Origin: Escherichia phage vB_EcoM_EC001
Length of the DNA stretch: 64,000 nt
Sequence record: MN445185.1
Reading direction: 5' to 3' (one strand)
Position 1 is the first letter of the stretch. Each line of letters begins with the position of its first letter. A model generated the notes under the pieces. The model worked only from the letters and a program-made list of their open reading frames with translations. It was not told the origin of the DNA and searched no databases. The position numbers were made by a program, and so were the translations under genes. Below, piece after piece: positions 1-64,000 of the stretch.

Positions 1-634
1 GCCTGATTGGAGTAAACCGCCGTCAATCACCTCTATCCTGTCACTGACCAGCAAATTGGGGTCGGTGAACGTATATGGGGAGTGGGGAACTCTTAGCACG
101 ACTGATGCTAACTTCCTGGATTACGTGTGGTTACGACACCAGTTCGGTGCCGACCAAGCGTATTACCAGTCTATCAGTGGGAGCTATCGTTCATACACCT
201 ACATCTACACCTCTTCTGGCTTTTGGCCAATCCTGGAGATGTTTGATGTTGCCAATGAACCTGTGCCGTTGATTGACGAAGGTGCAGAACTGACATGGGC
301 ACCGTCCGTGGTTACTCTGACGGACATCTACCAAAATGAATCGCTTCGTGTGGTGCCTATTACGGAAACCTCCGCTGCAGCGAATCCACGTCCGTTAGTT
401 TTCAACACCGACAACACCGAAACTGCCACCCCTGCCTGGCTGCGGGAAGCGTCATCAGACTCACCACGTCCTCTGCTTGCCACGACGGACAATGATGAAC
501 GTGCATATTCCGTCGCGGTAACAGGCATGGCTAGCGTTAAGATTAGACCGATTATTCTCACGACTGACCAAATCGCCCAACCTTCAAAAATTACTCTGGG
601 CGATACTAACGGTGAGTTGGATGGATTCCAATAA
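1..634 (+). CDS. Hypothetical structural protein, 5'-truncated (reading frame open to window start)
   Basis: Frame 2 has no stop from position 2 to 634; the track start at 56 is a TTG. C-terminal motif TNGELDGF is shared with the 9033..9581 product. Confidence 0.5.
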   Translation, partial: PDWSKPPSITSILSLTSKLGSVNVYGEWGTLSTTDANFLDYVWLRHQFGADQAYYQSISGSYRSYTYIYTSSGFWPILEMFDVANEPVPLIDEGAELTWAPSVVTLTDIYQNESLRVVPITETSAAANPRPLVFNTDNTETATPAWLREASSDSPRPLLATTDNDERAYSVAVTGMASVKIRPIILTTDQIAQPSKITLGDTNGELDGFQ

Positions 635-646
635 GAGGTAACGACA

Positions 647-1636
647 ATGGCTTTTACAATTCGTTGGACGAACAATAACCCTGGGGCTTCGACCGTGAAG
701 CTGTACCGCGACACCAAACCTCTGGTGCGTACAGCATTACCTGAACCTCTGGCAACGTTCACTAACGGGGAAACTGAGTATACTGACCGAACAGCGATAC
801 TGGGGACAACGTATTACTACATGACCACTGTGACAGTGGGAAGCCGAACACTGTTCAGTCCGCAGAAATCAATTCTGATTCAGAACCGTCGCGGTATCGG
901 CATCGTGGCTCCACAGTACGGTGATGACCGCTTTGCGTATTACGGGTACGTGGCGTACGGTGAATTACCTAGCGCGGGTGATTATCCGCCAGGGTTTATG
1001 GCCCTTTCTGGATATGACCCAACTGTTAAGCCGGGCTTGATGAAGTTCCAGCTAGACGGTAAAATTCTGTATCTGTTTAGTGGTCTTCGTGTGAACGGCA
1101 ACACACCGTATAGCCGTGATGCGATTTATAACGCGTGTTTGCTGTACGGTGTGGCGGGACCTGGTCCGGAAGGCGGTCATGGCGATTTACCTGACGTTGA
1201 CCAGGCTGGGGAGTTTACGTGGTTGGGTGACCGCTATCGGATGCGCCTGCTGCGCGGTTTAACACTCGACAGTGAAAGCCCGGTCATGACACTCGACGCA
1301 CAGTGGAACGGTAAACTCCATGACGAGTCGCCGTATACTGCCGATAGCGAATACAACCGACTCATCTATGGGATAAGTAGCTGGTTCCCAGAAAAGAAAA
1401 AAGTGATGTCCCTGATAAAGTGGTCGAACACCAGCATATTCGGAAGTGGATCGCTGGTGGCAGGCCGTGGGGCGCATTGTCAGGAGTTTGACCCAGACAG
1501 TAAGTTGGGGCTGACGCGCGGATGGGCGGCGGCGGATTCCACTGATACCGTGGATAACCTCCAGCGTATACAACATGTCCCTGGTGCGACCGTGGGCGGT
1601 ATTTGGATTCCAGTAATCGAGCTTATCGAGGATTAA
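647..1636 (+). CDS. Hypothetical virion protein with FN3-like N-terminal domain
   Basis: RBS GAGGT before ATG 647. N-terminus (STVKLYRDTKP...TEYTD...GTTYYY) has an FN3/Ig-like pattern and is paralogous to the next gene. Confidence 0.55.
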   Translation: MAFTIRWTNNNPGASTVKLYRDTKPLVRTALPEPLATFTNGETEYTDRTAILGTTYYYMTTVTVGSRTLFSPQKSILIQNRRGIGIVAPQYGDDRFAYYGYVAYGELPSAGDYPPGFMALSGYDPTVKPGLMKFQLDGKILYLFSGLRVNGNTPYSRDAIYNACLLYGVAGPGPEGGHGDLPDVDQAGEFTWLGDRYRMRLLRGLTLDSESPVMTLDAQWNGKLHDESPYTADSEYNRLIYGISSWFPEKKKVMSLIKWSNTSIFGSGSLVAGRGAHCQEFDPDSKLGLTRGWAAADSTDTVDNLQRIQHVPGATVGGIWIPVIELIED

Positions 1637-1638
1637 TC

Positions 1639-2538
1639 ATGCCTATTACATTACACTTTGCACAACGGAAGCCACAGGCGCTCGATAACATCGAAATCTA
1701 TCGCAAGACGCCGGGCAACGCCACCATTGATGTTAATGCACCGGGAACGCCTCTGGCAACCCTTCCGGGTGACGCTACATCGTACGAAGACAACGCTGTG
1801 GAAAACAACACCACTTACCGTTATTGGATAGCTGCGGTTAAAGACGGTGAGCGTGTCTTCAACACCCCTACCGCCCAAGGGTTCTTTTTAGACACCGGGC
1901 CTGGCCCCCAGAAGCTGTTATACGGCGACTGGCACGCTGGATACTTTGGAACAGTAACGCCAGCAGAGTTATTCACTAACACGGAACTGAACAGCCTCGT
2001 GGTGAATATGTTCAGTTCCGCCGTTGGTGCCTGGCATAAGTTCATTTACAAAAACCGTATTCTGTTTATGTCCGATAACTCGATAATATACGCTAGCCCG
2101 CAGTTCATTTATAACCAGGGGCTGATGTACGGCCAGGATGGCAACGGATATGTACCGGGCTGGGCTACTGCACGTAACCAACGCCGCACGGTGACGAAAA
2201 ACGGTTACGAATACGTGGTGCGCTTGCCGTATTTGTTCGACTACAAATTCTGGACGTCTTACGTTGGAAGCGGTAACACTGAGTTGTATCTCGACGGTGA
2301 GTGGTTTAACACCTTCGCGCGCCTGTACAACTACAGTGGGCAGTTTCCGCGCTTTGACGACATTCCGGTCGGTCCAATCGATTCGGTTACTGCCCAACAA
2401 TCTGCATTCTTTGCGGCTATGAATAACACGTCCAGTCAGTGGTACAACCGTCCACCTTACCCTGAGTCGCCGTCGTGGAGTAACTACGGTACCACTACAA
2501 TACGCTCCATTGCGGTACTTGAACTCGTTCTGCCTTAA
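1639..2538 (+). CDS. Hypothetical virion protein, paralog of 647..1636
   Basis: ATG 1639 preceded by GAGGA chosen over the overlapping track start 1603. Same N-terminal pattern (IEIYRKTPG...TSYEDNAVENNTTYRYW). Followed by terminator 2590..2617. Confidence 0.55.
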   Translation: MPITLHFAQRKPQALDNIEIYRKTPGNATIDVNAPGTPLATLPGDATSYEDNAVENNTTYRYWIAAVKDGERVFNTPTAQGFFLDTGPGPQKLLYGDWHAGYFGTVTPAELFTNTELNSLVVNMFSSAVGAWHKFIYKNRILFMSDNSIIYASPQFIYNQGLMYGQDGNGYVPGWATARNQRRTVTKNGYEYVVRLPYLFDYKFWTSYVGSGNTELYLDGEWFNTFARLYNYSGQFPRFDDIPVGPIDSVTAQQSAFFAAMNNTSSQWYNRPPYPESPSWSNYGTTTIRSIAVLELVLP

Positions 2539-2589
2539 CAGGAGACTTCATGGGGTTGTATAGCGCACTTTACCATAACAGCTAAAAAT

Positions 2590-2617
2590 AGGCCCTTCGG
2601 GGCCTATTTTCTTTTTT
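2590..2617 (+). terminator. Intrinsic terminator (hairpin AGGCCC-TTCG-GGGCCT plus T-run)
   Basis: Perfect 6-bp GC stem, TTCG loop, followed by ATTTTCTTTTTT. Confidence 0.7.
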
Positions 2618-2628
2618 AGGACGTTGCA

Positions 2629-3948
2629 ATGATCAACTATAACAAACCTGTCATGCAACTGGTTTGGGATCAGATTAATCGTGATAACCCGCAGCTCAAG
2701 AAACCGCTCAACGCAACCAACGTGGCGTTATTACAAGGTCCTTTAACCAATGCCTTGCGCGATGGCCGCAACAGCCGTATCGTGGTAAACGGATTACAGG
2801 GTGGTGGTTACAGCGGTAAGATGGACATCTACTACGACCGCTTAAACCTTTCGCAGTATTTTAAAGGCGTCAGCGTACCGGTTAAAGTACCTTATCGGGC
2901 GACGGTCTACCGCGACATCATCGACCGAATTTCCGCAGCTTGTGGGTTGGTGCTTACTGCTGACGATTTAACGTATCCTGACAGCCAGTTTGCAATGATC
3001 ACTGTGGCAACGGGCGATCGGACGGTGGCGATTAAATCGGATAACCCCGCATTCACGGGTTACATTCCTATTAGCTTTATTCGTGAAGAGCCCAGCTTCG
3101 CCGACTTGTACCACATCACCGAAACTGGGGCTTGGGAACCCATGGATGTTTACAGCACGGTCTATCGACTCGACTGGAGCATGTACACCCAACAGATAAT
3201 CAATATCCCAATGGGTACCCCGCTGCGACTAAACAGTAACTCGTACATGACCCAGTTTATCGCGGCGCTGTCGGCATGGTCGGGCATCCCGTTCACTATC
3301 GGTAATGCTGCTACTGATAACCCGTATGACCTCTATGGGTATGTCGCTACACGCAATAACAACCCAGGCTTAGACCCTGATATGCGTGGGGAGTACAAAT
3401 ACTGCGTGAAGTTGACGCCGCCTGAGGATATGGGTAATCTCCGCCGTCCGTTCTTCTTGCACTTTGGTCCGAAAAATAACGTGGCCTATTTGGCGCAGGA
3501 AGAGGACGTCGAACGTTATGCGCGTTACATGAGGTTCCGGGAAACCAGCCCAAATTCGATGAGCGTCACGTTGTATCAAAACGAGTACGTGTTGACTCGG
3601 GCAGAATCGCCTGAAACAGCGGATGATTTAACGGGTTCCCCGTATGGCACTCGATACTGTACCGGGAGTATTCGACGGCTGATGCAACACGCGTTTCCGA
3701 CCGAAGAGATGTTCCAAGAAAGTATTGCTAACCGGCGTCGGGTACTGTACCACACTGCTTACACCACCACGACATCAGCTACTACTTACCAGGGACTATA
3801 CCGTAACGGATACCAATCCAAACAAATGACGAGCCTCTACTCGAATTACTGTAACTATTTCATCTATTACGACCCAAGCAAAGGCGGCTATATGGTCTAC
3901 AGTCCATATAGCAAAACTGCCCCGGTCCCTTGGTATCCAGCGCTATAG
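2629..3948 (+). CDS. Hypothetical structural protein (tail-fibre-like)
   Basis: 439 aa ORF. C-terminal motif YYDPSKGGYMVYSPYSKTAPVPW is shared with the C-terminus of the 3963..6131 product. Confidence 0.5.
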   Translation: MINYNKPVMQLVWDQINRDNPQLKKPLNATNVALLQGPLTNALRDGRNSRIVVNGLQGGGYSGKMDIYYDRLNLSQYFKGVSVPVKVPYRATVYRDIIDRISAACGLVLTADDLTYPDSQFAMITVATGDRTVAIKSDNPAFTGYIPISFIREEPSFADLYHITETGAWEPMDVYSTVYRLDWSMYTQQIINIPMGTPLRLNSNSYMTQFIAALSAWSGIPFTIGNAATDNPYDLYGYVATRNNNPGLDPDMRGEYKYCVKLTPPEDMGNLRRPFFLHFGPKNNVAYLAQEEDVERYARYMRFRETSPNSMSVTLYQNEYVLTRAESPETADDLTGSPYGTRYCTGSIRRLMQHAFPTEEMFQESIANRRRVLYHTAYTTTTSATTYQGLYRNGYQSKQMTSLYSNYCNYFIYYDPSKGGYMVYSPYSKTAPVPWYPAL

Positions 3949-3962
3949 ACTAAGGTGTCACC

Positions 3963-6131
3963 ATGTCATACACTCCCGATTTAGTGGCGACCGTGATTCG
4001 GTCGCTCAACCGTAAAAACGCGGTCGCCAAAGCAGTAGACCCCGCTAACGTACGCCTGGTGTCCGTGGCGCATCGTGACGAAAAAACCCTAGACGTCACA
4101 CTGACAGGGGGTCCGGGGTATTCAAGTTACGGTCAAATTACGGCCCAAGTCACGAAGCAAAATATTGCTGATTATTTCGCCAAGGTTAAGTTGGATGCCA
4201 TTCCCACTTGTGCGTCCATCCACGAACTGTTGCCGCATTTAGACACTCTACTAGGGATTACCTTTTTAACCGACGACTTTGAAGACCTGCCTATCACTTG
4301 GACAAACAATGCTGCGCGCGTCACGTTCCAGGCGAAACAGACAAGTCTTATCTGGTACGGCAGCCAAACGCTAGATGTGATAAACGGTGACGTGGATATC
4401 AACACTGTCTACACTGTTACCAATATCATTCTCACGCTAAAGGCTGCGAATAAACAGCAGTGGATTAACTTCTACTCTAATGCAACCAAACGGATCGTGG
4501 ATCTTGATAAAGTCGATGTCAGCGCCCCGATGTCCCCGGAGGATATAGGCCAAACCTCTGCGTATAACAGCGTCGTAGCATTGACCGCTAGACCGGGGAG
4601 CGGGATGTTTGGAACGAAGTATGTGTTCTTCTCACGTAACAAACTCGAGACATATGCAGGCAAAACCACATACGTCCCGGATGATTTCACCGGTAGCCTG
4701 CACGATGCTCTGGCCATCGAGACACTCGGCATTCGGAGCGTTTTTGATGTAAACGAAATTGCTCCTGTAGAGAACCTGGCAGGCGAGTGGCCAAGACAAG
4801 TGCAATTGGCACCCGTAGAGGGTTCGTACAAAGTCATGGGCAACGCCACGTTGAATGTGGCACGCTATCAAGATAACGAGCAAACCCTTAACCTGAACTA
4901 CACAACTACGTCGCAACTTTCGGACAGCTACTGGGCCACAACGTTGATCAACCATGCGGCGTGCGGGCGTTTGTTTGTTAACGTGACCGTAGATGCAGGG
5001 GCTTTCGTTTATCGCGACAGCAACCTGAAACCGACGTTCGTTATCGACGAATTGCCGCAAATTGGCGAGGTGGTTTGGAACTTCGTTAACCGGGGAACCA
5101 TTCTTGGTCGTGGTGGTTCTGGTATGGTCTACTCTATGCCTGCGAACACATCAGCGGACGGAGCTGACGCAATCCACATTAGCGATACCTTCCGTGGCAA
5201 AGTCACCATCGAAAACTACGGCACCATCGCCGGTGGTGGGGGTGGGGGCGACTACTATGCGTTTAGCACCACCAAGATCGGTGGAGCTGGTGGTGCGCCT
5301 CTCGGGCCAGGCGCGGCGGTGCCCAGCGGCACCAATAACCGTAACGGCTTAGCTGGGTCCCGTGACAAAGGCGGTGCTACCCAGTTAGTCGTCGAGCAAT
5401 TTACCGGCTACCAGAGTCGCTACTATGGCGGTCCGGGTGGGGATTGGGGCCAGCCGGGACGATATACAGCGTTCGAGCAATGGAACACCCCGGCTACCGG
5501 CTCGCCAGTCTATGTCTACGGTCGTGAAGACGGGATGTCATGGACTCGCCCTGGGATGGCAGGCGAAGCTGTCGGTGGGAATAAAAGTATCGTCAACTGG
5601 GTATCCGTCGGAACGGTGAAACCGAATGTTACCGACGAGTACCAAGAGTTCCTCGACTACCTCGCAGTTTTAGATGCCAATCGACTGGCCAGTGCGGATG
5701 GGATAGATAAAGTCACCGACCCAACCAAGCCTGTAGTTGTGGAGTTCTTAGGTACGATTATTTCAGGTACGCTGTTCAAAAAGCAAAACATACCCGGCGG
5801 TTTGGTGGGAACACCATACGGCGATGCTATAGCCAATTTACCGAGCACCACATTGTTTGGTATCATGGCACACAGTGTATCTGAGTTTGATATTGTGCAC
5901 GACACTTGGCGTTACAACCGTGCGGTAATGTTCACGCTAAAACCCGCGCCTACCGGGACGATTAACCTCGCTGTGGAACGCAACCGGGTGAAATCGGCTA
6001 CCAGTAGTGCACCGGTGGAGAAGTTCTATGTCGATCGCTTCGTGTATTACGATGCGTATCTCGGTAAGATGATGGAATGTAATCCGTATACCAAATCCGC
6101 CCCTAAACCGTGGGTGCGGCCAAAGAAATAG
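3963..6131 (+). CDS. Putative tail fibre/adhesin-like protein with Gly-rich segment
   Basis: 722 aa; GGGGGGDYY...GGAGGAPLGPGAA glycine-rich region; C-terminal PYTKSAPKPW motif paralogous to the previous gene; followed by terminator 6187..6218. Confidence 0.5.
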   Translation: MSYTPDLVATVIRSLNRKNAVAKAVDPANVRLVSVAHRDEKTLDVTLTGGPGYSSYGQITAQVTKQNIADYFAKVKLDAIPTCASIHELLPHLDTLLGITFLTDDFEDLPITWTNNAARVTFQAKQTSLIWYGSQTLDVINGDVDINTVYTVTNIILTLKAANKQQWINFYSNATKRIVDLDKVDVSAPMSPEDIGQTSAYNSVVALTARPGSGMFGTKYVFFSRNKLETYAGKTTYVPDDFTGSLHDALAIETLGIRSVFDVNEIAPVENLAGEWPRQVQLAPVEGSYKVMGNATLNVARYQDNEQTLNLNYTTTSQLSDSYWATTLINHAACGRLFVNVTVDAGAFVYRDSNLKPTFVIDELPQIGEVVWNFVNRGTILGRGGSGMVYSMPANTSADGADAIHISDTFRGKVTIENYGTIAGGGGGGDYYAFSTTKIGGAGGAPLGPGAAVPSGTNNRNGLAGSRDKGGATQLVVEQFTGYQSRYYGGPGGDWGQPGRYTAFEQWNTPATGSPVYVYGREDGMSWTRPGMAGEAVGGNKSIVNWVSVGTVKPNVTDEYQEFLDYLAVLDANRLASADGIDKVTDPTKPVVVEFLGTIISGTLFKKQNIPGGLVGTPYGDAIANLPSTTLFGIMAHSVSEFDIVHDTWRYNRAVMFTLKPAPTGTINLAVERNRVKSATSSAPVEKFYVDRFVYYDAYLGKMMECNPYTKSAPKPWVRPKK

Positions 6132-6186
6132 TTATCATAATTTAACGAGGAACTTGACGGGGTTAAAGCCTGAGAATAACCCATGC

Positions 6187-6218
6187 CCTCTTCCCCACGG
6201 GGAAGAGGCTTTCTTTTT
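6187..6218 (+). terminator. Intrinsic terminator after 3963..6131
   Basis: CCTCTTCCCC / GGGGAAGAGG stem followed by CTTTCTTTTT. Confidence 0.65.
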
Positions 6219-6245
6219 ATGACCCTATCAACGCAGGAGGTTATC

Positions 6246-6836
6246 GTGGTCGATCGTTGGAGTAAAGAGGGCATTATTCGTGCCAAAGTAAACATCGAAG
6301 CCGGTTACGTTAATAACCCGAAAGATTTGGGCAAAGCAACGAACCGCGGTGTCACTGAACTCACAGCGCGTGAATATGGCTATAAAGGGGATATGCGTGA
6401 CCTGAGCCTAGAAACCGCGTTAGACATTTACAACAAGCTCTGGTGGCAGCGGATGCGCTTAGACCAGATTATGAAAATGAATGTCCTGCTAGCTGACCGG
6501 ATGTTTGATTTCGGCATCAACGCAGGTCGCGGTAACTGTATCAAGTCCCTGCAGCGCATTCTGAACGTATTAAACCGTCAGGGTAAACTGTACGACGACA
6601 TCGAAGCAGATGGCGGTATTGGGCCACGTACGTTAACAGCGTTAGAAGGCTTTATCAAAGCCCGTGGGGAAGAGGGCCTGAATCGACTGATATTCGCTTT
6701 AACCTGTCATCAGGTTGCGTACTACACGGAAATCAGTGAAGGGCGTGAGGATAACGAAGAGTTTACTTACGGCTGGTATGGCCGCGTCTATCAGGAAATG
6801 CCAGACTACGTGGCTAAGTTGGGGATGTGTAAATGA
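6246..6836 (+). CDS. Endolysin, GH108-like muramidase with C-terminal peptidoglycan-binding domain
   Basis: EAGYVNNPKDLGKATNRGVT matches the GH108 N-terminal EGGYVNDP.DPGG.T..G signature; DGGIGPRTL and GWYGRVY match the PG_binding_3 pattern. GTG 6246 follows RBS AGGAGG (6235-6240); track start 6183 and ATG 6219 lie inside the upstream terminator hairpin. Confidence 0.75.
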   Translation: MVDRWSKEGIIRAKVNIEAGYVNNPKDLGKATNRGVTELTAREYGYKGDMRDLSLETALDIYNKLWWQRMRLDQIMKMNVLLADRMFDFGINAGRGNCIKSLQRILNVLNRQGKLYDDIEADGGIGPRTLTALEGFIKARGEEGLNRLIFALTCHQVAYYTEISEGREDNEEFTYGWYGRVYQEMPDYVAKLGMCK

Positions 6837-7124
6837 AACAGAATTGGTTTGCTGCCTTAATGAAAGCTATCTGGCGCGCCCTTGTTTTTGCCGCAAGGAG
6901 AAAACGTAATGACCCACCGTCCAACTCCGCCTAAGTTCCCCGAAGTACAAACCGTTCCGGAAACGTATTACGATTCTGGGTTCTTCAAACTATTACGCGC
7001 GATTTTGTGTCGGAGAGTAAAGCCATGCAATACGACAACGACGACTGGCCGAAAGGCTTAATGCCCATTTTACTGGGATTAATGGTCCTCACGATGTTCG
7101 TGCGTTATATGACGTGAGGCCAGT

Positions 7125-7766
7125 ATGGAAGCACTTAAGTATAAGTTGTTAGAGAAGCCGTGGTTTATTCTCACGGATGATTTCCATTTCGAGTTTACGT
7201 TGCGCAGCCTCTATCGTGAACAGACCGGAATGGATGCGATGGTAGCATTATCAGGTGTACATCCGGATACTCCGTTATGGGTAACGGTGCCGAAAGGATT
7301 TGTAACGGACCTGGCAAGCATTCCAGAAGCGTTACGTCCTATCCTGCATCCGGATGGCCCTTGGGCTGCTGCCGCTTGTGTGCATGATTTGTTTTACCAG
7401 AAACGTTCATCGGTAGGCTTTTACCCTGACACCGTTGAAGGTAATCTATCTCGTGCTTGCGACAAAACATTCGCTGACTTGATGTTCTTACGCATCATGG
7501 AGGCATTAGGCGTTGACACCTTTATTCGTAAGTCCTTCTACCATGCCGTTCACGAGTTTGGTTGGCCGTCCTATGTAGACGATAACTCTAAGGTGGTTTA
7601 TAGCCGGCCGGTAGAAAAGACGTTGTCCTATAATCGCAACTACCTGTTCTTTAGAACGTCGCGTACGTTAGCGATTCCTGAACACGAACGTGTTGACATC
7701 ACTAATGGGCAACCGGTAAACGTGCAGTATTTGAATATCAAACGTGCGTTCCTGACTGCCCCTTAA
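7125..7766 (+). CDS. Hypothetical protein
   Basis: 213 aa ORF with RBS GAGG before ATG; no motif recognised with confidence. Confidence 0.5.
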   Translation: MEALKYKLLEKPWFILTDDFHFEFTLRSLYREQTGMDAMVALSGVHPDTPLWVTVPKGFVTDLASIPEALRPILHPDGPWAAAACVHDLFYQKRSSVGFYPDTVEGNLSRACDKTFADLMFLRIMEALGVDTFIRKSFYHAVHEFGWPSYVDDNSKVVYSRPVEKTLSYNRNYLFFRTSRTLAIPEHERVDITNGQPVNVQYLNIKRAFLTAP

Positions 7767-7775
7767 GGAGAGAAA

Positions 7776-8291
7776 ATGTTTCATCCGAATCCTGCCAACT
7801 TCGCGTTAAAAGAGTTGATGCCGCAGGAGTACATCGCGAAATACGGTGAAGGTGCTATTCGTTTCCTTAATCCGTTACTGCTAATCTCGCTCCAACAGAT
7901 TCGTAATCGTTTTGGGCGGATGGTGATTTTAACCAGTTCCCAGCAACAGCGTAGTCTGCGTACCCTGCAGTTCTTTATTAATCAAGAGAAACCAAAGGGT
8001 GGAGATTGGCAAACTCGTGCAAACAAACTGTACGCCGAATCAGGCAGTATGCATAAATTCGGTAATGCGTTTGATGCAACAATGCTCGATACTCCGTTGC
8101 AGAAAGTGCACGATTATATTGCCGCGAACCCTGACGAGTTTCCATTTATTCACTTTATCGAGTGCGATATTACCTGGCTACATGTTGACGTACGCAACCA
8201 ACCTGATATCACCTTCTGGTCACCAACACGTGGTACCGTTAAAGTGGTAAAACAACAACCCATCGATTGGAGCAAGCTAGTTAAAATCTAA
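7776..8291 (+). CDS. Peptidase M15-family peptidoglycan hydrolase (T5-endolysin-like L-alanyl-D-glutamate peptidase)
   Basis: RBS AAGGAG; zinc-ligand motifs H-x6-D (SMHKFGNAFD) and downstream LHVDV closely resemble the T5 endolysin/VanY pattern (HITGDAID ... HVEL). Confidence 0.65.
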   Translation: MFHPNPANFALKELMPQEYIAKYGEGAIRFLNPLLLISLQQIRNRFGRMVILTSSQQQRSLRTLQFFINQEKPKGGDWQTRANKLYAESGSMHKFGNAFDATMLDTPLQKVHDYIAANPDEFPFIHFIECDITWLHVDVRNQPDITFWSPTRGTVKVVKQQPIDWSKLVKI

Positions 8292-8370
8292 GCCACTTTA
8301 ATCAAAAGTAATATCATTTATCATTTGATACGTTTAATGCGCTTAGAGAGCGTTACAGAGCGTTTTAGAG

Positions 8371-8430
8371 GGTAAATAAAGCCCTTACCCACTCCCCTTA
8401 CGGGAGTGGGTAAGCACTATTTATTTTCTT
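8371..8430. terminator. Bidirectional intrinsic terminator between convergent genes
   Basis: 13-bp stem CTTACCCACTCCC / GGGAGTGGGTAAG (8384-8396, 8402-8414), A-rich upstream and T-rich downstream. Confidence 0.7.
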
Positions 8431-8908
8431 CTAACGGAACAATCGTAACCGGGGTAGGAACTTCGTCAATAAAGCCGCCGCTGCAGCGAAAGAACGTCAT
8501 CCCTTTACCTTCCCCGGTATGCGGGTTCACATCCGAAAAAGAGTAAGTGGGGCCATCGTTTACGGTTTTATTAATACGGTAATAACGCTCACCTGTGGTG
8601 GTGTTAACATTCCCGTCGATTTTGCCAATTGTATCTTTAAACATCATCGGTGACTCAAGTTTGCCACCGTCCCACGTTGCTACCCAGTTTGCACCCACAT
8701 CCATTACTGTTACTGACCGCGGCATCATTTGTAGGTTGTCCAGTACCGGACGGTAGTCTATAAACTTCTCCTGTGTCCCTGTGCATGTATAAATCACCAA
8801 GTCGCGATTCTTTACCGGTGTGCTGCTAAATTGTCCGATGTTGCTTGGTGACTGGACGCAACCGGTCAACAGGCTTATAAACGCGAATACGATAAATAGA
8901 CGTTTCAT
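8417..8908 (-). CDS. Lipoprotein (signal peptide with lipobox LTGC)
   Basis: N-terminus MKRLFIVFAFISLLTGC; isolated minus-strand gene between a bidirectional terminator and a divergent intergenic region. Confidence 0.65.
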   Translation of the reverse strand: MKRLFIVFAFISLLTGCVQSPSNIGQFSSTPVKNRDLVIYTCTGTQEKFIDYRPVLDNLQMMPRSVTVMDVGANWVATWDGGKLESPMMFKDTIGKIDGNVNTTTGERYYRINKTVNDGPTYSFSDVNPHTGEGKGMTFFRCSGGFIDEVPTPVTIVPLEENK

Positions 8909-9032
8909 AAGGTATCCTTTCAGTGGTAAAAACTTTCTCGTTTAACAGCCAACTTTACTGTCATATTAAGCCCACTATGTATTTTTTAGAATGATTTAGT
9001 ATGCACCACAAACCTACTATAAGGAAACAACC

Positions 9033-9581
9033 ATGGCAGTCATCTCTGCAAAAGACCAACTCGTCGCGCTGTTTAATGCCGCAAACAGCGGACTGCCTAG
9101 TCCGTTAACTGCTGCTGACGTTACATTCGGCGCTGTTGCTGACTATTCACCAGCTGATTCTGGAGACACTCGCAACTCCAAACTCACCATCACCGCCACC
9201 GCGGAATCCGCTAACTTTACTGGCGAGAAAGAGCTGCATTATACCCGCCTCAATTTATCGGACTTCATCGGTGCGAAAGCAGTGACCGCTGACCAGGCAG
9301 AATGGGATACCGATGAAGAAGTGCTTGCTTTTGTCAACGCAGAACTATTTGGCGACGGTGAAACGGAAGATCCGTTTGCGTTGTCTGAACTCACCATTTC
9401 ACGCGAAGACGGCAGCAGTGGTGAGAAAGTCATCACTGTTATGGTGAAAGAAGGCCACATTAAATTCCAACCTGTCAGCCTTGGAGTTTATACTGTAACG
9501 CAGCCAATCGTTAAAACTGACCTGAGCACCACCAACGGTGAACTGGGCGGATTCGGCGGCGAAGGTCACGCTGGCATGTAA
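9033..9581 (+). CDS. Hypothetical protein
   Basis: RBS AAGGAA; C-terminal TTNGELGGF motif resembles the C-terminus of the 1..634 product. Confidence 0.5.
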   Translation: MAVISAKDQLVALFNAANSGLPSPLTAADVTFGAVADYSPADSGDTRNSKLTITATAESANFTGEKELHYTRLNLSDFIGAKAVTADQAEWDTDEEVLAFVNAELFGDGETEDPFALSELTISREDGSSGEKVITVMVKEGHIKFQPVSLGVYTVTQPIVKTDLSTTNGELGGFGGEGHAGM

Positions 9582-9610
9582 CAGAGCAATTAGTAGTTTC
9601 TAAGAAATAA

Positions 9611-9657
9611 ATAAAAGGTACCTACCTCCCTTCGGGGAGGTAGGGCCTTTATTTTCT
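9611..9657. terminator. Bidirectional intrinsic terminator (end of minus-strand operon and of 9033..9581)
   Basis: CCTACCTCCC-TTCG-GGGAGGTAGG hairpin flanked by A-run and T-run. Confidence 0.7.
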
Positions 9658-9661
9658 TTGC

Positions 9662-10333
9662 TTACATGCCGAGTGATTCGGACAATGTTTTTAATCCAGT
9701 GTAATCGCGCTTTTCAGCTAACTCACGGATTTGGCGTTTGTTATCTGCCATTGCTGAGTGCAACACCTGGTCGCGTGCAACAATAGCGGCCAACAACGCT
9801 TTACATTGGTCTACTGTAAACGGACTGTGCTTCGTATTCAGCGTATCGAGCCAGTATTCTGGTGCGGTATCTGCCTGAATGTATTGACCGAGGATGGTAC
9901 GCGACGATTCATCGGCTTGAAAGTGACTACCTTCAAACTCGATATAACCATGACGCTCATCTTCGTAGCGATGGTCAAGTTCCAACAGCATCTTCTGCAC
10001 GTCTTCGTAAATGTAACGTGCGGTAGATTTCAGATTCCCGCGAATTTCGTCGAGGTCAATCTCCAGCACATTAGCAATAAACTCTTTCGTGCGTTTCAAT
10101 GTGAATTTAGCTTCAATCTCCGACATCTCATACAGCTTCATGCGTGCCAGGGCTTCTTTATCAGACATCCCTTCGATGAGATGATAATGGAGCAGAGCGC
10201 AAAAGCCTGTACGGCCCTGATCCTGCGCACCGATTCGTTCCATGAAATTACCGTGACGATCAATCGGCAAATCACGCTGGAAATAACGGGCGCGGATCTC
10301 TTCGTTCGTTAAGCTTTTGTCAGTAACAGACAT
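9662..10333 (-). CDS. Hypothetical protein (last gene of the minus-strand operon)
   Basis: 223 aa ORF ending just before bidirectional terminator 9611..9657; no recognisable motif. Confidence 0.5.
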   Translation of the reverse strand: MSVTDKSLTNEEIRARYFQRDLPIDRHGNFMERIGAQDQGRTGFCALLHYHLIEGMSDKEALARMKLYEMSEIEAKFTLKRTKEFIANVLEIDLDEIRGNLKSTARYIYEDVQKMLLELDHRYEDERHGYIEFEGSHFQADESSRTILGQYIQADTAPEYWLDTLNTKHSPFTVDQCKALLAAIVARDQVLHSAMADNKRQIRELAEKRDYTGLKTLSESLGM

Positions 10334-10875
10334 TCGTCCTCCTCAATCAGGCCAAGTTCTAACAACAAACCGAAGTCCAGCATCTGGAAGTCCTGATCGA
10401 GGTTACCGGCCCACAACAGAGAAATGTTGTGTTGCTCTTCTTCTTCCAACTGCGGGAGCAGGTGTTCTTCGAAGATTTGACGTTCTGTGTAATAAGCGTC
10501 AACCGGGTTATTGGAGCGTAAGTTACGAATACGCATCCGCGGGAAAGACAAGCCCAAAGCCACTAAACTTTCAGGACTGGCTTCATCGATGGAATGACGT
10601 AGCAGTTCGATTTTGTGGCGTGGGTATGCGAGCAGTCGCTTCTCAAAGCCAGGGTTGCGCTTTTCGATTTCCGCGACAGACTCGTGTCCTTTCTCAACGC
10701 AGTAGACCGGGATCATCACATTCAGCCCGTATTTAATCAACAGGCTTTGGATTTCATCAGTGAAGTCTTCCCCTGCCACAATTGCGTGCACATTGTACAG
10801 CTTGCTTTTGCGCAGGAAGCGATCGACCAAGTGCAGTTTACGCTTCGTAAAATTGTGAATCAGTATTGACTTCAT
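10309..10875 (-). CDS. Hypothetical protein
   Basis: Start moved to the internal ATG (MKSILIHNF...) which has GGAG 7 nt upstream; overlaps the upstream rSAM gene by about 38 nt. Confidence 0.5.
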   Translation of the reverse strand: MKSILIHNFTKRKLHLVDRFLRKSKLYNVHAIVAGEDFTDEIQSLLIKYGLNVMIPVYCVEKGHESVAEIEKRNPGFEKRLLAYPRHKIELLRHSIDEASPESLVALGLSFPRMRIRNLRSNNPVDAYYTERQIFEEHLLPQLEEEEQHNISLLWAGNLDQDFQMLDFGLLLELGLIEEDECLLLTKA

Positions 10876-12166
10876 TCTGGGCTCCGTTTTGTAATTTTTC
10901 TGCTTCGGCACGTTGGCGTACACAACGTGAACAATAGCACATGGATTTATCATGCAAATCTGATGCGCGGGTCGTACCAGTTTTCTGATACCAATATTCC
11001 GCCGCCATCAGTTTCGCAGTAGTCCAACCACACTGACGACGCTCGGCGTGATACGCTTTACGGTCTTCCAGTGTACCTTCACCGTTTTCGTACGATGCTG
11101 CTGCGCAGCTACCGCAACTGTGTTTCATCGGACACCCTAAACAGGTTTCTGGGTAGTTGGTGTACTGCGTTTGAATCTCTTCTAACAGCTTACCACCGTC
11201 CAGGCTCACAAACTCACGACCGACCAGTTCTGCTACAGCAGAGCGGGAAGTTACCGTGGACATGAAACGGTTACAACCGTAAATCTTGCGATCAAAGCCG
11301 AGACAGGTCATGTGCGTCAACGTACCGCAGTACGGTTTCAGGCGTTCTGGGTCGAGACGAACAGAGTCGTCATGTAAGAGTTTGTCACGCCAATCCGGGT
11401 CCCAAGTTGCCATAAAGTTCAGGCCATCCGGGATGATGTGCGTAATCGTGTTACGCGGGTTGGTGTGCAGACCCTTCTCAATCCAGTAGTCCATCACGTC
11501 CATCATCTGGTTCGCGATATCCAACGCCATATGGCGCGGCAGGATATCTTCGTACGTTACATTACCAGAAATGGTACCACCGCCGGACATGTCAATTAAC
11601 GATTTCATGCTGGCGGCATAGTGCGGCAATGTATCGATCGTGAACGTCGCCTTTACGCCCAGCTCAGCGATGCCGACACTCTTCAGATAATTGTAACCGC
11701 GTACCGCAGCTTCGTACGACCCTTCACGCGTCGTGGTAAAGATACGATATTTGTCATGGACTTCAGGTAAACCATCGATGGAGACCCCAATAGACAGTTT
11801 GTCTTTCCAGCGCTCGATAATTTCTTTGTTCAGCGGACGGTCCAGAAGTGTACCGTTCGTGGAGATACTGAACATATACGGGCGATTGTGTTCTGCGCAT
11901 AACTTCTCTGCGGTTTCAAAGGCCGCCAAAAGAAGTTTAGGCTGCATGAACGGCTCACCACCAATGATATCGATGATGACTTCAACGTTCGGGATATCTT
12001 TATCGCGCTCGAAACAAGCGTGGATAAAATCAATCACGTCTGCTACTTTGTTGTTACGAGGATATTTACGCTCGTAGCAGTATTCGCAGTCCAGGTTACA
12101 TGACAGGTTAGTCACAACCTGATACGTGCGTGGTGTGTACTGGATTTGCTGTTCGCTGTTACTCAT
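10838..12166 (-). CDS. Radical SAM enzyme with C-terminal Cys-rich (SPASM/twitch-like) auxiliary cluster domain
   Basis: CNLDCEYC (CxxxCxxC) near the N-terminus and GGEP SAM-binding motif; C-terminal clusters CGTLTHMTC, CLGCPMKHSCGSC (Cx2Cx5Cx2C) and CYCSRC. Start overlaps the upstream gene stop (ATGAGTAA). Confidence 0.8.
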   Translation of the reverse strand: MSNSEQQIQYTPRTYQVVTNLSCNLDCEYCYERKYPRNNKVADVIDFIHACFERDKDIPNVEVIIDIIGGEPFMQPKLLLAAFETAEKLCAEHNRPYMFSISTNGTLLDRPLNKEIIERWKDKLSIGVSIDGLPEVHDKYRIFTTTREGSYEAAVRGYNYLKSVGIAELGVKATFTIDTLPHYAASMKSLIDMSGGGTISGNVTYEDILPRHMALDIANQMMDVMDYWIEKGLHTNPRNTITHIIPDGLNFMATWDPDWRDKLLHDDSVRLDPERLKPYCGTLTHMTCLGFDRKIYGCNRFMSTVTSRSAVAELVGREFVSLDGGKLLEEIQTQYTNYPETCLGCPMKHSCGSCAAASYENGEGTLEDRKAYHAERRQCGWTTAKLMAAEYWYQKTGTTRASDLHDKSMCYCSRCVRQRAEAEKLQNGAQNEVNTDSQFYEA

Positions 12167-13073
12167 TGTTCGCCGCCCGTTTACGCTTAGCAGAAATTAC
12201 ACGGTTGATGTAGTTATACGCATCAACGCCGATAGAACGCGCCAGGCGATTACAGCCGACTTCCAATATCTCTGGGGCGTTCTGAATTTGCTCCTGCGTA
12301 CCGTCGGCGTTAAGCCACAGCACTTCACTGCACGTGTTGCACTCGGTATCGAACATTTTACTGATCGCAAGCCCACACTCAGAATCGTTCTGCATGTTAA
12401 GGCGTTCGATATTGTCGAGTATTTTCCAATACCCGTACATGAAGTTCATGACGTGGTCTGGCGATAACGGTTTCGGCATCATCGCATCAAACAGCAACGA
12501 CATACCACCTGGACGGTAATGATAGATTGCTCGGTGCAGCTCGATGAAATCTTCGTACCAGCGTTTATCGCCTAACTGGTCACGCGTCATCACACCCCAG
12601 GTGTAATAGTTGTCCAGCTCGTACAGCACTTCCAGCGCTTCGTGATTACCACCGTTTACAAAGTTCATAAACGGACGTTCCGACTTCTTGTAGCCGTCAA
12701 TGGACACAAAGATAAGGTCGAACTGTTTCAGCAACGGCAGATGTGATTTACGCATCTTTAAACCGTTGGTGTACATGTGATGACGGAGGTTCGGATGAGA
12801 CTCCTTCAACTCGTTCACGAAGTCTTCAATCTTACGCTGCGCTAACAGCGGCTCACCGCCCGTCCAATGAATCTCACCGATATCCGGATTCTTCTCTAAA
12901 ATCGAGAGAATCTCTTCACGTTGAAACTCACGAGAAGTATCTTCTCTATCCATGTAATAAGCCCCTCCACAGAAGCTACAGTCTAAGTTACACTTAGAAG
13001 TTGCGACAACCGACAGAATTGACGGTTTGTCGTACAGTTCAGACGAGATCCTGGATTCTACTTGATCTGTCAT
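12159..13073 (-). CDS. Radical SAM enzyme (second, shorter)
   Basis: CNLDCSFCGG (CxxxCxxC), GGEP motif, and C-terminal cysteines (ECGLAISKMFDTECNTC...GC) suggesting an auxiliary cluster. Confidence 0.75.
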   Translation of the reverse strand: MTDQVESRISSELYDKPSILSVVATSKCNLDCSFCGGAYYMDREDTSREFQREEILSILEKNPDIGEIHWTGGEPLLAQRKIEDFVNELKESHPNLRHHMYTNGLKMRKSHLPLLKQFDLIFVSIDGYKKSERPFMNFVNGGNHEALEVLYELDNYYTWGVMTRDQLGDKRWYEDFIELHRAIYHYRPGGMSLLFDAMMPKPLSPDHVMNFMYGYWKILDNIERLNMQNDSECGLAISKMFDTECNTCSEVLWLNADGTQEQIQNAPEILEVGCNRLARSIGVDAYNYINRVISAKRKRAANNE

Positions 13074-13094
13074 TGCAGGTTGCTCCAGTATTTT

Positions 13095-13982
13095 TTAAAT
13101 ATAATCAATGGCGAATAAAGGATCTTCGTCTACATTAGCGCCAGGCACCAGTAACATCGGGTCGTGATAGGCAGCTAAAATTTTGTTCAGGTCGGCGTGT
13201 CTTTCGTTCAGACGTTTCAAATCGGCCAACGTTACCGAACGACTACGAATCTCAGAAACAGCTTCTGCTTCTTCTTTCGTTAAATCCACCTTCGTTAAGA
13301 GGAAGCTTACCAGCTTACTCAAATCCGCTTCTGTCGCCGGGTAATCCCCATATCGAGTTTGAACCAGGTGTTGCATCCACGGCTTACGAATACGTTTGGT
13401 GATTTCAAAATCGTCAGTCAGCGCATACCAGACAGAACGCTTTTTATCCCACACGAACTTATAGCTATACGCCATCATGTCCGCTAAACGGGTGATGCCG
13501 AGTTCTTTATATCCCTCGATATCGATGTACGGTTCGGTGTCGAAATACGTTTCCGTATCGGCAGGTACCAGTACAAAGTAGTAAGGGAATGAGCCCAGAT
13601 AGTCCGGACTCCACCAACGGCGCGCCATCGGTTTTGCTTCGAGTTCGTCAAACGGTGTAAACATCAGTTCTAAATCGACACTGTTGTTCAGAATCCCTTC
13701 ACTGAAGAAATACTTACCGTCAACCAACACGCCGCGAGAGTTACCATCGCCGTTAAAGATAACGATGGCCTCTGCAACCATATCACGGATCTTAAACGTA
13801 TTTTCTACGGTGTAGTTCTTCTTGTCGGTCAAGAAGCGACCACGAACCTTTGGCCACTCACCAGGAATCTGTGCAATCAGTCTGACTTTGTCAGCGAGGT
13901 GTGCACGCACCGAATCTGGGGAAGATAGATGCAGCGGGTGGTTGAATGTGGTTTTATACGCAAGATGCAAATCGTTTTTCAT
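13095..13982 (-). CDS. Hypothetical protein between the Cys-rich genes and the rSAM genes
   Basis: 295 aa ORF in operon context; no recognisable motif. Confidence 0.55.
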   Translation of the reverse strand: MKNDLHLAYKTTFNHPLHLSSPDSVRAHLADKVRLIAQIPGEWPKVRGRFLTDKKNYTVENTFKIRDMVAEAIVIFNGDGNSRGVLVDGKYFFSEGILNNSVDLELMFTPFDELEAKPMARRWWSPDYLGSFPYYFVLVPADTETYFDTEPYIDIEGYKELGITRLADMMAYSYKFVWDKKRSVWYALTDDFEITKRIRKPWMQHLVQTRYGDYPATEADLSKLVSFLLTKVDLTKEEAEAVSEIRSRSVTLADLKRLNERHADLNKILAAYHDPMLLVPGANVDEDPLFAIDYI

Positions 13983-14004
13983 TTAATACTCCGAACGTTT
14001 TCTG

Positions 14005-14211
14005 TTATCGATTCCCCGCTCCACGGCTACAGCTTCCGCTGCAGGACCAGCTACACCCACCATTACAATTATAGTGAGAAAGCGGTAAGCCAGCCAGGTT
14101 ATTTGTGGTCGACACGGTGCCCTGGTTAGCGATATAGTTGTTTGCCTGTGCGGTTGTAATGTAACCTTCTGCCGTAACGAGACGGTTTCGAATAGTCTTG
14201 AGACTGATCAC
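14005..14211 (-). CDS. Cys-rich small protein, short paralog (precursor-peptide-like)
   Basis: 68 aa. N-terminal MISLKTIRNRL... resembles the other two; core HYNCNGGCSWSCSGSC. Confidence 0.55.
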   Translation of the reverse strand: MISLKTIRNRLVTAEGYITTAQANNYIANQGTVSTTNNLAGLPLSHYNCNGGCSWSCSGSCSRGAGNR

Positions 14212-14226
14212 ATAAGCCTCCGTCAG

Positions 14227-14631
14227 TTAGGAGTTAGGACCTGAACAACCACCAGAGCACGCACCTGAGCAGTTTGCGGAGCAGGATTTACCACAACCCC
14301 CAGAACAGCTGCCTGTGCACGTGCCGCTACAACCACCAGAGCACGAAGAGCTACAGCCCGTGCAGCTGCTGCTACAGCCCGATACACAGTTTGCGGAACA
14401 AGTCGACCCACAACCACCCGTAGCAGACCCAGTACACCCGCCAGAACAACTCGAGCAACTAAAAGAGCATGTGCCACCACAGTCATAGTGCGAACGGCCT
14501 TGACCTGCGAACAAGTCGGCGTTATTCGTAGCTTTATTGCGAATGTAGTTTTGCACATTCGTGGTGTTCTTTAAAGCGTTTGCATCGATCGTGTTTAATC
14601 GGTTATTCAGTTCTTTTAATCCAATTGCCAT
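14227..14631 (-). CDS. Cys/Ser/Gly-rich protein (precursor-peptide-like, about 20 Cys at C-x3-C periodicity)
   Basis: 134 aa. Conserved N-terminal segment MAIGLKELNNRL...; core DCGGTCSFSCSSCSGGC...CSANCSGACSGGCSG. Confidence 0.65.
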   Translation of the reverse strand: MAIGLKELNNRLNTIDANALKNTTNVQNYIRNKATNNADLFAGQGRSHYDCGGTCSFSCSSCSGGCTGSATGGCGSTCSANCVSGCSSSCTGCSSSCSGGCSGTCTGSCSGGCGKSCSANCSGACSGGCSGPNS

Positions 14632-14641
14632 TTAATCCCCC

Positions 14642-15034
14642 TTAGCGACCTGAACAGCCACCGGAGCAGGCTCCGGAACAATTGGAAGAACAAGAGCCCC
14701 CGCAACCACCTGTGCAGTTACCGGTACAGCTACTACTGCAACCACCAGAACAACCAGAGCAACCAGAACAGTTACCGCCACACGTCGAAGAACAGCTACC
14801 GATACAAGAAGCAGAACAGCTTCCTGAACAGCTCGAACAGCCATGCGAGCAACCGTTAGAGCACGTCCAAGAACATGTCCCGCCGCAATCTAGCTGTGCT
14901 TTCGTCCAACCCCCAAATCGGTCTGCCGCATTATGGGCTTTAGAGGCCACTTGCGCGTCGACGCGGGGGCCTGTCGCCATGTTAGCTTCGACTATCTGGA
15001 CGCGGTTTCTGACGTCTTTAATAGATATCGCCAT
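14642..15034 (-). CDS. Cys/Ser/Gly-rich protein (precursor-peptide-like), paralog of 14227..14631
   Basis: 130 aa. MAISIKDVRNRV... N-terminus; core DCGGTCSWTCSNGCSHGC...CSSNCSGACSGGCSG. RBS AAGGAA upstream. Confidence 0.65.
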   Translation of the reverse strand: MAISIKDVRNRVQIVEANMATGPRVDAQVASKAHNAADRFGGWTKAQLDCGGTCSWTCSNGCSHGCSSCSGSCSASCIGSCSSTCGGNCSGCSGCSGGCSSSCTGNCTGGCGGSCSSNCSGACSGGCSGR

Positions 15035-15040
15035 TACGCT

Positions 15041-15090
15041 TCCTTAAAAAGTAGAACGAGCGGACTATGTCCATAAACATAGTCCGGCTC
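15041..15090 (-). terminator. Hairpin (possible partial terminator/attenuator) between tail-fibre gene and Cys-rich genes
   Basis: CGGACTATG...CATAGTCCG 9-bp stem (15061-15069, 15078-15086); a short T-run follows on the minus strand and overlaps the RBS of 14642..15034. Confidence 0.35.
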
Positions 15091-15099
15091 GTAAACAAG

Positions 15100-16302
15100 T
15101 TACTTAGTACCCGCTTCAGCTTGAACATCGTCGCGCGAGGTGAGGTTGTTGTTGACGTGAACAGCAGCCTGCACAACACCGCCATACTGTTTATGGAGGT
15201 AATTCGGGTGTGGGTTATCCGCAGCCGCATGGTTCGCCAGATTCTGGTTTGCCTGCGAAATTGCGTTGGTGTTGTTTACAACCTGAGTTTTAAGACTGTT
15301 GATTTGTCCTTGCAGGTTATCAATTTGCTGTTGGAAGTCTTTGCCCTGATTCTCAAGATCCGTGACGCGCTGATTTGTTTTATTCAGTGCAGACTGAAGA
15401 TCGTTAACCATCTTCTGTAATTGCAACACCAGAGAATTAAGGTTAGCTAATGCTAACGACATTTTCTGGTAATTTTGAGCAACCACGTTAAGCTGGTCGT
15501 TCCACGCGGCTAACGAAGCCACAATTGCATCGATGCGTTGCCCCAACGCTGTGTCTGCTGCTCTTAAGTCGCCGATATCTTTGATAGTGGCGTCAATGGC
15601 AGTCTGTACACTTTGAATCAGGGCACGAATCTCCGTCTCCGTCAGGCCATTAACCTGATGAATGTCGAGATTGTGTACGTTACCTTCGGCGTTGATGTGG
15701 GTATTTAAGGCGTCGAGGAAGTCGTTTTTCAGACCACCCAGAATACCTTTAATTTCTTCCAGCTGTACTGCAGAGCCGGAGTTAATCGCATCTTTAATCC
15801 CCGCGAGTACGGTAATGATATACTCAAAACCGTAGATATCGCCAAGGTCTTTATACGTCGGGGCGGATGGGAACGTATCGGGTACGTTTCGAAGATCCTT
15901 GAAGTCCACCACGCGGTCTTCAATTTTCAACGACGCAATCGCTTGTCGGATGCCTTCGACGTTCGCGGACTGAAAACCACCAACGACTTGCGCAGAGACT
16001 TCGATATCAGTAGGAATGGCCGAGTTAGTTACCACCACACCCATGACCACTTCGCGGTTCTTGGTCATTTTCTGATATGCAGTATGTGCAAAAATCAGTT
16101 CGTAGTCTGTACCACGTTTGTACGGGTAGACACCTGGTTTATTCGCAGCCGCCAAGCGGAAGGTATCCGCGTAGAAAGCTCCGTCAGGAAATGCAAAAGC
16201 CCGGTTAACTTTACCAGAACCTAACGTAATACGCCGCGTAACGGCGTTCGACGTTAATGTCCCGGTAAGGTCGAGCGGGTACTGATAAATGATTTCGGCC
16301 AT
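15100..16302 (-). CDS. Tail-fibre-like protein with coiled-coil region
   Basis: Start at MAEIIYQYPLDL with AAGGAG upstream (track start 16338 is a 12-codon extension). N-terminal RGTDYEL domain shared with the three large proteins; heptad-like Q/L/N-rich segment. Confidence 0.6.
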   Translation of the reverse strand: MAEIIYQYPLDLTGTLTSNAVTRRITLGSGKVNRAFAFPDGAFYADTFRLAAANKPGVYPYKRGTDYELIFAHTAYQKMTKNREVVMGVVVTNSAIPTDIEVSAQVVGGFQSANVEGIRQAIASLKIEDRVVDFKDLRNVPDTFPSAPTYKDLGDIYGFEYIITVLAGIKDAINSGSAVQLEEIKGILGGLKNDFLDALNTHINAEGNVHNLDIHQVNGLTETEIRALIQSVQTAIDATIKDIGDLRAADTALGQRIDAIVASLAAWNDQLNVVAQNYQKMSLALANLNSLVLQLQKMVNDLQSALNKTNQRVTDLENQGKDFQQQIDNLQGQINSLKTQVVNNTNAISQANQNLANHAAADNPHPNYLHKQYGGVVQAAVHVNNNLTSRDDVQAEAGTK

Positions 16303-16349
16303 TGCCAAACTCCTTTGATTGGGGCTTCCTTGCCCCATAGCGCTATCTG

Positions 16350-19300
16350 TTAGGTACGGAACATAAGATTGACCTGGATAATATCAGGCTGTTGCCATCC
16401 TCTCTCGTTCACCCAATCGTGCGCAATCGTTAACGTAAGATCATCGCCATCCCACGCCACGATCGGTGGTGGGAATAAACCCTGAGCGCCCGTGGTAACA
16501 ACCGGAATTGCACCCGCCACATCCACAAACGTGTAGCTACGGCTGTTCAAAACAACTGGTGTGCCGTAGGTCTCTCCCCCCAATGGTAAGATTTGAATCT
16601 TACTATCCGAAAGATCGGTGGTGATTGGTAGTCCCCCCGCGTCCGTGAAAAGCCAAGAGCAAATATGCTGGTTGGCCATCTCAAGCGCTGGGGAACTCAA
16701 CACAGCAGCGAAAGTAAACGTACATGGCACGCCTGCGGGCAGAGAATGCTGTTTGTGATACACGGTATGTGGTGTCGGCATTAACACTTCTGGATTTTCA
16801 TCAATGTTAACATCCTTACCTTCCGCCTCGACGTTGTAGAGAAATCTATCTACCGTATCCCATGGGGCGATGTTGACATTAAAGGTCGTTTCTACTCCCG
16901 GTGTACCTGGGACGACGAATTTACTTTGTATCACCACTATCATCATTCCTGAGGTCGGAGAGAAAGCAGGCGTAGGGATACCCACCCACTCCATTCCCAA
17001 CGATGCCGCTTCACCGTTCTCATCGGCCGTTACCGTCGCAATTGTTGTAGGATGTTTCCAAAACGCCCCCGACTTGTTTGCCTGAGTAAACGCCGGCAAA
17101 GTTTTCAAGCCTTCGAAACGTTTGGAGACCATCGGTTTACCGCGACGCTGTGCGTCAGATACGGTATAAAGCAACTGACTATCCAGATAGCCTTTCGTAG
17201 CATCGATCGACAAAGGACCCATCGCTTCTTTACGCAATGGTGCCAGTCTGCCCGTTGCCGCATCCCTTCCCACTTCCACATCATGCTTATTCTCAACCGC
17301 CGCATGTTCCAACAGTTGTTTCACCGCACCCAATCGCTTAGCATGTTCGACGTTAGTCTCGACGACTCGCGACGAGCCCGTTTTAACATACCCGATATAG
17401 AGTTCCGTTTCAGTGTCTGGATGTTGAACCACGTCCATTACGTACTTCGGTGTACCATTTTCTACCTTGGCGTGCAGGTAGAATGTCCGGTTCTGATGGT
17501 TTGTTGGAAATGCTGCGCTGAGGTCAATATACCACGTAGGCAGCTTATAAGTGCTCGAGCCGAAACGCAGGTCAACTTCCTCAGTCACATATACCAGCCA
17601 ACCTTCAGCTGTTTCCACACCAGCAATGACGACCGATTCAGTCGGGCCACTAAAATTAGGAGCCGCGACAAAATCTCTCGACGACGTTGCGATACCACCA
17701 CAATAGACGTAGTCGAGAGATGAGTTGTGTAACATCACTTGATCGCGATGTGCCAGATAAGCTGGACTGACTGGAGTGTGTGACGGTGCCATACGTCCAA
17801 CGCCGTGTGCGGCAGAAGAACGCGTCCAAGTACCATTAGACAGCGTAAGACCAACAGCGTAGTTAAGCGCACCCAAGTCGCCAATCAGGCGCAAGGTTAA
17901 CGTGTGTGGAAGATACAACCCGAACTGCGTACCATCTACCGACACCATGGTAGGTTGTCCCGGCCGGCGTGTTTTTCCTCCCGTTATCTCTCCCAACGTA
18001 GCATAGTTCAAGCCATAGTCGAGGTTGTTATAGAAGTCAAACAATGCCAATATCGCTGCCGGGAATGTTACCTGCCCGTTGCTGATTGTTGGTTTCAGTG
18101 TAAAGTAGTAGATATCCAACACGTTAACGTTGTTCACAGTACGCGTACATGCTACTTGTGCTAACGTGAGCGGTGTGGCCGTACCAATGCCGATGAACCA
18201 AACAGAGAACAGTGCCTTTCCTGCGTTATTTGCGGCAAGGATATATTCCGAAGCATAACCATTCGCAGCGCCTGCCGGTGCTCCGTCGATGATCATCTGC
18301 TTCATCTTATTCCATTCAGCTTGTGACAGCGTCAACCGATCGGCATGAATCGTGAAAGTGCCAGAAACGTTGTGGTAAGGGAATGTTTCTGGCCCTGTGC
18401 AATACCAGCCGTTTAACTCTGTACCAGGCGACGCCGGTGTAACAATGTGGCACATCTGCGACAGATTCTCGTACGTGGTAGAATCCACTACACGACGATT
18501 GTTAGTTGGTCCATACCCCACTTTACCTGAGTAAGTGGTGTTCGGATCAAACTCAACCTCAATTGCCAAACGGGAACGTGGCTGTGACAACCAGATAAGT
18601 CTGGAATTCGCTCCCAGAGTCAGTGGATACGCCATACCCAGCTCGTAGATAGAACCACGACCTTGGTTTAACGTTACCGCACTAAACCTTCTGGCAGTGA
18701 AGTTGTAGTCGCACGACAGGTACTCGTACCAACTCACACCGTCGTCTAACGTGGTAATCGTGACAATTGGCATTAGGTCACGATCGCTGGCATGTCCTTG
18801 CGAAACGATATATTTGTCTTGCGATGTTGCAAAGGTTTGGTTATTAGCTTGACCTTCGCCCCACTTCCGGCTCGGAATCCCAATCTCAGCACCACCGTTA
18901 TAACGAACCGCGGTAAGATCAGCCACAATAGGGAATCGATCAGCCCCTTCCAGCGTTACCGTCATTGAACTGCAATCAACAACAAAGCTTGACACCCATT
19001 GTTTAAAGCTAATCGTCTGCCCTGTGCTGGAGGCAAACCAGACTGTTGGCGTTAAACCAACACGAAAGTTCAGCCCATCAACACCAATCGCGTGATTACA
19101 CTCAGGACCATGTACAAAGTTAGTTGCATTGTTCCACTTCGCTAACGCGTCTGCGTAGATCTGTGTAACTGGTGCTGGGAGCGCATCGGAAGGTGCACGT
19201 TTCTGTCCCTGTCGCAGATAAACGTTTTCACCCGACGTTAATATCCCGCCTGTTAACGCATCCGCCACAAACGTGTTGCTACCACCCGGATTAAGTTCGT

Positions 19301-21533
19301 TGAGTGCGATGCTACGCATACTCACGAAATAGTTACCGGAGGTAAGCACCGTACGCAACAGGTAGACACGTTCATTACAAACAATCAAATCGTCTGTAGA
19401 AGCGTTTGGAGCCCACGGTGCTGTCGTTACTGTGCCCGCACCATTACCGTTCTTGTAATCACCCAACACCACTTTAACAACACGATGATGTTTTGCATGG
19501 TCAATCGTCCCATCGAAGATGACCAGGTAGTACGCACCGTCACTGCCTAAGCAGATCATTGCATCGGTACCGGTAATCACAATAGCAACCAGATTCACCC
19601 CAGGATACGCCGACATTCCAGCGGGTCGATAGCGTACGGACGTCTGCTGCATATTTTCCAGCGTATTGCTTGGCGACACATCAGCATAGGCGTAATAGAT
19701 AGCCCAGTCACCTGGTGGATTCCCGTTAGAACCGTTACGGAGCGAGTAAACCTTACCAGACTCGTAACGCGCCAAACCTTTCTGCCAGGTTTGGTTTTTG
19801 GTGTACCCTTCGTAGTTCCCCTGGACAGGTATAGGCAAGAAGTTATTGTTGCCGTACGATGATCCGCCAACGGTCCATGCTGGCAACAACGTAGCAATCT
19901 TGTCGTTCAGTGTACCGATTTTCTGTTCGAGCAAGAAACCCTGGCGGGCAGTAACCATCTTATCTGTTGTGGTGTCAATAGCGTCCCACAGTTTAGCCAA
20001 ACCTGTAACAGACGTGGATGCGTACGGCACGTTATCGAGATCGGCAATGGTGTGGGTGTGCGTTGAGAGTGCCTTGCCTGATAGCACGGTGCGCAACGCA
20101 TTAGTAACCGGTTTCTCCAGCGGTCCGGTATTGTTCATCTTCTCAATACCGAAATCCGACGCGGTTAAGGTTAAATGCATTTGCCCGTTTTCGTCTAACA
20201 CAAACCCTTTACCATTGACCGTATACGTGTCGTCCACATATCCGTCGAGTTTGTTCTTCAAGTCAGTAACAGCTTTTTGGGAAATCGCTGTGGACGCCGC
20301 GGCGGACGCCGAAAGGTTAGTAATCGCAAACAAGCCCTGCACAGTTGTGGTTGCTGCAGGCAGCTCCGCATTCATGTAAACTTTGTTTGTTTCTTTACCA
20401 GAGCCGTAAATCTTCAACGTGTCGCTGGATTTGAAGTAGGCGTTTGCTGGAAGTATCTTCACCGAGGTCAAGTACATCTTAACCATATCCGGTGTAACGA
20501 GATACACGCCGTTATACACAGGTGCAAGCACACCCGCATCATAATCGCCCCATTTGTCACCTGCTTTACCCGAGTGAACCCAAAGCGTGTTCAGACCAGC
20601 GCTGAACTCCGTAGCGATACCCGGTTCGTTGTTATCCTGATCAGCTTTTAATACCAGCGGTTTTGTCGAGGTGATAATGAACTTCTCACCTTTCATGCTG
20701 ATAACGTGACCGGATGTTGTTTGGAACGTAATCGCGTCGTTATTCAGAACACGCATACGGCCCAGTAAATCACCCAGGGTATTATCCAGAAGCATGTCAA
20801 CGTGTTTTTGTTGGATGCCGCTGGTAGACATTAACGTCACTAACTCTGCCAGGGTACGTCCAAACGCCTTGGTCGCATCTACGGCCTTGCCGAGTACCGG
20901 GAGTGCGCCAATGTCACCGCAGGTGTAACCATGTGCATTTTTAATCAGATGGTGTTGATACATTTCGTCATCAAACACCTGCTTACCGTTCTGATAAATC
21001 AAATCGGTAACTTCGGCAAATGCCTCATCCAGTTCGTGGGCACGTTCTAAAATGCCCAGTCGGATATCTTCCAGCGCCTTTACAATCTCATCGCGAAGGA
21101 TGGCTTCTTCGAGATCTTTTGGCGGATCGATTGGTGAAATGATCGGCGGATATTTCATCAACTCAGACCAATCGCAGTTACGCGGGTCTTTCATATCCGT
21201 CTTAACCAGATACTTGCCGATTTCAGAAGCAGGGATGCGATACTGTCGACCAACCGACAACAACTCGTATTCTAGCTCTGTGGCGTTCAGCAGCATTATG
21301 CTGCCGTATATTGCATCGTTCTCAGCCTCGGCTAATTCCTGGAAGTAATGTCCTAAGAAATAATCAAGACCTTCTATTAACTTGCGTTTGGTTCCGGTTG
21401 TTTTATCGGTAACGGTTAACGTTAACCCGATGCGATAGAACGGTGCTTCGACGGGAATGACCGTCGAATAACGGTTCGGGTAAGTAGCGGTACTGAGGGT
21501 ACCGTTAAACTGCGCCGCATCTTCTCTCGGCAT
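16350..21533 (-). CDS. Very large virion protein (tail fibre/tailspike-like), about 1727 aa
   Basis: Start at MPREDAAQ with AGGAG upstream; N-terminal domain paralogous to those of 21629..25759, 25772..29485 and 15100..16302. Confidence 0.7.
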   Translation of the reverse strand: MPREDAAQFNGTLSTATYPNRYSTVIPVEAPFYRIGLTLTVTDKTTGTKRKLIEGLDYFLGHYFQELAEAENDAIYGSIMLLNATELEYELLSVGRQYRIPASEIGKYLVKTDMKDPRNCDWSELMKYPPIISPIDPPKDLEEAILRDEIVKALEDIRLGILERAHELDEAFAEVTDLIYQNGKQVFDDEMYQHHLIKNAHGYTCGDIGALPVLGKAVDATKAFGRTLAELVTLMSTSGIQQKHVDMLLDNTLGDLLGRMRVLNNDAITFQTTSGHVISMKGEKFIITSTKPLVLKADQDNNEPGIATEFSAGLNTLWVHSGKAGDKWGDYDAGVLAPVYNGVYLVTPDMVKMYLTSVKILPANAYFKSSDTLKIYGSGKETNKVYMNAELPAATTTVQGLFAITNLSASAAASTAISQKAVTDLKNKLDGYVDDTYTVNGKGFVLDENGQMHLTLTASDFGIEKMNNTGPLEKPVTNALRTVLSGKALSTHTHTIADLDNVPYASTSVTGLAKLWDAIDTTTDKMVTARQGFLLEQKIGTLNDKIATLLPAWTVGGSSYGNNNFLPIPVQGNYEGYTKNQTWQKGLARYESGKVYSLRNGSNGNPPGDWAIYYAYADVSPSNTLENMQQTSVRYRPAGMSAYPGVNLVAIVITGTDAMICLGSDGAYYLVIFDGTIDHAKHHRVVKVVLGDYKNGNGAGTVTTAPWAPNASTDDLIVCNERVYLLRTVLTSGNYFVSMRSIALNELNPGGSNTFVADALTGGILTSGENVYLRQGQKRAPSDALPAPVTQIYADALAKWNNATNFVHGPECNHAIGVDGLNFRVGLTPTVWFASSTGQTISFKQWVSSFVVDCSSMTVTLEGADRFPIVADLTAVRYNGGAEIGIPSRKWGEGQANNQTFATSQDKYIVSQGHASDRDLMPIVTITTLDDGVSWYEYLSCDYNFTARRFSAVTLNQGRGSIYELGMAYPLTLGANSRLIWLSQPRSRLAIEVEFDPNTTYSGKVGYGPTNNRRVVDSTTYENLSQMCHIVTPASPGTELNGWYCTGPETFPYHNVSGTFTIHADRLTLSQAEWNKMKQMIIDGAPAGAANGYASEYILAANNAGKALFSVWFIGIGTATPLTLAQVACTRTVNNVNVLDIYYFTLKPTISNGQVTFPAAILALFDFYNNLDYGLNYATLGEITGGKTRRPGQPTMVSVDGTQFGLYLPHTLTLRLIGDLGALNYAVGLTLSNGTWTRSSAAHGVGRMAPSHTPVSPAYLAHRDQVMLHNSSLDYVYCGGIATSSRDFVAAPNFSGPTESVVIAGVETAEGWLVYVTEEVDLRFGSSTYKLPTWYIDLSAAFPTNHQNRTFYLHAKVENGTPKYVMDVVQHPDTETELYIGYVKTGSSRVVETNVEHAKRLGAVKQLLEHAAVENKHDVEVGRDAATGRLAPLRKEAMGPLSIDATKGYLDSQLLYTVSDAQRRGKPMVSKRFEGLKTLPAFTQANKSGAFWKHPTTIATVTADENGEAASLGMEWVGIPTPAFSPTSGMMIVVIQSKFVVPGTPGVETTFNVNIAPWDTVDRFLYNVEAEGKDVNIDENPEVLMPTPHTVYHKQHSLPAGVPCTFTFAAVLSSPALEMANQHICSWLFTDAGGLPITTDLSDSKIQILPLGGETYGTPVVLNSRSYTFVDVAGAIPVVTTGAQGLFPPPIVAWDGDDLTLTIAHDWVNERGWQQPDIIQVNLMFRT

Positions 21534-21567
21534 TGCAAACACTCCTAATCTGTAATAAAACGGAGAC

Positions 21568-21625
21568 CGCCCTCCCAATAACGGAAGGGCGGTTTACCTA
21601 CGGACTACCCGCCCGTAGGCAGTCC
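21568..21625 (-). terminator. Hairpin region between two large minus-strand genes (possible attenuator)
   Basis: ACCGCCCT...AGGGCGGT stem (21568-21575, 21589-21596) followed on the minus strand by CTCCGTTTTATTAC. Confidence 0.4.
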
Positions 21626-21628
21626 GTC

Positions 21629-24600
21629 CTAAGAGGCCCACTCACCCGAGTTGTTGCCTTCGTTTCTACGTTCAGTATCCAACGTTTGTAAAATCCAATC
21701 CCATGTCCTGGTGGGGATGTGGAATGGATTACGCTTCTCAATGAGAATCGTCTCGCCACCCGTGCGAAGTTCCACCGGTGTCGTTTCAGTAATCACGAAC
21801 ATCGGATTACCACTACTACCCACACCGTTAATAGTGAACTTCGCTTGTAGCGGCGGCACAGAACCTTCCGGAGGCACGAACACGATGTGAATTGGCTGCA
21901 TCGGTTTCGTGCGGGCAAGAGTCCCAGATATCTGAACAGCTGTTGTCGATGCACTGAAAGGTATAACATTACCCGGAATTTTCTCACTACCCACGACGAT
22001 ATATCCAGGGTAGTTAGAGAGCATTGTCCCATTTACCGACACAAAACGCTCAGTTTGAGTTGGGCGATAAGCCCGCATAAAGCCGTACTTCCATTCACCA
22101 CCGTTAGACGTATAGTCTGCAGGAGCCGACTCAAGTAGCGGAGCACCACGTTTCTGCAGCCCTTTATAAAACGGCGCTGGGAGTTTACCGTTCGGTGCAA
22201 GTTCCGGATAACCCTCACTTGCAGCAGACATCGTGATGTATTCCGTAACCGGGTGATCAACGTTATCTCCAAATGACGCAAAAGGTACCGTTGTTACTGT
22301 CATCTCCTCGTGGCCGGAAGACTGTCTATCTGGTGTCCTTTCAATATACGACTCAAACAGTGAACGTAAATAATGGAAACGATTTATATCCACATCTGAG
22401 ATGATCGGCTGCATCAAACCGTGGTTAATAGTCACGTTGTCTCCAGTTTCAATACCGGAAACGTGGATGGCTAGCGCCCCACCTTTAAAGTAATCGATCG
22501 CATCAAACGGAATGTCGTATTCCATTTCGTAAACCTGCACCAGCGGATTGGCTATCAACTTAGAAACCATTGAGATGCGCAGTACCTGCGTATCAACAAT
22601 GTATCGATAACGTACAAGCCAACGATCTCCAAGCGGCGCAAGCTCACTATCGGTATGAACCGAAAGAAAATCTAAACACTCGGTAGATTGGCTCGTCAGG
22701 TTTTTAATTACCCTCGGATTTTCAAGCACCTTATTTGTAACACTGCCCTGCGTGGTCGAGATGATGCCTCCAGTTGCTTGGTTATAAGGAGACGTGATGA
22801 AGCCACAATTCAATTCTGGACGATTGCCACTCCATCTCAGTACCCTAGTCTTGCTTTTATCATCTGCAGACGGGGCCATGAAGTTTAATGTGATATCGCG
22901 ATCGCGAACAGTTTGCGCTTCCGACAAATCAACATCGACCACCACAGAACCTTCAAACGTCGCCATCCCTTTTTCTTTCGGGTTGCTTGGTGTAAACCAG
23001 CAGTACGGTGATGCGCTTTCTGTGGAGACAACCGCTCCAACAAACACTAGGCTTGAAATGGTGCTATCAAATTTATAATCGAATAACCCTCGGTCTAATC
23101 GAATATAGTGGTTACCAGAAACTGGACTATTAGGGTACGCATAAAGCCACTGTTTAGGCAACGGATCGACTTTGTTTAGCGGTAACATTTTTGGGTTATC
23201 CGTCAACGACCAGTCGGCATTACTCACTCCGTGTGCCAGACGTGTTTCGAAGTGCCGTTTAAGTTCGGACGCCATGCCAAAATCAAACGTCGTTTCAAAC
23301 TCGTAAGTCGTACCTGCAACCAATCCCGTCTCTGGTACATCAATATGTCCGATATAGCCGCGTTCCAAGTTAATACCTTCCGTGTCCACAATAGGTTCGG
23401 CGCGCGAATATAACGCATCGGTTATCATGTTCACATAGAGGTAATGCCTTAAACCATTCGGCGTCTTAACAAACTCCTGCAGGCGGGCAACTTTGGTGTT
23501 TTTATCCGAGGCCCCAACCGCAAAGTCACCGTCGTAAATTGTGAAACGAATTGCGGCTGCTTTAGCGCTATCGTTACACTCGGCACGGAATGCTAAGCAG
23601 TGTTGCTTCCACCCCTCCTTGACAGTCGCCTCCAGATACCCCGCTTCTGTAATACCCGCACCGATAATTTCACCGTCCAGATAAACAGAAACAGCACCAC
23701 CGCCACGAACCCAAATCCGCAGCTTACCAGAGTCGCAACGAACCCACGTTTTCGCCAAGAGGTTAACGACTGACAAATCACCCATTCCGGTTGTCGTTAA
23801 ACCAATCTGCGCACCGTAGTTCGTTTCCGGGACGGCAACCTCAAACCCACTAAAATCAATACCGGCACCGGTATTAATTACCGCGTTCTGCCACGTTCTT
23901 TCCATACGGTTATCTGGAGAGAACCACTGGAACATCGGTGTGGTTTGCAGGTCTATCGAACCAGATACCGTCCCCTCTTTACGTGCGCCATTTAACAGAT
24001 AGAAATAATTCAAATCCGTTATGGCGAGTGTGGTACGTGCTGACCCCACAGTCCAAGTCTTACCACGCACAGCGGCAAAATCGGTCACGGAATCCTCTTT
24101 CGCGTTTGCTAGCGCAGCTGCAACTACGTCTAAACGTTTTGACAAATCGTTCAGAACGTTCGGGGTAACGCCGCGATTACCCGACAAGCCGTTTAGGTTG
24201 GTAGAATATCGAGCGATACCGGGAACTGTTTGAGAAGCCGTTGGGATCTGTAAATCGGCGAAGTTGTGATGATGGCCTTTATCGCTAAGACCGGTAACTG
24301 CTTCTGCCAACGCATCAGAAAGTGGTTTATCGACGTCAGCTGTGTTATCAGCCAAGTCCAGACCCAAATCCTTTTTCGTTAGCGTTCGGCTACCAGTGTC
24401 CATCGGCTGGTTATTCAGCAGCGTTGTCTTCCTGACGTACGAAGACAGATCACCCTCGTACGGTAAGAGCGAAGCTGGGGTGGCTGCTTGTCCTTTGACT
24501 ACATCGCTCGGCTTATCAGTCAGCGTCACAACGCCGGGTTCAGAGGTCGTGGCGGGTTTGGCTGTAACCTTCCCGGTGACGGGATCGGCTTTTGACCCTT

Positions 24601-25759
24601 TGCCCGTGAAAGTAATACCGTTCACCCCGCTAATGTACAGTTTGTTGTCATCCGGGTCAACGGTACCGCCGCCGGTACCAGGGTCTTGTTGATAGCCCAT
24701 GAGAGCGGTGGTGGTCAGCAACGTTGTTCCGTTAAGTGTCAGCTTATCCATCCCCAAGGCACTGCCGGTTGACTCAATACGTAACGTATTGATGCCTGCT
24801 TTCCACTCCATAAACCGGACGGTTCCAGTAGTGTCAGCATACCCACACGCCAGCACGACAGAGCCATTAGATTTAAGAGTGAATGCCTCAGCAGAGAACA
24901 CAATTTCGGATTCGCCAGCAGGAGAACGGAACAGGGCACGAGTACCAGATATCGTCGCGTTAAACACCCCTTTGGATTCTTTCGATACCCATTTAGAAAT
25001 GTACTTGTCGATATCCGATTGTTGCAGGCCCAGTGCACGGACCTCGCTGGTTAATTGACGCAACGTCTTTCCATACGCCAGGAAAGTATCTGGCGTTTTC
25101 AGGTTGACAGGATGCGCCCCGGCCTGCGCCGCGGTAGTCCCATGAGGGTTAGTGGACGCAATGTGTCCGGGGTAGTTAAATGTGGCGATTTCAGTTCCTA
25201 AGCCCAGAACCGTATCTTTCAGCTCGGTAAGCTTTTCACGAATCTGCTCGTTGGCCGCCCCGGCATCTAACTCCACATCATGCACTGCAGAGGCAACATA
25301 CTTTTTATTCAGCATGTCTGACCAAGCTACCGCTGCGGGGGTGGCTGGGTACAGGGAAGGTCGATTACCTAAAAGCAGCCAATCTGCAGCCGTTGGATTG
25401 TTGAGAGCCTTAATTAACTCATCCAACATCTCAATCAGACCACTGTAAAACGTACCCCCGAGCATCTGGCCTTCAAAGACCACTGCACCACGCAGTTTAG
25501 GGTTAATAAGATGCACCCCACAGAACACCGGGGTCGTCACCGAGTCGTCCAACGGCGTTAAAGCATACTCCAGCTCATAGTCCGTCCCGCGGGTAAGCGG
25601 TATGGTCGAGCCGGCGAGCATTACCACCAATCCTTCGAAAAATGGGCGATGATCTAGCATCACCACCCGATCGTTAGGATTGTCGGAGTCGATGATACGT
25701 TCCTCGATGAAGTGACACTCGGGATTTACACCCCGAGGATCGTAAGGATACGTTTTCAT
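21629..25759 (-). CDS. Very large virion protein (tail fibre/tailspike-like), 1376 aa
   Basis: RBS AAGGAG; N-terminal LTRGTDYELEYALTP shared domain. Confidence 0.7.
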   Translation of the reverse strand: MKTYPYDPRGVNPECHFIEERIIDSDNPNDRVVMLDHRPFFEGLVVMLAGSTIPLTRGTDYELEYALTPLDDSVTTPVFCGVHLINPKLRGAVVFEGQMLGGTFYSGLIEMLDELIKALNNPTAADWLLLGNRPSLYPATPAAVAWSDMLNKKYVASAVHDVELDAGAANEQIREKLTELKDTVLGLGTEIATFNYPGHIASTNPHGTTAAQAGAHPVNLKTPDTFLAYGKTLRQLTSEVRALGLQQSDIDKYISKWVSKESKGVFNATISGTRALFRSPAGESEIVFSAEAFTLKSNGSVVLACGYADTTGTVRFMEWKAGINTLRIESTGSALGMDKLTLNGTTLLTTTALMGYQQDPGTGGGTVDPDDNKLYISGVNGITFTGKGSKADPVTGKVTAKPATTSEPGVVTLTDKPSDVVKGQAATPASLLPYEGDLSSYVRKTTLLNNQPMDTGSRTLTKKDLGLDLADNTADVDKPLSDALAEAVTGLSDKGHHHNFADLQIPTASQTVPGIARYSTNLNGLSGNRGVTPNVLNDLSKRLDVVAAALANAKEDSVTDFAAVRGKTWTVGSARTTLAITDLNYFYLLNGARKEGTVSGSIDLQTTPMFQWFSPDNRMERTWQNAVINTGAGIDFSGFEVAVPETNYGAQIGLTTTGMGDLSVVNLLAKTWVRCDSGKLRIWVRGGGAVSVYLDGEIIGAGITEAGYLEATVKEGWKQHCLAFRAECNDSAKAAAIRFTIYDGDFAVGASDKNTKVARLQEFVKTPNGLRHYLYVNMITDALYSRAEPIVDTEGINLERGYIGHIDVPETGLVAGTTYEFETTFDFGMASELKRHFETRLAHGVSNADWSLTDNPKMLPLNKVDPLPKQWLYAYPNSPVSGNHYIRLDRGLFDYKFDSTISSLVFVGAVVSTESASPYCWFTPSNPKEKGMATFEGSVVVDVDLSEAQTVRDRDITLNFMAPSADDKSKTRVLRWSGNRPELNCGFITSPYNQATGGIISTTQGSVTNKVLENPRVIKNLTSQSTECLDFLSVHTDSELAPLGDRWLVRYRYIVDTQVLRISMVSKLIANPLVQVYEMEYDIPFDAIDYFKGGALAIHVSGIETGDNVTINHGLMQPIISDVDINRFHYLRSLFESYIERTPDRQSSGHEEMTVTTVPFASFGDNVDHPVTEYITMSAASEGYPELAPNGKLPAPFYKGLQKRGAPLLESAPADYTSNGGEWKYGFMRAYRPTQTERFVSVNGTMLSNYPGYIVVGSEKIPGNVIPFSASTTAVQISGTLARTKPMQPIHIVFVPPEGSVPPLQAKFTINGVGSSGNPMFVITETTPVELRTGGETILIEKRNPFHIPTRTWDWILQTLDTERRNEGNNSGEWAS

Positions 25760-25771
25760 TCAAAAATCTCC

Positions 25772-28700
25772 TTAATCACGAATAATAAGTGTTCGACCTG
25801 ACGTGTTTTGCGGATTGAACGTCATCATCTTGGATGGGTGTGTCGCCAGCGGAATTTTACCTGTATCCACTGGTCGGAACGAACTGTATGAATAGTTGCA
25901 CATCGCGCTGTTCATCTCATTAATCGTTGAACCTGCTTCCACCACGCCAGTAAAGAATCTTGCGCGGTTTAAGCCGGAATAGTTAATCGCATAGTCAAGG
26001 AACGTGGCGTAATAACGATTCTTTATCGGCATCGTGTTCAGGTTAGCGTAAGTCAAACGCGCTTCTGTGTCGGAACTAAACAAACCACCCGCGCCGTGAT
26101 AAATCGGCGTACTCGGATCGGTAATCAGTTTCGTCAAGTCGATATAATCAGGACGGAGACGGGTAGACAAATCCTCAGTCCACGACTCGCCGGTCGACTG
26201 CAAGGTGTATCTCAGCGTCTTTGTTGTCGCGGTTAGCGTCAGCTCAAAGTTGATCGTTTTGGAATCGATGTTAATCGTTCCCTCGAACGAAATACCGTCC
26301 GCTGTTCGCGTGTGGCTGAAACGCACCGACGGATTAAGTGCCGTCCAGTCATGGCCGGAACCAGTAACACCATTCAAGCCAATAACAACCTGCGCAGCAC
26401 GTCCGTAGTTAACCGCGATTCCCGCATACGTGCTCACGCCGCCTGGAGTGGTAATACGCCCTGCGGTGCGTGCGACGAGTACAGAAATACGGTGCATGAA
26501 CGTGGCCGAGTGATGGCAACACCCAATTACCGTTTCTAGCACACTGTCCGCTGTTGCGGTTAAAGGTGTCCACGTTGCGGTAATGCCGTTATTCTGGAAC
26601 ATCGGGAATGTGTTGTGGACAAAACGATAATCGGTTACAGATAAACTGGTTGTTTTAAACGTCCATTTATCAGCAGCCGGATCGTAGTCCGCTTTCAACA
26701 TAGGCGTATAGCTGCTAGCCTGCGCGTAACGCCAATCAGCATCTATACGTTTTGTACCCGGTGCGCCCGTGGACCACACAGGCCCGCCTGTACCGTAAGT
26801 AAATCCGAATTCAGCTTGCGTCATGCTCCGTCGAATATGGGCGTTATCATCCTCGATATGCTCGCCTAATTCACGAAACTCACCTAAACGCGTCACGTTG
26901 CGGATTTCTACAAAAACCACACCGGTTTCACTGGTGATGATGGAACCTATTTTGGTCATCGTCTCAGTTTCTGCCGTGTTTGGATTTTCGTAGATAATGT
27001 ACTTGCCATCATCGCCCGCCGCGTCAACATACACGCCAAACTCAGCATCTTCGTGCGTCGCTGGGAATAGCTCCGCCAAGTTAAATGTGGAGAGAGGTAC
27101 TTTGTACTCGCGACCAACGAAATAATCGTTCGCTTTAATAGTAACCATCCAGTCGGTGTAAGTGATGCCGTTTTCAATGATATCCGTGCCGGGTAAACCG
27201 TAACGAATAATGTTGATTGAAGCACCAGAGTCGACTGTCTTCGCAACCTTCTCTATCTCTGTGATAGCGTCCGCCTGTCGGATGACCACACCGCCGTCTA
27301 ATGCCAGCGTGGCATCGTCAACCACGGTGCCGAACTGTACTAAACCGAACTCCGTCGTTGTTGCACGCTTAATCCCGAACGCAGCAGAAGTGTGTTTGTG
27401 ACCGACGACTGCATACTTGTCCAGCTCAGCTTGTTGGAGCGGGGAAATCGGCAATTGCACATCTGGGATGTTCTGTACGTTCGATAAGCCGAAGTTAGTT
27501 TTATCGATGTAAATAGAACTCGTCAGTGGCATGTCGTTGATGTACGATTTAACGGCAACCAACTTGCCCGTAAACTGCTGATCCAATTTCTTGATGAGTG
27601 CCGGCGTTGCGGCCAAGTCCTCACGATCACCGAATTCAGTAGCCAACAAACGGACAGCCATCAGGCCAAGGTCGTCGGACTCCGGTGGAACAAAAGTACA
27701 AATGAACGGAACAGACTGAATACCGTTACCGTTAATAGTTACAGTAGCTGTGGATGTTCCGTAAAACAGTCCATCACCACCTGACTCGTTACCCGGCAAA
27801 TACGGCCCGACCGTAGTAGGGTCCAACAGTTTCTTACCGTTGAACTCCAATCCACGGGAATCCGGATAAAGGATGAGTTGGTTAGCACCGCCTTGCCATG
27901 TGATCGGGTTGTTCCCGGCGTTAACGGTTTGCGAATCGCGTCCAATAAAACGGATAACCCTCGGGTCAACCGTGAATTGTGCACCCACGCCTTCAGACTC
28001 ATCGGTACCCACTGCCGACGTTATCGAAGTCAGGCCAGGCTTCATACCGAACGTGCCGTTGATAGACTGTGCAGCCGCCGGTAAACGTAAAAGCTTATTC
28101 GCCAGCGTTGACAGTTTCGGCAACAGATTGTTAACGTAATCTGTCAGCTGCGGTTGCGTTTTTCCGTATACCAGTGTCGCGTCCGAAGCAATACCGTTAT
28201 TCTCCAAAGCACGGATTGCGCCCCACGAATCGCGATGTGGGTTATCCTTGCGCGGCACGTGCGCATGTGCCGGCGCATCACGGTACAGTTTATCGACAAT
28301 CTGGTGATATTTTACCAGCAGCTGGTACACGTCATTGTTAACGTCAGGTGCCGGTGCGCCTGGTAATGAACGAATCTGGACGTAATCGTTCTCACCTGCC
28401 CACCAGTTTAGGTTGACGCCCGATTTAAACTTCAACCATTTTGCGACATCAGTTTTCTGATACCCTGGTGCAAATTCGCTCGGTGGGTTGTCAACGTTAA
28501 AGCTGTAGTTAACGGTTTGCTTACTTGTTTTAACGATAATGTCGTAAACGCCGTTACCTTCGCGTCTGACCACGCTAAGCTCAATATCACCCGCCAACTC
28601 GGTATCGGTCAGGCCAGTCGTCAACGTATAGCTGTAATTAGACGAACCAGAACCAATCGCCGTCGTTAAGGTAAGATAAATCGCGCGTTGCTTCAACTGA

Positions 28701-29485
28701 AGACGCAGGATACTTGTCCCACCGTTTGCGTAACAGAGCATCCAATCGATCAACTCGCCTGGGTTTAACGTTGTTTCCGGTGGAATGCTCGGTAAACGGT
28801 ATTTTACCGCTAACGAATACGCATCGAATGTCGTATTCTGGTAAGATAACGAATAACGACGACGTGACGCGTTATACGTGTAGCCGCCAGTACCGTCGTA
28901 CGTCGCATACTGCTCGGATGTGATAAGCGTGACGCCGGCGCGATATTGAAGGTCTAACGTGTTACGAGCAATCGGGTCAACGCGACTGATCGCTTCACCG
29001 AGCTTAGCACCAACCGCAACAATGGCTTCCATCAACTCAGATTCGCCACGCCAGTTTTCCCAATCGAACTTAATATCGACCGGTGGGAAATATAAATCCC
29101 CAATGACATTATCCCATTGGCAGTCTACGGGATAGCGATCTTTATTCGCTTCTCGTTCTGCGGCGATCATTTCTGCAGTGGCTTCACCGATACCAATTGC
29201 ATGGTAATCGAGTGTAAAGCCACTCTGATATTTCGGGTTGGTAATCCACACGCCGCCGTGACAAACATGGCCAGTGCGTGCCATGCCCGTAACGTACGCA
29301 TGGGTGATGACGTAATCATCACCTAATGTTAATTTCTTGCCGCCACTCTTGACCACCAGGGATGTGGTATAAAAGGGGGCGTGTGCGGGGAACAGCATCC
29401 GGTACTTAGTACCGATCGGCGTTACCGCTTCACCGGTCTGCATATTCCCCGGTTCTTGATAGTGCGGGTCAGGGACGACAGCCAT
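25772..29485 (-). CDS. Very large virion protein (tail fibre/tailspike-like), 1237 aa
   Basis: RBS AAGGAG; first gene of the minus-strand operon; shared N-terminal domain (PFYTTSLVV...LGDDYVITHAY). Confidence 0.7.
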   Translation of the reverse strand: MAVVPDPHYQEPGNMQTGEAVTPIGTKYRMLFPAHAPFYTTSLVVKSGGKKLTLGDDYVITHAYVTGMARTGHVCHGGVWITNPKYQSGFTLDYHAIGIGEATAEMIAAEREANKDRYPVDCQWDNVIGDLYFPPVDIKFDWENWRGESELMEAIVAVGAKLGEAISRVDPIARNTLDLQYRAGVTLITSEQYATYDGTGGYTYNASRRRYSLSYQNTTFDAYSLAVKYRLPSIPPETTLNPGELIDWMLCYANGGTSILRLQLKQRAIYLTLTTAIGSGSSNYSYTLTTGLTDTELAGDIELSVVRREGNGVYDIIVKTSKQTVNYSFNVDNPPSEFAPGYQKTDVAKWLKFKSGVNLNWWAGENDYVQIRSLPGAPAPDVNNDVYQLLVKYHQIVDKLYRDAPAHAHVPRKDNPHRDSWGAIRALENNGIASDATLVYGKTQPQLTDYVNNLLPKLSTLANKLLRLPAAAQSINGTFGMKPGLTSITSAVGTDESEGVGAQFTVDPRVIRFIGRDSQTVNAGNNPITWQGGANQLILYPDSRGLEFNGKKLLDPTTVGPYLPGNESGGDGLFYGTSTATVTINGNGIQSVPFICTFVPPESDDLGLMAVRLLATEFGDREDLAATPALIKKLDQQFTGKLVAVKSYINDMPLTSSIYIDKTNFGLSNVQNIPDVQLPISPLQQAELDKYAVVGHKHTSAAFGIKRATTTEFGLVQFGTVVDDATLALDGGVVIRQADAITEIEKVAKTVDSGASINIIRYGLPGTDIIENGITYTDWMVTIKANDYFVGREYKVPLSTFNLAELFPATHEDAEFGVYVDAAGDDGKYIIYENPNTAETETMTKIGSIITSETGVVFVEIRNVTRLGEFRELGEHIEDDNAHIRRSMTQAEFGFTYGTGGPVWSTGAPGTKRIDADWRYAQASSYTPMLKADYDPAADKWTFKTTSLSVTDYRFVHNTFPMFQNNGITATWTPLTATADSVLETVIGCCHHSATFMHRISVLVARTAGRITTPGGVSTYAGIAVNYGRAAQVVIGLNGVTGSGHDWTALNPSVRFSHTRTADGISFEGTINIDSKTINFELTLTATTKTLRYTLQSTGESWTEDLSTRLRPDYIDLTKLITDPSTPIYHGAGGLFSSDTEARLTYANLNTMPIKNRYYATFLDYAINYSGLNRARFFTGVVEAGSTINEMNSAMCNYSYSSFRPVDTGKIPLATHPSKMMTFNPQNTSGRTLIIRD

Positions 29486-29552
29486 TTTACACTCCTTTTC
29501 TCTGAGGGCGTCGAGTTCATACTATGACCCGAATCCTTAGAGGAAACAGCCA

Positions 29553-30815
29553 GTGACTACTGCTTATCAAGTGCGGGCCGACAGCGCTTTTGGCTTCTCT
29601 CGAGACACCCGAACTTGGGGAACCATCGATGTCACGCAGCCCTTAAATACCCTTTGTGCTAACTACCACCTTTTCGAAGTAGGACTAGAAGCACTAGGTG
29701 CTGAATATACCTTCTATAGCCAGTATCACCTGGCTGATTTACAAAACCGTACGGACACGTTGCAAGATTGGTTAAACACCAAGTCAGGAATCGCGATTCC
29801 AACGCTTGGGAAGGGCCTACCGAAGCTCGAATTCGTTGAGGCACACTACCAGTCTATTAATGCAGATGTGCCCGTAGAAACGCACCTGTGCCCTCCTGGT
29901 TACCATTACACTCAGGACTTCAATCCCGATGATGCACACGACGTTGTTGTAGTCTGCGACGATGAGTGGAAAGAGAAATACCGTACCGGGGTACTGTACA
30001 ACATCAACGGTCAATGGGTACCTCACCAATCTGACCCAGTGGGTGTTCGCTTAACCGGCGCTGGTAACATCGTGCGGCGTGCCAATACGCCAGACATTGG
30101 CTGTCTGGTGATGGCAAACATCGGTAAAGTAAAGACCTACCCCATATCCGGTTTAACGATGAACAAACTCGATACTACGCGAGATTACTATTCTTCGTTA
30201 ATGTTGACCTTACCCGATTCCATTACAGGGAAAACCGTTGGGTTCGTCATCGGGGGTATTCTGCATTGGTTGCCACCGCAGGGCTATTTCAGCGACCGTG
30301 CGATTATGCTGAGTCTGCCAAACCTTAGCGTGGCGAAGATTGTATTGGAAACCCGTCGCTATTACGATTGGGACGCCATCGGTGTAGGTGATTTAAGTAC
30401 GCCTACGTCCGTTCAACGTATTCGTAACTCAGAAACGTTAAAAGCGCTGCTGACGCACGAATCCTCGTTTATCTTTACGATAGACAACCCGTATCTCGAA
30501 AAAGAGATTCACGGAATAAGCCACAACGCTATCTGGGGCCGGTTCTATTTAAAAGACCCGACTGACCCAGATGGGAAGAAGACGCTAGGTCCTATCTTTA
30601 ACCGTATTGGTAAATGTGTAGGGTACTGGCCGACCTGGGAAGAAGGGGAGTGGGTCTTTAATACCACATTCTTCGACCGGGAAAACTTTTTGTTGGGGAA
30701 CGCGCGTTGGTATAACCAGAATTTGGTAAACGACGCGCAGGCAATCGTCGGGCCTTTCGGGGCTTGGGGTAAGCCGTTTGTTGAAATGCATCGCTACAAA
30801 GCACGAAAAAAATAA
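29553..30815 (+). CDS. Hypothetical protein
   Basis: 420 aa, GTG start after RBS AGAGGA; divergent from the minus-strand operon; followed by terminator 30821..30864. Confidence 0.55.
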   Translation: MTTAYQVRADSAFGFSRDTRTWGTIDVTQPLNTLCANYHLFEVGLEALGAEYTFYSQYHLADLQNRTDTLQDWLNTKSGIAIPTLGKGLPKLEFVEAHYQSINADVPVETHLCPPGYHYTQDFNPDDAHDVVVVCDDEWKEKYRTGVLYNINGQWVPHQSDPVGVRLTGAGNIVRRANTPDIGCLVMANIGKVKTYPISGLTMNKLDTTRDYYSSLMLTLPDSITGKTVGFVIGGILHWLPPQGYFSDRAIMLSLPNLSVAKIVLETRRYYDWDAIGVGDLSTPTSVQRIRNSETLKALLTHESSFIFTIDNPYLEKEIHGISHNAIWGRFYLKDPTDPDGKKTLGPIFNRIGKCVGYWPTWEEGEWVFNTTFFDRENFLLGNARWYNQNLVNDAQAIVGPFGAWGKPFVEMHRYKARKK

Positions 30816-30820
30816 AAGGT

Positions 30821-30864
30821 AAACCCTACTCCCGTTGGGAGTAGGGTACCTATATCTTTTTTTT
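30821..30864. terminator. Bidirectional intrinsic terminator
   Basis: CCCTACTCCC-GTT-GGGAGTAGGG hairpin followed by TTTTTTTT; A-run upstream. Confidence 0.7.
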
Positions 30865-30877
30865 GCCTGCAGGCCGA

Positions 30878-31087
30878 TTACGCGTTTACGTAATAGATGG
30901 CGTTGCCGAACATTTTGTTGTTGCCGCCACAAGCGGTAACTTTAAATGCTACGCCGCCTTCAGCTTCGGCTTTCTTAGCCAGCGCTTCGGTAACTTCGGT
31001 AACGGTGCTCAGTCCAGAAACCTGAACGGTGCCTGCTTCTACCAGACCAGAAACGTCGCTGCCTGCGGTGATTTCACGAATGCTCAT
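30878..31087 (-). CDS. Small DUF1471-like (YdgH/BhsA/McbA-type) domain protein without signal peptide
   Basis: GTVQVSGLSTVTEVTEALAKKAEAEGGVAFKVTACGGNNKMFGNAIYYV follows the pattern of enterobacterial BhsA-family C-terminal domains; RBS GGAG upstream. Confidence 0.55.
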   Translation of the reverse strand: MSIREITAGSDVSGLVEAGTVQVSGLSTVTEVTEALAKKAEAEGGVAFKVTACGGNNKMFGNAIYYVNA

Positions 31088-31180
31088 TTACTTATCTCCA
31101 TTAACAAATGATAGCAGAAGAACCCTATGTTCAACTACTTGTACTTCGAGGCATATTAACTGCCCCGACTCGTAAATTAG

Positions 31181-31269
31181 TTGACAATAAACCGGCTTTT
31201 GTGCGAAAAAAGTGGCTAACTGTGCACAAGCGATTCGGGTTATCGTTACAGTTAGGAGGTTTATTGTCA
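31181..31269. repeat. Inverted repeat TTGACAATAAACC ... GGTTTATTGTCA in an intergenic region
   Basis: 12-bp arms at 31181-31193 and 31258-31269 separated by about 64 nt, upstream (minus-strand sense) of the DUF1471-like gene. Confidence 0.4.
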
Positions 31270-31295
31270 CAATATACAGCTCACACGTAATTAAA

Positions 31296-32228
31296 TTAGT
31301 GCGGTGTGCTAGTGTCGTTGCCCGGACCATGGCCAGTATGTACGTGAAGAGTAAAGGTGATGCCGCCGATAACCGATTCGGTAACTGTGAAAGTGCCCTT
31401 ACCTTCACCCTTGCCGTTATAGAGGAAATCTTTACCTACTTCCAGGTTACCGGTAAATAGATTCGTTGGGCATGTGGTCTTCCAGTCTTCAGTCGTCCAT
31501 GCCACGTTTTTCGACGCTGTAGAGTTGCGAGTTTCGCACTTCTCGTTAATCGTTTTTGTCTCGAGATTAATAGAACGTTTAGCATAAATGAAAGCGTCCT
31601 CTTTATTGATATTAATCTTCGACCGGCAGGCGTTTTCAAACCCTAAGTCATCCTCCGGAGAATTGAGGTAGAACTTACGCCCTTCGTCATCCACTAACTG
31701 GCAAAACCCGTCACGGGTATTCAGCTGGAGCAAATACGCGTTTTTCTCACCGTTAGTCATACTGGTACGTAGAGTAATGTGACCATCCATCGGGGAGATA
31801 TTCAGTACGTAGGCGTTAGAGAGGTCATCGGCCATCTGGTTTACTGGGTCAGCAGACCAGGCGTATACCCCATCTTCCAGTCGCTTAACGTTACTGTTGT
31901 TTAAATCTTCCCAGAAGTACATATCGGTTTCACCGATACGCCAGATTCTTACGTAGTCTTCTTTTTTCACATCCGGAGGGTTAACCCGGTTGCTGTTGGA
32001 CTTCATCCATTTTGCAGTGATGGCATTACCTTGCTTTACAGTAAGGTTGTCAGCACCACTTAAACTGTTGTGTTGCTTCTCTACAGGTGTCTCTGTTGCA
32101 TCGACAGCTGTAGGATTAATAAAGTTAACTTCGATAGGGATGACTTTAACTCGAGTGGCACCACGAGGTTTATCTTCCGCGACGATACCTATCGAGAAGA
32201 TGTGCAACCCTGACTTAGATTTATTCAT
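31296..32228 (-). CDS. Hypothetical protein with His/Gly-rich C-terminus (possible structural protein)
   Basis: 310 aa; C-terminus ...ITFTLHVHTGHGPGNDTSTPH. Confidence 0.5.
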   Translation of the reverse strand: MNKSKSGLHIFSIGIVAEDKPRGATRVKVIPIEVNFINPTAVDATETPVEKQHNSLSGADNLTVKQGNAITAKWMKSNSNRVNPPDVKKEDYVRIWRIGETDMYFWEDLNNSNVKRLEDGVYAWSADPVNQMADDLSNAYVLNISPMDGHITLRTSMTNGEKNAYLLQLNTRDGFCQLVDDEGRKFYLNSPEDDLGFENACRSKININKEDAFIYAKRSINLETKTINEKCETRNSTASKNVAWTTEDWKTTCPTNLFTGNLEVGKDFLYNGKGEGKGTFTVTESVIGGITFTLHVHTGHGPGNDTSTPH

Positions 32229-32408
32229 ACCACCCTCCTCTCATACTACACTTTTTTACGTTTCGATCTCATCGTTTGACAATCGAGGAGTGTACGGGGG
32301 TAAGGGGGTTTATGTATTGGATGCGAACATAAACGGAGGTATCCGTAGGATACCGACATCCTTTTTGTAGTTGACCTTGACTTTTAACCTAACGAGGAGT
32401 GCAGTACC

Positions 32409-32726
32409 ATGTCTTTATTTCAAACCATTAAAAGTGCATTAGAGCGTAATGATGCAGACAGTGCCTTTACTGCGTTACAGAAAGCCAGTAACGGGAAGCT
32501 AGATAGCGTCTTTGCTAACAATCAAAGAATGCGCTTTTACAAAGTCGGGGAAGTAGACCAGTTCTACAACGAACTGTTTACAGGGGTAGTGCAAAGCGCG
32601 GTATACGCCATGCCGACTGAACAACTAAGTCAGTTTGAAAAAGGGATGCGTTACCAGCGGTTAAGTAACGACTACTCATTACTGAATCTGGCTATCGATG
32701 ACTGCGTCGTACTGGTTGTATACTAA
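32409..32726 (+). CDS. Hypothetical protein
   Basis: 105 aa ORF. Confidence 0.4.
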   Translation: MSLFQTIKSALERNDADSAFTALQKASNGKLDSVFANNQRMRFYKVGEVDQFYNELFTGVVQSAVYAMPTEQLSQFEKGMRYQRLSNDYSLLNLAIDDCVVLVVY

Positions 32727-32846
32727 GTTTTTACAGATAGATGTCATCTTAGTGAGCAATGTGTATAAACCCACAGTCGCTTAAACACCAACTGTTCTTT
32801 AGTAACAGTTTTTGGTCACTTTAGTGTACTTTAAAGGAAATACCAA

Positions 32847-34085
32847 ATGTATAACGAATACGAATTAGTTTACCAGACACCGAAAGAAGCATTCTTTAAT
32901 GCAGTAATTACTAACTCAATTGTACTGTTGGGAATGCAGTTCAATATTCGGAGTATGGCTTACAGCGACGTAACGTGGCAGGATTGTGCGTGCCTGCCAC
33001 AAAAGCTCTCAACCGTTGTCGAAAAGCGGCTGCTTGACAAAGGGGAAGTAAAGTGCCGTTTAGGCCACCACGTCTCTGACTTAGCGCCGTGGGTTGAATT
33101 AACCATGACATTCGAAGGGGATTCGCGGGTAGCTTACCTATCGGGTAATCAAAACATCGGACGCGCCATTGCTGAGGGTAACACAATGTGGGTGCACTAC
33201 ATTCTTACTCTGCTGATCGATAAACCGGTGTTCGAGTTAACACCAGACATGCCTACACTAAGCGATAGCAACTGGTGGATTGGCGGAGAGCTGAATACAG
33301 GGTTTAATGAGAAATTACAAAACTTTAATTCAGAGCGACTCGATGTTGATGCGGAAGTGTTGGTGCAGCAGTTCCCCGAATTCACTGCGTACCAAATTAC
33401 TACCGTATGGAATAGAGCGGTAAGCAAGCGCAGATTCTACACGAAAAACGCACCGCGTGAAGCAGCCAAACCTGTGGAAATTGACGAAGACACCAAGGAA
33501 GCACTGCGTGATCTAGTCACCATAGCCAATGATAGCAATATGATGTTCTGGACATCTGATGAAAACGCTAACCATTATTTCGGTGAGATGTTAGACGCCG
33601 ATGTTTGGTCAGTAATGCCGATAACAGAGCCAGGAAACCTTAAAGATTACTATAAGGTCGAAAAGGATGAGGTGGTTAATGAGAAAGTCCTCACTCTTCT
33701 TGCTGTTTTCCGCGAAGTTATCCAGTCAGAAATACTGTTAAGCATCTATAAACGTAAGACCCCGGCCAGTGAAAATGACACGGCGTGGGTATTTGACTGT
33801 CGACCGACAAATACAATATCGCCTGCGTTCTGGATACAGGTGACAGGAAAGCTGCAGCGTGTGAACAGTTATGTTGTTTCTCGCCTGCCAGATTCTGAAA
33901 TGCGCTCCGTTGCCGAACCTGCTTATTTGATGTCGGCGAAGGCGGTACAGGATGCGTGGCGTACCAACGAACTGAAACAATGGCATTACGACGCTATCAT
34001 CAAATGGGGTGTTAACAATGGCTGGAAAGAAGTGACTAAGTACGGCCGTCAACTGTTGTTTGTCGCTGATTTGCGTTTACTGTAA
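32847..34085 (+). CDS. Hypothetical protein
   Basis: 412 aa ORF, RBS AAGGAAA; followed by terminator 34093..34126. Confidence 0.55.
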   Translation: MYNEYELVYQTPKEAFFNAVITNSIVLLGMQFNIRSMAYSDVTWQDCACLPQKLSTVVEKRLLDKGEVKCRLGHHVSDLAPWVELTMTFEGDSRVAYLSGNQNIGRAIAEGNTMWVHYILTLLIDKPVFELTPDMPTLSDSNWWIGGELNTGFNEKLQNFNSERLDVDAEVLVQQFPEFTAYQITTVWNRAVSKRRFYTKNAPREAAKPVEIDEDTKEALRDLVTIANDSNMMFWTSDENANHYFGEMLDADVWSVMPITEPGNLKDYYKVEKDEVVNEKVLTLLAVFREVIQSEILLSIYKRKTPASENDTAWVFDCRPTNTISPAFWIQVTGKLQRVNSYVVSRLPDSEMRSVAEPAYLMSAKAVQDAWRTNELKQWHYDAIIKWGVNNGWKEVTKYGRQLLFVADLRLL

Positions 34086-34092
34086 TCTCGTC

Positions 34093-34126
34093 ATCGGGGG
34101 TCTTGTACCCCCTTCTTATTTTTTAA
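34093..34126 (+). terminator. Intrinsic terminator
   Basis: GGGGG...CCCCC stem followed by TTCTTATTTTTT. Confidence 0.55.
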
Positions 34127-34145
34127 CCGTAAAGAGTATTTAACC

Positions 34146-34727
34146 ATGCCACAACCAATTATTGAACAACATGAAATGAACTACGAAGAACTGACCCGCC
34201 GCTATCGCGTGAAAGCCCCACGGGTAGTAGAAGGTTGCGAGAAATACAAAGAAGCAGACTTCGTGGTATTCCAACGCGAAGGTGTTCCGATGATGGTGTT
34301 CGTAAAACACGTCAGCAGCGATAACGACGACCGCCTAGTGATGCTGTATAACTTGATGGCTACCGTACTAGATACCGATATTGGACTGTTACGTCGTTAT
34401 AAATCATCCTACGAACAGAAAGCGAAGGTGGTTGCTTTTGACTTACCACGCACGGTACTAGTAGATGGTTCCCGTCCGGCTATTCTTCGTTTTACGAAAA
34501 GCGAAAGCGACAGTAACCCAGCGCATATCGTTCAGCCACTAACGCTGTCGCAAGATACGTTACAGCAGAACGGCGGGATGGATTGGCTAAACGTCATGTT
34601 ACCGGGCCTAGCTGAAGGTCAGGAACTGCATCTGGTTTGCTACACCCCATCCGTTGAGCACACCTATGCGCGTTACCTTACCGAAGAACACGGTTTCCGT
34701 AACCACCGTGGTATTTACATTGCGTAA
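34146..34727 (+). CDS. Hypothetical protein
   Basis: 193 aa ORF. Confidence 0.5.
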   Translation: MPQPIIEQHEMNYEELTRRYRVKAPRVVEGCEKYKEADFVVFQREGVPMMVFVKHVSSDNDDRLVMLYNLMATVLDTDIGLLRRYKSSYEQKAKVVAFDLPRTVLVDGSRPAILRFTKSESDSNPAHIVQPLTLSQDTLQQNGGMDWLNVMLPGLAEGQELHLVCYTPSVEHTYARYLTEEHGFRNHRGIYIA

Positions 34728-34736
34728 GGTGAGTGT

Positions 34737-35300
34737 ATGTCCCGTTTACTAGAAATTCGAAACGATATCTGGCAAGAGCAGATCCACAACGATCCAGAGT
34801 GGGAAGGAGTTGAAAGTGATTTACCGGATAACCCCGACCAGCTGTTGGTGTTCCTTTATAGCGATAAAGCCAAACAGATCAAGGGGATATTTGAACGCAA
34901 AACGACAAGCTTGTCGACCTTACTGAGCTGCATTTGCTGTGGCATCAGTGAGCTTGATCCCAATCTATTCACCAACTATCTTGCGCGTAAAGTCCGTACA
35001 CCACTACTAGAAGTTACACTCCCGCCAGATATTCGTATCAGTAAAACTGTACCGACTGTTTTGCGTTTACAGGATGTGTCTGGTAGTAGCGACGATGGGG
35101 AAACAACGATTACTCTTTCCTCGTCAGAGAGTGAACTCGCAACCAAATCGTTTCTTAGCGAAGTCGAGGCCGGATTAAAGCAGGACGTAATCGTCTATAA
35201 TCTCGGCAGTGTGCCCATTGAGCCCATTTTACACTTCTTTGAAAGCCAAACCTGCCATCTTGTAGAAAGCTTAACATACCACTTTAAAGGAGCTTTATGA
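34737..35300 (+). CDS. Hypothetical protein
   Basis: 187 aa ORF; stop overlaps the next start. Confidence 0.5.
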   Translation: MSRLLEIRNDIWQEQIHNDPEWEGVESDLPDNPDQLLVFLYSDKAKQIKGIFERKTTSLSTLLSCICCGISELDPNLFTNYLARKVRTPLLEVTLPPDIRISKTVPTVLRLQDVSGSSDDGETTITLSSSESELATKSFLSEVEAGLKQDVIVYNLGSVPIEPILHFFESQTCHLVESLTYHFKGAL

Positions 35301-35584
35301 TGAAACTCGAAGGCTACGTTGTTACTGATAAACCTTTTGCTGAAGCCAACCTGTCGCGTTCACAGGTTGTTTATAAAGACATCGATGTGCCTGCCGAAAT
35401 CGTTAAAGCGAATCCCAGCTGGCTAATCAACCACGTTTCTTTGGAAATCACCAATCCGTTTATCAACGATCCAACCGACCCATTTGTCGACATGGGTAAT
35501 TTCCGCGATATTCTTTCCCCGCATCAATACCAGACAGTGGCACAGAAGAAAGGGAAGCTGCTCATCGAAACGTTGAGTGTGTAG
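35297..35584 (+). CDS. Hypothetical protein
   Basis: 95 aa ORF; followed by terminator 35590..35630. Confidence 0.45.
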   Translation: MMKLEGYVVTDKPFAEANLSRSQVVYKDIDVPAEIVKANPSWLINHVSLEITNPFINDPTDPFVDMGNFRDILSPHQYQTVAQKKGKLLIETLSV

Positions 35585-35589
35585 TTTAT

Positions 35590-35630
35590 CTCCAGTAACC
35601 ACGAGGGTTACTGGAGTCCTCTTATTTTTT
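35590..35630 (+). terminator. Intrinsic terminator
   Basis: CTCCAGTAACC / GGTTACTGGAG 11-bp stem followed by CTTATTTTTT. Confidence 0.65.
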
Positions 35631-35663
35631 ACACTTAACTCAAATTAATTTGAGGTGTGGTAT

Positions 35664-36251
35664 ATGACAGAACGTATTTTACGACTGCAAGAGAACAGGT
35701 TAGAAGACCTGCACGTAATGCGTAGTCGCGGCTTGTTCCCAGTGGGGCTTGATGTAAGTGGGTTAATAACTTCTGCGCAGCACGGGGACAGGGTCATTAC
35801 AATGCATTCGCGTGGGAACGAAGTGGTCTCTGCGATTTTCATCGATAAGGTTATTCCGGACTCGGAAAGTGGTAAGGTAGCGGGACACATCATTTACGAA
35901 TACTTTCGCAGCATTCTATACGAGGAAAAGATAAACGTCAAAACTTTTATGGAGTACGCTAAGCGAAATAACTACATCGATGCGCGACTGATGGTCACGG
36001 AAGGCACCCCAACTATAAACGGTAAAGTCCACCATCGTTTACTTGGGGCGCAGTTGCCGAGACTGGGTGAGTTACCGACGACGATAGAGCTACACCAAAA
36101 AACAGATTGGCGACACAAAATCGAAGTGCTTCACAAGCTTTACGATTTATCGATCGTTCAAATCAAACTGGTGGACTTCACGCCTGCAAATATGCAAATC
36201 GCTAAGCGCGCATTGGGTTTTCGTATTCTTAACACAACGTTCACATTGTAA
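35664..36251 (+). CDS. Hypothetical protein
   Basis: ATG 35664 after RBS GAGGTG (the track start 35655 is a GTG inside the RBS). Confidence 0.5.
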   Translation: MTERILRLQENRLEDLHVMRSRGLFPVGLDVSGLITSAQHGDRVITMHSRGNEVVSAIFIDKVIPDSESGKVAGHIIYEYFRSILYEEKINVKTFMEYAKRNNYIDARLMVTEGTPTINGKVHHRLLGAQLPRLGELPTTIELHQKTDWRHKIEVLHKLYDLSIVQIKLVDFTPANMQIAKRALGFRILNTTFTL

Positions 36252-36302
36252 AATATCTCAGATATATATTACTTAGGTGAGAGTTAAGAGATTAACTCAA
36301 CT

Positions 36303-36332
36303 GGCTACCCTCGGGTAGCCTATTCTTTTTTA
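36303..36332 (+). terminator. Intrinsic terminator
   Basis: GGCTACC-CTCG-GGTAGCC hairpin followed by TATTCTTTTTT. Confidence 0.65.
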
Positions 36333-36356
36333 AACCAATCGACTGTAGAGCAAAAC

Positions 36357-36758
36357 ATGACTATCAAGAAGTTCTTACAAACAGTAGTAGTTCTGGCCGC
36401 ATGTGGTATCGCAGCAACTTATGCTTTCGATAAGCCAGACGTGACTGAATACGTATCAGCGGATTCCGATTACGGTATTGCACCGAATGAAAAACCGGAA
36501 CTGATGCGTGAGGTCGAACAGTTACAAATCTACAAACTGACGGATGGTAAGAACTGCACAGGGCTGGTTATCGCTGATAAGAAACTGAAAATGTATCAGC
36601 GGTTAATCGACATATCGTGCGATCAACCAAAAGTCACCTCGGTCAGTGTATCGCCGTTGGAATTGCCAGATCTGGTTGCTGTGAGTTTTTATCACAACGA
36701 TGTGCTCGTTGGTCGCATCACCCTCAATCGTGGAGATATCAAAAATGAAATGCAATAA
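36357..36758 (+). CDS. Secreted/lipoprotein-like small protein, first of a four-gene exported array
   Basis: N-terminal signal peptide with possible lipobox LAAC; two Cys in the mature part. Confidence 0.55.
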   Translation: MTIKKFLQTVVVLAACGIAATYAFDKPDVTEYVSADSDYGIAPNEKPELMREVEQLQIYKLTDGKNCTGLVIADKKLKMYQRLIDISCDQPKVTSVSVSPLELPDLVAVSFYHNDVLVGRITLNRGDIKNEMQ

Positions 36759-37236
36759 CGTTAATCGCCACTTGGCCAAAGTGGTGCTTTTTACTGTGCT
36801 GTTGATGGCACTTGTTGTTGGGCTACGGATTTCTAAGGCACACGCTGACGAATTCAGCGGGTTCCAGGGCAGTATTAACGGCAGCATTCCAGCATATACC
36901 CGCACCATCAATCTTAATGATAAGCCGTTCTGGTGCAATGCGCGTAAGCTGCTTAAGAAACAGTGTCGTGTAGTTGACATATCCTTCAACGGTCGTGTCG
37001 CTATCGTACACCGTCCGGGCGATAAAGATTGCCCAGGTGGTTGGTGGGGTGCAGTCGACCGTCACAACGGTGACGCGTTATGGCTTATCCCTAATCGTGA
37101 TGAACTATCAGTGGAGAAAATTTGCAGCAAAGATTTCAGGGCCGGTTTTGTACAGCGACCGGATACCAAAACTCTGGCCTCCATCGCTATGTACTACGGT
37201 ATGGAAACCATCAAAACAATCGACTATTCAGAATAA
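36745..37236 (+). CDS. Secreted small Cys-containing protein (paralog family)
   Basis: Start at internal ATG after GGAG; signal peptide MKCNNVNRHLAKVVLFTVLLMALVVGLRISKAHA; FWC...C...CPGG motif. Confidence 0.55.
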   Translation: MKCNNVNRHLAKVVLFTVLLMALVVGLRISKAHADEFSGFQGSINGSIPAYTRTINLNDKPFWCNARKLLKKQCRVVDISFNGRVAIVHRPGDKDCPGGWWGAVDRHNGDALWLIPNRDELSVEKICSKDFRAGFVQRPDTKTLASIAMYYGMETIKTIDYSE

Positions 37237-37258
37237 CTCAAAAAATTGAGGTGCTATT

Positions 37259-37669
37259 ATGAAACATTTTTTATTACCAGTTTTACTTGCTACTCTGGCC
37301 ATTAGCTTCTTCGCTCGCGCTGGAAGTATCGAGTTACCAAAAGTTGTTAACGATCACGAATACGGCGGACAGTTCTGGTGCCAGAACTCTGACGTACAAG
37401 GCGGTAGCTGCCAGATCGTTGCGATGTCCGATAACAACCGTTACCTGTTAGTGAAAACGATGGGCGGTGTCGCATGTGGCGACCCTGAATACGGGGTTAT
37501 TAACATGGCAACCGGGCAAGCCGAATCCATGAACTACAATGATAACCAAGCCTGTAGCGGTGAAGCCGTTGCTGAGTTTACACGCGACCCAGGCGACAAT
37601 GCCCTGACGGTTATCATGTACGACCCTACGATTAAGAAAAACGTAGGCATCAATAAACTCGACTTTTAA
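37259..37669 (+). CDS. Secreted small Cys-containing protein (paralog family)
   Basis: Signal peptide MKHFLLPVLLATLAISFFARA; FWCQ...C...CGD motif similar to the previous gene. Confidence 0.6.
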   Translation: MKHFLLPVLLATLAISFFARAGSIELPKVVNDHEYGGQFWCQNSDVQGGSCQIVAMSDNNRYLLVKTMGGVACGDPEYGVINMATGQAESMNYNDNQACSGEAVAEFTRDPGDNALTVIMYDPTIKKNVGINKLDF

Positions 37670-37682
37670 GTAAGGAAACAAC

Positions 37683-38066
37683 ATGCGTGGATTTATGGGT
37701 ATTATCGCGGCGGTGTTCTTGACCGCTTCCGCTTCAGCTACAACCAGCGTAGAAGATTTACTGCCAGGCACACCGTATCAGTACAACCCGCCTTCATTCG
37801 AAGTCTGTACTGGCGACGATGGCAGATGTGAAGAAGTCAGCCGTCACGACGAGTATATCCTGGTCCACGCAAAGGGCGAAGAAACTTGTCCTGCAGGTTA
37901 CTACTTTCTGTTGAACTCAAAGGCACAAGAGATTGTGCCGGTAGAGACAATAACGTGCGACCCGACGCTTCGCGCGTCGCTCGCTTACAATACGAAAACC
38001 AAACAGCGCCTCCTGGTTATTGAACAACAAGGCGAAGTGCGTGGTTCAATAGCGCTCGACCAGTAA
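37683..38066 (+). CDS. Secreted small Cys-containing protein (paralog family)
   Basis: Signal peptide MRGFMGIIAAVFLTASASA; C...C...CPAG...C pattern. Confidence 0.6.
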   Translation: MRGFMGIIAAVFLTASASATTSVEDLLPGTPYQYNPPSFEVCTGDDGRCEEVSRHDEYILVHAKGEETCPAGYYFLLNSKAQEIVPVETITCDPTLRASLAYNTKTKQRLLVIEQQGEVRGSIALDQ

Positions 38067-38078
38067 CCGAAAAGTTTT

Positions 38079-38096
38079 CAGACAGATGTTATAACG
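38079..38096 (+). promoter_or_regulatory. Recurrent intergenic motif CAGACAGATGTTATAACG followed by a hairpin
   Basis: Motif copy 34 nt upstream of GTG 38130; hairpin GTGAGATG...CATCTCAC immediately downstream. Confidence 0.25.
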
Positions 38097-38195
38097 TGAG
38101 ATGACGACCCATCTCACTTTGGCCCTGCGGTGATTTCCCCAACACTTAGCCGCAGGGTCCTTTTTAATCGACTATTACTCGTAAGGATTAAGCAA

Positions 38196-38696
38196 ATGAA
38201 CATGAACATTCTCGACGATACCCGTTCTTCTTTCTTTACTCAGATGAACGTTAACCCTGAACGTACCCGTGCTATTCTTTCTACTGGTTGGAAGTTGAAG
38301 TTGTTAGGCGAGTTAACCCTCAATCGCACCGACTGGCCAGCAGAAGCAACCGTACTGATTAACAGCATCCACAGCGAATGGTTAGATGCTGCGTTGAATG
38401 CCCCACAGCTACGTCCGTACTACCGGATGCTTCACGCGGGATATGAAGTATACCGCAAAGGTTGGTACGATGCAGCCACTTATTGCAAAACCCCTGAAGG
38501 TCGTGAAGACAACACTGTCGACCACGTATTAGTGAATAACTTCTGGGGAGACCAAATTGAGGTCTTACAACTCTCTACCGGTGACCGTATTCCGGCCTGT
38601 GAGTTATTCGAAACTAACGCACAAATGTACGAACCGTATGCAATGATTCGTGGCCATAAGGTCCCAATCATTTCCCTTATGCATATGGGGCTGTAA
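38196..38696 (+). CDS. Hypothetical protein
   Basis: ATG 38196 after RBS AAGGA; the in-frame GTG 38130 (track start) is an alternative. Confidence 0.5.
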   Translation: MNMNILDDTRSSFFTQMNVNPERTRAILSTGWKLKLLGELTLNRTDWPAEATVLINSIHSEWLDAALNAPQLRPYYRMLHAGYEVYRKGWYDAATYCKTPEGREDNTVDHVLVNNFWGDQIEVLQLSTGDRIPACELFETNAQMYEPYAMIRGHKVPIISLMHMGL

Positions 38697-38702
38697 ATAC
38701 GA

Positions 38703-38733
38703 GAGGTAGCCTACGGGCTACCTTCTTTTTTTG
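38703..38733 (+). terminator. Intrinsic terminator
   Basis: GGTAGCC-TACG-GGCTACC hairpin followed by TTCTTTTTTT. Confidence 0.65.
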
Positions 38734-38750
38734 TTGAAGAAGGATTAAAC

Positions 38751-39377
38751 ATGAACGAGATTACCCTGATTCGTTTCATCGACGATATGGTGACGTGTCA
38801 GAAAGCGAATCGTCAGGATACCAAACTGCGTATCAATCTGATGGAAGAAGAGGTAGAAGGGTTTCTGGAATACCCGCGATTGGTGAAGTGGTTTAAAGAA
38901 GCACTGCCGCGTAGCTGGGAACAGCTAGAAGCGTGGTTTGCTCTACCTATTGCAGAACGTAATCCCAATAATACGATCTTCACCGGAACTACTGCATTAG
39001 ATTTGGCTGGTTCGGTGGAGCAACCTAAACGTTTAGTTTTCTTCTACGTCAATGGCGATTCAATAATGGCTGATACAGTTAACTGGATTTCTGATGAGTT
39101 AACTGTAAACACCACATTGGTCGGTAGCGCTGCTGATGCCTGGGTTGTTGGTCAGCACCAATCGCAGCCGTACGAAGAAATCAAAACCGGTTATTTAATC
39201 CCGATATATCTCGACGGCGTGGCACCGGGTCGTAGTGCCGAACTGTTCAAATTCCTGCTTACTGAAACGTTAAAGGTTGTCGATTCTGATGCTGGTCGGG
39301 CGTGGTATGAATTAACCAAAGAGCGCACCGACAGTTTCTGGGAATCACTCGGCCACCGTAAGTTTACTCCGCAATAA
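38751..39377 (+). CDS. Hypothetical protein
   Basis: 208 aa ORF with RBS AAGGA; no phosphoesterase (Mre11/SbcD) motifs seen. Confidence 0.5.
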   Translation: MNEITLIRFIDDMVTCQKANRQDTKLRINLMEEEVEGFLEYPRLVKWFKEALPRSWEQLEAWFALPIAERNPNNTIFTGTTALDLAGSVEQPKRLVFFYVNGDSIMADTVNWISDELTVNTTLVGSAADAWVVGQHQSQPYEEIKTGYLIPIYLDGVAPGRSAELFKFLLTETLKVVDSDAGRAWYELTKERTDSFWESLGHRKFTPQ

Positions 39378-39388
39378 CTCTCCTCTCT

Positions 39389-39421
39389 GGAACCCTTCGG
39401 GGTTCCATTTCTTCTTTTTTA
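39389..39421 (+). terminator. Intrinsic terminator
   Basis: GGAACCC-TTCG-GGGTTCC hairpin followed by ATTTCTTCTTTTTT. Confidence 0.7.
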
Positions 39422-39473
39422 CGCATGACCTTTTGGATATGAACGACTAATACTTTCTCATTAGAAGGCAAAC

Positions 39474-41984
39474 ATGCTCAAGGTCGAACGTATCATTTTG
39501 AAAGGATTTACCGGCATGGGGTTACATGAAATCGAAACGTTTGATTTCACCCTCAAGTCCACCGTTACCATCATCCTCGGCGGTAACGGCTGCGGTAAAA
39601 CAAGCCTCCTATCTGTTTTTCTCCCCATAGCTCCAGCAAAATCTGAATTCCGTGAAGGTGGTTCTTACACTAACTACGCGTTAGTCGGGGACGACCGTCT
39701 TAAGTTTGAAGTCCTGCGTCGTGGGTCTTCTCTGTCTTGTAGTATCTTCAACATCACTAAAGGTGTTTCCGTCGTAGACTCGGTAAACGCCAAAGTTTAC
39801 AACTCCATGGTGGAGCAATTAACCGGAATCACCAAAGAAATCAAAGAGTTAATTAATGGTGAGACCTTATTAACTGACGCCACTACCGAAGTTCGTCGTA
39901 AATGGTTTACGTTAATGTCAGAATCTGATCTGACGTACGTTGTTGGTTGTTATCGTCGTCTGCGTAAACTCGCTTCCAGTTTAAGTGGGGCCATTGAGCA
40001 CACCGGCCGTAAAATCGGTGAGGCAAAAATGCGCGTGGTGGACGATGAAGAAGATCGTGCACGTTTGGAAGTTCGTTTGAAAGAACTGGACGTTGAGCTT
40101 CAGGAACTAAACCGCACCATTGAAGCGAGACCCGGTTTAGATAACGCCGTTTCGGTTGATAGTATCCGGAAACGCATTGCTTCGTTGCAACCGGCTGTAA
40201 AACTCATTATGGAGCGTTATGGTGTTCTGCCTTCTGACGAACTGATTAACGAGTTTCAAAGTCGTGTAGTTGCCTGGCGTGAGCAAGCTGCCTCTGCTGA
40301 AACTGAATGCAACATGTACAATAAAGAGTTGTCACAGCTACTGGATGAGGAGTCGCGTCAAGCGTATCTGATGCGCAACCATACCGGTCTAAAACAAACA
40401 ATCGACAGCTTAAAACAGGAACTGGCAACGTTCCAACAGAACTGGATGTTCCCGGCTCTGTTTGAAGGTACCCGCATCGATGTGGATAGCATTCAGAACG
40501 CGTTAAACGATGCCTGTAACTGGAATTTACCGTTGTCCATGCATCTGGACCAGTTAAAGACAACAGAGCGCCTGGGAGCGTTAGAGAAGCGTTTACAGGG
40601 TATGGATTTAACCTCTGCGGGTCTATCTGAAAAGCTGCAACGTTGTGAGAATGTGCTACACGGTTTATACCACGACCGTCAACACTTCTTAGAAACTGCA
40701 GAAGTTGATTGTCCACAGTGTAACCACCGTTTCCGTCCTGGGATTCGTAAGTCGTTACCTGAAATTGAAAAGGCCATCAACGATAATGAAGGTTGGAAGA
40801 AGCAGCTGAAAGACGAAATGGATAGTCTTTTGCGTGACCGCAAAGAGATTGAAGAGGACGTCCGTAGCTTACGTACGATTCGCGAAATCGTCATGTCGTA
40901 TTCCAATCATCCCGTTGTCGGTTTGTTTTTCCGTAAACTGCAGGAGCTGGATATCTTCACCACGGCGCGGGATCGTTACGGTGCCATTGCACGTGCCTTT
41001 ACTGAAGAGTTAGATTCGGCCATGATGTATCTGCGTCAATCGGCGAAGCTTGCAACAGCGGAACGGGAATGGCAAGAGGCTGTTGCCGCAGTAGGTAACG
41101 TTGATGGTGCGCTGAGCCAGAAAATTGAACATATCCGTTCACAACTGGATGGGGCTAACCGTCGACTGATAGAATACCGCAGACAAGCCAATGAGCTGGA
41201 ACGCGAAACCACCCAACTGCAACAAACCAAAGAAGCAATCGAACGTTTCCAAAAGGGCTACGAACATCTGGTATCGGAAATGAACATCTCCGTTAACAAC
41301 GTCGTGGTTCGCGAGTTGTTAAACCGACGCGAAGCGAAGCTCGATGCGTATACTTCCGCTCGTGAACGGTTTCGTCAAATGGAAGGGGCTATTGCACGTT
41401 TAGCGGAACTGGAAAAAGAGCAAGCTGAATTGCTTAAAGAGCATCACCATGCCAGATTGATTATCAATGCCGTCTCACCCGAAAAAGGATTATTGCGTCG
41501 TTACTTTTATGCTGCGATTACCCGCATCATGGATTTAATGAATCGGTATATCGAAATGGTGTGGGCATATCCGATGCAGGTTATTCCATGCGATCTAACC
41601 GACGGGGATTTGGATTATACTTTCCCGGTACGATTAAAAGACCATGAAGAACTGGTGCCGGATGTGAAGAAAGGTTCGAAGGCACAGCGTATTATCTTTA
41701 ACATGATGTTTCGTTTAACGGCGTATAAAGCGCTTGGTTTACAAAACTATCCTTTGTTATTGGATGAACCCTCTGAAGGCATGGATGAGGAACACAAAAA
41801 TCGACTGGTCAACTTCATTAAATCGTTGGCGTTGTCGGGAGAGTTTTCTCAATTGCTGGTCGTTTCGCATGAAGCGGAAGTTCATTCTAAACTTAACGAA
41901 GCCACCTACTGTGTCGTGGAGCCAGAAGGTGTAACGCTTCCACCGGTTTATAACGAAGGGGTAATAATCAAATATGCATCATAA
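39474..41984 (+). CDS. Rad50/SbcC-family ATPase with coiled coil and central CxxC zinc hook
   Basis: N-terminal Walker A GGNGCGKTS; central CPQC in the middle of a long coiled-coil-like region; C-terminal Walker B LLLDEPSEGMD and H-loop VVSHE. Confidence 0.8.
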   Translation: MLKVERIILKGFTGMGLHEIETFDFTLKSTVTIILGGNGCGKTSLLSVFLPIAPAKSEFREGGSYTNYALVGDDRLKFEVLRRGSSLSCSIFNITKGVSVVDSVNAKVYNSMVEQLTGITKEIKELINGETLLTDATTEVRRKWFTLMSESDLTYVVGCYRRLRKLASSLSGAIEHTGRKIGEAKMRVVDDEEDRARLEVRLKELDVELQELNRTIEARPGLDNAVSVDSIRKRIASLQPAVKLIMERYGVLPSDELINEFQSRVVAWREQAASAETECNMYNKELSQLLDEESRQAYLMRNHTGLKQTIDSLKQELATFQQNWMFPALFEGTRIDVDSIQNALNDACNWNLPLSMHLDQLKTTERLGALEKRLQGMDLTSAGLSEKLQRCENVLHGLYHDRQHFLETAEVDCPQCNHRFRPGIRKSLPEIEKAINDNEGWKKQLKDEMDSLLRDRKEIEEDVRSLRTIREIVMSYSNHPVVGLFFRKLQELDIFTTARDRYGAIARAFTEELDSAMMYLRQSAKLATAEREWQEAVAAVGNVDGALSQKIEHIRSQLDGANRRLIEYRRQANELERETTQLQQTKEAIERFQKGYEHLVSEMNISVNNVVVRELLNRREAKLDAYTSARERFRQMEGAIARLAELEKEQAELLKEHHHARLIINAVSPEKGLLRRYFYAAITRIMDLMNRYIEMVWAYPMQVIPCDLTDGDLDYTFPVRLKDHEELVPDVKKGSKAQRIIFNMMFRLTAYKALGLQNYPLLLDEPSEGMDEEHKNRLVNFIKSLALSGEFSQLLVVSHEAEVHSKLNEATYCVVEPEGVTLPPVYNEGVIIKYAS

Positions 41985-42165
41985 AGGTTGGCGCTTATGG
42001 GCTTGGTGGGGTTTTCAGTTCCTTCAGTTTGTTGTGATGGTACTGTACCTCTCCTTTTGTGCAACCGTAGTGGTTATCGCTGCGGTCGTTTATTTAGCTG
42101 CTGCTCTTAAAGAACGTCTGTTCGACACGCGTTGTGAGTGGCGAGATATAGGAGAACGGACATGA
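41974..42165 (+). CDS. Small hydrophobic membrane protein
   Basis: 63 aa; hydrophobic stretch FQFLQFVVMVLYLSFCATVVVIAAVVYLAAAL. Confidence 0.4.
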   Translation: MHHKGWRLWAWWGFQFLQFVVMVLYLSFCATVVVIAAVVYLAAALKERLFDTRCEWRDIGERT

Positions 42166-42266
42166 TTGAAGGTATCGTATTAACCGGTATTGCACTGTGG
42201 TTGATTCGTGGTGCCTGGGGTTGGATTATCCGCACGAAAGGATGGGCATTCCATGGCAAGACGTAA
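42162..42266 (+). CDS. Small hydrophobic peptide (34 aa)
   Basis: ATG preceded by GGAGAA; MIEGIVLTGIALWLIRGAWGWII...; below the ORF-track length cutoff, my own translation. Confidence 0.35.
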   Translation: MIEGIVLTGIALWLIRGAWGWIIRTKGWAFHGKT

Positions 42267-42444
42267 ACCTGGTCGTTTAAAGTTTTGGGCAGTTGTGGTA
42301 ATGCACACTGTGGTGCTACTCGGTATTTTCATGTCTCGCGCTACGCCTGCCTTTTGGGGCTTAGTTGTTTTGGTGTTCTTAGAAGGGGTTTACTTCGGTA
42401 ATCTGTGGAGCAAGCCCCCCGCGTTTAAGGGACCCGGCTTATGA
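42253..42444 (+). CDS. Small hydrophobic membrane protein
   Basis: Start at internal ATG (MARRKPGRLKFWAVVVMHTVVLLGIFM...); one or two TM-like segments. Confidence 0.4.
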   Translation: MARRKPGRLKFWAVVVMHTVVLLGIFMSRATPAFWGLVVLVFLEGVYFGNLWSKPPAFKGPGL

Positions 42445-42572
42445 CAGTCGTGAATAGTGTCAACGCAGCCATGATTGCAACAGGTGCGTATGATGGTGCC
42501 ACCTGGACAGACCTTGGCATTACGATTATCATCTGTGCAATCGGAGCATTTCTGGCATCATGGTTATTTTAG
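42441..42572 (+). CDS. Small hydrophobic peptide (43 aa)
   Basis: ATGA start/stop overlap with the previous gene; ...LGITIIICAIGAFLASWLF; my own translation. Confidence 0.35.
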   Translation: MTVVNSVNAAMIATGAYDGATWTDLGITIIICAIGAFLASWLF

Positions 42573-43110
42573 TGAAGTGGGTTGGGTGTATCATCTGTAG
42601 CCTGGTACTAGGAGCAGGCGCATACGCCCTAGGCGCAATCCTTGCATTGACGCAAGGTTGGTTTTAACAGGAGGGTAATTACGAAGTGGGAGAAGTATCA
42701 TGTAACAGTGAAACAGTCTCTGATCCCGTGGTCGTGGGTTCAGGGGCGGCCGTGCCAACCCGGCGTATCGTTCTTTCGAGCGCGGGGATGGCTATAGGGT
42801 CTTCAAAGAACCTTCTAGCAGACATCGCGGAAGTCTGCGGGCCGGATGATTTTGCAGTTTCACGTACAGTCGGGGAAGACTGGCGTGGTAATCAGAAGCG
42901 CCATGAGCGAATGTGGCGACGGAAGGTTACCTCAGCATCGCAGCGTTTTCAACGACGTTGTTGATCAAAGACACGGTTCCGATAGAGAACTGGTCTTTAC
43001 CTGCAGCGGTATACACCGCTTAAGTTTACCGGTAAACTTAAGAAAACACAAACGCAATTCTTCGTTACTCGCTTTCATCGCAGGTGAAAGCTCACTTAGG
43101 AATTCAGCTC

Positions 43111-43599
43111 ATGGCCGAAATTGTCATTCTTTCCTCATCCTCAGATTTAACGGAAGCACAAAATAAACAGCTGTTGGGGCTGCATTATAAATTTCTGAAC
43201 CACCAACGTACCATACTCCATATCGAAAAAGGTGAGATTCCGAACCTCACTCTGGAGAAACTGTTGGCGGGGAACCGTGCTTGTGTTGCTCTGGAAGGGG
43301 GTACCCCTGTTGGTTACTGTTTGTATCGCGTAATCGCTGGGGTTCTGAAGATTCGTACGATGTTCGTGTCTGAAATGGCACGCCGTCGTAAAACGATGAC
43401 GCAGATTTTTGATGCGCTTGATGTGAATGAACGGTTCACCAGTGCGCATGGGGGAATATACGCTTGCCAGGAAGCTGGTATTGCGTTCTTTACCGCTCGC
43501 GGTTTTGACAAGACCGTCTCTACAGACGGACAATGGCTTGAATTTAAGAAGCAGGTTCCTGCGGAAGCAGATGAACCTTTAAGGACTGCGGTAGCGTAG
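43111..43599 (+). CDS. Hypothetical protein, weakly GNAT-acetyltransferase-like
   Basis: Start at MAEIVILSS; C-terminal ...AGIAFFTARGFDKT resembles a GNAT motif B; the Q/RxxGxG motif A is not convincing. Confidence 0.3.
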   Translation: MAEIVILSSSSDLTEAQNKQLLGLHYKFLNHQRTILHIEKGEIPNLTLEKLLAGNRACVALEGGTPVGYCLYRVIAGVLKIRTMFVSEMARRRKTMTQIFDALDVNERFTSAHGGIYACQEAGIAFFTARGFDKTVSTDGQWLEFKKQVPAEADEPLRTAVA

Positions 43600-43670
43600 T
43601 CCTGTTTTAGCACTCCTTACGATTATGCCTCACTATGAGTGGGGTATTTTTTACGCGAGGAGTGCTATTT

Positions 43671-43880
43671 ATGTTTCACCGTCCTGGGTTTTCAGCTTTA
43701 AACACCGATGTCTGTTGGGCTGAGTACGAACGGGCGAAGGAGTTCTTACCCGTAAATCCAAAACACATCAACGTGGGTACTATCGGGCGTGTTGCGTTTG
43801 ATGATACTCCGCTGAGTACGTGTATTAAAGCAGCGCTTGGTACGCTGCCGGCGTCTATAGTTATTGAGGAATTAAAATGA
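43671..43880 (+). CDS. Hypothetical small protein
   Basis: ATG after RBS GAGGAG; stop overlaps the next start. Confidence 0.4.
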   Translation: MFHRPGFSALNTDVCWAEYERAKEFLPVNPKHINVGTIGRVAFDDTPLSTCIKAALGTLPASIVIEELK

Positions 43881-44395
43881 CGGACATTCGTGTTGACATA
43901 TATGGGGAAATTCATACCACGGCCGATCGTAATCGTGTTGAATGGGCGATCATCGATAACCATCGGAAAAAACCATACGATTTTTTACTGTGTGAAGAAC
44001 TGGGGCCGTATGAATATCACACTGCAAAAGCGCAAGATAAGGCATTAAAGGAGAAGATGTACTCTATTGGGCCCATGGGGCTGGAGTTGGCTAAGAAACT
44101 CGGCATCCCTGCTATTGGGATCGATGACTGGAGCGATGCAACCTACGCTAAAGATATCAAGGATAAAAAGGGAAGGGCTGTAAACTTTAGCCGTTCTTTT
44201 TATATTCGTGAAGCTAAAATGGTTGAAAAAATTAAAAAGTATATGGCAAAAGGACGTTGTGCTGTTATGCTCGGCGACTCACACTTGCGCACCACGAAAA
44301 CCAAAGAGCTTGGTGGTGCGTCCCTTATCTGGGAAACATTTAAGGATAATCCTGAAGTGAAGTTTCACAGGAGCCCTAAACGCGAGATTGATTAA
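43877..44395 (+). CDS. Hypothetical protein
   Basis: 172 aa ORF. Confidence 0.5.
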   Translation: MTDIRVDIYGEIHTTADRNRVEWAIIDNHRKKPYDFLLCEELGPYEYHTAKAQDKALKEKMYSIGPMGLELAKKLGIPAIGIDDWSDATYAKDIKDKKGRAVNFSRSFYIREAKMVEKIKKYMAKGRCAVMLGDSHLRTTKTKELGGASLIWETFKDNPEVKFHRSPKREID

Positions 44396-44413
44396 ATCTA
44401 AAGGAGCATTAAA

Positions 44414-44836
44414 ATGGTTACCGCTATTCGCGAAACAAAATCACTATACGATCATTTATCAGAAGAAGAAACAGCCTTATTCTACGACCTGTTACCTGAA
44501 ACCAAAGCAAACGTTCAGTGGTGGTTACGTTTAGCGTTACGTGATAAAGTTGGGGAAACGCCGGTTAGTATTCTCGCGCACACGTTGGACATGACGCCCA
44601 TGATTGAAATCGCGATTACCCGCCCTAAATTCTGGCGGCCTGGTATGGTGCGTGAGGCGTATCTACTCCAACGCTTAGGTGTTGACCCGGAGAAGTGTTG
44701 GCGTAAGATGGACGACCATCGCTACCGTGAAGAAATTACGAATAGCCTCAACACTATGTTGGCAATGAAACGACTCGGTATCGAACACGAAGGTTTCGAG
44801 TCAGCGGTACAAACCTGGGTGAAAAGGAATAGCTAA
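44414..44836 (+). CDS. Hypothetical protein
   Basis: 140 aa ORF with RBS AAGGAG. Confidence 0.5.
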   Translation: MVTAIRETKSLYDHLSEEETALFYDLLPETKANVQWWLRLALRDKVGETPVSILAHTLDMTPMIEIAITRPKFWRPGMVREAYLLQRLGVDPEKCWRKMDDHRYREEITNSLNTMLAMKRLGIEHEGFESAVQTWVKRNS

Positions 44837-45035
44837 ATGCAAAAAACAATCATCGGAATAACAGTTAGTTCTTTCTGTGGCTTCCCTACCCCACAAACAG
44901 AACCCCAATATTTAGGCGCAGGTAAACCCGATCCGGAAGTCCGTAAGTTGCGCGAAGAAGCAAAAGCCAGAGTTCTTACTGAGCTGGAATCGTTGCTTCA
45001 GTCTCCGGTTATTTCACAATGGGGTATGGCAATAG

Positions 45036-45536
45036 ATGTCACTAGAACTGATCGACGAGGCCGTTATCTCCCACGACCTGTTTAACGCGCCTGAGCGCTT
45101 CAAGGTCGTTACAGTTAACTGTGTTGGTGCAATGGGAAGGGGCATTGCTTTGGCGTGCCGAGAACGCTTCCCATCGCTTTATAATGACTATCGCCAGAAA
45201 TGTCGTAAAGAGCAAATCGTTATCGGTGAGGTCTATTGTTATCCTGAGGAAGGGGTAATACTCCTTCCTACTAAAACCCATTTTCGCTATAAATCGCAGA
45301 TTTACTATGTCACGTCCGGCATTGATGCGCTGGCGCGACTAGGGGAAGACTTAGAAGGAGGGATTGCGATACCGCCCCTAGGGATGGCTAACGGTTGGTT
45401 ACGTTACCATGAGCGATTGGAAATCTTTATACACTTACAGAAACGACTACAGCACACGGAGCAGACTTATCGATTCTATTTACCGGACACATTGCTAAGG
45501 GAAGCAGAGAAAATCATCCCAAAAAGTTTCAAATAG
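45036..45536 (+). CDS. Macro-domain-like protein (putative ADP-ribose binding/hydrolase)
   Basis: FKVVTVNCVGAMGRGIALACRERFP resembles the macro-domain core V(V)NAAN..L.GGGV.GAI followed by a basic/aromatic segment; by-eye only. Confidence 0.45.
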   Translation: MSLELIDEAVISHDLFNAPERFKVVTVNCVGAMGRGIALACRERFPSLYNDYRQKCRKEQIVIGEVYCYPEEGVILLPTKTHFRYKSQIYYVTSGIDALARLGEDLEGGIAIPPLGMANGWLRYHERLEIFIHLQKRLQHTEQTYRFYLPDTLLREAEKIIPKSFK

Positions 45537-45635
45537 ATATTATCATCAGGGCACATTACAAAGGAGCACAATGCCGTCCGCGCCGTCTTCCCGGATTGGG
45601 AACGGAAAAGTATAAATCCGTTTGGAGATACATCC

Positions 45636-46358
45636 ATGTTTCGCACCATTTTATTTCTTCTGGTAGCAGTGACCACATTCAACAGCAACGCTTCTTACCA
45701 GTCCACCAGTAACAAACATCAAAAAGAATTTGTCCTTATCCAGGACCAGTTCAATGAGATTAAACCTCTCATCGTCTCTGCATCTCGAAAACAAGGCGTA
45801 CATGCCGGGATGCTTGCGACCACCATTTACCGCGAATCCCGTTTTAATAAAAACGTGGGTAAGAATAAATCGAGCAGTGCTAGTAGTGTTGTCCAAATGA
45901 CGACAGGTACTAAACGCTCCATGATACGTCTGTATGGGAAACAACTTAACATCCCAAAGAACGCAGACCTTAATAAACCGAAATATGCTGTACAGCTTGC
46001 TGCTGTTTACATGAAACACATCGAGGATCATCTGACAAAACAACTCAAACGCAAGCCGAGCACAGCCGAAATTGCATTAGGCTACCGCTTCGGTGAGAGC
46101 GCTGCTGTTGCGATGATTAAAAAGAAATCATCGGTCGGGAAACGCTGGATGGACAGCTACCGAAAAGACGCAGCATTCTACGGTGCGAAAATGACGCCAC
46201 CGAAAGCTGAAACACGTCAGCTTGCTTTTGCGAAGGAAGACCGCGACCAACGCGTCGCTGAGCTTCAGAAAATCTGGGATACGCTGTACACCAAAATATC
46301 ACCTGCGGCCGGTACACTACTGGCAAATAACACTATCATGAAAGGAGCATTGCTTTGA
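45636..46358 (+). CDS. Secreted lytic-transglycosylase-like (SLT domain) protein
   Basis: Signal peptide MFRTILFLLVAVTTFNSNA; YRESRFN...SSSASSVVQMTTGT fits the SLT pattern ES....S.A.GLMQ..T. Confidence 0.45.
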   Translation: MFRTILFLLVAVTTFNSNASYQSTSNKHQKEFVLIQDQFNEIKPLIVSASRKQGVHAGMLATTIYRESRFNKNVGKNKSSSASSVVQMTTGTKRSMIRLYGKQLNIPKNADLNKPKYAVQLAAVYMKHIEDHLTKQLKRKPSTAEIALGYRFGESAAVAMIKKKSSVGKRWMDSYRKDAAFYGAKMTPPKAETRQLAFAKEDRDQRVAELQKIWDTLYTKISPAAGTLLANNTIMKGALL

Positions 46359-46948
46359 CACTCGTAACACGCCCCTGGTATCCAGGTCTTAAAACAGCCG
46401 CACAAATCACCGCCAAAGATGTCTACGAATTAATTCGCGCGGGTGCGGAACACGTTCAAACCAACCCGAACTATGTAGAGCGTCCTATCGGTGAAGTCGA
46501 TGGGGAAGCTGTCGAAGCACCGGTCTACGTTGAGTACGGCGAATGGTTCGCAGAGAACCACGGTTTCTACGACGCGTTAAACGCGGCGTTTGGTGATGAC
46601 GAAGACGAAGGTATCGAATTCGACTGGAACGTTAATCTGGCGCTGATGTGGATTTGTGGTTTACGTCCAGCAATTAACGAAACCGAAGCAGGTTTCGTGC
46701 TGACCTGGCGACAGTCGGCAGGTTACGATAAAGGTCTCGACTTCAAACAGGCGTATATGGATGTGTCGATTGCACTGCAGAAACTGTTCTTCGGCGACCG
46801 TGCTTTCTGCCAGCTCAGCTGGTTGACCATCCTGGAAAAACTGGCAACGTGTCACAAACTGTGGCGAGCAGAAGATGCCCCAGAACATCTGTTCGTGCTC
46901 GAATACGCAGTGGTACCAAACCAGCCGTTCTTTGAGGCCGAAGCGTAA
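46355..46948 (+). CDS. Hypothetical protein
   Basis: 197 aa acidic protein; followed by terminator 46954..46988. Confidence 0.5.
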   Translation: MTLVTRPWYPGLKTAAQITAKDVYELIRAGAEHVQTNPNYVERPIGEVDGEAVEAPVYVEYGEWFAENHGFYDALNAAFGDDEDEGIEFDWNVNLALMWICGLRPAINETEAGFVLTWRQSAGYDKGLDFKQAYMDVSIALQKLFFGDRAFCQLSWLTILEKLATCHKLWRAEDAPEHLFVLEYAVVPNQPFFEAEA

Positions 46949-46953
46949 TTAAC

Positions 46954-46988
46954 GGTCAGACCTTCGGGTCTGACCACCTTTTATTTAA
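46954..46988 (+). terminator. Intrinsic terminator
   Basis: GGTCAGACC-TTCG-GGTCTGACC hairpin followed by TTTTATTT. Confidence 0.65.
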
Positions 46989-46999
46989 TTCTTGGATGT

Positions 47000-47266
47000 G
47001 TGTTCGTGAAACGTTTAATAAATTTTCTCTACTGGATGGAGAAACGCTATAGCCACAACATTCCGATGATGTATAGTTTGTTATTCTCCACGGTAATGTT
47101 GGTAATCGGTGCGATAGTCGCGCATTTGATGGAACTCACCACTCCATGGGCGCAGCTTTTTCTCACCATCTGGATGTTGTTCTCAGGCTACCACATACGT
47201 GGTTTCATAACCCGATTCTTTCGCTGGCGTAGTACCTGGCATGTCTTTAATTCCGACCGTAACTAG
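47000..47266 (+). CDS. Small membrane protein (two predicted TM helices)
   Basis: 88 aa; LLFSTVMLVIGAIVAHLM and LFLTIWMLFSGY hydrophobic segments. Confidence 0.45.
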   Translation: MFVKRLINFLYWMEKRYSHNIPMMYSLLFSTVMLVIGAIVAHLMELTTPWAQLFLTIWMLFSGYHIRGFITRFFRWRSTWHVFNSDRN

Positions 47267-47326
47267 TTTTTTACAGCAGTAACTAATCATCTGAAAATAC
47301 CATTGACTTTTATAAGGACTATTAAC

Positions 47327-48460
47327 ATGAAATTTCCAATTTCCGTAATCGAAGATATGGCTCGTGTAGTACGTGACCGTGCGTATGTGCTTAGCTACGA
47401 AGGTATTCGTGCATATTCAGAAGCTCTGATTGCACAACACGTCACTGGCACCGGTGTTATCAACCCGGATCTTTACAATGCGCTGGTCGATAACAATGTG
47501 GAGGCTTATCTGCCGCTGCCGCACCTGCGTAATAAGTTGTGCCTTTCTTCTCAAACTCTTCAGTTTGATAACCTGCCACCACTGAAATATTCGCCAGATG
47601 ACCGTTGGGGAAGTATGCTGGGCATGGCTTTCCAAAATTGCCACGCGCCTTATAACTGGTCTATTCTCGTTGAAGGTGTTGATGGTGTCTGGTATGCCAT
47701 TGCACATTCTGACGAATTCTTCTTCGAGCCAGGTGAACTGATTAAACCCGTAAGTGCTCCACATGGTCGTGTTAAGGTTGGGCATTGTTACATTGAATTG
47801 ACTCATGTCCAGTGGACTATCGAAGACTGGCGTGCTGCCTCCGTTATCTTCGGTGACGGTAAACCACACTCAGTTACTTTCGAGCGTTGCGAAGCAGTGC
47901 ATGTTGAAGAGCCTGACAATGACGAAGTGGGAGATCGTTACGCGCCGCTGGAAGAGTGTCGTAACATCGCGAACATCGACTGGGTGAAAGTCTTTACGGC
48001 CAACCCCGGTTTCCGTGGTCAGACTATCAACCCCGGCGAAGTAACCTGGGAAGGTTTCGTACAACTCGCAGATAAACTCGGTTATGACGTGTGGGATTAC
48101 ACCTACAAACGTCCATACCCGAATGCGTCAGAAGATGAAGACCACGATGAAATCATTCTGGAAAACTTGGCTGATATCGAAAATGTGTTTATTGACGACG
48201 AAATCTTTGTTACCCTCGGTATCGAACGTCCAAAATCAACAGCTTATCCGGTATCGGTTGCCAGTGTGATTCAGGAACTGGGCAAAATGCAGGAGCAGAC
48301 TGTCGAAGTGAAAATCGACGAAGAGCAAATGCAGATTGTTGCGCAGGTACAGAAAACTCTGAACCTGGATAAACTGTACGCTGAAATCCGCAAGCTGCCG
48401 AAAAAGAAACGTACTGCTGCCACAATCAAAGCAATGGTCCGCGACATCATCGGCAAATAA
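47327..48460 (+). CDS. Hypothetical protein
   Basis: ATG 47327 after RBS AAGGA (track start 47303 is a TTG); followed by bidirectional terminator 48465..48518. Confidence 0.55.
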   Translation: MKFPISVIEDMARVVRDRAYVLSYEGIRAYSEALIAQHVTGTGVINPDLYNALVDNNVEAYLPLPHLRNKLCLSSQTLQFDNLPPLKYSPDDRWGSMLGMAFQNCHAPYNWSILVEGVDGVWYAIAHSDEFFFEPGELIKPVSAPHGRVKVGHCYIELTHVQWTIEDWRAASVIFGDGKPHSVTFERCEAVHVEEPDNDEVGDRYAPLEECRNIANIDWVKVFTANPGFRGQTINPGEVTWEGFVQLADKLGYDVWDYTYKRPYPNASEDEDHDEIILENLADIENVFIDDEIFVTLGIERPKSTAYPVSVASVIQELGKMQEQTVEVKIDEEQMQIVAQVQKTLNLDKLYAEIRKLPKKKRTAATIKAMVRDIIGK

Positions 48461-48464
48461 TGCG

Positions 48465-48518
48465 ATAAAAAATAAAAGCCTACCTACTCCCTTGGGAGTA
48501 GGTAGTTCTTTTTTTCTT
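48465..48518. terminator. Bidirectional intrinsic terminator
   Basis: CTACCTACTCCC / GGGAGTAGGTAG stem, A-run upstream and TTCTTTTTTTCT downstream. Confidence 0.7.
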
Positions 48519-49141
48519 TAATTTGTTAACCCGTTATCTTTCAGGATTTTCAACATCGCATCATTCAACGCCTGCAGTTCTTGATTCTGCTTAGTGAGTG
48601 TTGCAACTTGTTCTGTCAGAGGAACCTGCTCACGGATTTTGGCTTTACGCACCGCTTCCATTTGCAAGTGTTCTTCTTCCGTCACCGTCCCTTCGTAATC
48701 CATCGATGTGATGTCCACACGTGCATCGATTCCTAAACCGCGTTCTAAGATGCTTTTCAGGTCGTTCGTTAGCAGTGTGACATCGACGTATTCGGGTATT
48801 AATGCCAGGTCAATAACCACCACATTGCGTCTATAATTTAACCCGTTCAGTCCAGGATACGTCTCAATGTACGTATCAGGCAACTCGTAGACTTGACCGT
48901 CCCTCGACTTTAATGTTACAATCGAGGCTTCGACATTAGCGTCGCTGATATAGTCGTCACGAGTTAGGCCGACAGGTTTATAATACTTGTTATAAACGTC
49001 AATATTATTACGTTGGAGTTTCGGAAAGTTCTGTACCGCGTCAACACGGTAAATCACTTTATCTGGCAACGTATAAGGTGCCTTAACCTTGAACAACCCC
49101 TCAAGGTTAACCTGAGGCGTGTTAGGCAACAGTTGTGCCAT
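48518..49141 (-). CDS. Hypothetical protein
   Basis: 207 aa; second gene of a two-gene minus-strand cassette. Confidence 0.55.
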   Translation of the reverse strand: MAQLLPNTPQVNLEGLFKVKAPYTLPDKVIYRVDAVQNFPKLQRNNIDVYNKYYKPVGLTRDDYISDANVEASIVTLKSRDGQVYELPDTYIETYPGLNGLNYRRNVVVIDLALIPEYVDVTLLTNDLKSILERGLGIDARVDITSMDYEGTVTEEEHLQMEAVRKAKIREQVPLTEQVATLTKQNQELQALNDAMLKILKDNGLTN

Positions 49142-49151
49142 TTAACCCTCC

Positions 49152-50531
49152 TTAGGCTTTTGGCTCTGCCGCAGGAACATCCCAAATGGCCTTACGGGCC
49201 AAGACACGATATTCCACGTTATCGAATTCGAAGACGTAGAAGTAAACGTTAGGATCAACGTCGTCTACGAGCTTCACGATATCCAACGGGGTGGAGTGCG
49301 GATGGTACTCTTCGGCTGCAATTAACGCCTGGAAGAACAGATCCAACCACTCGGTGGTTTTCTTCGACATTCTCGCAATATCCGCATTATTAGTGCCGAT
49401 TAATGCGTAGTCAGGAATTGTGTCATGCAGGGTCGTTTTGCGTGAATCGTTTTCAGGGCCAGCGATAACCACGGCGTTCAACGATTTATAGATGGACGGT
49501 AAATCCGTTACATCGGTAGTTGGAATCGAGATCGCTCCACTATTTTTTTCCGTAATGGTTTGAACAGTCCACTCCCCAAATCGGGAGATTGCTTTGACCC
49601 AGAAATCATATGGGAGAATCGGCGAGTATAATGCCGCAACATCTTCCTCATTTGGAATCCCACGAATTGACCAACCGGGAACAATTGTGAACTTGGTGGT
49701 CGTAAAGATTTCTGGGAACACTTTGACACCCAACGCCACAGTAAAACTGGAGTTTGCCAAAATGTAATCACGTAACGCTTGTTTAATCCTGCTCGGGTTA
49801 CGACCCGCGCGTCCGTAGATGATAGCCGACATCGGTATCGGTAAGGTGGAGTCAAAGTCTTCCTGGTCGTGCCAAGTATAGATGTTAGTAATCAGGCTAG
49901 TGTACGGATAACCGTCAGCTAATTCGTTAATCTTATTATGGTGATCCGGAAGGTTGAACCCTTCCATTGCCTTTTCGACTACAGATTTCACAGCCAAGAA
50001 AGTATCAACCGGTAATATCGGCATTTGGACTTCAATTTCAAATCCAGTATAGTCCTGATTGAAATCTTCATCAGCAAACCAGAGAATAATCTGGTTATTT
50101 ACATCAGACGGGTCTTCGACTTTATCTGCTGTGGTTTCAAGTTTCCAACTGACCCAACGTGGGAACCAGTTACTGTTAGTCTGAATCATCGCGCCAGACT
50201 GAACACCGCTGATGACACTATTAAATTGCCCCAACAGCAAACGCTGGAATTCAACTTCGTCGTTTCTTAAGTTGCCCAGGATAGACTGTTGGTAGATCCA
50301 TTGGGAAACAGTAAGAACGTGGTCGCTAAAGACGGCCGGGGTCTTAATAGGCAACTCGTCACGTTTAGAAGTAAAAGCAACCAGTTCCACCTGCAGATTT
50401 TCTTTAGTAAAATACTGCTTGCTTTTAGCGAACGAATATGACAGCTCAGACAACTCACCTACCGGAGCGGTGTTGCCAGGGCCATTATCAATCAGAGCCG
50501 CTATTTGAATAAAGCCTTGTAAATCATACAT
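49152..50531 (-). CDS. Hypothetical protein
   Basis: 459 aa ORF with RBS GGAG upstream; divergent from 50550. Confidence 0.6.
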   Translation of the reverse strand: MYDLQGFIQIAALIDNGPGNTAPVGELSELSYSFAKSKQYFTKENLQVELVAFTSKRDELPIKTPAVFSDHVLTVSQWIYQQSILGNLRNDEVEFQRLLLGQFNSVISGVQSGAMIQTNSNWFPRWVSWKLETTADKVEDPSDVNNQIILWFADEDFNQDYTGFEIEVQMPILPVDTFLAVKSVVEKAMEGFNLPDHHNKINELADGYPYTSLITNIYTWHDQEDFDSTLPIPMSAIIYGRAGRNPSRIKQALRDYILANSSFTVALGVKVFPEIFTTTKFTIVPGWSIRGIPNEEDVAALYSPILPYDFWVKAISRFGEWTVQTITEKNSGAISIPTTDVTDLPSIYKSLNAVVIAGPENDSRKTTLHDTIPDYALIGTNNADIARMSKKTTEWLDLFFQALIAAEEYHPHSTPLDIVKLVDDVDPNVYFYVFEFDNVEYRVLARKAIWDVPAAEPKA

Positions 50532-50549
50532 AATTAAAAACTCTCCGAG

Positions 50550-51065
50550 GTGAGCATGATAGCATCAGTTTTCAAACTGCTTCCATTCTTACAGATGCTG
50601 TGGGAAGCATTTAAACCGGGCGAGGGGGAGAAAGTAACACGAGCCGGGAAGATAGTGACACTAGTGATAGTGGCACTGGTCGCGTTCTCTGCATTTGTCT
50701 CATATGCCTATATTGTTCAATACCACACACTGGTTAGCGTCCAATCGCGTACTCAGTATCTGGAGATATCCTATAAGGAGCTAAAAGAGAAGTCCGATCA
50801 TGGCGAAGTGGAGAACAATAAGCTGTACGATCGTCTCTTCACATGCCTGGGTTCTCGATCGCCATATGATGGTACCAAATCTCCAACAGGGACAGGCACT
50901 GGGGCCGCGGTTCCGCCTGAAGAACTCAAGCCGGTAACACCACAGGCACCGTTAAATCCGTCTAGCCCGCCTGCCAAGAAACACCAGGCGGCTTCTCGCC
51001 CAGTGGGGTCGCAGGCGGCAAACGATTTCCGACAGGAGATTATCAAGACGCTTAATAATCCATGA
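50550..51065 (+). CDS. Membrane-anchored protein with Pro-rich periplasmic tail (i-spanin-like candidate)
   Basis: Single N-terminal TM (IVTLVIVALVAFSAFVSYAYIV), then a charged helical segment and a Pro-rich C-terminus. Confidence 0.4.
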   Translation: MSMIASVFKLLPFLQMLWEAFKPGEGEKVTRAGKIVTLVIVALVAFSAFVSYAYIVQYHTLVSVQSRTQYLEISYKELKEKSDHGEVENNKLYDRLFTCLGSRSPYDGTKSPTGTGTGAAVPPEELKPVTPQAPLNPSSPPAKKHQAASRPVGSQAANDFRQEIIKTLNNP

Positions 51066-51074
51066 GGAGCATAC

Positions 51075-51554
51075 ATGAAGTTATTTTTGGTGGCGATACT
51101 GGTGCTATTGTTGACAGGATGCCCTGGGGTCATCCGTCACGTAGACCCAGATTACTCCTCAACCGGAGATTGGCCTTTTCGTCCTTTAGAACACCCACCA
51201 GTATATAACGGTGGGAACAGTCCTGAGGCGAAAAAGCTGGCAGGGAAAATGTTTGTTGCGGATGTGAACGCTTATGCTTATTACGTTTATCTGTACGCTA
51301 AGTCAGTAAACAACTATGCAGAAGCTAAAGGGTGGCACACCCCGATGACCGCACCGCTTTGTGAAGAGTTTATTCGCCCCACTCTTCATGGTATACCCTC
51401 CGGGATATATCTCGACCCTGGTTCTCGTAGCCCTCAAGACATTAGTCGTGATTTGTCACGACAGATTAAGTCTCTCATTCGCAGCTATCGCGAAGACAGA
51501 GAGTCTTTTAATCGTGCCTACGAACGGCACAAAAGTAGTTGCCTTGTGCAATGA
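51075..51554 (+). CDS. Lipoprotein (lipobox LTGC)
   Basis: MKLFLVAILVLLLTGC signal/lipobox; immediately downstream of the membrane-anchored gene; followed by terminator 51558..51597. Confidence 0.6.
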   Translation: MKLFLVAILVLLLTGCPGVIRHVDPDYSSTGDWPFRPLEHPPVYNGGNSPEAKKLAGKMFVADVNAYAYYVYLYAKSVNNYAEAKGWHTPMTAPLCEEFIRPTLHGIPSGIYLDPGSRSPQDISRDLSRQIKSLIRSYREDRESFNRAYERHKSSCLVQ

Positions 51555-51557
51555 AAA

Positions 51558-51597
51558 CTCCCTCTTACCTTCGGGTAAGAGGGGATTTCCTTTTTTA
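51558..51597 (+). terminator. Intrinsic terminator
   Basis: CCCTCTTACC-TTCG-GGTAAGAGGG hairpin followed by T-run. Confidence 0.7.
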
Positions 51598-51642
51598 CGT
51601 TAATAGTCAATAGTGTGATATATAATCTCGTGGAGAGTTGAA

Positions 51643-52362
51643 ATGACCTATCCTAAAATTCTGCCTGTTTTAACGCCCACCGTTGTTGTTGGGACGGACT
51701 TAGAGACCCTGGCTTTACGTCCAGATGCCTACATCTTAACGTTGGCAAACGTGGCATTCGATGTTCCGACAATGAAAATGATCGGTTCATGTTACCACAA
51801 AATCGACCCCAATGATGCAAAAGCAAAAGAAATCTTCTACATCGATCCACAAACGGTCGGTTATTGGGAAGGTAAAGGCGACCCCGAATACGCACCGAGC
51901 GAGAAAGCACGTATTGAAGCGTTTTCTGGGACCACACCACTGCCAGAAGCACTGTGGGCGGCCAAAAAATGGTTGGATGATCTGGGCAACGTGAAAATGG
52001 TTATCACCATGCGCGGTCCCGATTTCGATGCTCCAATTCTGATGAACGCATTTGCACAGTGCGATATCCCGCCGGGCAAGTACCGCAAGTTTTCTATTTT
52101 GGACTCTGACCGGACTGCAGAACGTATTGCATATGCGTTTGGCTTGGAACCTAACTGGCACGCAGAAGCCCACCACTGGACCCGTGGCAAAGAAGCGTAC
52201 GAGCATAACGCTAACTTTGATGCTGCGAAGGAAGCGTATTCTACGGCACGCATCTATCATTTGGCCCTGGTCGCGCGTACGTACGGCTTCGAACGCATGT
52301 TAGAAGCCCACCGCGAAATGTGCACAGGTGAATACATTCCACCGCAGTTGCGAGGAGAATAA
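51643..52362 (+). CDS. DEDDh-family 3'-5' exonuclease (DnaQ-like)
   Basis: Exo I GTDLET, Exo II GPDFDAPIL, Exo III HNANFDAAKEAY (H-x4-D); stop overlaps the RNase H start. Confidence 0.65.
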   Translation: MTYPKILPVLTPTVVVGTDLETLALRPDAYILTLANVAFDVPTMKMIGSCYHKIDPNDAKAKEIFYIDPQTVGYWEGKGDPEYAPSEKARIEAFSGTTPLPEALWAAKKWLDDLGNVKMVITMRGPDFDAPILMNAFAQCDIPPGKYRKFSILDSDRTAERIAYAFGLEPNWHAEAHHWTRGKEAYEHNANFDAAKEAYSTARIYHLALVARTYGFERMLEAHREMCTGEYIPPQLRGE

Positions 52363-53876
52363 TGAAAGACGTCGACGTAGCGGTTATTTATACCGATGGT
52401 AGTCATACTGAGTCCCCGAAAGGTTCGGGGGCTGGTATTCATGGTTATTTATTCAACAACGGAGATTTGGAAGACAGTCAGGCTTATAGCCATCCGGGTG
52501 TTTCAGAACGGATTACCACTGTTGGATACAAAAAAGTGCCGCAGGATGTGAAGTGTCCGGAGTTGCCGGACACCGTTCAATTTGTCGACGCCGTTATTCC
52601 CGTTCCGAAAGAGTTCTACTCAGATGTGGGCGAGTTAATCGCCTTCATCACGTTGTTTGAGAACGCACCCTTCCGCGCGAAGAACTATATTATCTACGTG
52701 GATGCCAGTTATGTTGTAAACACTTTTAACGAGTGGATAGACGGCTGGCATAAACGTGGTTGGGTTCGTGCTGACGGTACTCCGCTGGCGAACAAAGAAC
52801 TTATTGTTCGTATCTGGGAAATCAAACAGCAGATGAAAAAAGAAGGACGGGGTGTTAAGGTTATCAAAATCAAAGGACACTCCGGCCACTACGGTAACGA
52901 CCGGGCGGACGAATTGGCTAGAAAAGGTTCAGCTATCACAGCGACCAACGACGGCGTTCCATATCAGCCGTACTGGTCGAAGGATGAGTTGCCTGCATCC
53001 GCGGAACCCGAGCCCATCGCCGCTGGGATGAACCTTGCGGCATATCCGCCGATTTGTACGGTTAAATATTGCTATCCGTTGGTGAACGAGGACCATCCTA
53101 CTGTAAAAGTGAAAGATGAAACTTTCTATTACATGTTTGGTGGCAACCATGCAAAGAACAAGGACGACTTGGTGTTTATTGGGAAAATGATTCCTGATGC
53201 ACACTTTTCCGTAATGTTCACTAAACAACCGTGGGATAACATCTACACGATTGTAAACAACCACGCCGCCCTGGCATGGAAAGATACACCGAAGATGCGG
53301 CAGTATGATCCAATCGGCGTTGTTAACAATGAGTTCGTTAAACGTAAGAAGTTCGTTGACGTGGCAGGTGATGGATTACCAGCAGACAAGATGCATTTCA
53401 GTGGAGAAGATTCCAACGTCTGGTTCTTTGAAGACCTGGCCATCTCCAGAATGCTTCGCCCACCCTTATTGTCGTACCGTGCGCTGGATATTCGTGACGA
53501 ACTCGCTACAACGTTGCGTGATGTTCTGCATCAGGAAAAGGGTTATGTCTTAAACGATATTACCGACTTGCTATTCGACGACAAAGGTAAACCTGTCAAG
53601 GAATACTACCGCAGCGTCGATAAGTCAATAACGTTAAAGATTGACTTTCCGATGGGTAAACGACCTGTCTCGGTTATTTTGACGCGTGGTATCGATATTC
53701 CATCGCGTACGGAAATCAACCGTATTAAAGAACCGGAAGGCCGTTATTACATCGCGGTGTGTCGTCCTGAAAAATACTACATCCGTTACTTCTTAATCTA
53801 TATCGGTAAAGAGTATCATGGGTTGTGGTGTGCGTATTACGCAAACCGTCGCATACTGCGAGAAGAAGAGGTGTAA
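52362..53876 (+). CDS. RNase HI-like ribonuclease fused to an uncharacterised C-terminal domain of about 300 aa
   Basis: AVIYTDGS, YVDASYV, KGHSGHYGNDRADELA correspond to the RNase HI catalytic signature (D, E, D, H, D positions). Confidence 0.75.
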   Translation: MKDVDVAVIYTDGSHTESPKGSGAGIHGYLFNNGDLEDSQAYSHPGVSERITTVGYKKVPQDVKCPELPDTVQFVDAVIPVPKEFYSDVGELIAFITLFENAPFRAKNYIIYVDASYVVNTFNEWIDGWHKRGWVRADGTPLANKELIVRIWEIKQQMKKEGRGVKVIKIKGHSGHYGNDRADELARKGSAITATNDGVPYQPYWSKDELPASAEPEPIAAGMNLAAYPPICTVKYCYPLVNEDHPTVKVKDETFYYMFGGNHAKNKDDLVFIGKMIPDAHFSVMFTKQPWDNIYTIVNNHAALAWKDTPKMRQYDPIGVVNNEFVKRKKFVDVAGDGLPADKMHFSGEDSNVWFFEDLAISRMLRPPLLSYRALDIRDELATTLRDVLHQEKGYVLNDITDLLFDDKGKPVKEYYRSVDKSITLKIDFPMGKRPVSVILTRGIDIPSRTEINRIKEPEGRYYIAVCRPEKYYIRYFLIYIGKEYHGLWCAYYANRRILREEEV

Positions 53877-53877
53877 C

Positions 53878-54618
53878 ATGTTGCGAGTCGTGAGTGAATC
53901 GCTCACGCTCCACACACAAAGTCTGATTAACTGTGTGGAGCAATACGGATGGATGTCATGGATGGCAACGAACCGTGAGTTCGGTGCTGCGCCCATGGAA
54001 GATTACGACGTGTTGTACAAGTGGGGATTTGAAGCGGCTTGTGATGTTGTGGCAGAGCTGGTTACTGAAACAATTGCGCGTTACAATGCAAGATGTGATG
54101 AACCGATGCCTAAACAAGTCCCGCCGCAAATACCTCCGCTACCGACAATCGATCGTGAGCAGTGTCGAATCTGGACAATGGAAGAGTTGTACGACGAACA
54201 CGTTAGAATGCTGAAACCGAACGAGCTAATAACCGGTGCGTTGAACTGGTTCTTACATCGTTTCTGGACAGAGTTGGTCGATGTGGCGGGTGACGAAGAT
54301 AATTGTTCTCAGGTTATTTGGTACGATCGAGCGATGTTTCATCGCAGTCTTAAAGATCGCAGTCTCTGCAACCTGTATATTGTTGACCCGTGTGAAGACA
54401 TTGTAAGGGTGGCAGAAGGTAACTCTTATTCGGACTTGGTGATGCCTGTGGTAGAAAAACCGATGGGTATTTTCCTGCAGGGAGACGCTTGGGTTTTAAC
54501 GGATGATATCTCGGGCTACCTGCTGGACCCGGATGACATTCACTCGGACGAACCTGACACCATCGAGTATTTTCACTTTACAGAACAGGCAGCACGCTTC
54601 TTGCATCTCTTAAAGTAA
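53878..54618 (+). CDS. Hypothetical protein
   Basis: Start at MLRVVSE after RBS GAGGTG (track start 53818 overlaps the previous gene). Confidence 0.5.
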   Translation: MLRVVSESLTLHTQSLINCVEQYGWMSWMATNREFGAAPMEDYDVLYKWGFEAACDVVAELVTETIARYNARCDEPMPKQVPPQIPPLPTIDREQCRIWTMEELYDEHVRMLKPNELITGALNWFLHRFWTELVDVAGDEDNCSQVIWYDRAMFHRSLKDRSLCNLYIVDPCEDIVRVAEGNSYSDLVMPVVEKPMGIFLQGDAWVLTDDISGYLLDPDDIHSDEPDTIEYFHFTEQAARFLHLLK

Positions 54619-54622
54619 TCTG

Positions 54623-54638
54623 AGATAGATATTATCTA
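54623..54638 (+). promoter_or_regulatory. Recurrent intergenic motif AGATAGATATTATCTA (candidate phage promoter element)
   Basis: One of at least five plus-strand intergenic copies of AGAYAGATRTTATC; 34 nt upstream of the 54672 start. Confidence 0.3.
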
Positions 54639-54671
54639 CAGGGACGTAACCTTAAGGAGAATTTATTCACG

Positions 54672-55406
54672 ATGCTTAAAGTCGAAGTGCCAGTGCTTTT
54701 AAACCTCACGCCCCAGTTCTTTGAAGCGTTGTTCGAAAAGCATTGGCCCGCGTTCGCGAAGAACGAACTAAAGGATAACCCACAGTGGTATCCTCTGCGC
54801 GATGAATTCAAGTATACAGCCATCAACGTCTGTATAGAAGTCTTCACTGCGTGGTTACAAGAGATGTACGACTGCATCAACACCGAACGGCTGTTCACGC
54901 TAGAACATGTAGAGATTAATGTTGTTGACGTCTACGAAGGTTACTCCTACGAAGAAGGCATTACTGCCACGGGGTTAAGCCAGCAAGACGTTGAAGAACA
55001 AATCTTTGCGTGGATCGAGTGGTTCACGGAAAAGTTGATGCTGGCTGATTTTGTCACGCAGGTGGAAGATGTATTCATCCCAATGTACGAGCGGTTAGCT
55101 GAGATACGTCGTAACCATCGACTGCTCGGTTACTGGTATGACACTTATACCACCTCCTCAACACTGTGGTCTTCCGCTACTGCCGCTTTTGGCATAACTG
55201 AAGGCGATTACGATGTCGTTCATTCTGGCCCTTGGCAGTACGGTTTCGGCACACTGTGGCACGAACTGACCGATGTCATGTGTCTGGACTTTTATCTCTG
55301 TGAAGGTAAGTTTTACACGGATAACTGCGTGAGCCAAATTCCGAATGGTGCGACGGTGGTGATGTGTCGCATCCGTAAAGAAGTCTCTAAGAAACTAAAC
55401 TACTGA
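54672..55406 (+). CDS. Hypothetical protein
   Basis: 244 aa ORF, RBS AAGGAG; the recurrent upstream motif lies 34 nt before the start. Confidence 0.5.
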   Translation: MLKVEVPVLLNLTPQFFEALFEKHWPAFAKNELKDNPQWYPLRDEFKYTAINVCIEVFTAWLQEMYDCINTERLFTLEHVEINVVDVYEGYSYEEGITATGLSQQDVEEQIFAWIEWFTEKLMLADFVTQVEDVFIPMYERLAEIRRNHRLLGYWYDTYTTSSTLWSSATAAFGITEGDYDVVHSGPWQYGFGTLWHELTDVMCLDFYLCEGKFYTDNCVSQIPNGATVVMCRIRKEVSKKLNY

Positions 55407-55419
55407 AGGAGTATTTAAC

Positions 55420-55791
55420 ATGACGCAAGACGAATTTGAAACACTGGTTAAACAATACTTTAAAGAAGGGACTATTCTGTACATAGTCGCACCCGAGAGC
55501 GAAAACTGGTTGACGTTATCGTCGCGGGTAACCACCCTACGCGGCCCAGTTTCTCAAGAAATAAGACAGATGGCTCGTATAGTTCGAGATACCGCCATCC
55601 AGGGCGGTAAAGTCGTCAGCTTCTCCCACCTCTCTCCGATCGGCCACTCTAACTTAGAAACCGAAGTTGATGTGGTTGCAACCGTCGGTTTCGATTTAGA
55701 CGGCTCCCCAGGCACTAGCCTTGTTGCCATTAAGAAATGGCGTGGATACGATGCGATTCCATCGCCGGGGGTTTGGCCAGCTACCAGCTAA
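55420..55791 (+). CDS. Hypothetical protein
   Basis: 123 aa ORF with RBS AAGGAG. Confidence 0.5.
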   Translation: MTQDEFETLVKQYFKEGTILYIVAPESENWLTLSSRVTTLRGPVSQEIRQMARIVRDTAIQGGKVVSFSHLSPIGHSNLETEVDVVATVGFDLDGSPGTSLVAIKKWRGYDAIPSPGVWPATS

Positions 55792-55801
55792 TGGGGGCGG
55801 T

Positions 55802-56209
55802 ATGTTAAAGGTGTATAGCGAGTCATTGATGGACTTGCAAGAGTATCTAAAGCATGTGGAAATTAACGGCAACCGAGGAATGATATACTCCATGGTTGTC
55901 GAGATTTTAATTAAAATCGTGCTTGTTTCATTCCACGTGGCAGAAAATGGCACTGCTGTACCAGGCGATGTTTATAAAGGTGTTATTAAACATCTTAGCG
56001 ACCGCTACAGTTGTTTACGTGAACCGGATATCTTTAATGAGGTGCAACGTGTTGTGTTGCTTATCCTCGACAACCGTGGAGACTTGGCGTTCAAGCTTGC
56101 GCGTGAATTGGCAGACACGTCACAGCACGGTGGACAACTGAAATATAACGTTGTGGATCTCGTAGCGTGCAGATACTGGTATACGCAGCCCGAGTTAAGT
56201 AACTTTTAA
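55802..56209 (+). CDS. Hypothetical protein
   Basis: Start at internal ATG (MLKVYSESL); upstream part of the track ORF overlaps the previous gene. Confidence 0.45.
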   Translation: MLKVYSESLMDLQEYLKHVEINGNRGMIYSMVVEILIKIVLVSFHVAENGTAVPGDVYKGVIKHLSDRYSCLREPDIFNEVQRVVLLILDNRGDLAFKLARELADTSQHGGQLKYNVVDLVACRYWYTQPELSNF

Positions 56210-56219
56210 GGAGCATTAG

Positions 56220-56759
56220 ATGCAAATCGTAATTGACTTCGCTCTGTCGGAGTCGAGACGTCAGCTAGATGAAATTCTGTTAGGATTAAAACGTGACGTG
56301 GAATTTGAACTTCACGATGCGTTGGCCGTCCACGAAAATCGTTTGTCTGACGAAATAGGTTCGGGTGTAGATGTGACTATCTGTGACACTGGGGATATGG
56401 TAAATCAGCTTATTGAACGTATGTTCACGCGGCTGCGTAACATTCTGAACTATCCCCATCGTTTTGAACTGGTAGAAGGGACGGACCAAATCACCGACTT
56501 ATTGAGTGAAGCCTTTGATAAGGTCGGTGAGTCTCTGGCGGGGTTACATCAAGAGAACCTGGGCGAGACATACGTTGCTGTGGTCATTAACGGGCAATCA
56601 TCGAACGTCACGGACACGGTAACATGGTCTGATATCGTTGACCAGCCAATCATTGACAAAATCACCAAGTTGTATCGTGATGCGGAAATGAAGGTGCTGG
56701 CTATCTGTCGTCGTGAACTACTGTATCTCGGCGAGAAATATGGGAAACCTGCTGAATGA
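56220..56759 (+). CDS. Hypothetical protein
   Basis: 179 aa ORF with RBS AAGGAG. Confidence 0.5.
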   Translation: MQIVIDFALSESRRQLDEILLGLKRDVEFELHDALAVHENRLSDEIGSGVDVTICDTGDMVNQLIERMFTRLRNILNYPHRFELVEGTDQITDLLSEAFDKVGESLAGLHQENLGETYVAVVINGQSSNVTDTVTWSDIVDQPIIDKITKLYRDAEMKVLAICRRELLYLGEKYGKPAE

Positions 56760-57298
56760 AAATATTCATTGATTTACTCGATGACGAATTTCGCGAAATA
56801 TTTCCAGCGGCGTTGTTCGAGTTTAAACGCAAGTGTGAAGACTATCTAATACCGAAGAATATCGATCGTCAGCACCTCGCCGGGCTTATCTCTGCGGCGT
56901 ACGTCAACATCGCGGTAAATGAAGTTCATCAACTCGCCCAGCGTATTGCGTGTTTCGAATACAACGACGAAGACATTGAAGACGGCTTCCTGCAGTCTAA
57001 GATGGGTCGCTTCTCACTCGAACTCAAGACCGATGAAGTTATTGATAAGGTCGGTAAAGCGTTTGATGAAATGAAAGACATCGAAATGATGATTAAAATG
57101 TCTGGACCGGAAGCTGGGCCGTTGAAAGAAGCGTGGGAAAATCTCAACCGCGAAGGGTATAAAAAGATGTATATGGAGGAGTTCACCACTATGCTACGTC
57201 ATCTCGAAGCGCAGATCTGGGAGCATATCGTTTCACGTCTGAAAGAAATACTGATTGTGGTCGAACCAATGCAGCCCATCACTATTGGCAATTTCTAG
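56756..57298 (+). CDS. Hypothetical protein
   Basis: 180 aa ORF; ATGA overlap with the previous gene; followed by terminator 57303..57337. Confidence 0.5.
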   Translation: MKIFIDLLDDEFREIFPAALFEFKRKCEDYLIPKNIDRQHLAGLISAAYVNIAVNEVHQLAQRIACFEYNDEDIEDGFLQSKMGRFSLELKTDEVIDKVGKAFDEMKDIEMMIKMSGPEAGPLKEAWENLNREGYKKMYMEEFTTMLRHLEAQIWEHIVSRLKEILIVVEPMQPITIGNF

Positions 57299-57302
57299 TT
57301 AA

Positions 57303-57337
57303 ACGGACACTCTTCGGGGTGTCCGTAGTTTTATTTT
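57303..57337 (+). terminator. Intrinsic terminator
   Basis: ACGGACAC...GTGTCCGT hairpin followed by AGTTTTATTTT. Confidence 0.6.

Positions 57338-64000: not shown

What the first reader, a model, noticed from the sequence alone, without database searches (positions are those of the whole stretch)
50550..51554. Candidate spanin-like pair located far from the endolysin
A type-II membrane protein with a Pro-rich periplasmic tail (50550..51065) is followed by a lipoprotein (51075..51554, lipobox LTGC). This is the gene order of separated i-spanin and o-spanin components, yet it lies about 44 kb from the endolysin, and the lipoprotein (159 aa) is larger than typical o-spanins. It may instead be another envelope-targeted accessory pair.
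Basis: partly seen in the sequence, partly recalled or inferred. Interest (0 to 1): 0.4.

Follow-up and report, generated by a model that had tools for sequence, protein, structure and literature searches.

The report
Likely spanin pair of jumbo phage
Two adjacent genes of a SPN3US-like giant Salmonella phage encode an inner-membrane protein and an outer-membrane lipoprotein that most likely form the spanin, the complex that breaks the outer membrane at lysis; relatives were already listed as spanin candidates in 2018, so the finding is real but largely ordinary.

Summary
The window is a SPN3US-like jumbo phage (99% to Salmonella phage JN03). Gene A (best start ATG 50556, 169 aa) is a type-II membrane protein with a Pro-rich linker. 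Gene B (51075-51554, 159 aa) is a lipoprotein with lipobox LLTG|C and Pro at +2. They are SPN3US gp204/gp205, annotated hypothetical.

The spanin reading is supported. [quoted passage not shown] A six-frame lipobox census of the ~240-kb genome finds no other lipoprotein with a membrane-protein gene upstream. The pair is adjacent in 72 phage genomes and in divergent metagenomic lineages.

The "44 kb from the endolysin" oddity is wrong. SPN3US gp198, an SLT transglycosylase related to phiKZ endolysin gp144, lies 4.2 kb upstream, with a holin-like 88-aa protein nearby. Large o-spanins (120-167 aa) are usual in jumbo phages.

Atypical features: B folds as a helical hairpin (AF2 pLDDT 91.5), and A's cytoplasmic N-terminus is its most conserved part. 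There is no sequence homology to validated spanins and no experiment. Verdict: new member of a known kind, confidence about 0.7.

The parts
50556..51065 (+). Gene A (SPN3US gp204 orthologue), candidate i-spanin, 169 aa. Layout: conserved amphipathic cytoplasmic N-terminus (1-32), TM segment (33-55), periplasmic helix (56-98) ending in an invariant Cys97 and a PPY motif, variable Pro-rich linker (~107-146), and a conserved short C-terminal helix RPVG..FRQEIIKTLNNP. The mechanical ORF opens at GTG 50550.
   Evidence: orthologue of CR5_183, listed as SIS in SpaninDB
51075..51554 (+). Gene B (SPN3US gp205 orthologue), candidate o-spanin lipoprotein, 159 aa. Layout: signal peptide with lipobox LLTG|C16 and Pro at +2, poorly conserved Pro-containing tether (17-49) carrying a WPFRPLE.PP motif, then a helical hairpin (H50-84, ordered loop 85-119, H120-154) with invariant Cys96 and Cys156.
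   Evidence: orthologue of CR5_184, listed as SOS in SpaninDB
51052..51074 (+). Junction between A and B. A's TGA stop (51063-51065) lies inside B's Shine-Dalgarno sequence GAGGAG. The gap is 9 nt and the two genes share a reading frame. This arrangement is suited to translational coupling (inferred).
51559..51584 (.). Bidirectional hairpin terminator (11-bp stem, 6 G-C pairs, T-run) that closes the two-gene A-B transcription unit.
45636..46358 (+). Context: SLT lytic transglycosylase (SPN3US gp198, annotated 'putative endolysin'). It is a homologue of the catalytic domain of phiKZ endolysin gp144, and has an N-terminal signal-peptide-like segment MFRTILFLLVAVTTFNSNA|S that is conserved in all lineages examined.
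47000..47266 (+). Context: 88-aa protein (SPN3US gp200) with two hydrophobic segments and a highly basic C-terminus, i.e. holin/pinholin-like topology. This is a candidate only; it matches no family.
   Evidence: analogous small 2-TM genes follow the SLT gene in L010 and L018
48518..50531 (-). Context: inverted two-gene virion module (DUF7194 protein at 48518-49141 and a 459-aa virion structural protein at 49152-50531). It separates the SLT side from the A-B pair in every lineage examined.

Best explanation
Genes A and B encode the two-component spanin of this SPN3US-like jumbo phage, in the 'separated' gene architecture.

Proposed mechanism:
1. A is anchored in the inner membrane by one N-in/C-out TM helix. 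It projects a helix, a flexible Pro-rich linker and a short conserved C-terminal helix into the periplasm.
2. B is lipidated at Cys16, sorted to the inner leaflet of the outer membrane, and hangs a helical-hairpin domain on a ~33-residue tether.
3. The conserved C-terminal helix of A binds the hairpin of B, forming a complex that spans the periplasm through the peptidoglycan mesh.
4. Once the exported SLT endolysin (gp198) is activated, probably by a small holin such as gp200, and degrades the murein, the freed complexes collapse and fuse or disrupt the outer membrane. This completes lysis.

Shown here: the topology signals, the lipobox, the adjacency and its conservation, the uniqueness of the pair in the genome, orthology to the SpaninDB CR5 entries, the fold of B, and the nearby SLT gene.

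Inferred: the A-B interaction, dimerisation through the conserved cysteines, the membrane-fusion activity, and the identity of the holin.
For: (1) Architecture: a type-II TM protein gene is followed 9 nt later, on the same strand, by a lipoprotein gene with Pro rather than Asp at +2. They form their own transcription unit ending in a strong terminator.

[quoted passage not shown] The window proteins match them at E = 1e-18 and 1e-24, and the neighbourhoods are collinear.

(3) Uniqueness: a six-frame, all-start-codon lipobox census of the ~240-kb genome gives only three credible lipoprotein genes. Only B has a TM-protein gene directly upstream, and none is u-spanin-like.

(4) Conservation: A and B are adjacent in 72 of 72 phage records and in pVa-21 and six metagenomic lineages at 20-30% identity. 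36 of 38 B-family representatives have a lipobox-type Cys and none has Asp at +2.

(5) Spanin-like domain logic: in A, the linker is the least conserved region and varies in length, while the C-terminal helix is conserved. Heptad periodicity is significant in 6 of 8 family members, and Kongari predicted a coiled coil in CR5_183. Periplasmic cysteines are conserved: A Cys97 is invariant in close relatives, and B Cys96 and Cys156 are invariant in all 38 representatives.

(6) Lysis context: an SLT homologue of phiKZ endolysin gp144 (E = 2e-10), annotated putative endolysin in SPN3US, lies 4.2 kb upstream and carries a conserved export signal. In pVa-21, L011 and L016 it abuts the inverted virion module next to the pair. 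Small 2-TM holin-like genes follow it in the window, L010 and L018.

(7) Size is not an objection: the experimentally validated phiKZ o-spanin is 120 aa, and EL and Ea35-70 have 149 and 167 aa.
Against: - No member of either family has been tested. The SpaninDB entry is itself hedged ('best candidates', 'Too long?').
- There is no sequence or profile similarity to any validated spanin. That includes Pfam LysC/Rz1-like, phiKZ gp141/141.1 and lambda Rz/Rz1 (hhalign probability 0.2% for the mature domains).
- B is a well-folded helical hairpin (pLDDT 91.5), unlike the short, largely unstructured classical o-spanins.
- A's cytoplasmic N-terminus is its most conserved region (0.85). That is unexpected if the N-terminus only anchors the protein.
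- Heptad periodicity in the window's own A is weak (shuffles reach it in 15% of trials).
- The periplasmic Cys of A is missing in L010 and L011.
- Two of 38 B-family representatives have plain signal peptides without a lipobox Cys.
- The whole region is a conserved backbone block of these phages. Proximity to the SLT gene may therefore reflect general synteny rather than a functional cassette.
Confidence: 0.7

Rival explanations
1. The pair is an envelope-targeted accessory system that is not the outer-membrane disruption step. One option is a periplasmic regulator or inhibitor that keeps the Sec-exported SLT transglycosylase in check until lysis time. Another is a superinfection-exclusion module in the manner of T4 Imm/Sp or T5 Llp.
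For: - The SLT endolysin carries an export signal in all lineages, so some mechanism must restrain it before lysis.
- B is a folded domain rather than a floppy o-spanin.
- A's cytoplasmic N-terminus is strongly conserved, which suggests a role beyond anchoring.
- In Ea35-70 a TM/coiled-coil gene sits at the same position without a lipoprotein, while that phage's census spanins lie elsewhere.
- There is no homology to known spanins.
Against: - There is no structural or sequence resemblance to known lysozyme or transglycosylase inhibitors, or to exclusion lipoproteins. The PDB fold and sequence searches are empty.
- The pair is a conserved core feature across phages of Salmonella, Erwinia, Cronobacter and Vibrio and uncultured lineages. 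That is unlike host-specific exclusion morons.
- If this pair is not the spanin, the genome has no spanin candidate at all.
- Ea357_145 is not a detectable homologue of A.
Confidence: 0.17
2. A is a class III (T4 gpt-like topology) holin or holin regulator, with a short cytoplasmic N-terminus, one TM segment and a larger periplasmic domain. B would be its periplasmic or outer-membrane partner, for example an antiholin-like sensor.
For: - A has the N-in/C-out single-TM topology of class III holins, with a ~32-residue conserved cytoplasmic head. In T4 gpt that part binds the regulator RIII.
- phiKZ shows that jumbo phages use single-TM class III holins with a regulatory partner.
Against: - There is no similarity to T4 gpt or to phiKZ gp142/gp143.
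- A's periplasmic part is a helix plus a disordered Pro-rich linker, not a globular domain.
- A more conventional holin candidate exists beside the SLT gene: the 88-aa two-TM protein with a basic C-tail.
- The strict TM-then-lipoprotein gene order is the hallmark of spanins (citing Kongari 2018).
Confidence: 0.06
3. The two genes are functionally unrelated neighbours, and the resemblance to a spanin pair is coincidental.
For: The region is part of a rigidly conserved backbone block (SLT ... virion genes ... exonuclease - RNase H). Conserved adjacency alone therefore does not prove coupling.
Against: - The 9-nt spacing, with A's stop codon inside B's ribosome-binding site, and a private terminator point to a shared unit.
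- Co-occurrence is perfect in 72 of 72 genomes and in all sampled divergent lineages.
- The topologies are complementary (inner-membrane anchor and outer-membrane lipoprotein), each with a flexible tether and a conserved distal element.
Confidence: 0.03

Closest known systems
Cronobacter phage CR5 CR5_183/CR5_184, listed in SpaninDB (Kongari et al. 2018, PMC6139136) as separated i-spanin and o-spanin, each a 'singleton' family
   Same: - Orthologous proteins: 33% identity and E = 1e-18 for A; 29% identity and E = 1e-24 for B.
- Same lengths (171 and 148 aa), the same xLTG|C lipobox and the same cysteines.
- The same gene neighbourhood, including the SLT 'endolysin' five genes upstream.
   Different: The CR5 assignment is bioinformatic only and was hedged by its curators. 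The window phage belongs to another genus (Seoulvirus), where the genes are still annotated as hypothetical.
phiKZ gp141 / gp141.1, the experimentally validated spanin of a related nucleus-forming jumbo phage (Manohar et al. 2026, PMC12894885)
   Same: - A type-II inner-membrane protein of ~168 aa followed by an unusually long lipoprotein (120 aa).
- Belongs to a Chimalliviridae phage whose endolysin is an SLT-type transglycosylase.
   Different: - The phiKZ genes overlap and sit inside a contiguous cassette with the holin, a regulator and the endolysin. Here the genes are separated by 9 nt and lie 4.2 kb from the SLT gene, beyond an inverted virion module.
- gp141.1 belongs to Pfam LysC (PF23793), but B does not. 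There is no profile similarity between the mature domains.
- The phiKZ endolysin has a PG-binding domain and no signal peptide. The SLT protein here has a signal peptide.
Lambda Rz/Rz1 and T4 PseT.3/PseT.2, the classical two-component spanins
   Same: An inner-membrane type-II protein with a helical periplasmic domain is paired with an outer-membrane lipoprotein encoded immediately downstream, and both have periplasmic cysteines. T4 also uses the separated architecture. (Established knowledge of these families; Kongari 2018.)
   Different: - There is no sequence similarity.
- Rz1-type o-spanins have about 40-60 mature residues and are Pro-rich and unstructured. B has a 143-residue mature part with a confident helical-hairpin fold.
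- A has a long Pro-rich linker and a conserved cytoplasmic amphipathic N-terminus, neither typical of Rz.

Membership tests
Two-component spanin (functional class; criteria of Summer 2007 / Kongari 2018) | The i-spanin has a single N-terminal TM domain with N-in/C-out (type II) topology. | tested here: met
   One hydrophobic segment at residues 33-55 (Kyte-Doolittle 2.46-2.72), with K/R on its N-terminal side. The same layout is found in all homologues. This is a prediction only; no dedicated topology predictor was available.
Two-component spanin (functional class; criteria of Summer 2007 / Kongari 2018) | The o-spanin gene is the next gene downstream of the i-spanin gene (or embedded in or overlapping it), on the same strand. 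| tested here: met
   The gap is 9 nt on the same strand, and A's stop codon lies inside B's Shine-Dalgarno sequence. Adjacency is conserved in all lineages examined.
Two-component spanin (functional class; criteria of Summer 2007 / Kongari 2018) | The o-spanin has an SPase II signal with a lipobox, and no Asp at +2 (outer-membrane sorting). | tested here: met
   LLTG|C16 with Pro at +2. 36 of 38 family representatives have a lipobox-type Cys and none has Asp at +2. Lipidation itself was not tested.
Two-component spanin (functional class; criteria of Summer 2007 / Kongari 2018) | The periplasmic domain of the i-spanin is dominated by alpha-helix or coiled coil. | tested here: inconclusive
   Only ~40 of the 113 periplasmic residues form the conserved helix. 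The crude heptad score is weak for the window protein (shuffles reach it in 15% of trials) but strong in 6 of 8 relatives (2% or less). The validated phiKZ gp141 is equally weak (24%). Kongari predicted one coiled coil in CR5_183.
Two-component spanin (functional class; criteria of Summer 2007 / Kongari 2018) | The o-spanin is short and Pro-rich with little secondary structure. | tested here: not met
   The mature B is 143 aa and has a confident helical-hairpin fold (AF2 pLDDT 91.5). Only the N-terminal tether (17-49) is Pro-containing and poorly conserved. This feature is typical rather than strictly defining: the validated phiKZ o-spanin is 120 aa and partly helical.
Two-component spanin (functional class; criteria of Summer 2007 / Kongari 2018) | At least one subunit has periplasmic cysteines available for intermolecular disulfide-linked homodimers. 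| tested here: met
   A Cys97 is invariant among relatives at 52% identity or more but absent in L010 and L011. B Cys96 and Cys156 are invariant in all 38 representatives. Whether they form inter- or intramolecular bonds was not testable.
Two-component spanin (functional class; criteria of Summer 2007 / Kongari 2018) | The pair is required for outer-membrane disruption: it complements lambda Rz(am)Rz1(am), and mutants arrest as spherical cells. | not testable with these tools
   No experiment on this family was found in the literature.
SpaninDB CR5 i-spanin / o-spanin singleton families (Kongari 2018) | Detectable homology over the periplasmic domain to CR5_183 and CR5_184. | tested here: met
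   BLASTP E = 1e-18 (33% identity, full length) and E = 1e-24 (29% identity, residues 4-157). The neighbourhoods are collinear.
Pfam PF23793 LysC (Rz1-like o-spanin; includes phiKZ gp141.1 and the 201phi2-1 o-spanin) | A match to the family HMM above the gathering threshold. | tested here: not met
   gp141.1 scores 40.1 bits and the 201phi2-1 protein 28.3 bits. B, pVa21_138 and the L011 homologue give no match even at E <= 10. hhalign of the mature domains gives probability 0.2%.
Class III holin (T4 gpt family) / phiKZ class IIIb holin gp142 | Sequence homology to gpt or gp142. | tested here: not met
   A has no Pfam holin hit. tblastn of gp142 and gp143 against the window finds nothing. Holin function itself (lethality triggered by energy poisons) is not testable here.

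The most novel reading that the evidence does not exclude
The A/B family is a structurally distinct kind of spanin, or not a spanin at all. The outer-membrane partner is a folded, disulfide-bearing helical hairpin on a tether. It would capture the conserved C-terminal helix of the inner-membrane partner into a helical bundle, a zipper-like mechanism reminiscent of viral or SNARE fusion bundles. The strongly conserved cytoplasmic amphipathic head of A would couple the complex to an inner-membrane event, such as holin triggering or activation of the Sec-exported SLT endolysin. In the non-spanin variant of this reading, the pair regulates the exported transglycosylase, and these jumbo phages breach the outer membrane by an unknown route.
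Probability: 0.2. Interest if true: 0.55.

Novelty: new member of a known kind. Interest (0 to 1): 0.3.

Why it matters
SPN3US is the genetic model for enterobacterial giant, nucleus-forming phages, yet its lysis system is essentially unannotated: gp204 and gp205 are 'hypothetical' in all 72 related genomes. Assigning the spanin pair, and recognising a loose lysis neighbourhood (exported SLT endolysin gp198, holin-like gp200, spanins gp204/gp205), gives directly testable targets. It would also improve annotation of a whole clade of Salmonella, Erwinia, Cronobacter and Vibrio jumbo phages that are being developed for biocontrol. Mechanistically, the confident helical-hairpin model of the lipoprotein and the conserved cytoplasmic head of the membrane partner would broaden the known structural range of spanins, if function is confirmed. 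This is incremental rather than surprising, because the orthologous CR5 pair was already flagged as the best spanin candidate in 2018.

Tried and rejected
- **Positional equivalence with phiKZ gp141/141.1:** rejected. The phiKZ neighbourhood differs, and the tblastn hits I first saw in that check came from the CR5 locus.
- **Sequence or profile homology to validated spanins** (phiKZ gp141/141.1, 201phi2-1, lambda Rz/Rz1, T4-like, Ea35-70): none beyond the signal peptide and lipobox.
- **Is Ea357_145, at the syntenic site in Ea35-70, a homologue of A?** Not detectable (3.7 bits).
- **Fold search of the B model:** nothing significant in the PDB. In the viral library only B's own family is significant, followed by non-significant hits to other jumbo-phage lipoproteins and one annotated o-spanin. 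The AFDB library was unavailable.
- **PDB sequence searches with both family profiles:** empty.
- **First AF2 run with a 7-sequence alignment:** low confidence (pLDDT 60). It was superseded by the 38-sequence run.
- **The search for related loci:** the phiKZ gp141 query returned one self-like contig, and the B alignment had no stretch conserved enough to search with.
- **Literature on SPN3US gp198, gp200, gp204 or gp205:** nothing found. The infection-proteomics paper (PMC6384053) is not held.
- **An A-B fusion AF2 run:** considered and dropped, because the tool reports no inter-residue contacts or PAE, so the result could not be interpreted.
- **Other lipoprotein genes in the window as alternative o-spanins** (8417-8908 on the minus strand, 36357-36758): rejected. 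Neither has an upstream TM partner in the required order, and neither has the C-terminal TM segment of a u-spanin.
Full report
**Identity of the window.** The 2.4 kb around the finding is 99% identical to Salmonella phage JN03 and 97-98% identical to SPN3US and about 30 other Seoulvirus genomes. These are ~240-kb nucleus-forming jumbo phages related to phiKZ. The two genes are SPN3US_0204 and SPN3US_0205 (RefSeq ACQ60_gp062 and gp061). They are annotated 'hypothetical protein' in every record inspected. Their PHROG families, 8719 and 8165, have no assigned function, and no Pfam or NCBIfam family matches.

**Checking the observation.** Both ORFs are present as described.

Gene A opens mechanically at GTG 50550, but that GTG is part of the ribosome-binding site GAGGTGA. 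All close full-length homologues (P0011-P0021) are 169 aa and start MIAS, the PHROG match begins at residue 3 of the longer form, and the CR5 orthologue was curated with the same GAGGT-plus-4-nt spacing. I therefore place the start at ATG 50556. A has one strong hydrophobic segment (residues 33-55) with K/R on its N-terminal side, which predicts N-in/C-out topology. About 113 residues would then lie in the periplasm, 11% of them proline.

Gene B begins MKLFLVAILVLLLTG|C, a canonical lipobox, with Pro at +2 and therefore no Lol-avoidance Asp. A's TGA stop lies inside B's Shine-Dalgarno sequence GAGGAG and the gap is 9 nt. A strong bidirectional hairpin terminator follows B at 51559-51584. The pair is thus its own two-gene unit, divergent from the virion gene that ends 18 nt upstream of the GTG.

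**Is it more than chance?** tblastn finds each protein in the same 72 phage records (Salmonella, Erwinia, Cronobacter, Proteus and Escherichia jumbo phages), always adjacent. A profile search of 1.84 billion representative proteins finds 38 B-family representatives of 126-206 aa. Of these, 36 have a lipobox-type Cys and none has Asp at +2. Cys96 and Cys156 are the only invariant columns.

In every divergent member whose context I could read, a 130-165-aa gene lies directly upstream. This covers Vibrio phage pVa-21 and metagenomic contigs L010, L011, L015, L016 and L018; in the short contig L017 the upstream gene is cut off by the contig end and only its C-terminal 66 aa are seen. The complete upstream genes share the layout of A: a TM segment at about residues 34-52, a helix, a Pro-rich linker, and a short C-terminal helix ending ...IN[DNG].

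**Prior knowledge.** The supplementary SpaninDB tables of Kongari et al. 2018 (PMC6139136) list Cronobacter phage CR5 gene CR5_183 (168815-169330) as a separated i-spanin and CR5_184 (169340-169786, 148 aa) as its o-spanin. Both are 'singleton' families. [quoted passage not shown] These are the CR5 loci hit by A and B (H100, H56). Direct BLASTP gives 33% identity at E = 1e-18 and 29% identity at E = 1e-24, and the CR5 neighbourhood is collinear with the window.

**Are there competing spanin candidates?** I assembled a ~240-kb pseudo-genome from the window plus the JN03 flanks. I then scanned all six frames from every ATG, GTG or TTG for signal-peptide-plus-lipobox ORFs, so that embedded or overlapped o-spanins would be caught. 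Only three credible lipoprotein genes emerged, all inside the window: 8417-8908 on the minus strand, 36357-36758, and B. The first has no same-strand upstream partner. The second is followed, not preceded, by exported proteins. Neither has the C-terminal TM segment of a unimolecular spanin. No spanin, holin or endolysin is annotated elsewhere in JN03. If this genome encodes a two-component spanin, A and B are the only candidates.

**The 'distance from the endolysin'.** The window holds three muralytic candidates:
- an M15-like protein at 7776-8291;
- an SLT transglycosylase at 45636-46358.

The first two lie within a block of virion and tail-fibre-like genes and a DUF1353 'tail assembly' gene, and are not annotated as endolysin. 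The SLT protein is SPN3US_0198, annotated 'putative endolysin' by the original authors. It is the only window protein that matches the phiKZ endolysin gp144 (tblastn E = 2e-10 over the catalytic domain), and its CR5 counterpart is what the SpaninDB curators called the endolysin. It lies 4.2 kb upstream of A.

Across all lineages the gene order is the same: SLT, then 0-5 small genes, then DUF7194 and a ~440-aa virion gene (both on the minus strand), then A, B, an exonuclease and RNase H. In pVa-21, L011 and L016 the SLT gene abuts the inverted virion module directly.

Every SLT orthologue begins with a signal-peptide-like segment; here it is MFRTILFLLVAVTTFNSNA|S. It is therefore an exported endolysin, either Sec-cleaved or SAR-type (inference). 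An 88-aa protein at 47000-47266 has two hydrophobic segments and a very basic C-terminus, the topology of class II holins or pinholins. L010 has a similar 84-aa gene right after its SLT gene, and L018 has four such genes. None matches a known holin family, so this is a candidate only.

Dispersed lysis genes are in any case not unusual in this virus family. In Serratia jumbo phage PCH45 the essential transglycosylase gp152 and a predicted Rz-like spanin gp54 lie far apart.

**The size of the lipoprotein.** In phiKZ the spanin pair gp141/gp141.1 has been validated by complementation of lambda Rz(am)Rz1(am), and its o-spanin has 120 codons. The SpaninDB o-spanins of other jumbo phages are 149 aa (EL), 167 aa (Ea35-70) and 148 aa (CR5). 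A 159-aa o-spanin is therefore within the jumbo-phage range.

**Anatomy and likely mechanism.** Region-wise conservation in A is as follows:

| Region of A | Mean column identity |
|---|---|
| Cytoplasmic N-terminus (1-32) | 0.85 |
| TM segment (33-55) | 0.81 |
| Periplasmic helix (56-98) | 0.77 |
| Pro-rich linker (107-146) | 0.49, with indels of up to ~21 residues |
| C-terminal helix (147-169) | 0.80 |

Heptad periodicity in the helix is significant in 6 of 8 lineages. It is weak in the window protein itself (shuffles reach it in 15% of trials), but the validated phiKZ gp141 is just as weak on this crude test (24%).

For B, AF2 with the 38-sequence alignment gives a confident model (pLDDT 91.5, pTM 0.67). 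A poorly conserved tether (residues 17-49) is followed by two antiparallel 35-residue helices (50-84 and 120-154) joined by an ordered 35-residue loop that carries Cys96. Cys156 lies just after helix 2.

The simplest reading has each protein made of a membrane anchor, a flexible spacer and a conserved distal element. The C-terminal helix of A would dock onto the hairpin of B, and the combined length would be enough to cross the periplasm. After murein degradation the complex would act as other spanins do. The A-B contact, the role of the cysteines and the fusion activity are all inferences.

**What does not fit.**
- There is no sequence or profile relationship to any validated spanin. phiKZ gp141.1 and the 201phi2-1 o-spanin belong to Pfam LysC (PF23793), but B and its relatives do not, and hhalign on the mature domains gives probability 0.2%. 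This is weak counter-evidence, because spanins fall into more than 120 unrelated families per component.
- B is a folded helical domain, unlike classical o-spanins.
- A's cytoplasmic head is its most conserved part, whereas spanin N-termini are thought to serve only as anchors.
- A's periplasmic Cys is absent in two lineages.
- Two of 38 B-family representatives lack the lipobox Cys.
- Ea35-70 has a TM/coiled-coil gene at the same position without a lipoprotein, while its census spanins lie elsewhere. That gene is not a detectable homologue of A.
- Fold and sequence searches against solved structures gave nothing. The viral-model library returned only B's own family, plus non-significant hits to other jumbo-phage lipoproteins.

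**Verdict.** The spanin interpretation is the best-supported one (about 0.7), and the two supposed anomalies are explained. The pair is a new, still unannotated member of a known kind. It belongs to a sequence family already flagged, but never tested, as spanin candidates. Some structural features would be worth a bench test. The main rival, at about 0.17, is an envelope accessory or regulatory pair linked to the exported transglycosylase.

Noticed in passing
window 45636-46358 (+): The SLT transglycosylase (SPN3US gp198, 'putative endolysin') has an N-terminal signal-peptide-like segment, and so do its orthologues in CR5, pVa-21 and five metagenomic lineages. It therefore looks like a Sec-exported or SAR-type endolysin, unlike phiKZ gp144, which has a PG-binding domain and no signal.
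   Followed up: partly
window 47000-47266 (+); also L010 2869-3123 and L018 2335-3147: Small two-TM proteins with basic tails follow the SLT gene: one of 88 aa here, one of 84 aa in L010, and four of 56-83 aa in L018. Their topology is holin/pinholin-like, but they match no known family.
   Followed up: partly
window 6183-6836 (+) and 7776-8291 (+): A GH108 plus PG_binding_3 muramidase-like protein and an M15-like peptidase sit inside a virion/tail-fibre gene block, beside a DUF1353 'tail assembly' gene. Whether they are tail-associated lysins or additional endolysins is unresolved.
   Followed up: partly
window 8417-8908 (-): A solo 163-aa lipoprotein gene (lipobox LLTG|C, phrog_9559, unknown function) lies between the M15-like gene and a DUF7941 gene. 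It has no TM partner.
   Followed up: no
window 36357-37669 (+): A cluster of three exported proteins: a 133-aa lipoprotein (lipobox LAA|C), then two paralogous Cys-rich proteins with a signal anchor or signal peptide (phrog_17072 and phrog_8968). This is an envelope-targeted module of unknown role, in the wrong gene order for a spanin.
   Followed up: no
window 9033-9581 (+); also 2629-3948 and 3963-6131: These proteins share the DUF7941 / phrog_2935 N-terminal domain with phiKZ gp143, recently described as a holin-binding lysis regulator. Here the domain is spread over tail-fibre-like paralogues, so the link to lysis is doubtful.
   Followed up: partly
L009 (Erwinia phage Ea35-70) 6500-6907 (-): A 135-aa TM plus coiled-coil gene (Ea357_145) sits at the position syntenic to A, between the virion gene and RNase H, with no lipoprotein gene beside it. 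That phage's SpaninDB spanins lie elsewhere (Ea357_015). It is not detectably homologous to A.
   Followed up: partly
proteins P0035 and P0063 (B-family representatives): Two of the 38 B-family representatives have ordinary signal peptides without a lipobox Cys. They could be soluble periplasmic variants or mis-called starts.
   Followed up: no
window 50556-51554: A and B are in the same reading frame, separated by one TGA and three codons, and the TGA lies inside B's ribosome-binding site. This suggests translational coupling.
   Followed up: no
phage records LR535901-LR535917 (several SPFM phages): tblastn hits to both genes are broken into 4-8 pieces in several SPFM genomes, and the database proteins derived from them are garbled. 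These assemblies look frameshift-ridden, so they were excluded from the alignments.
   Followed up: no
window 41974-42444 (+): Two further small membrane proteins: one of 63 aa with one TM segment and one of 78 aa with two TM segments (phrog_16515 and phrog_18173, unknown function). They are alternative holin-like candidates and were not examined.
   Followed up: no
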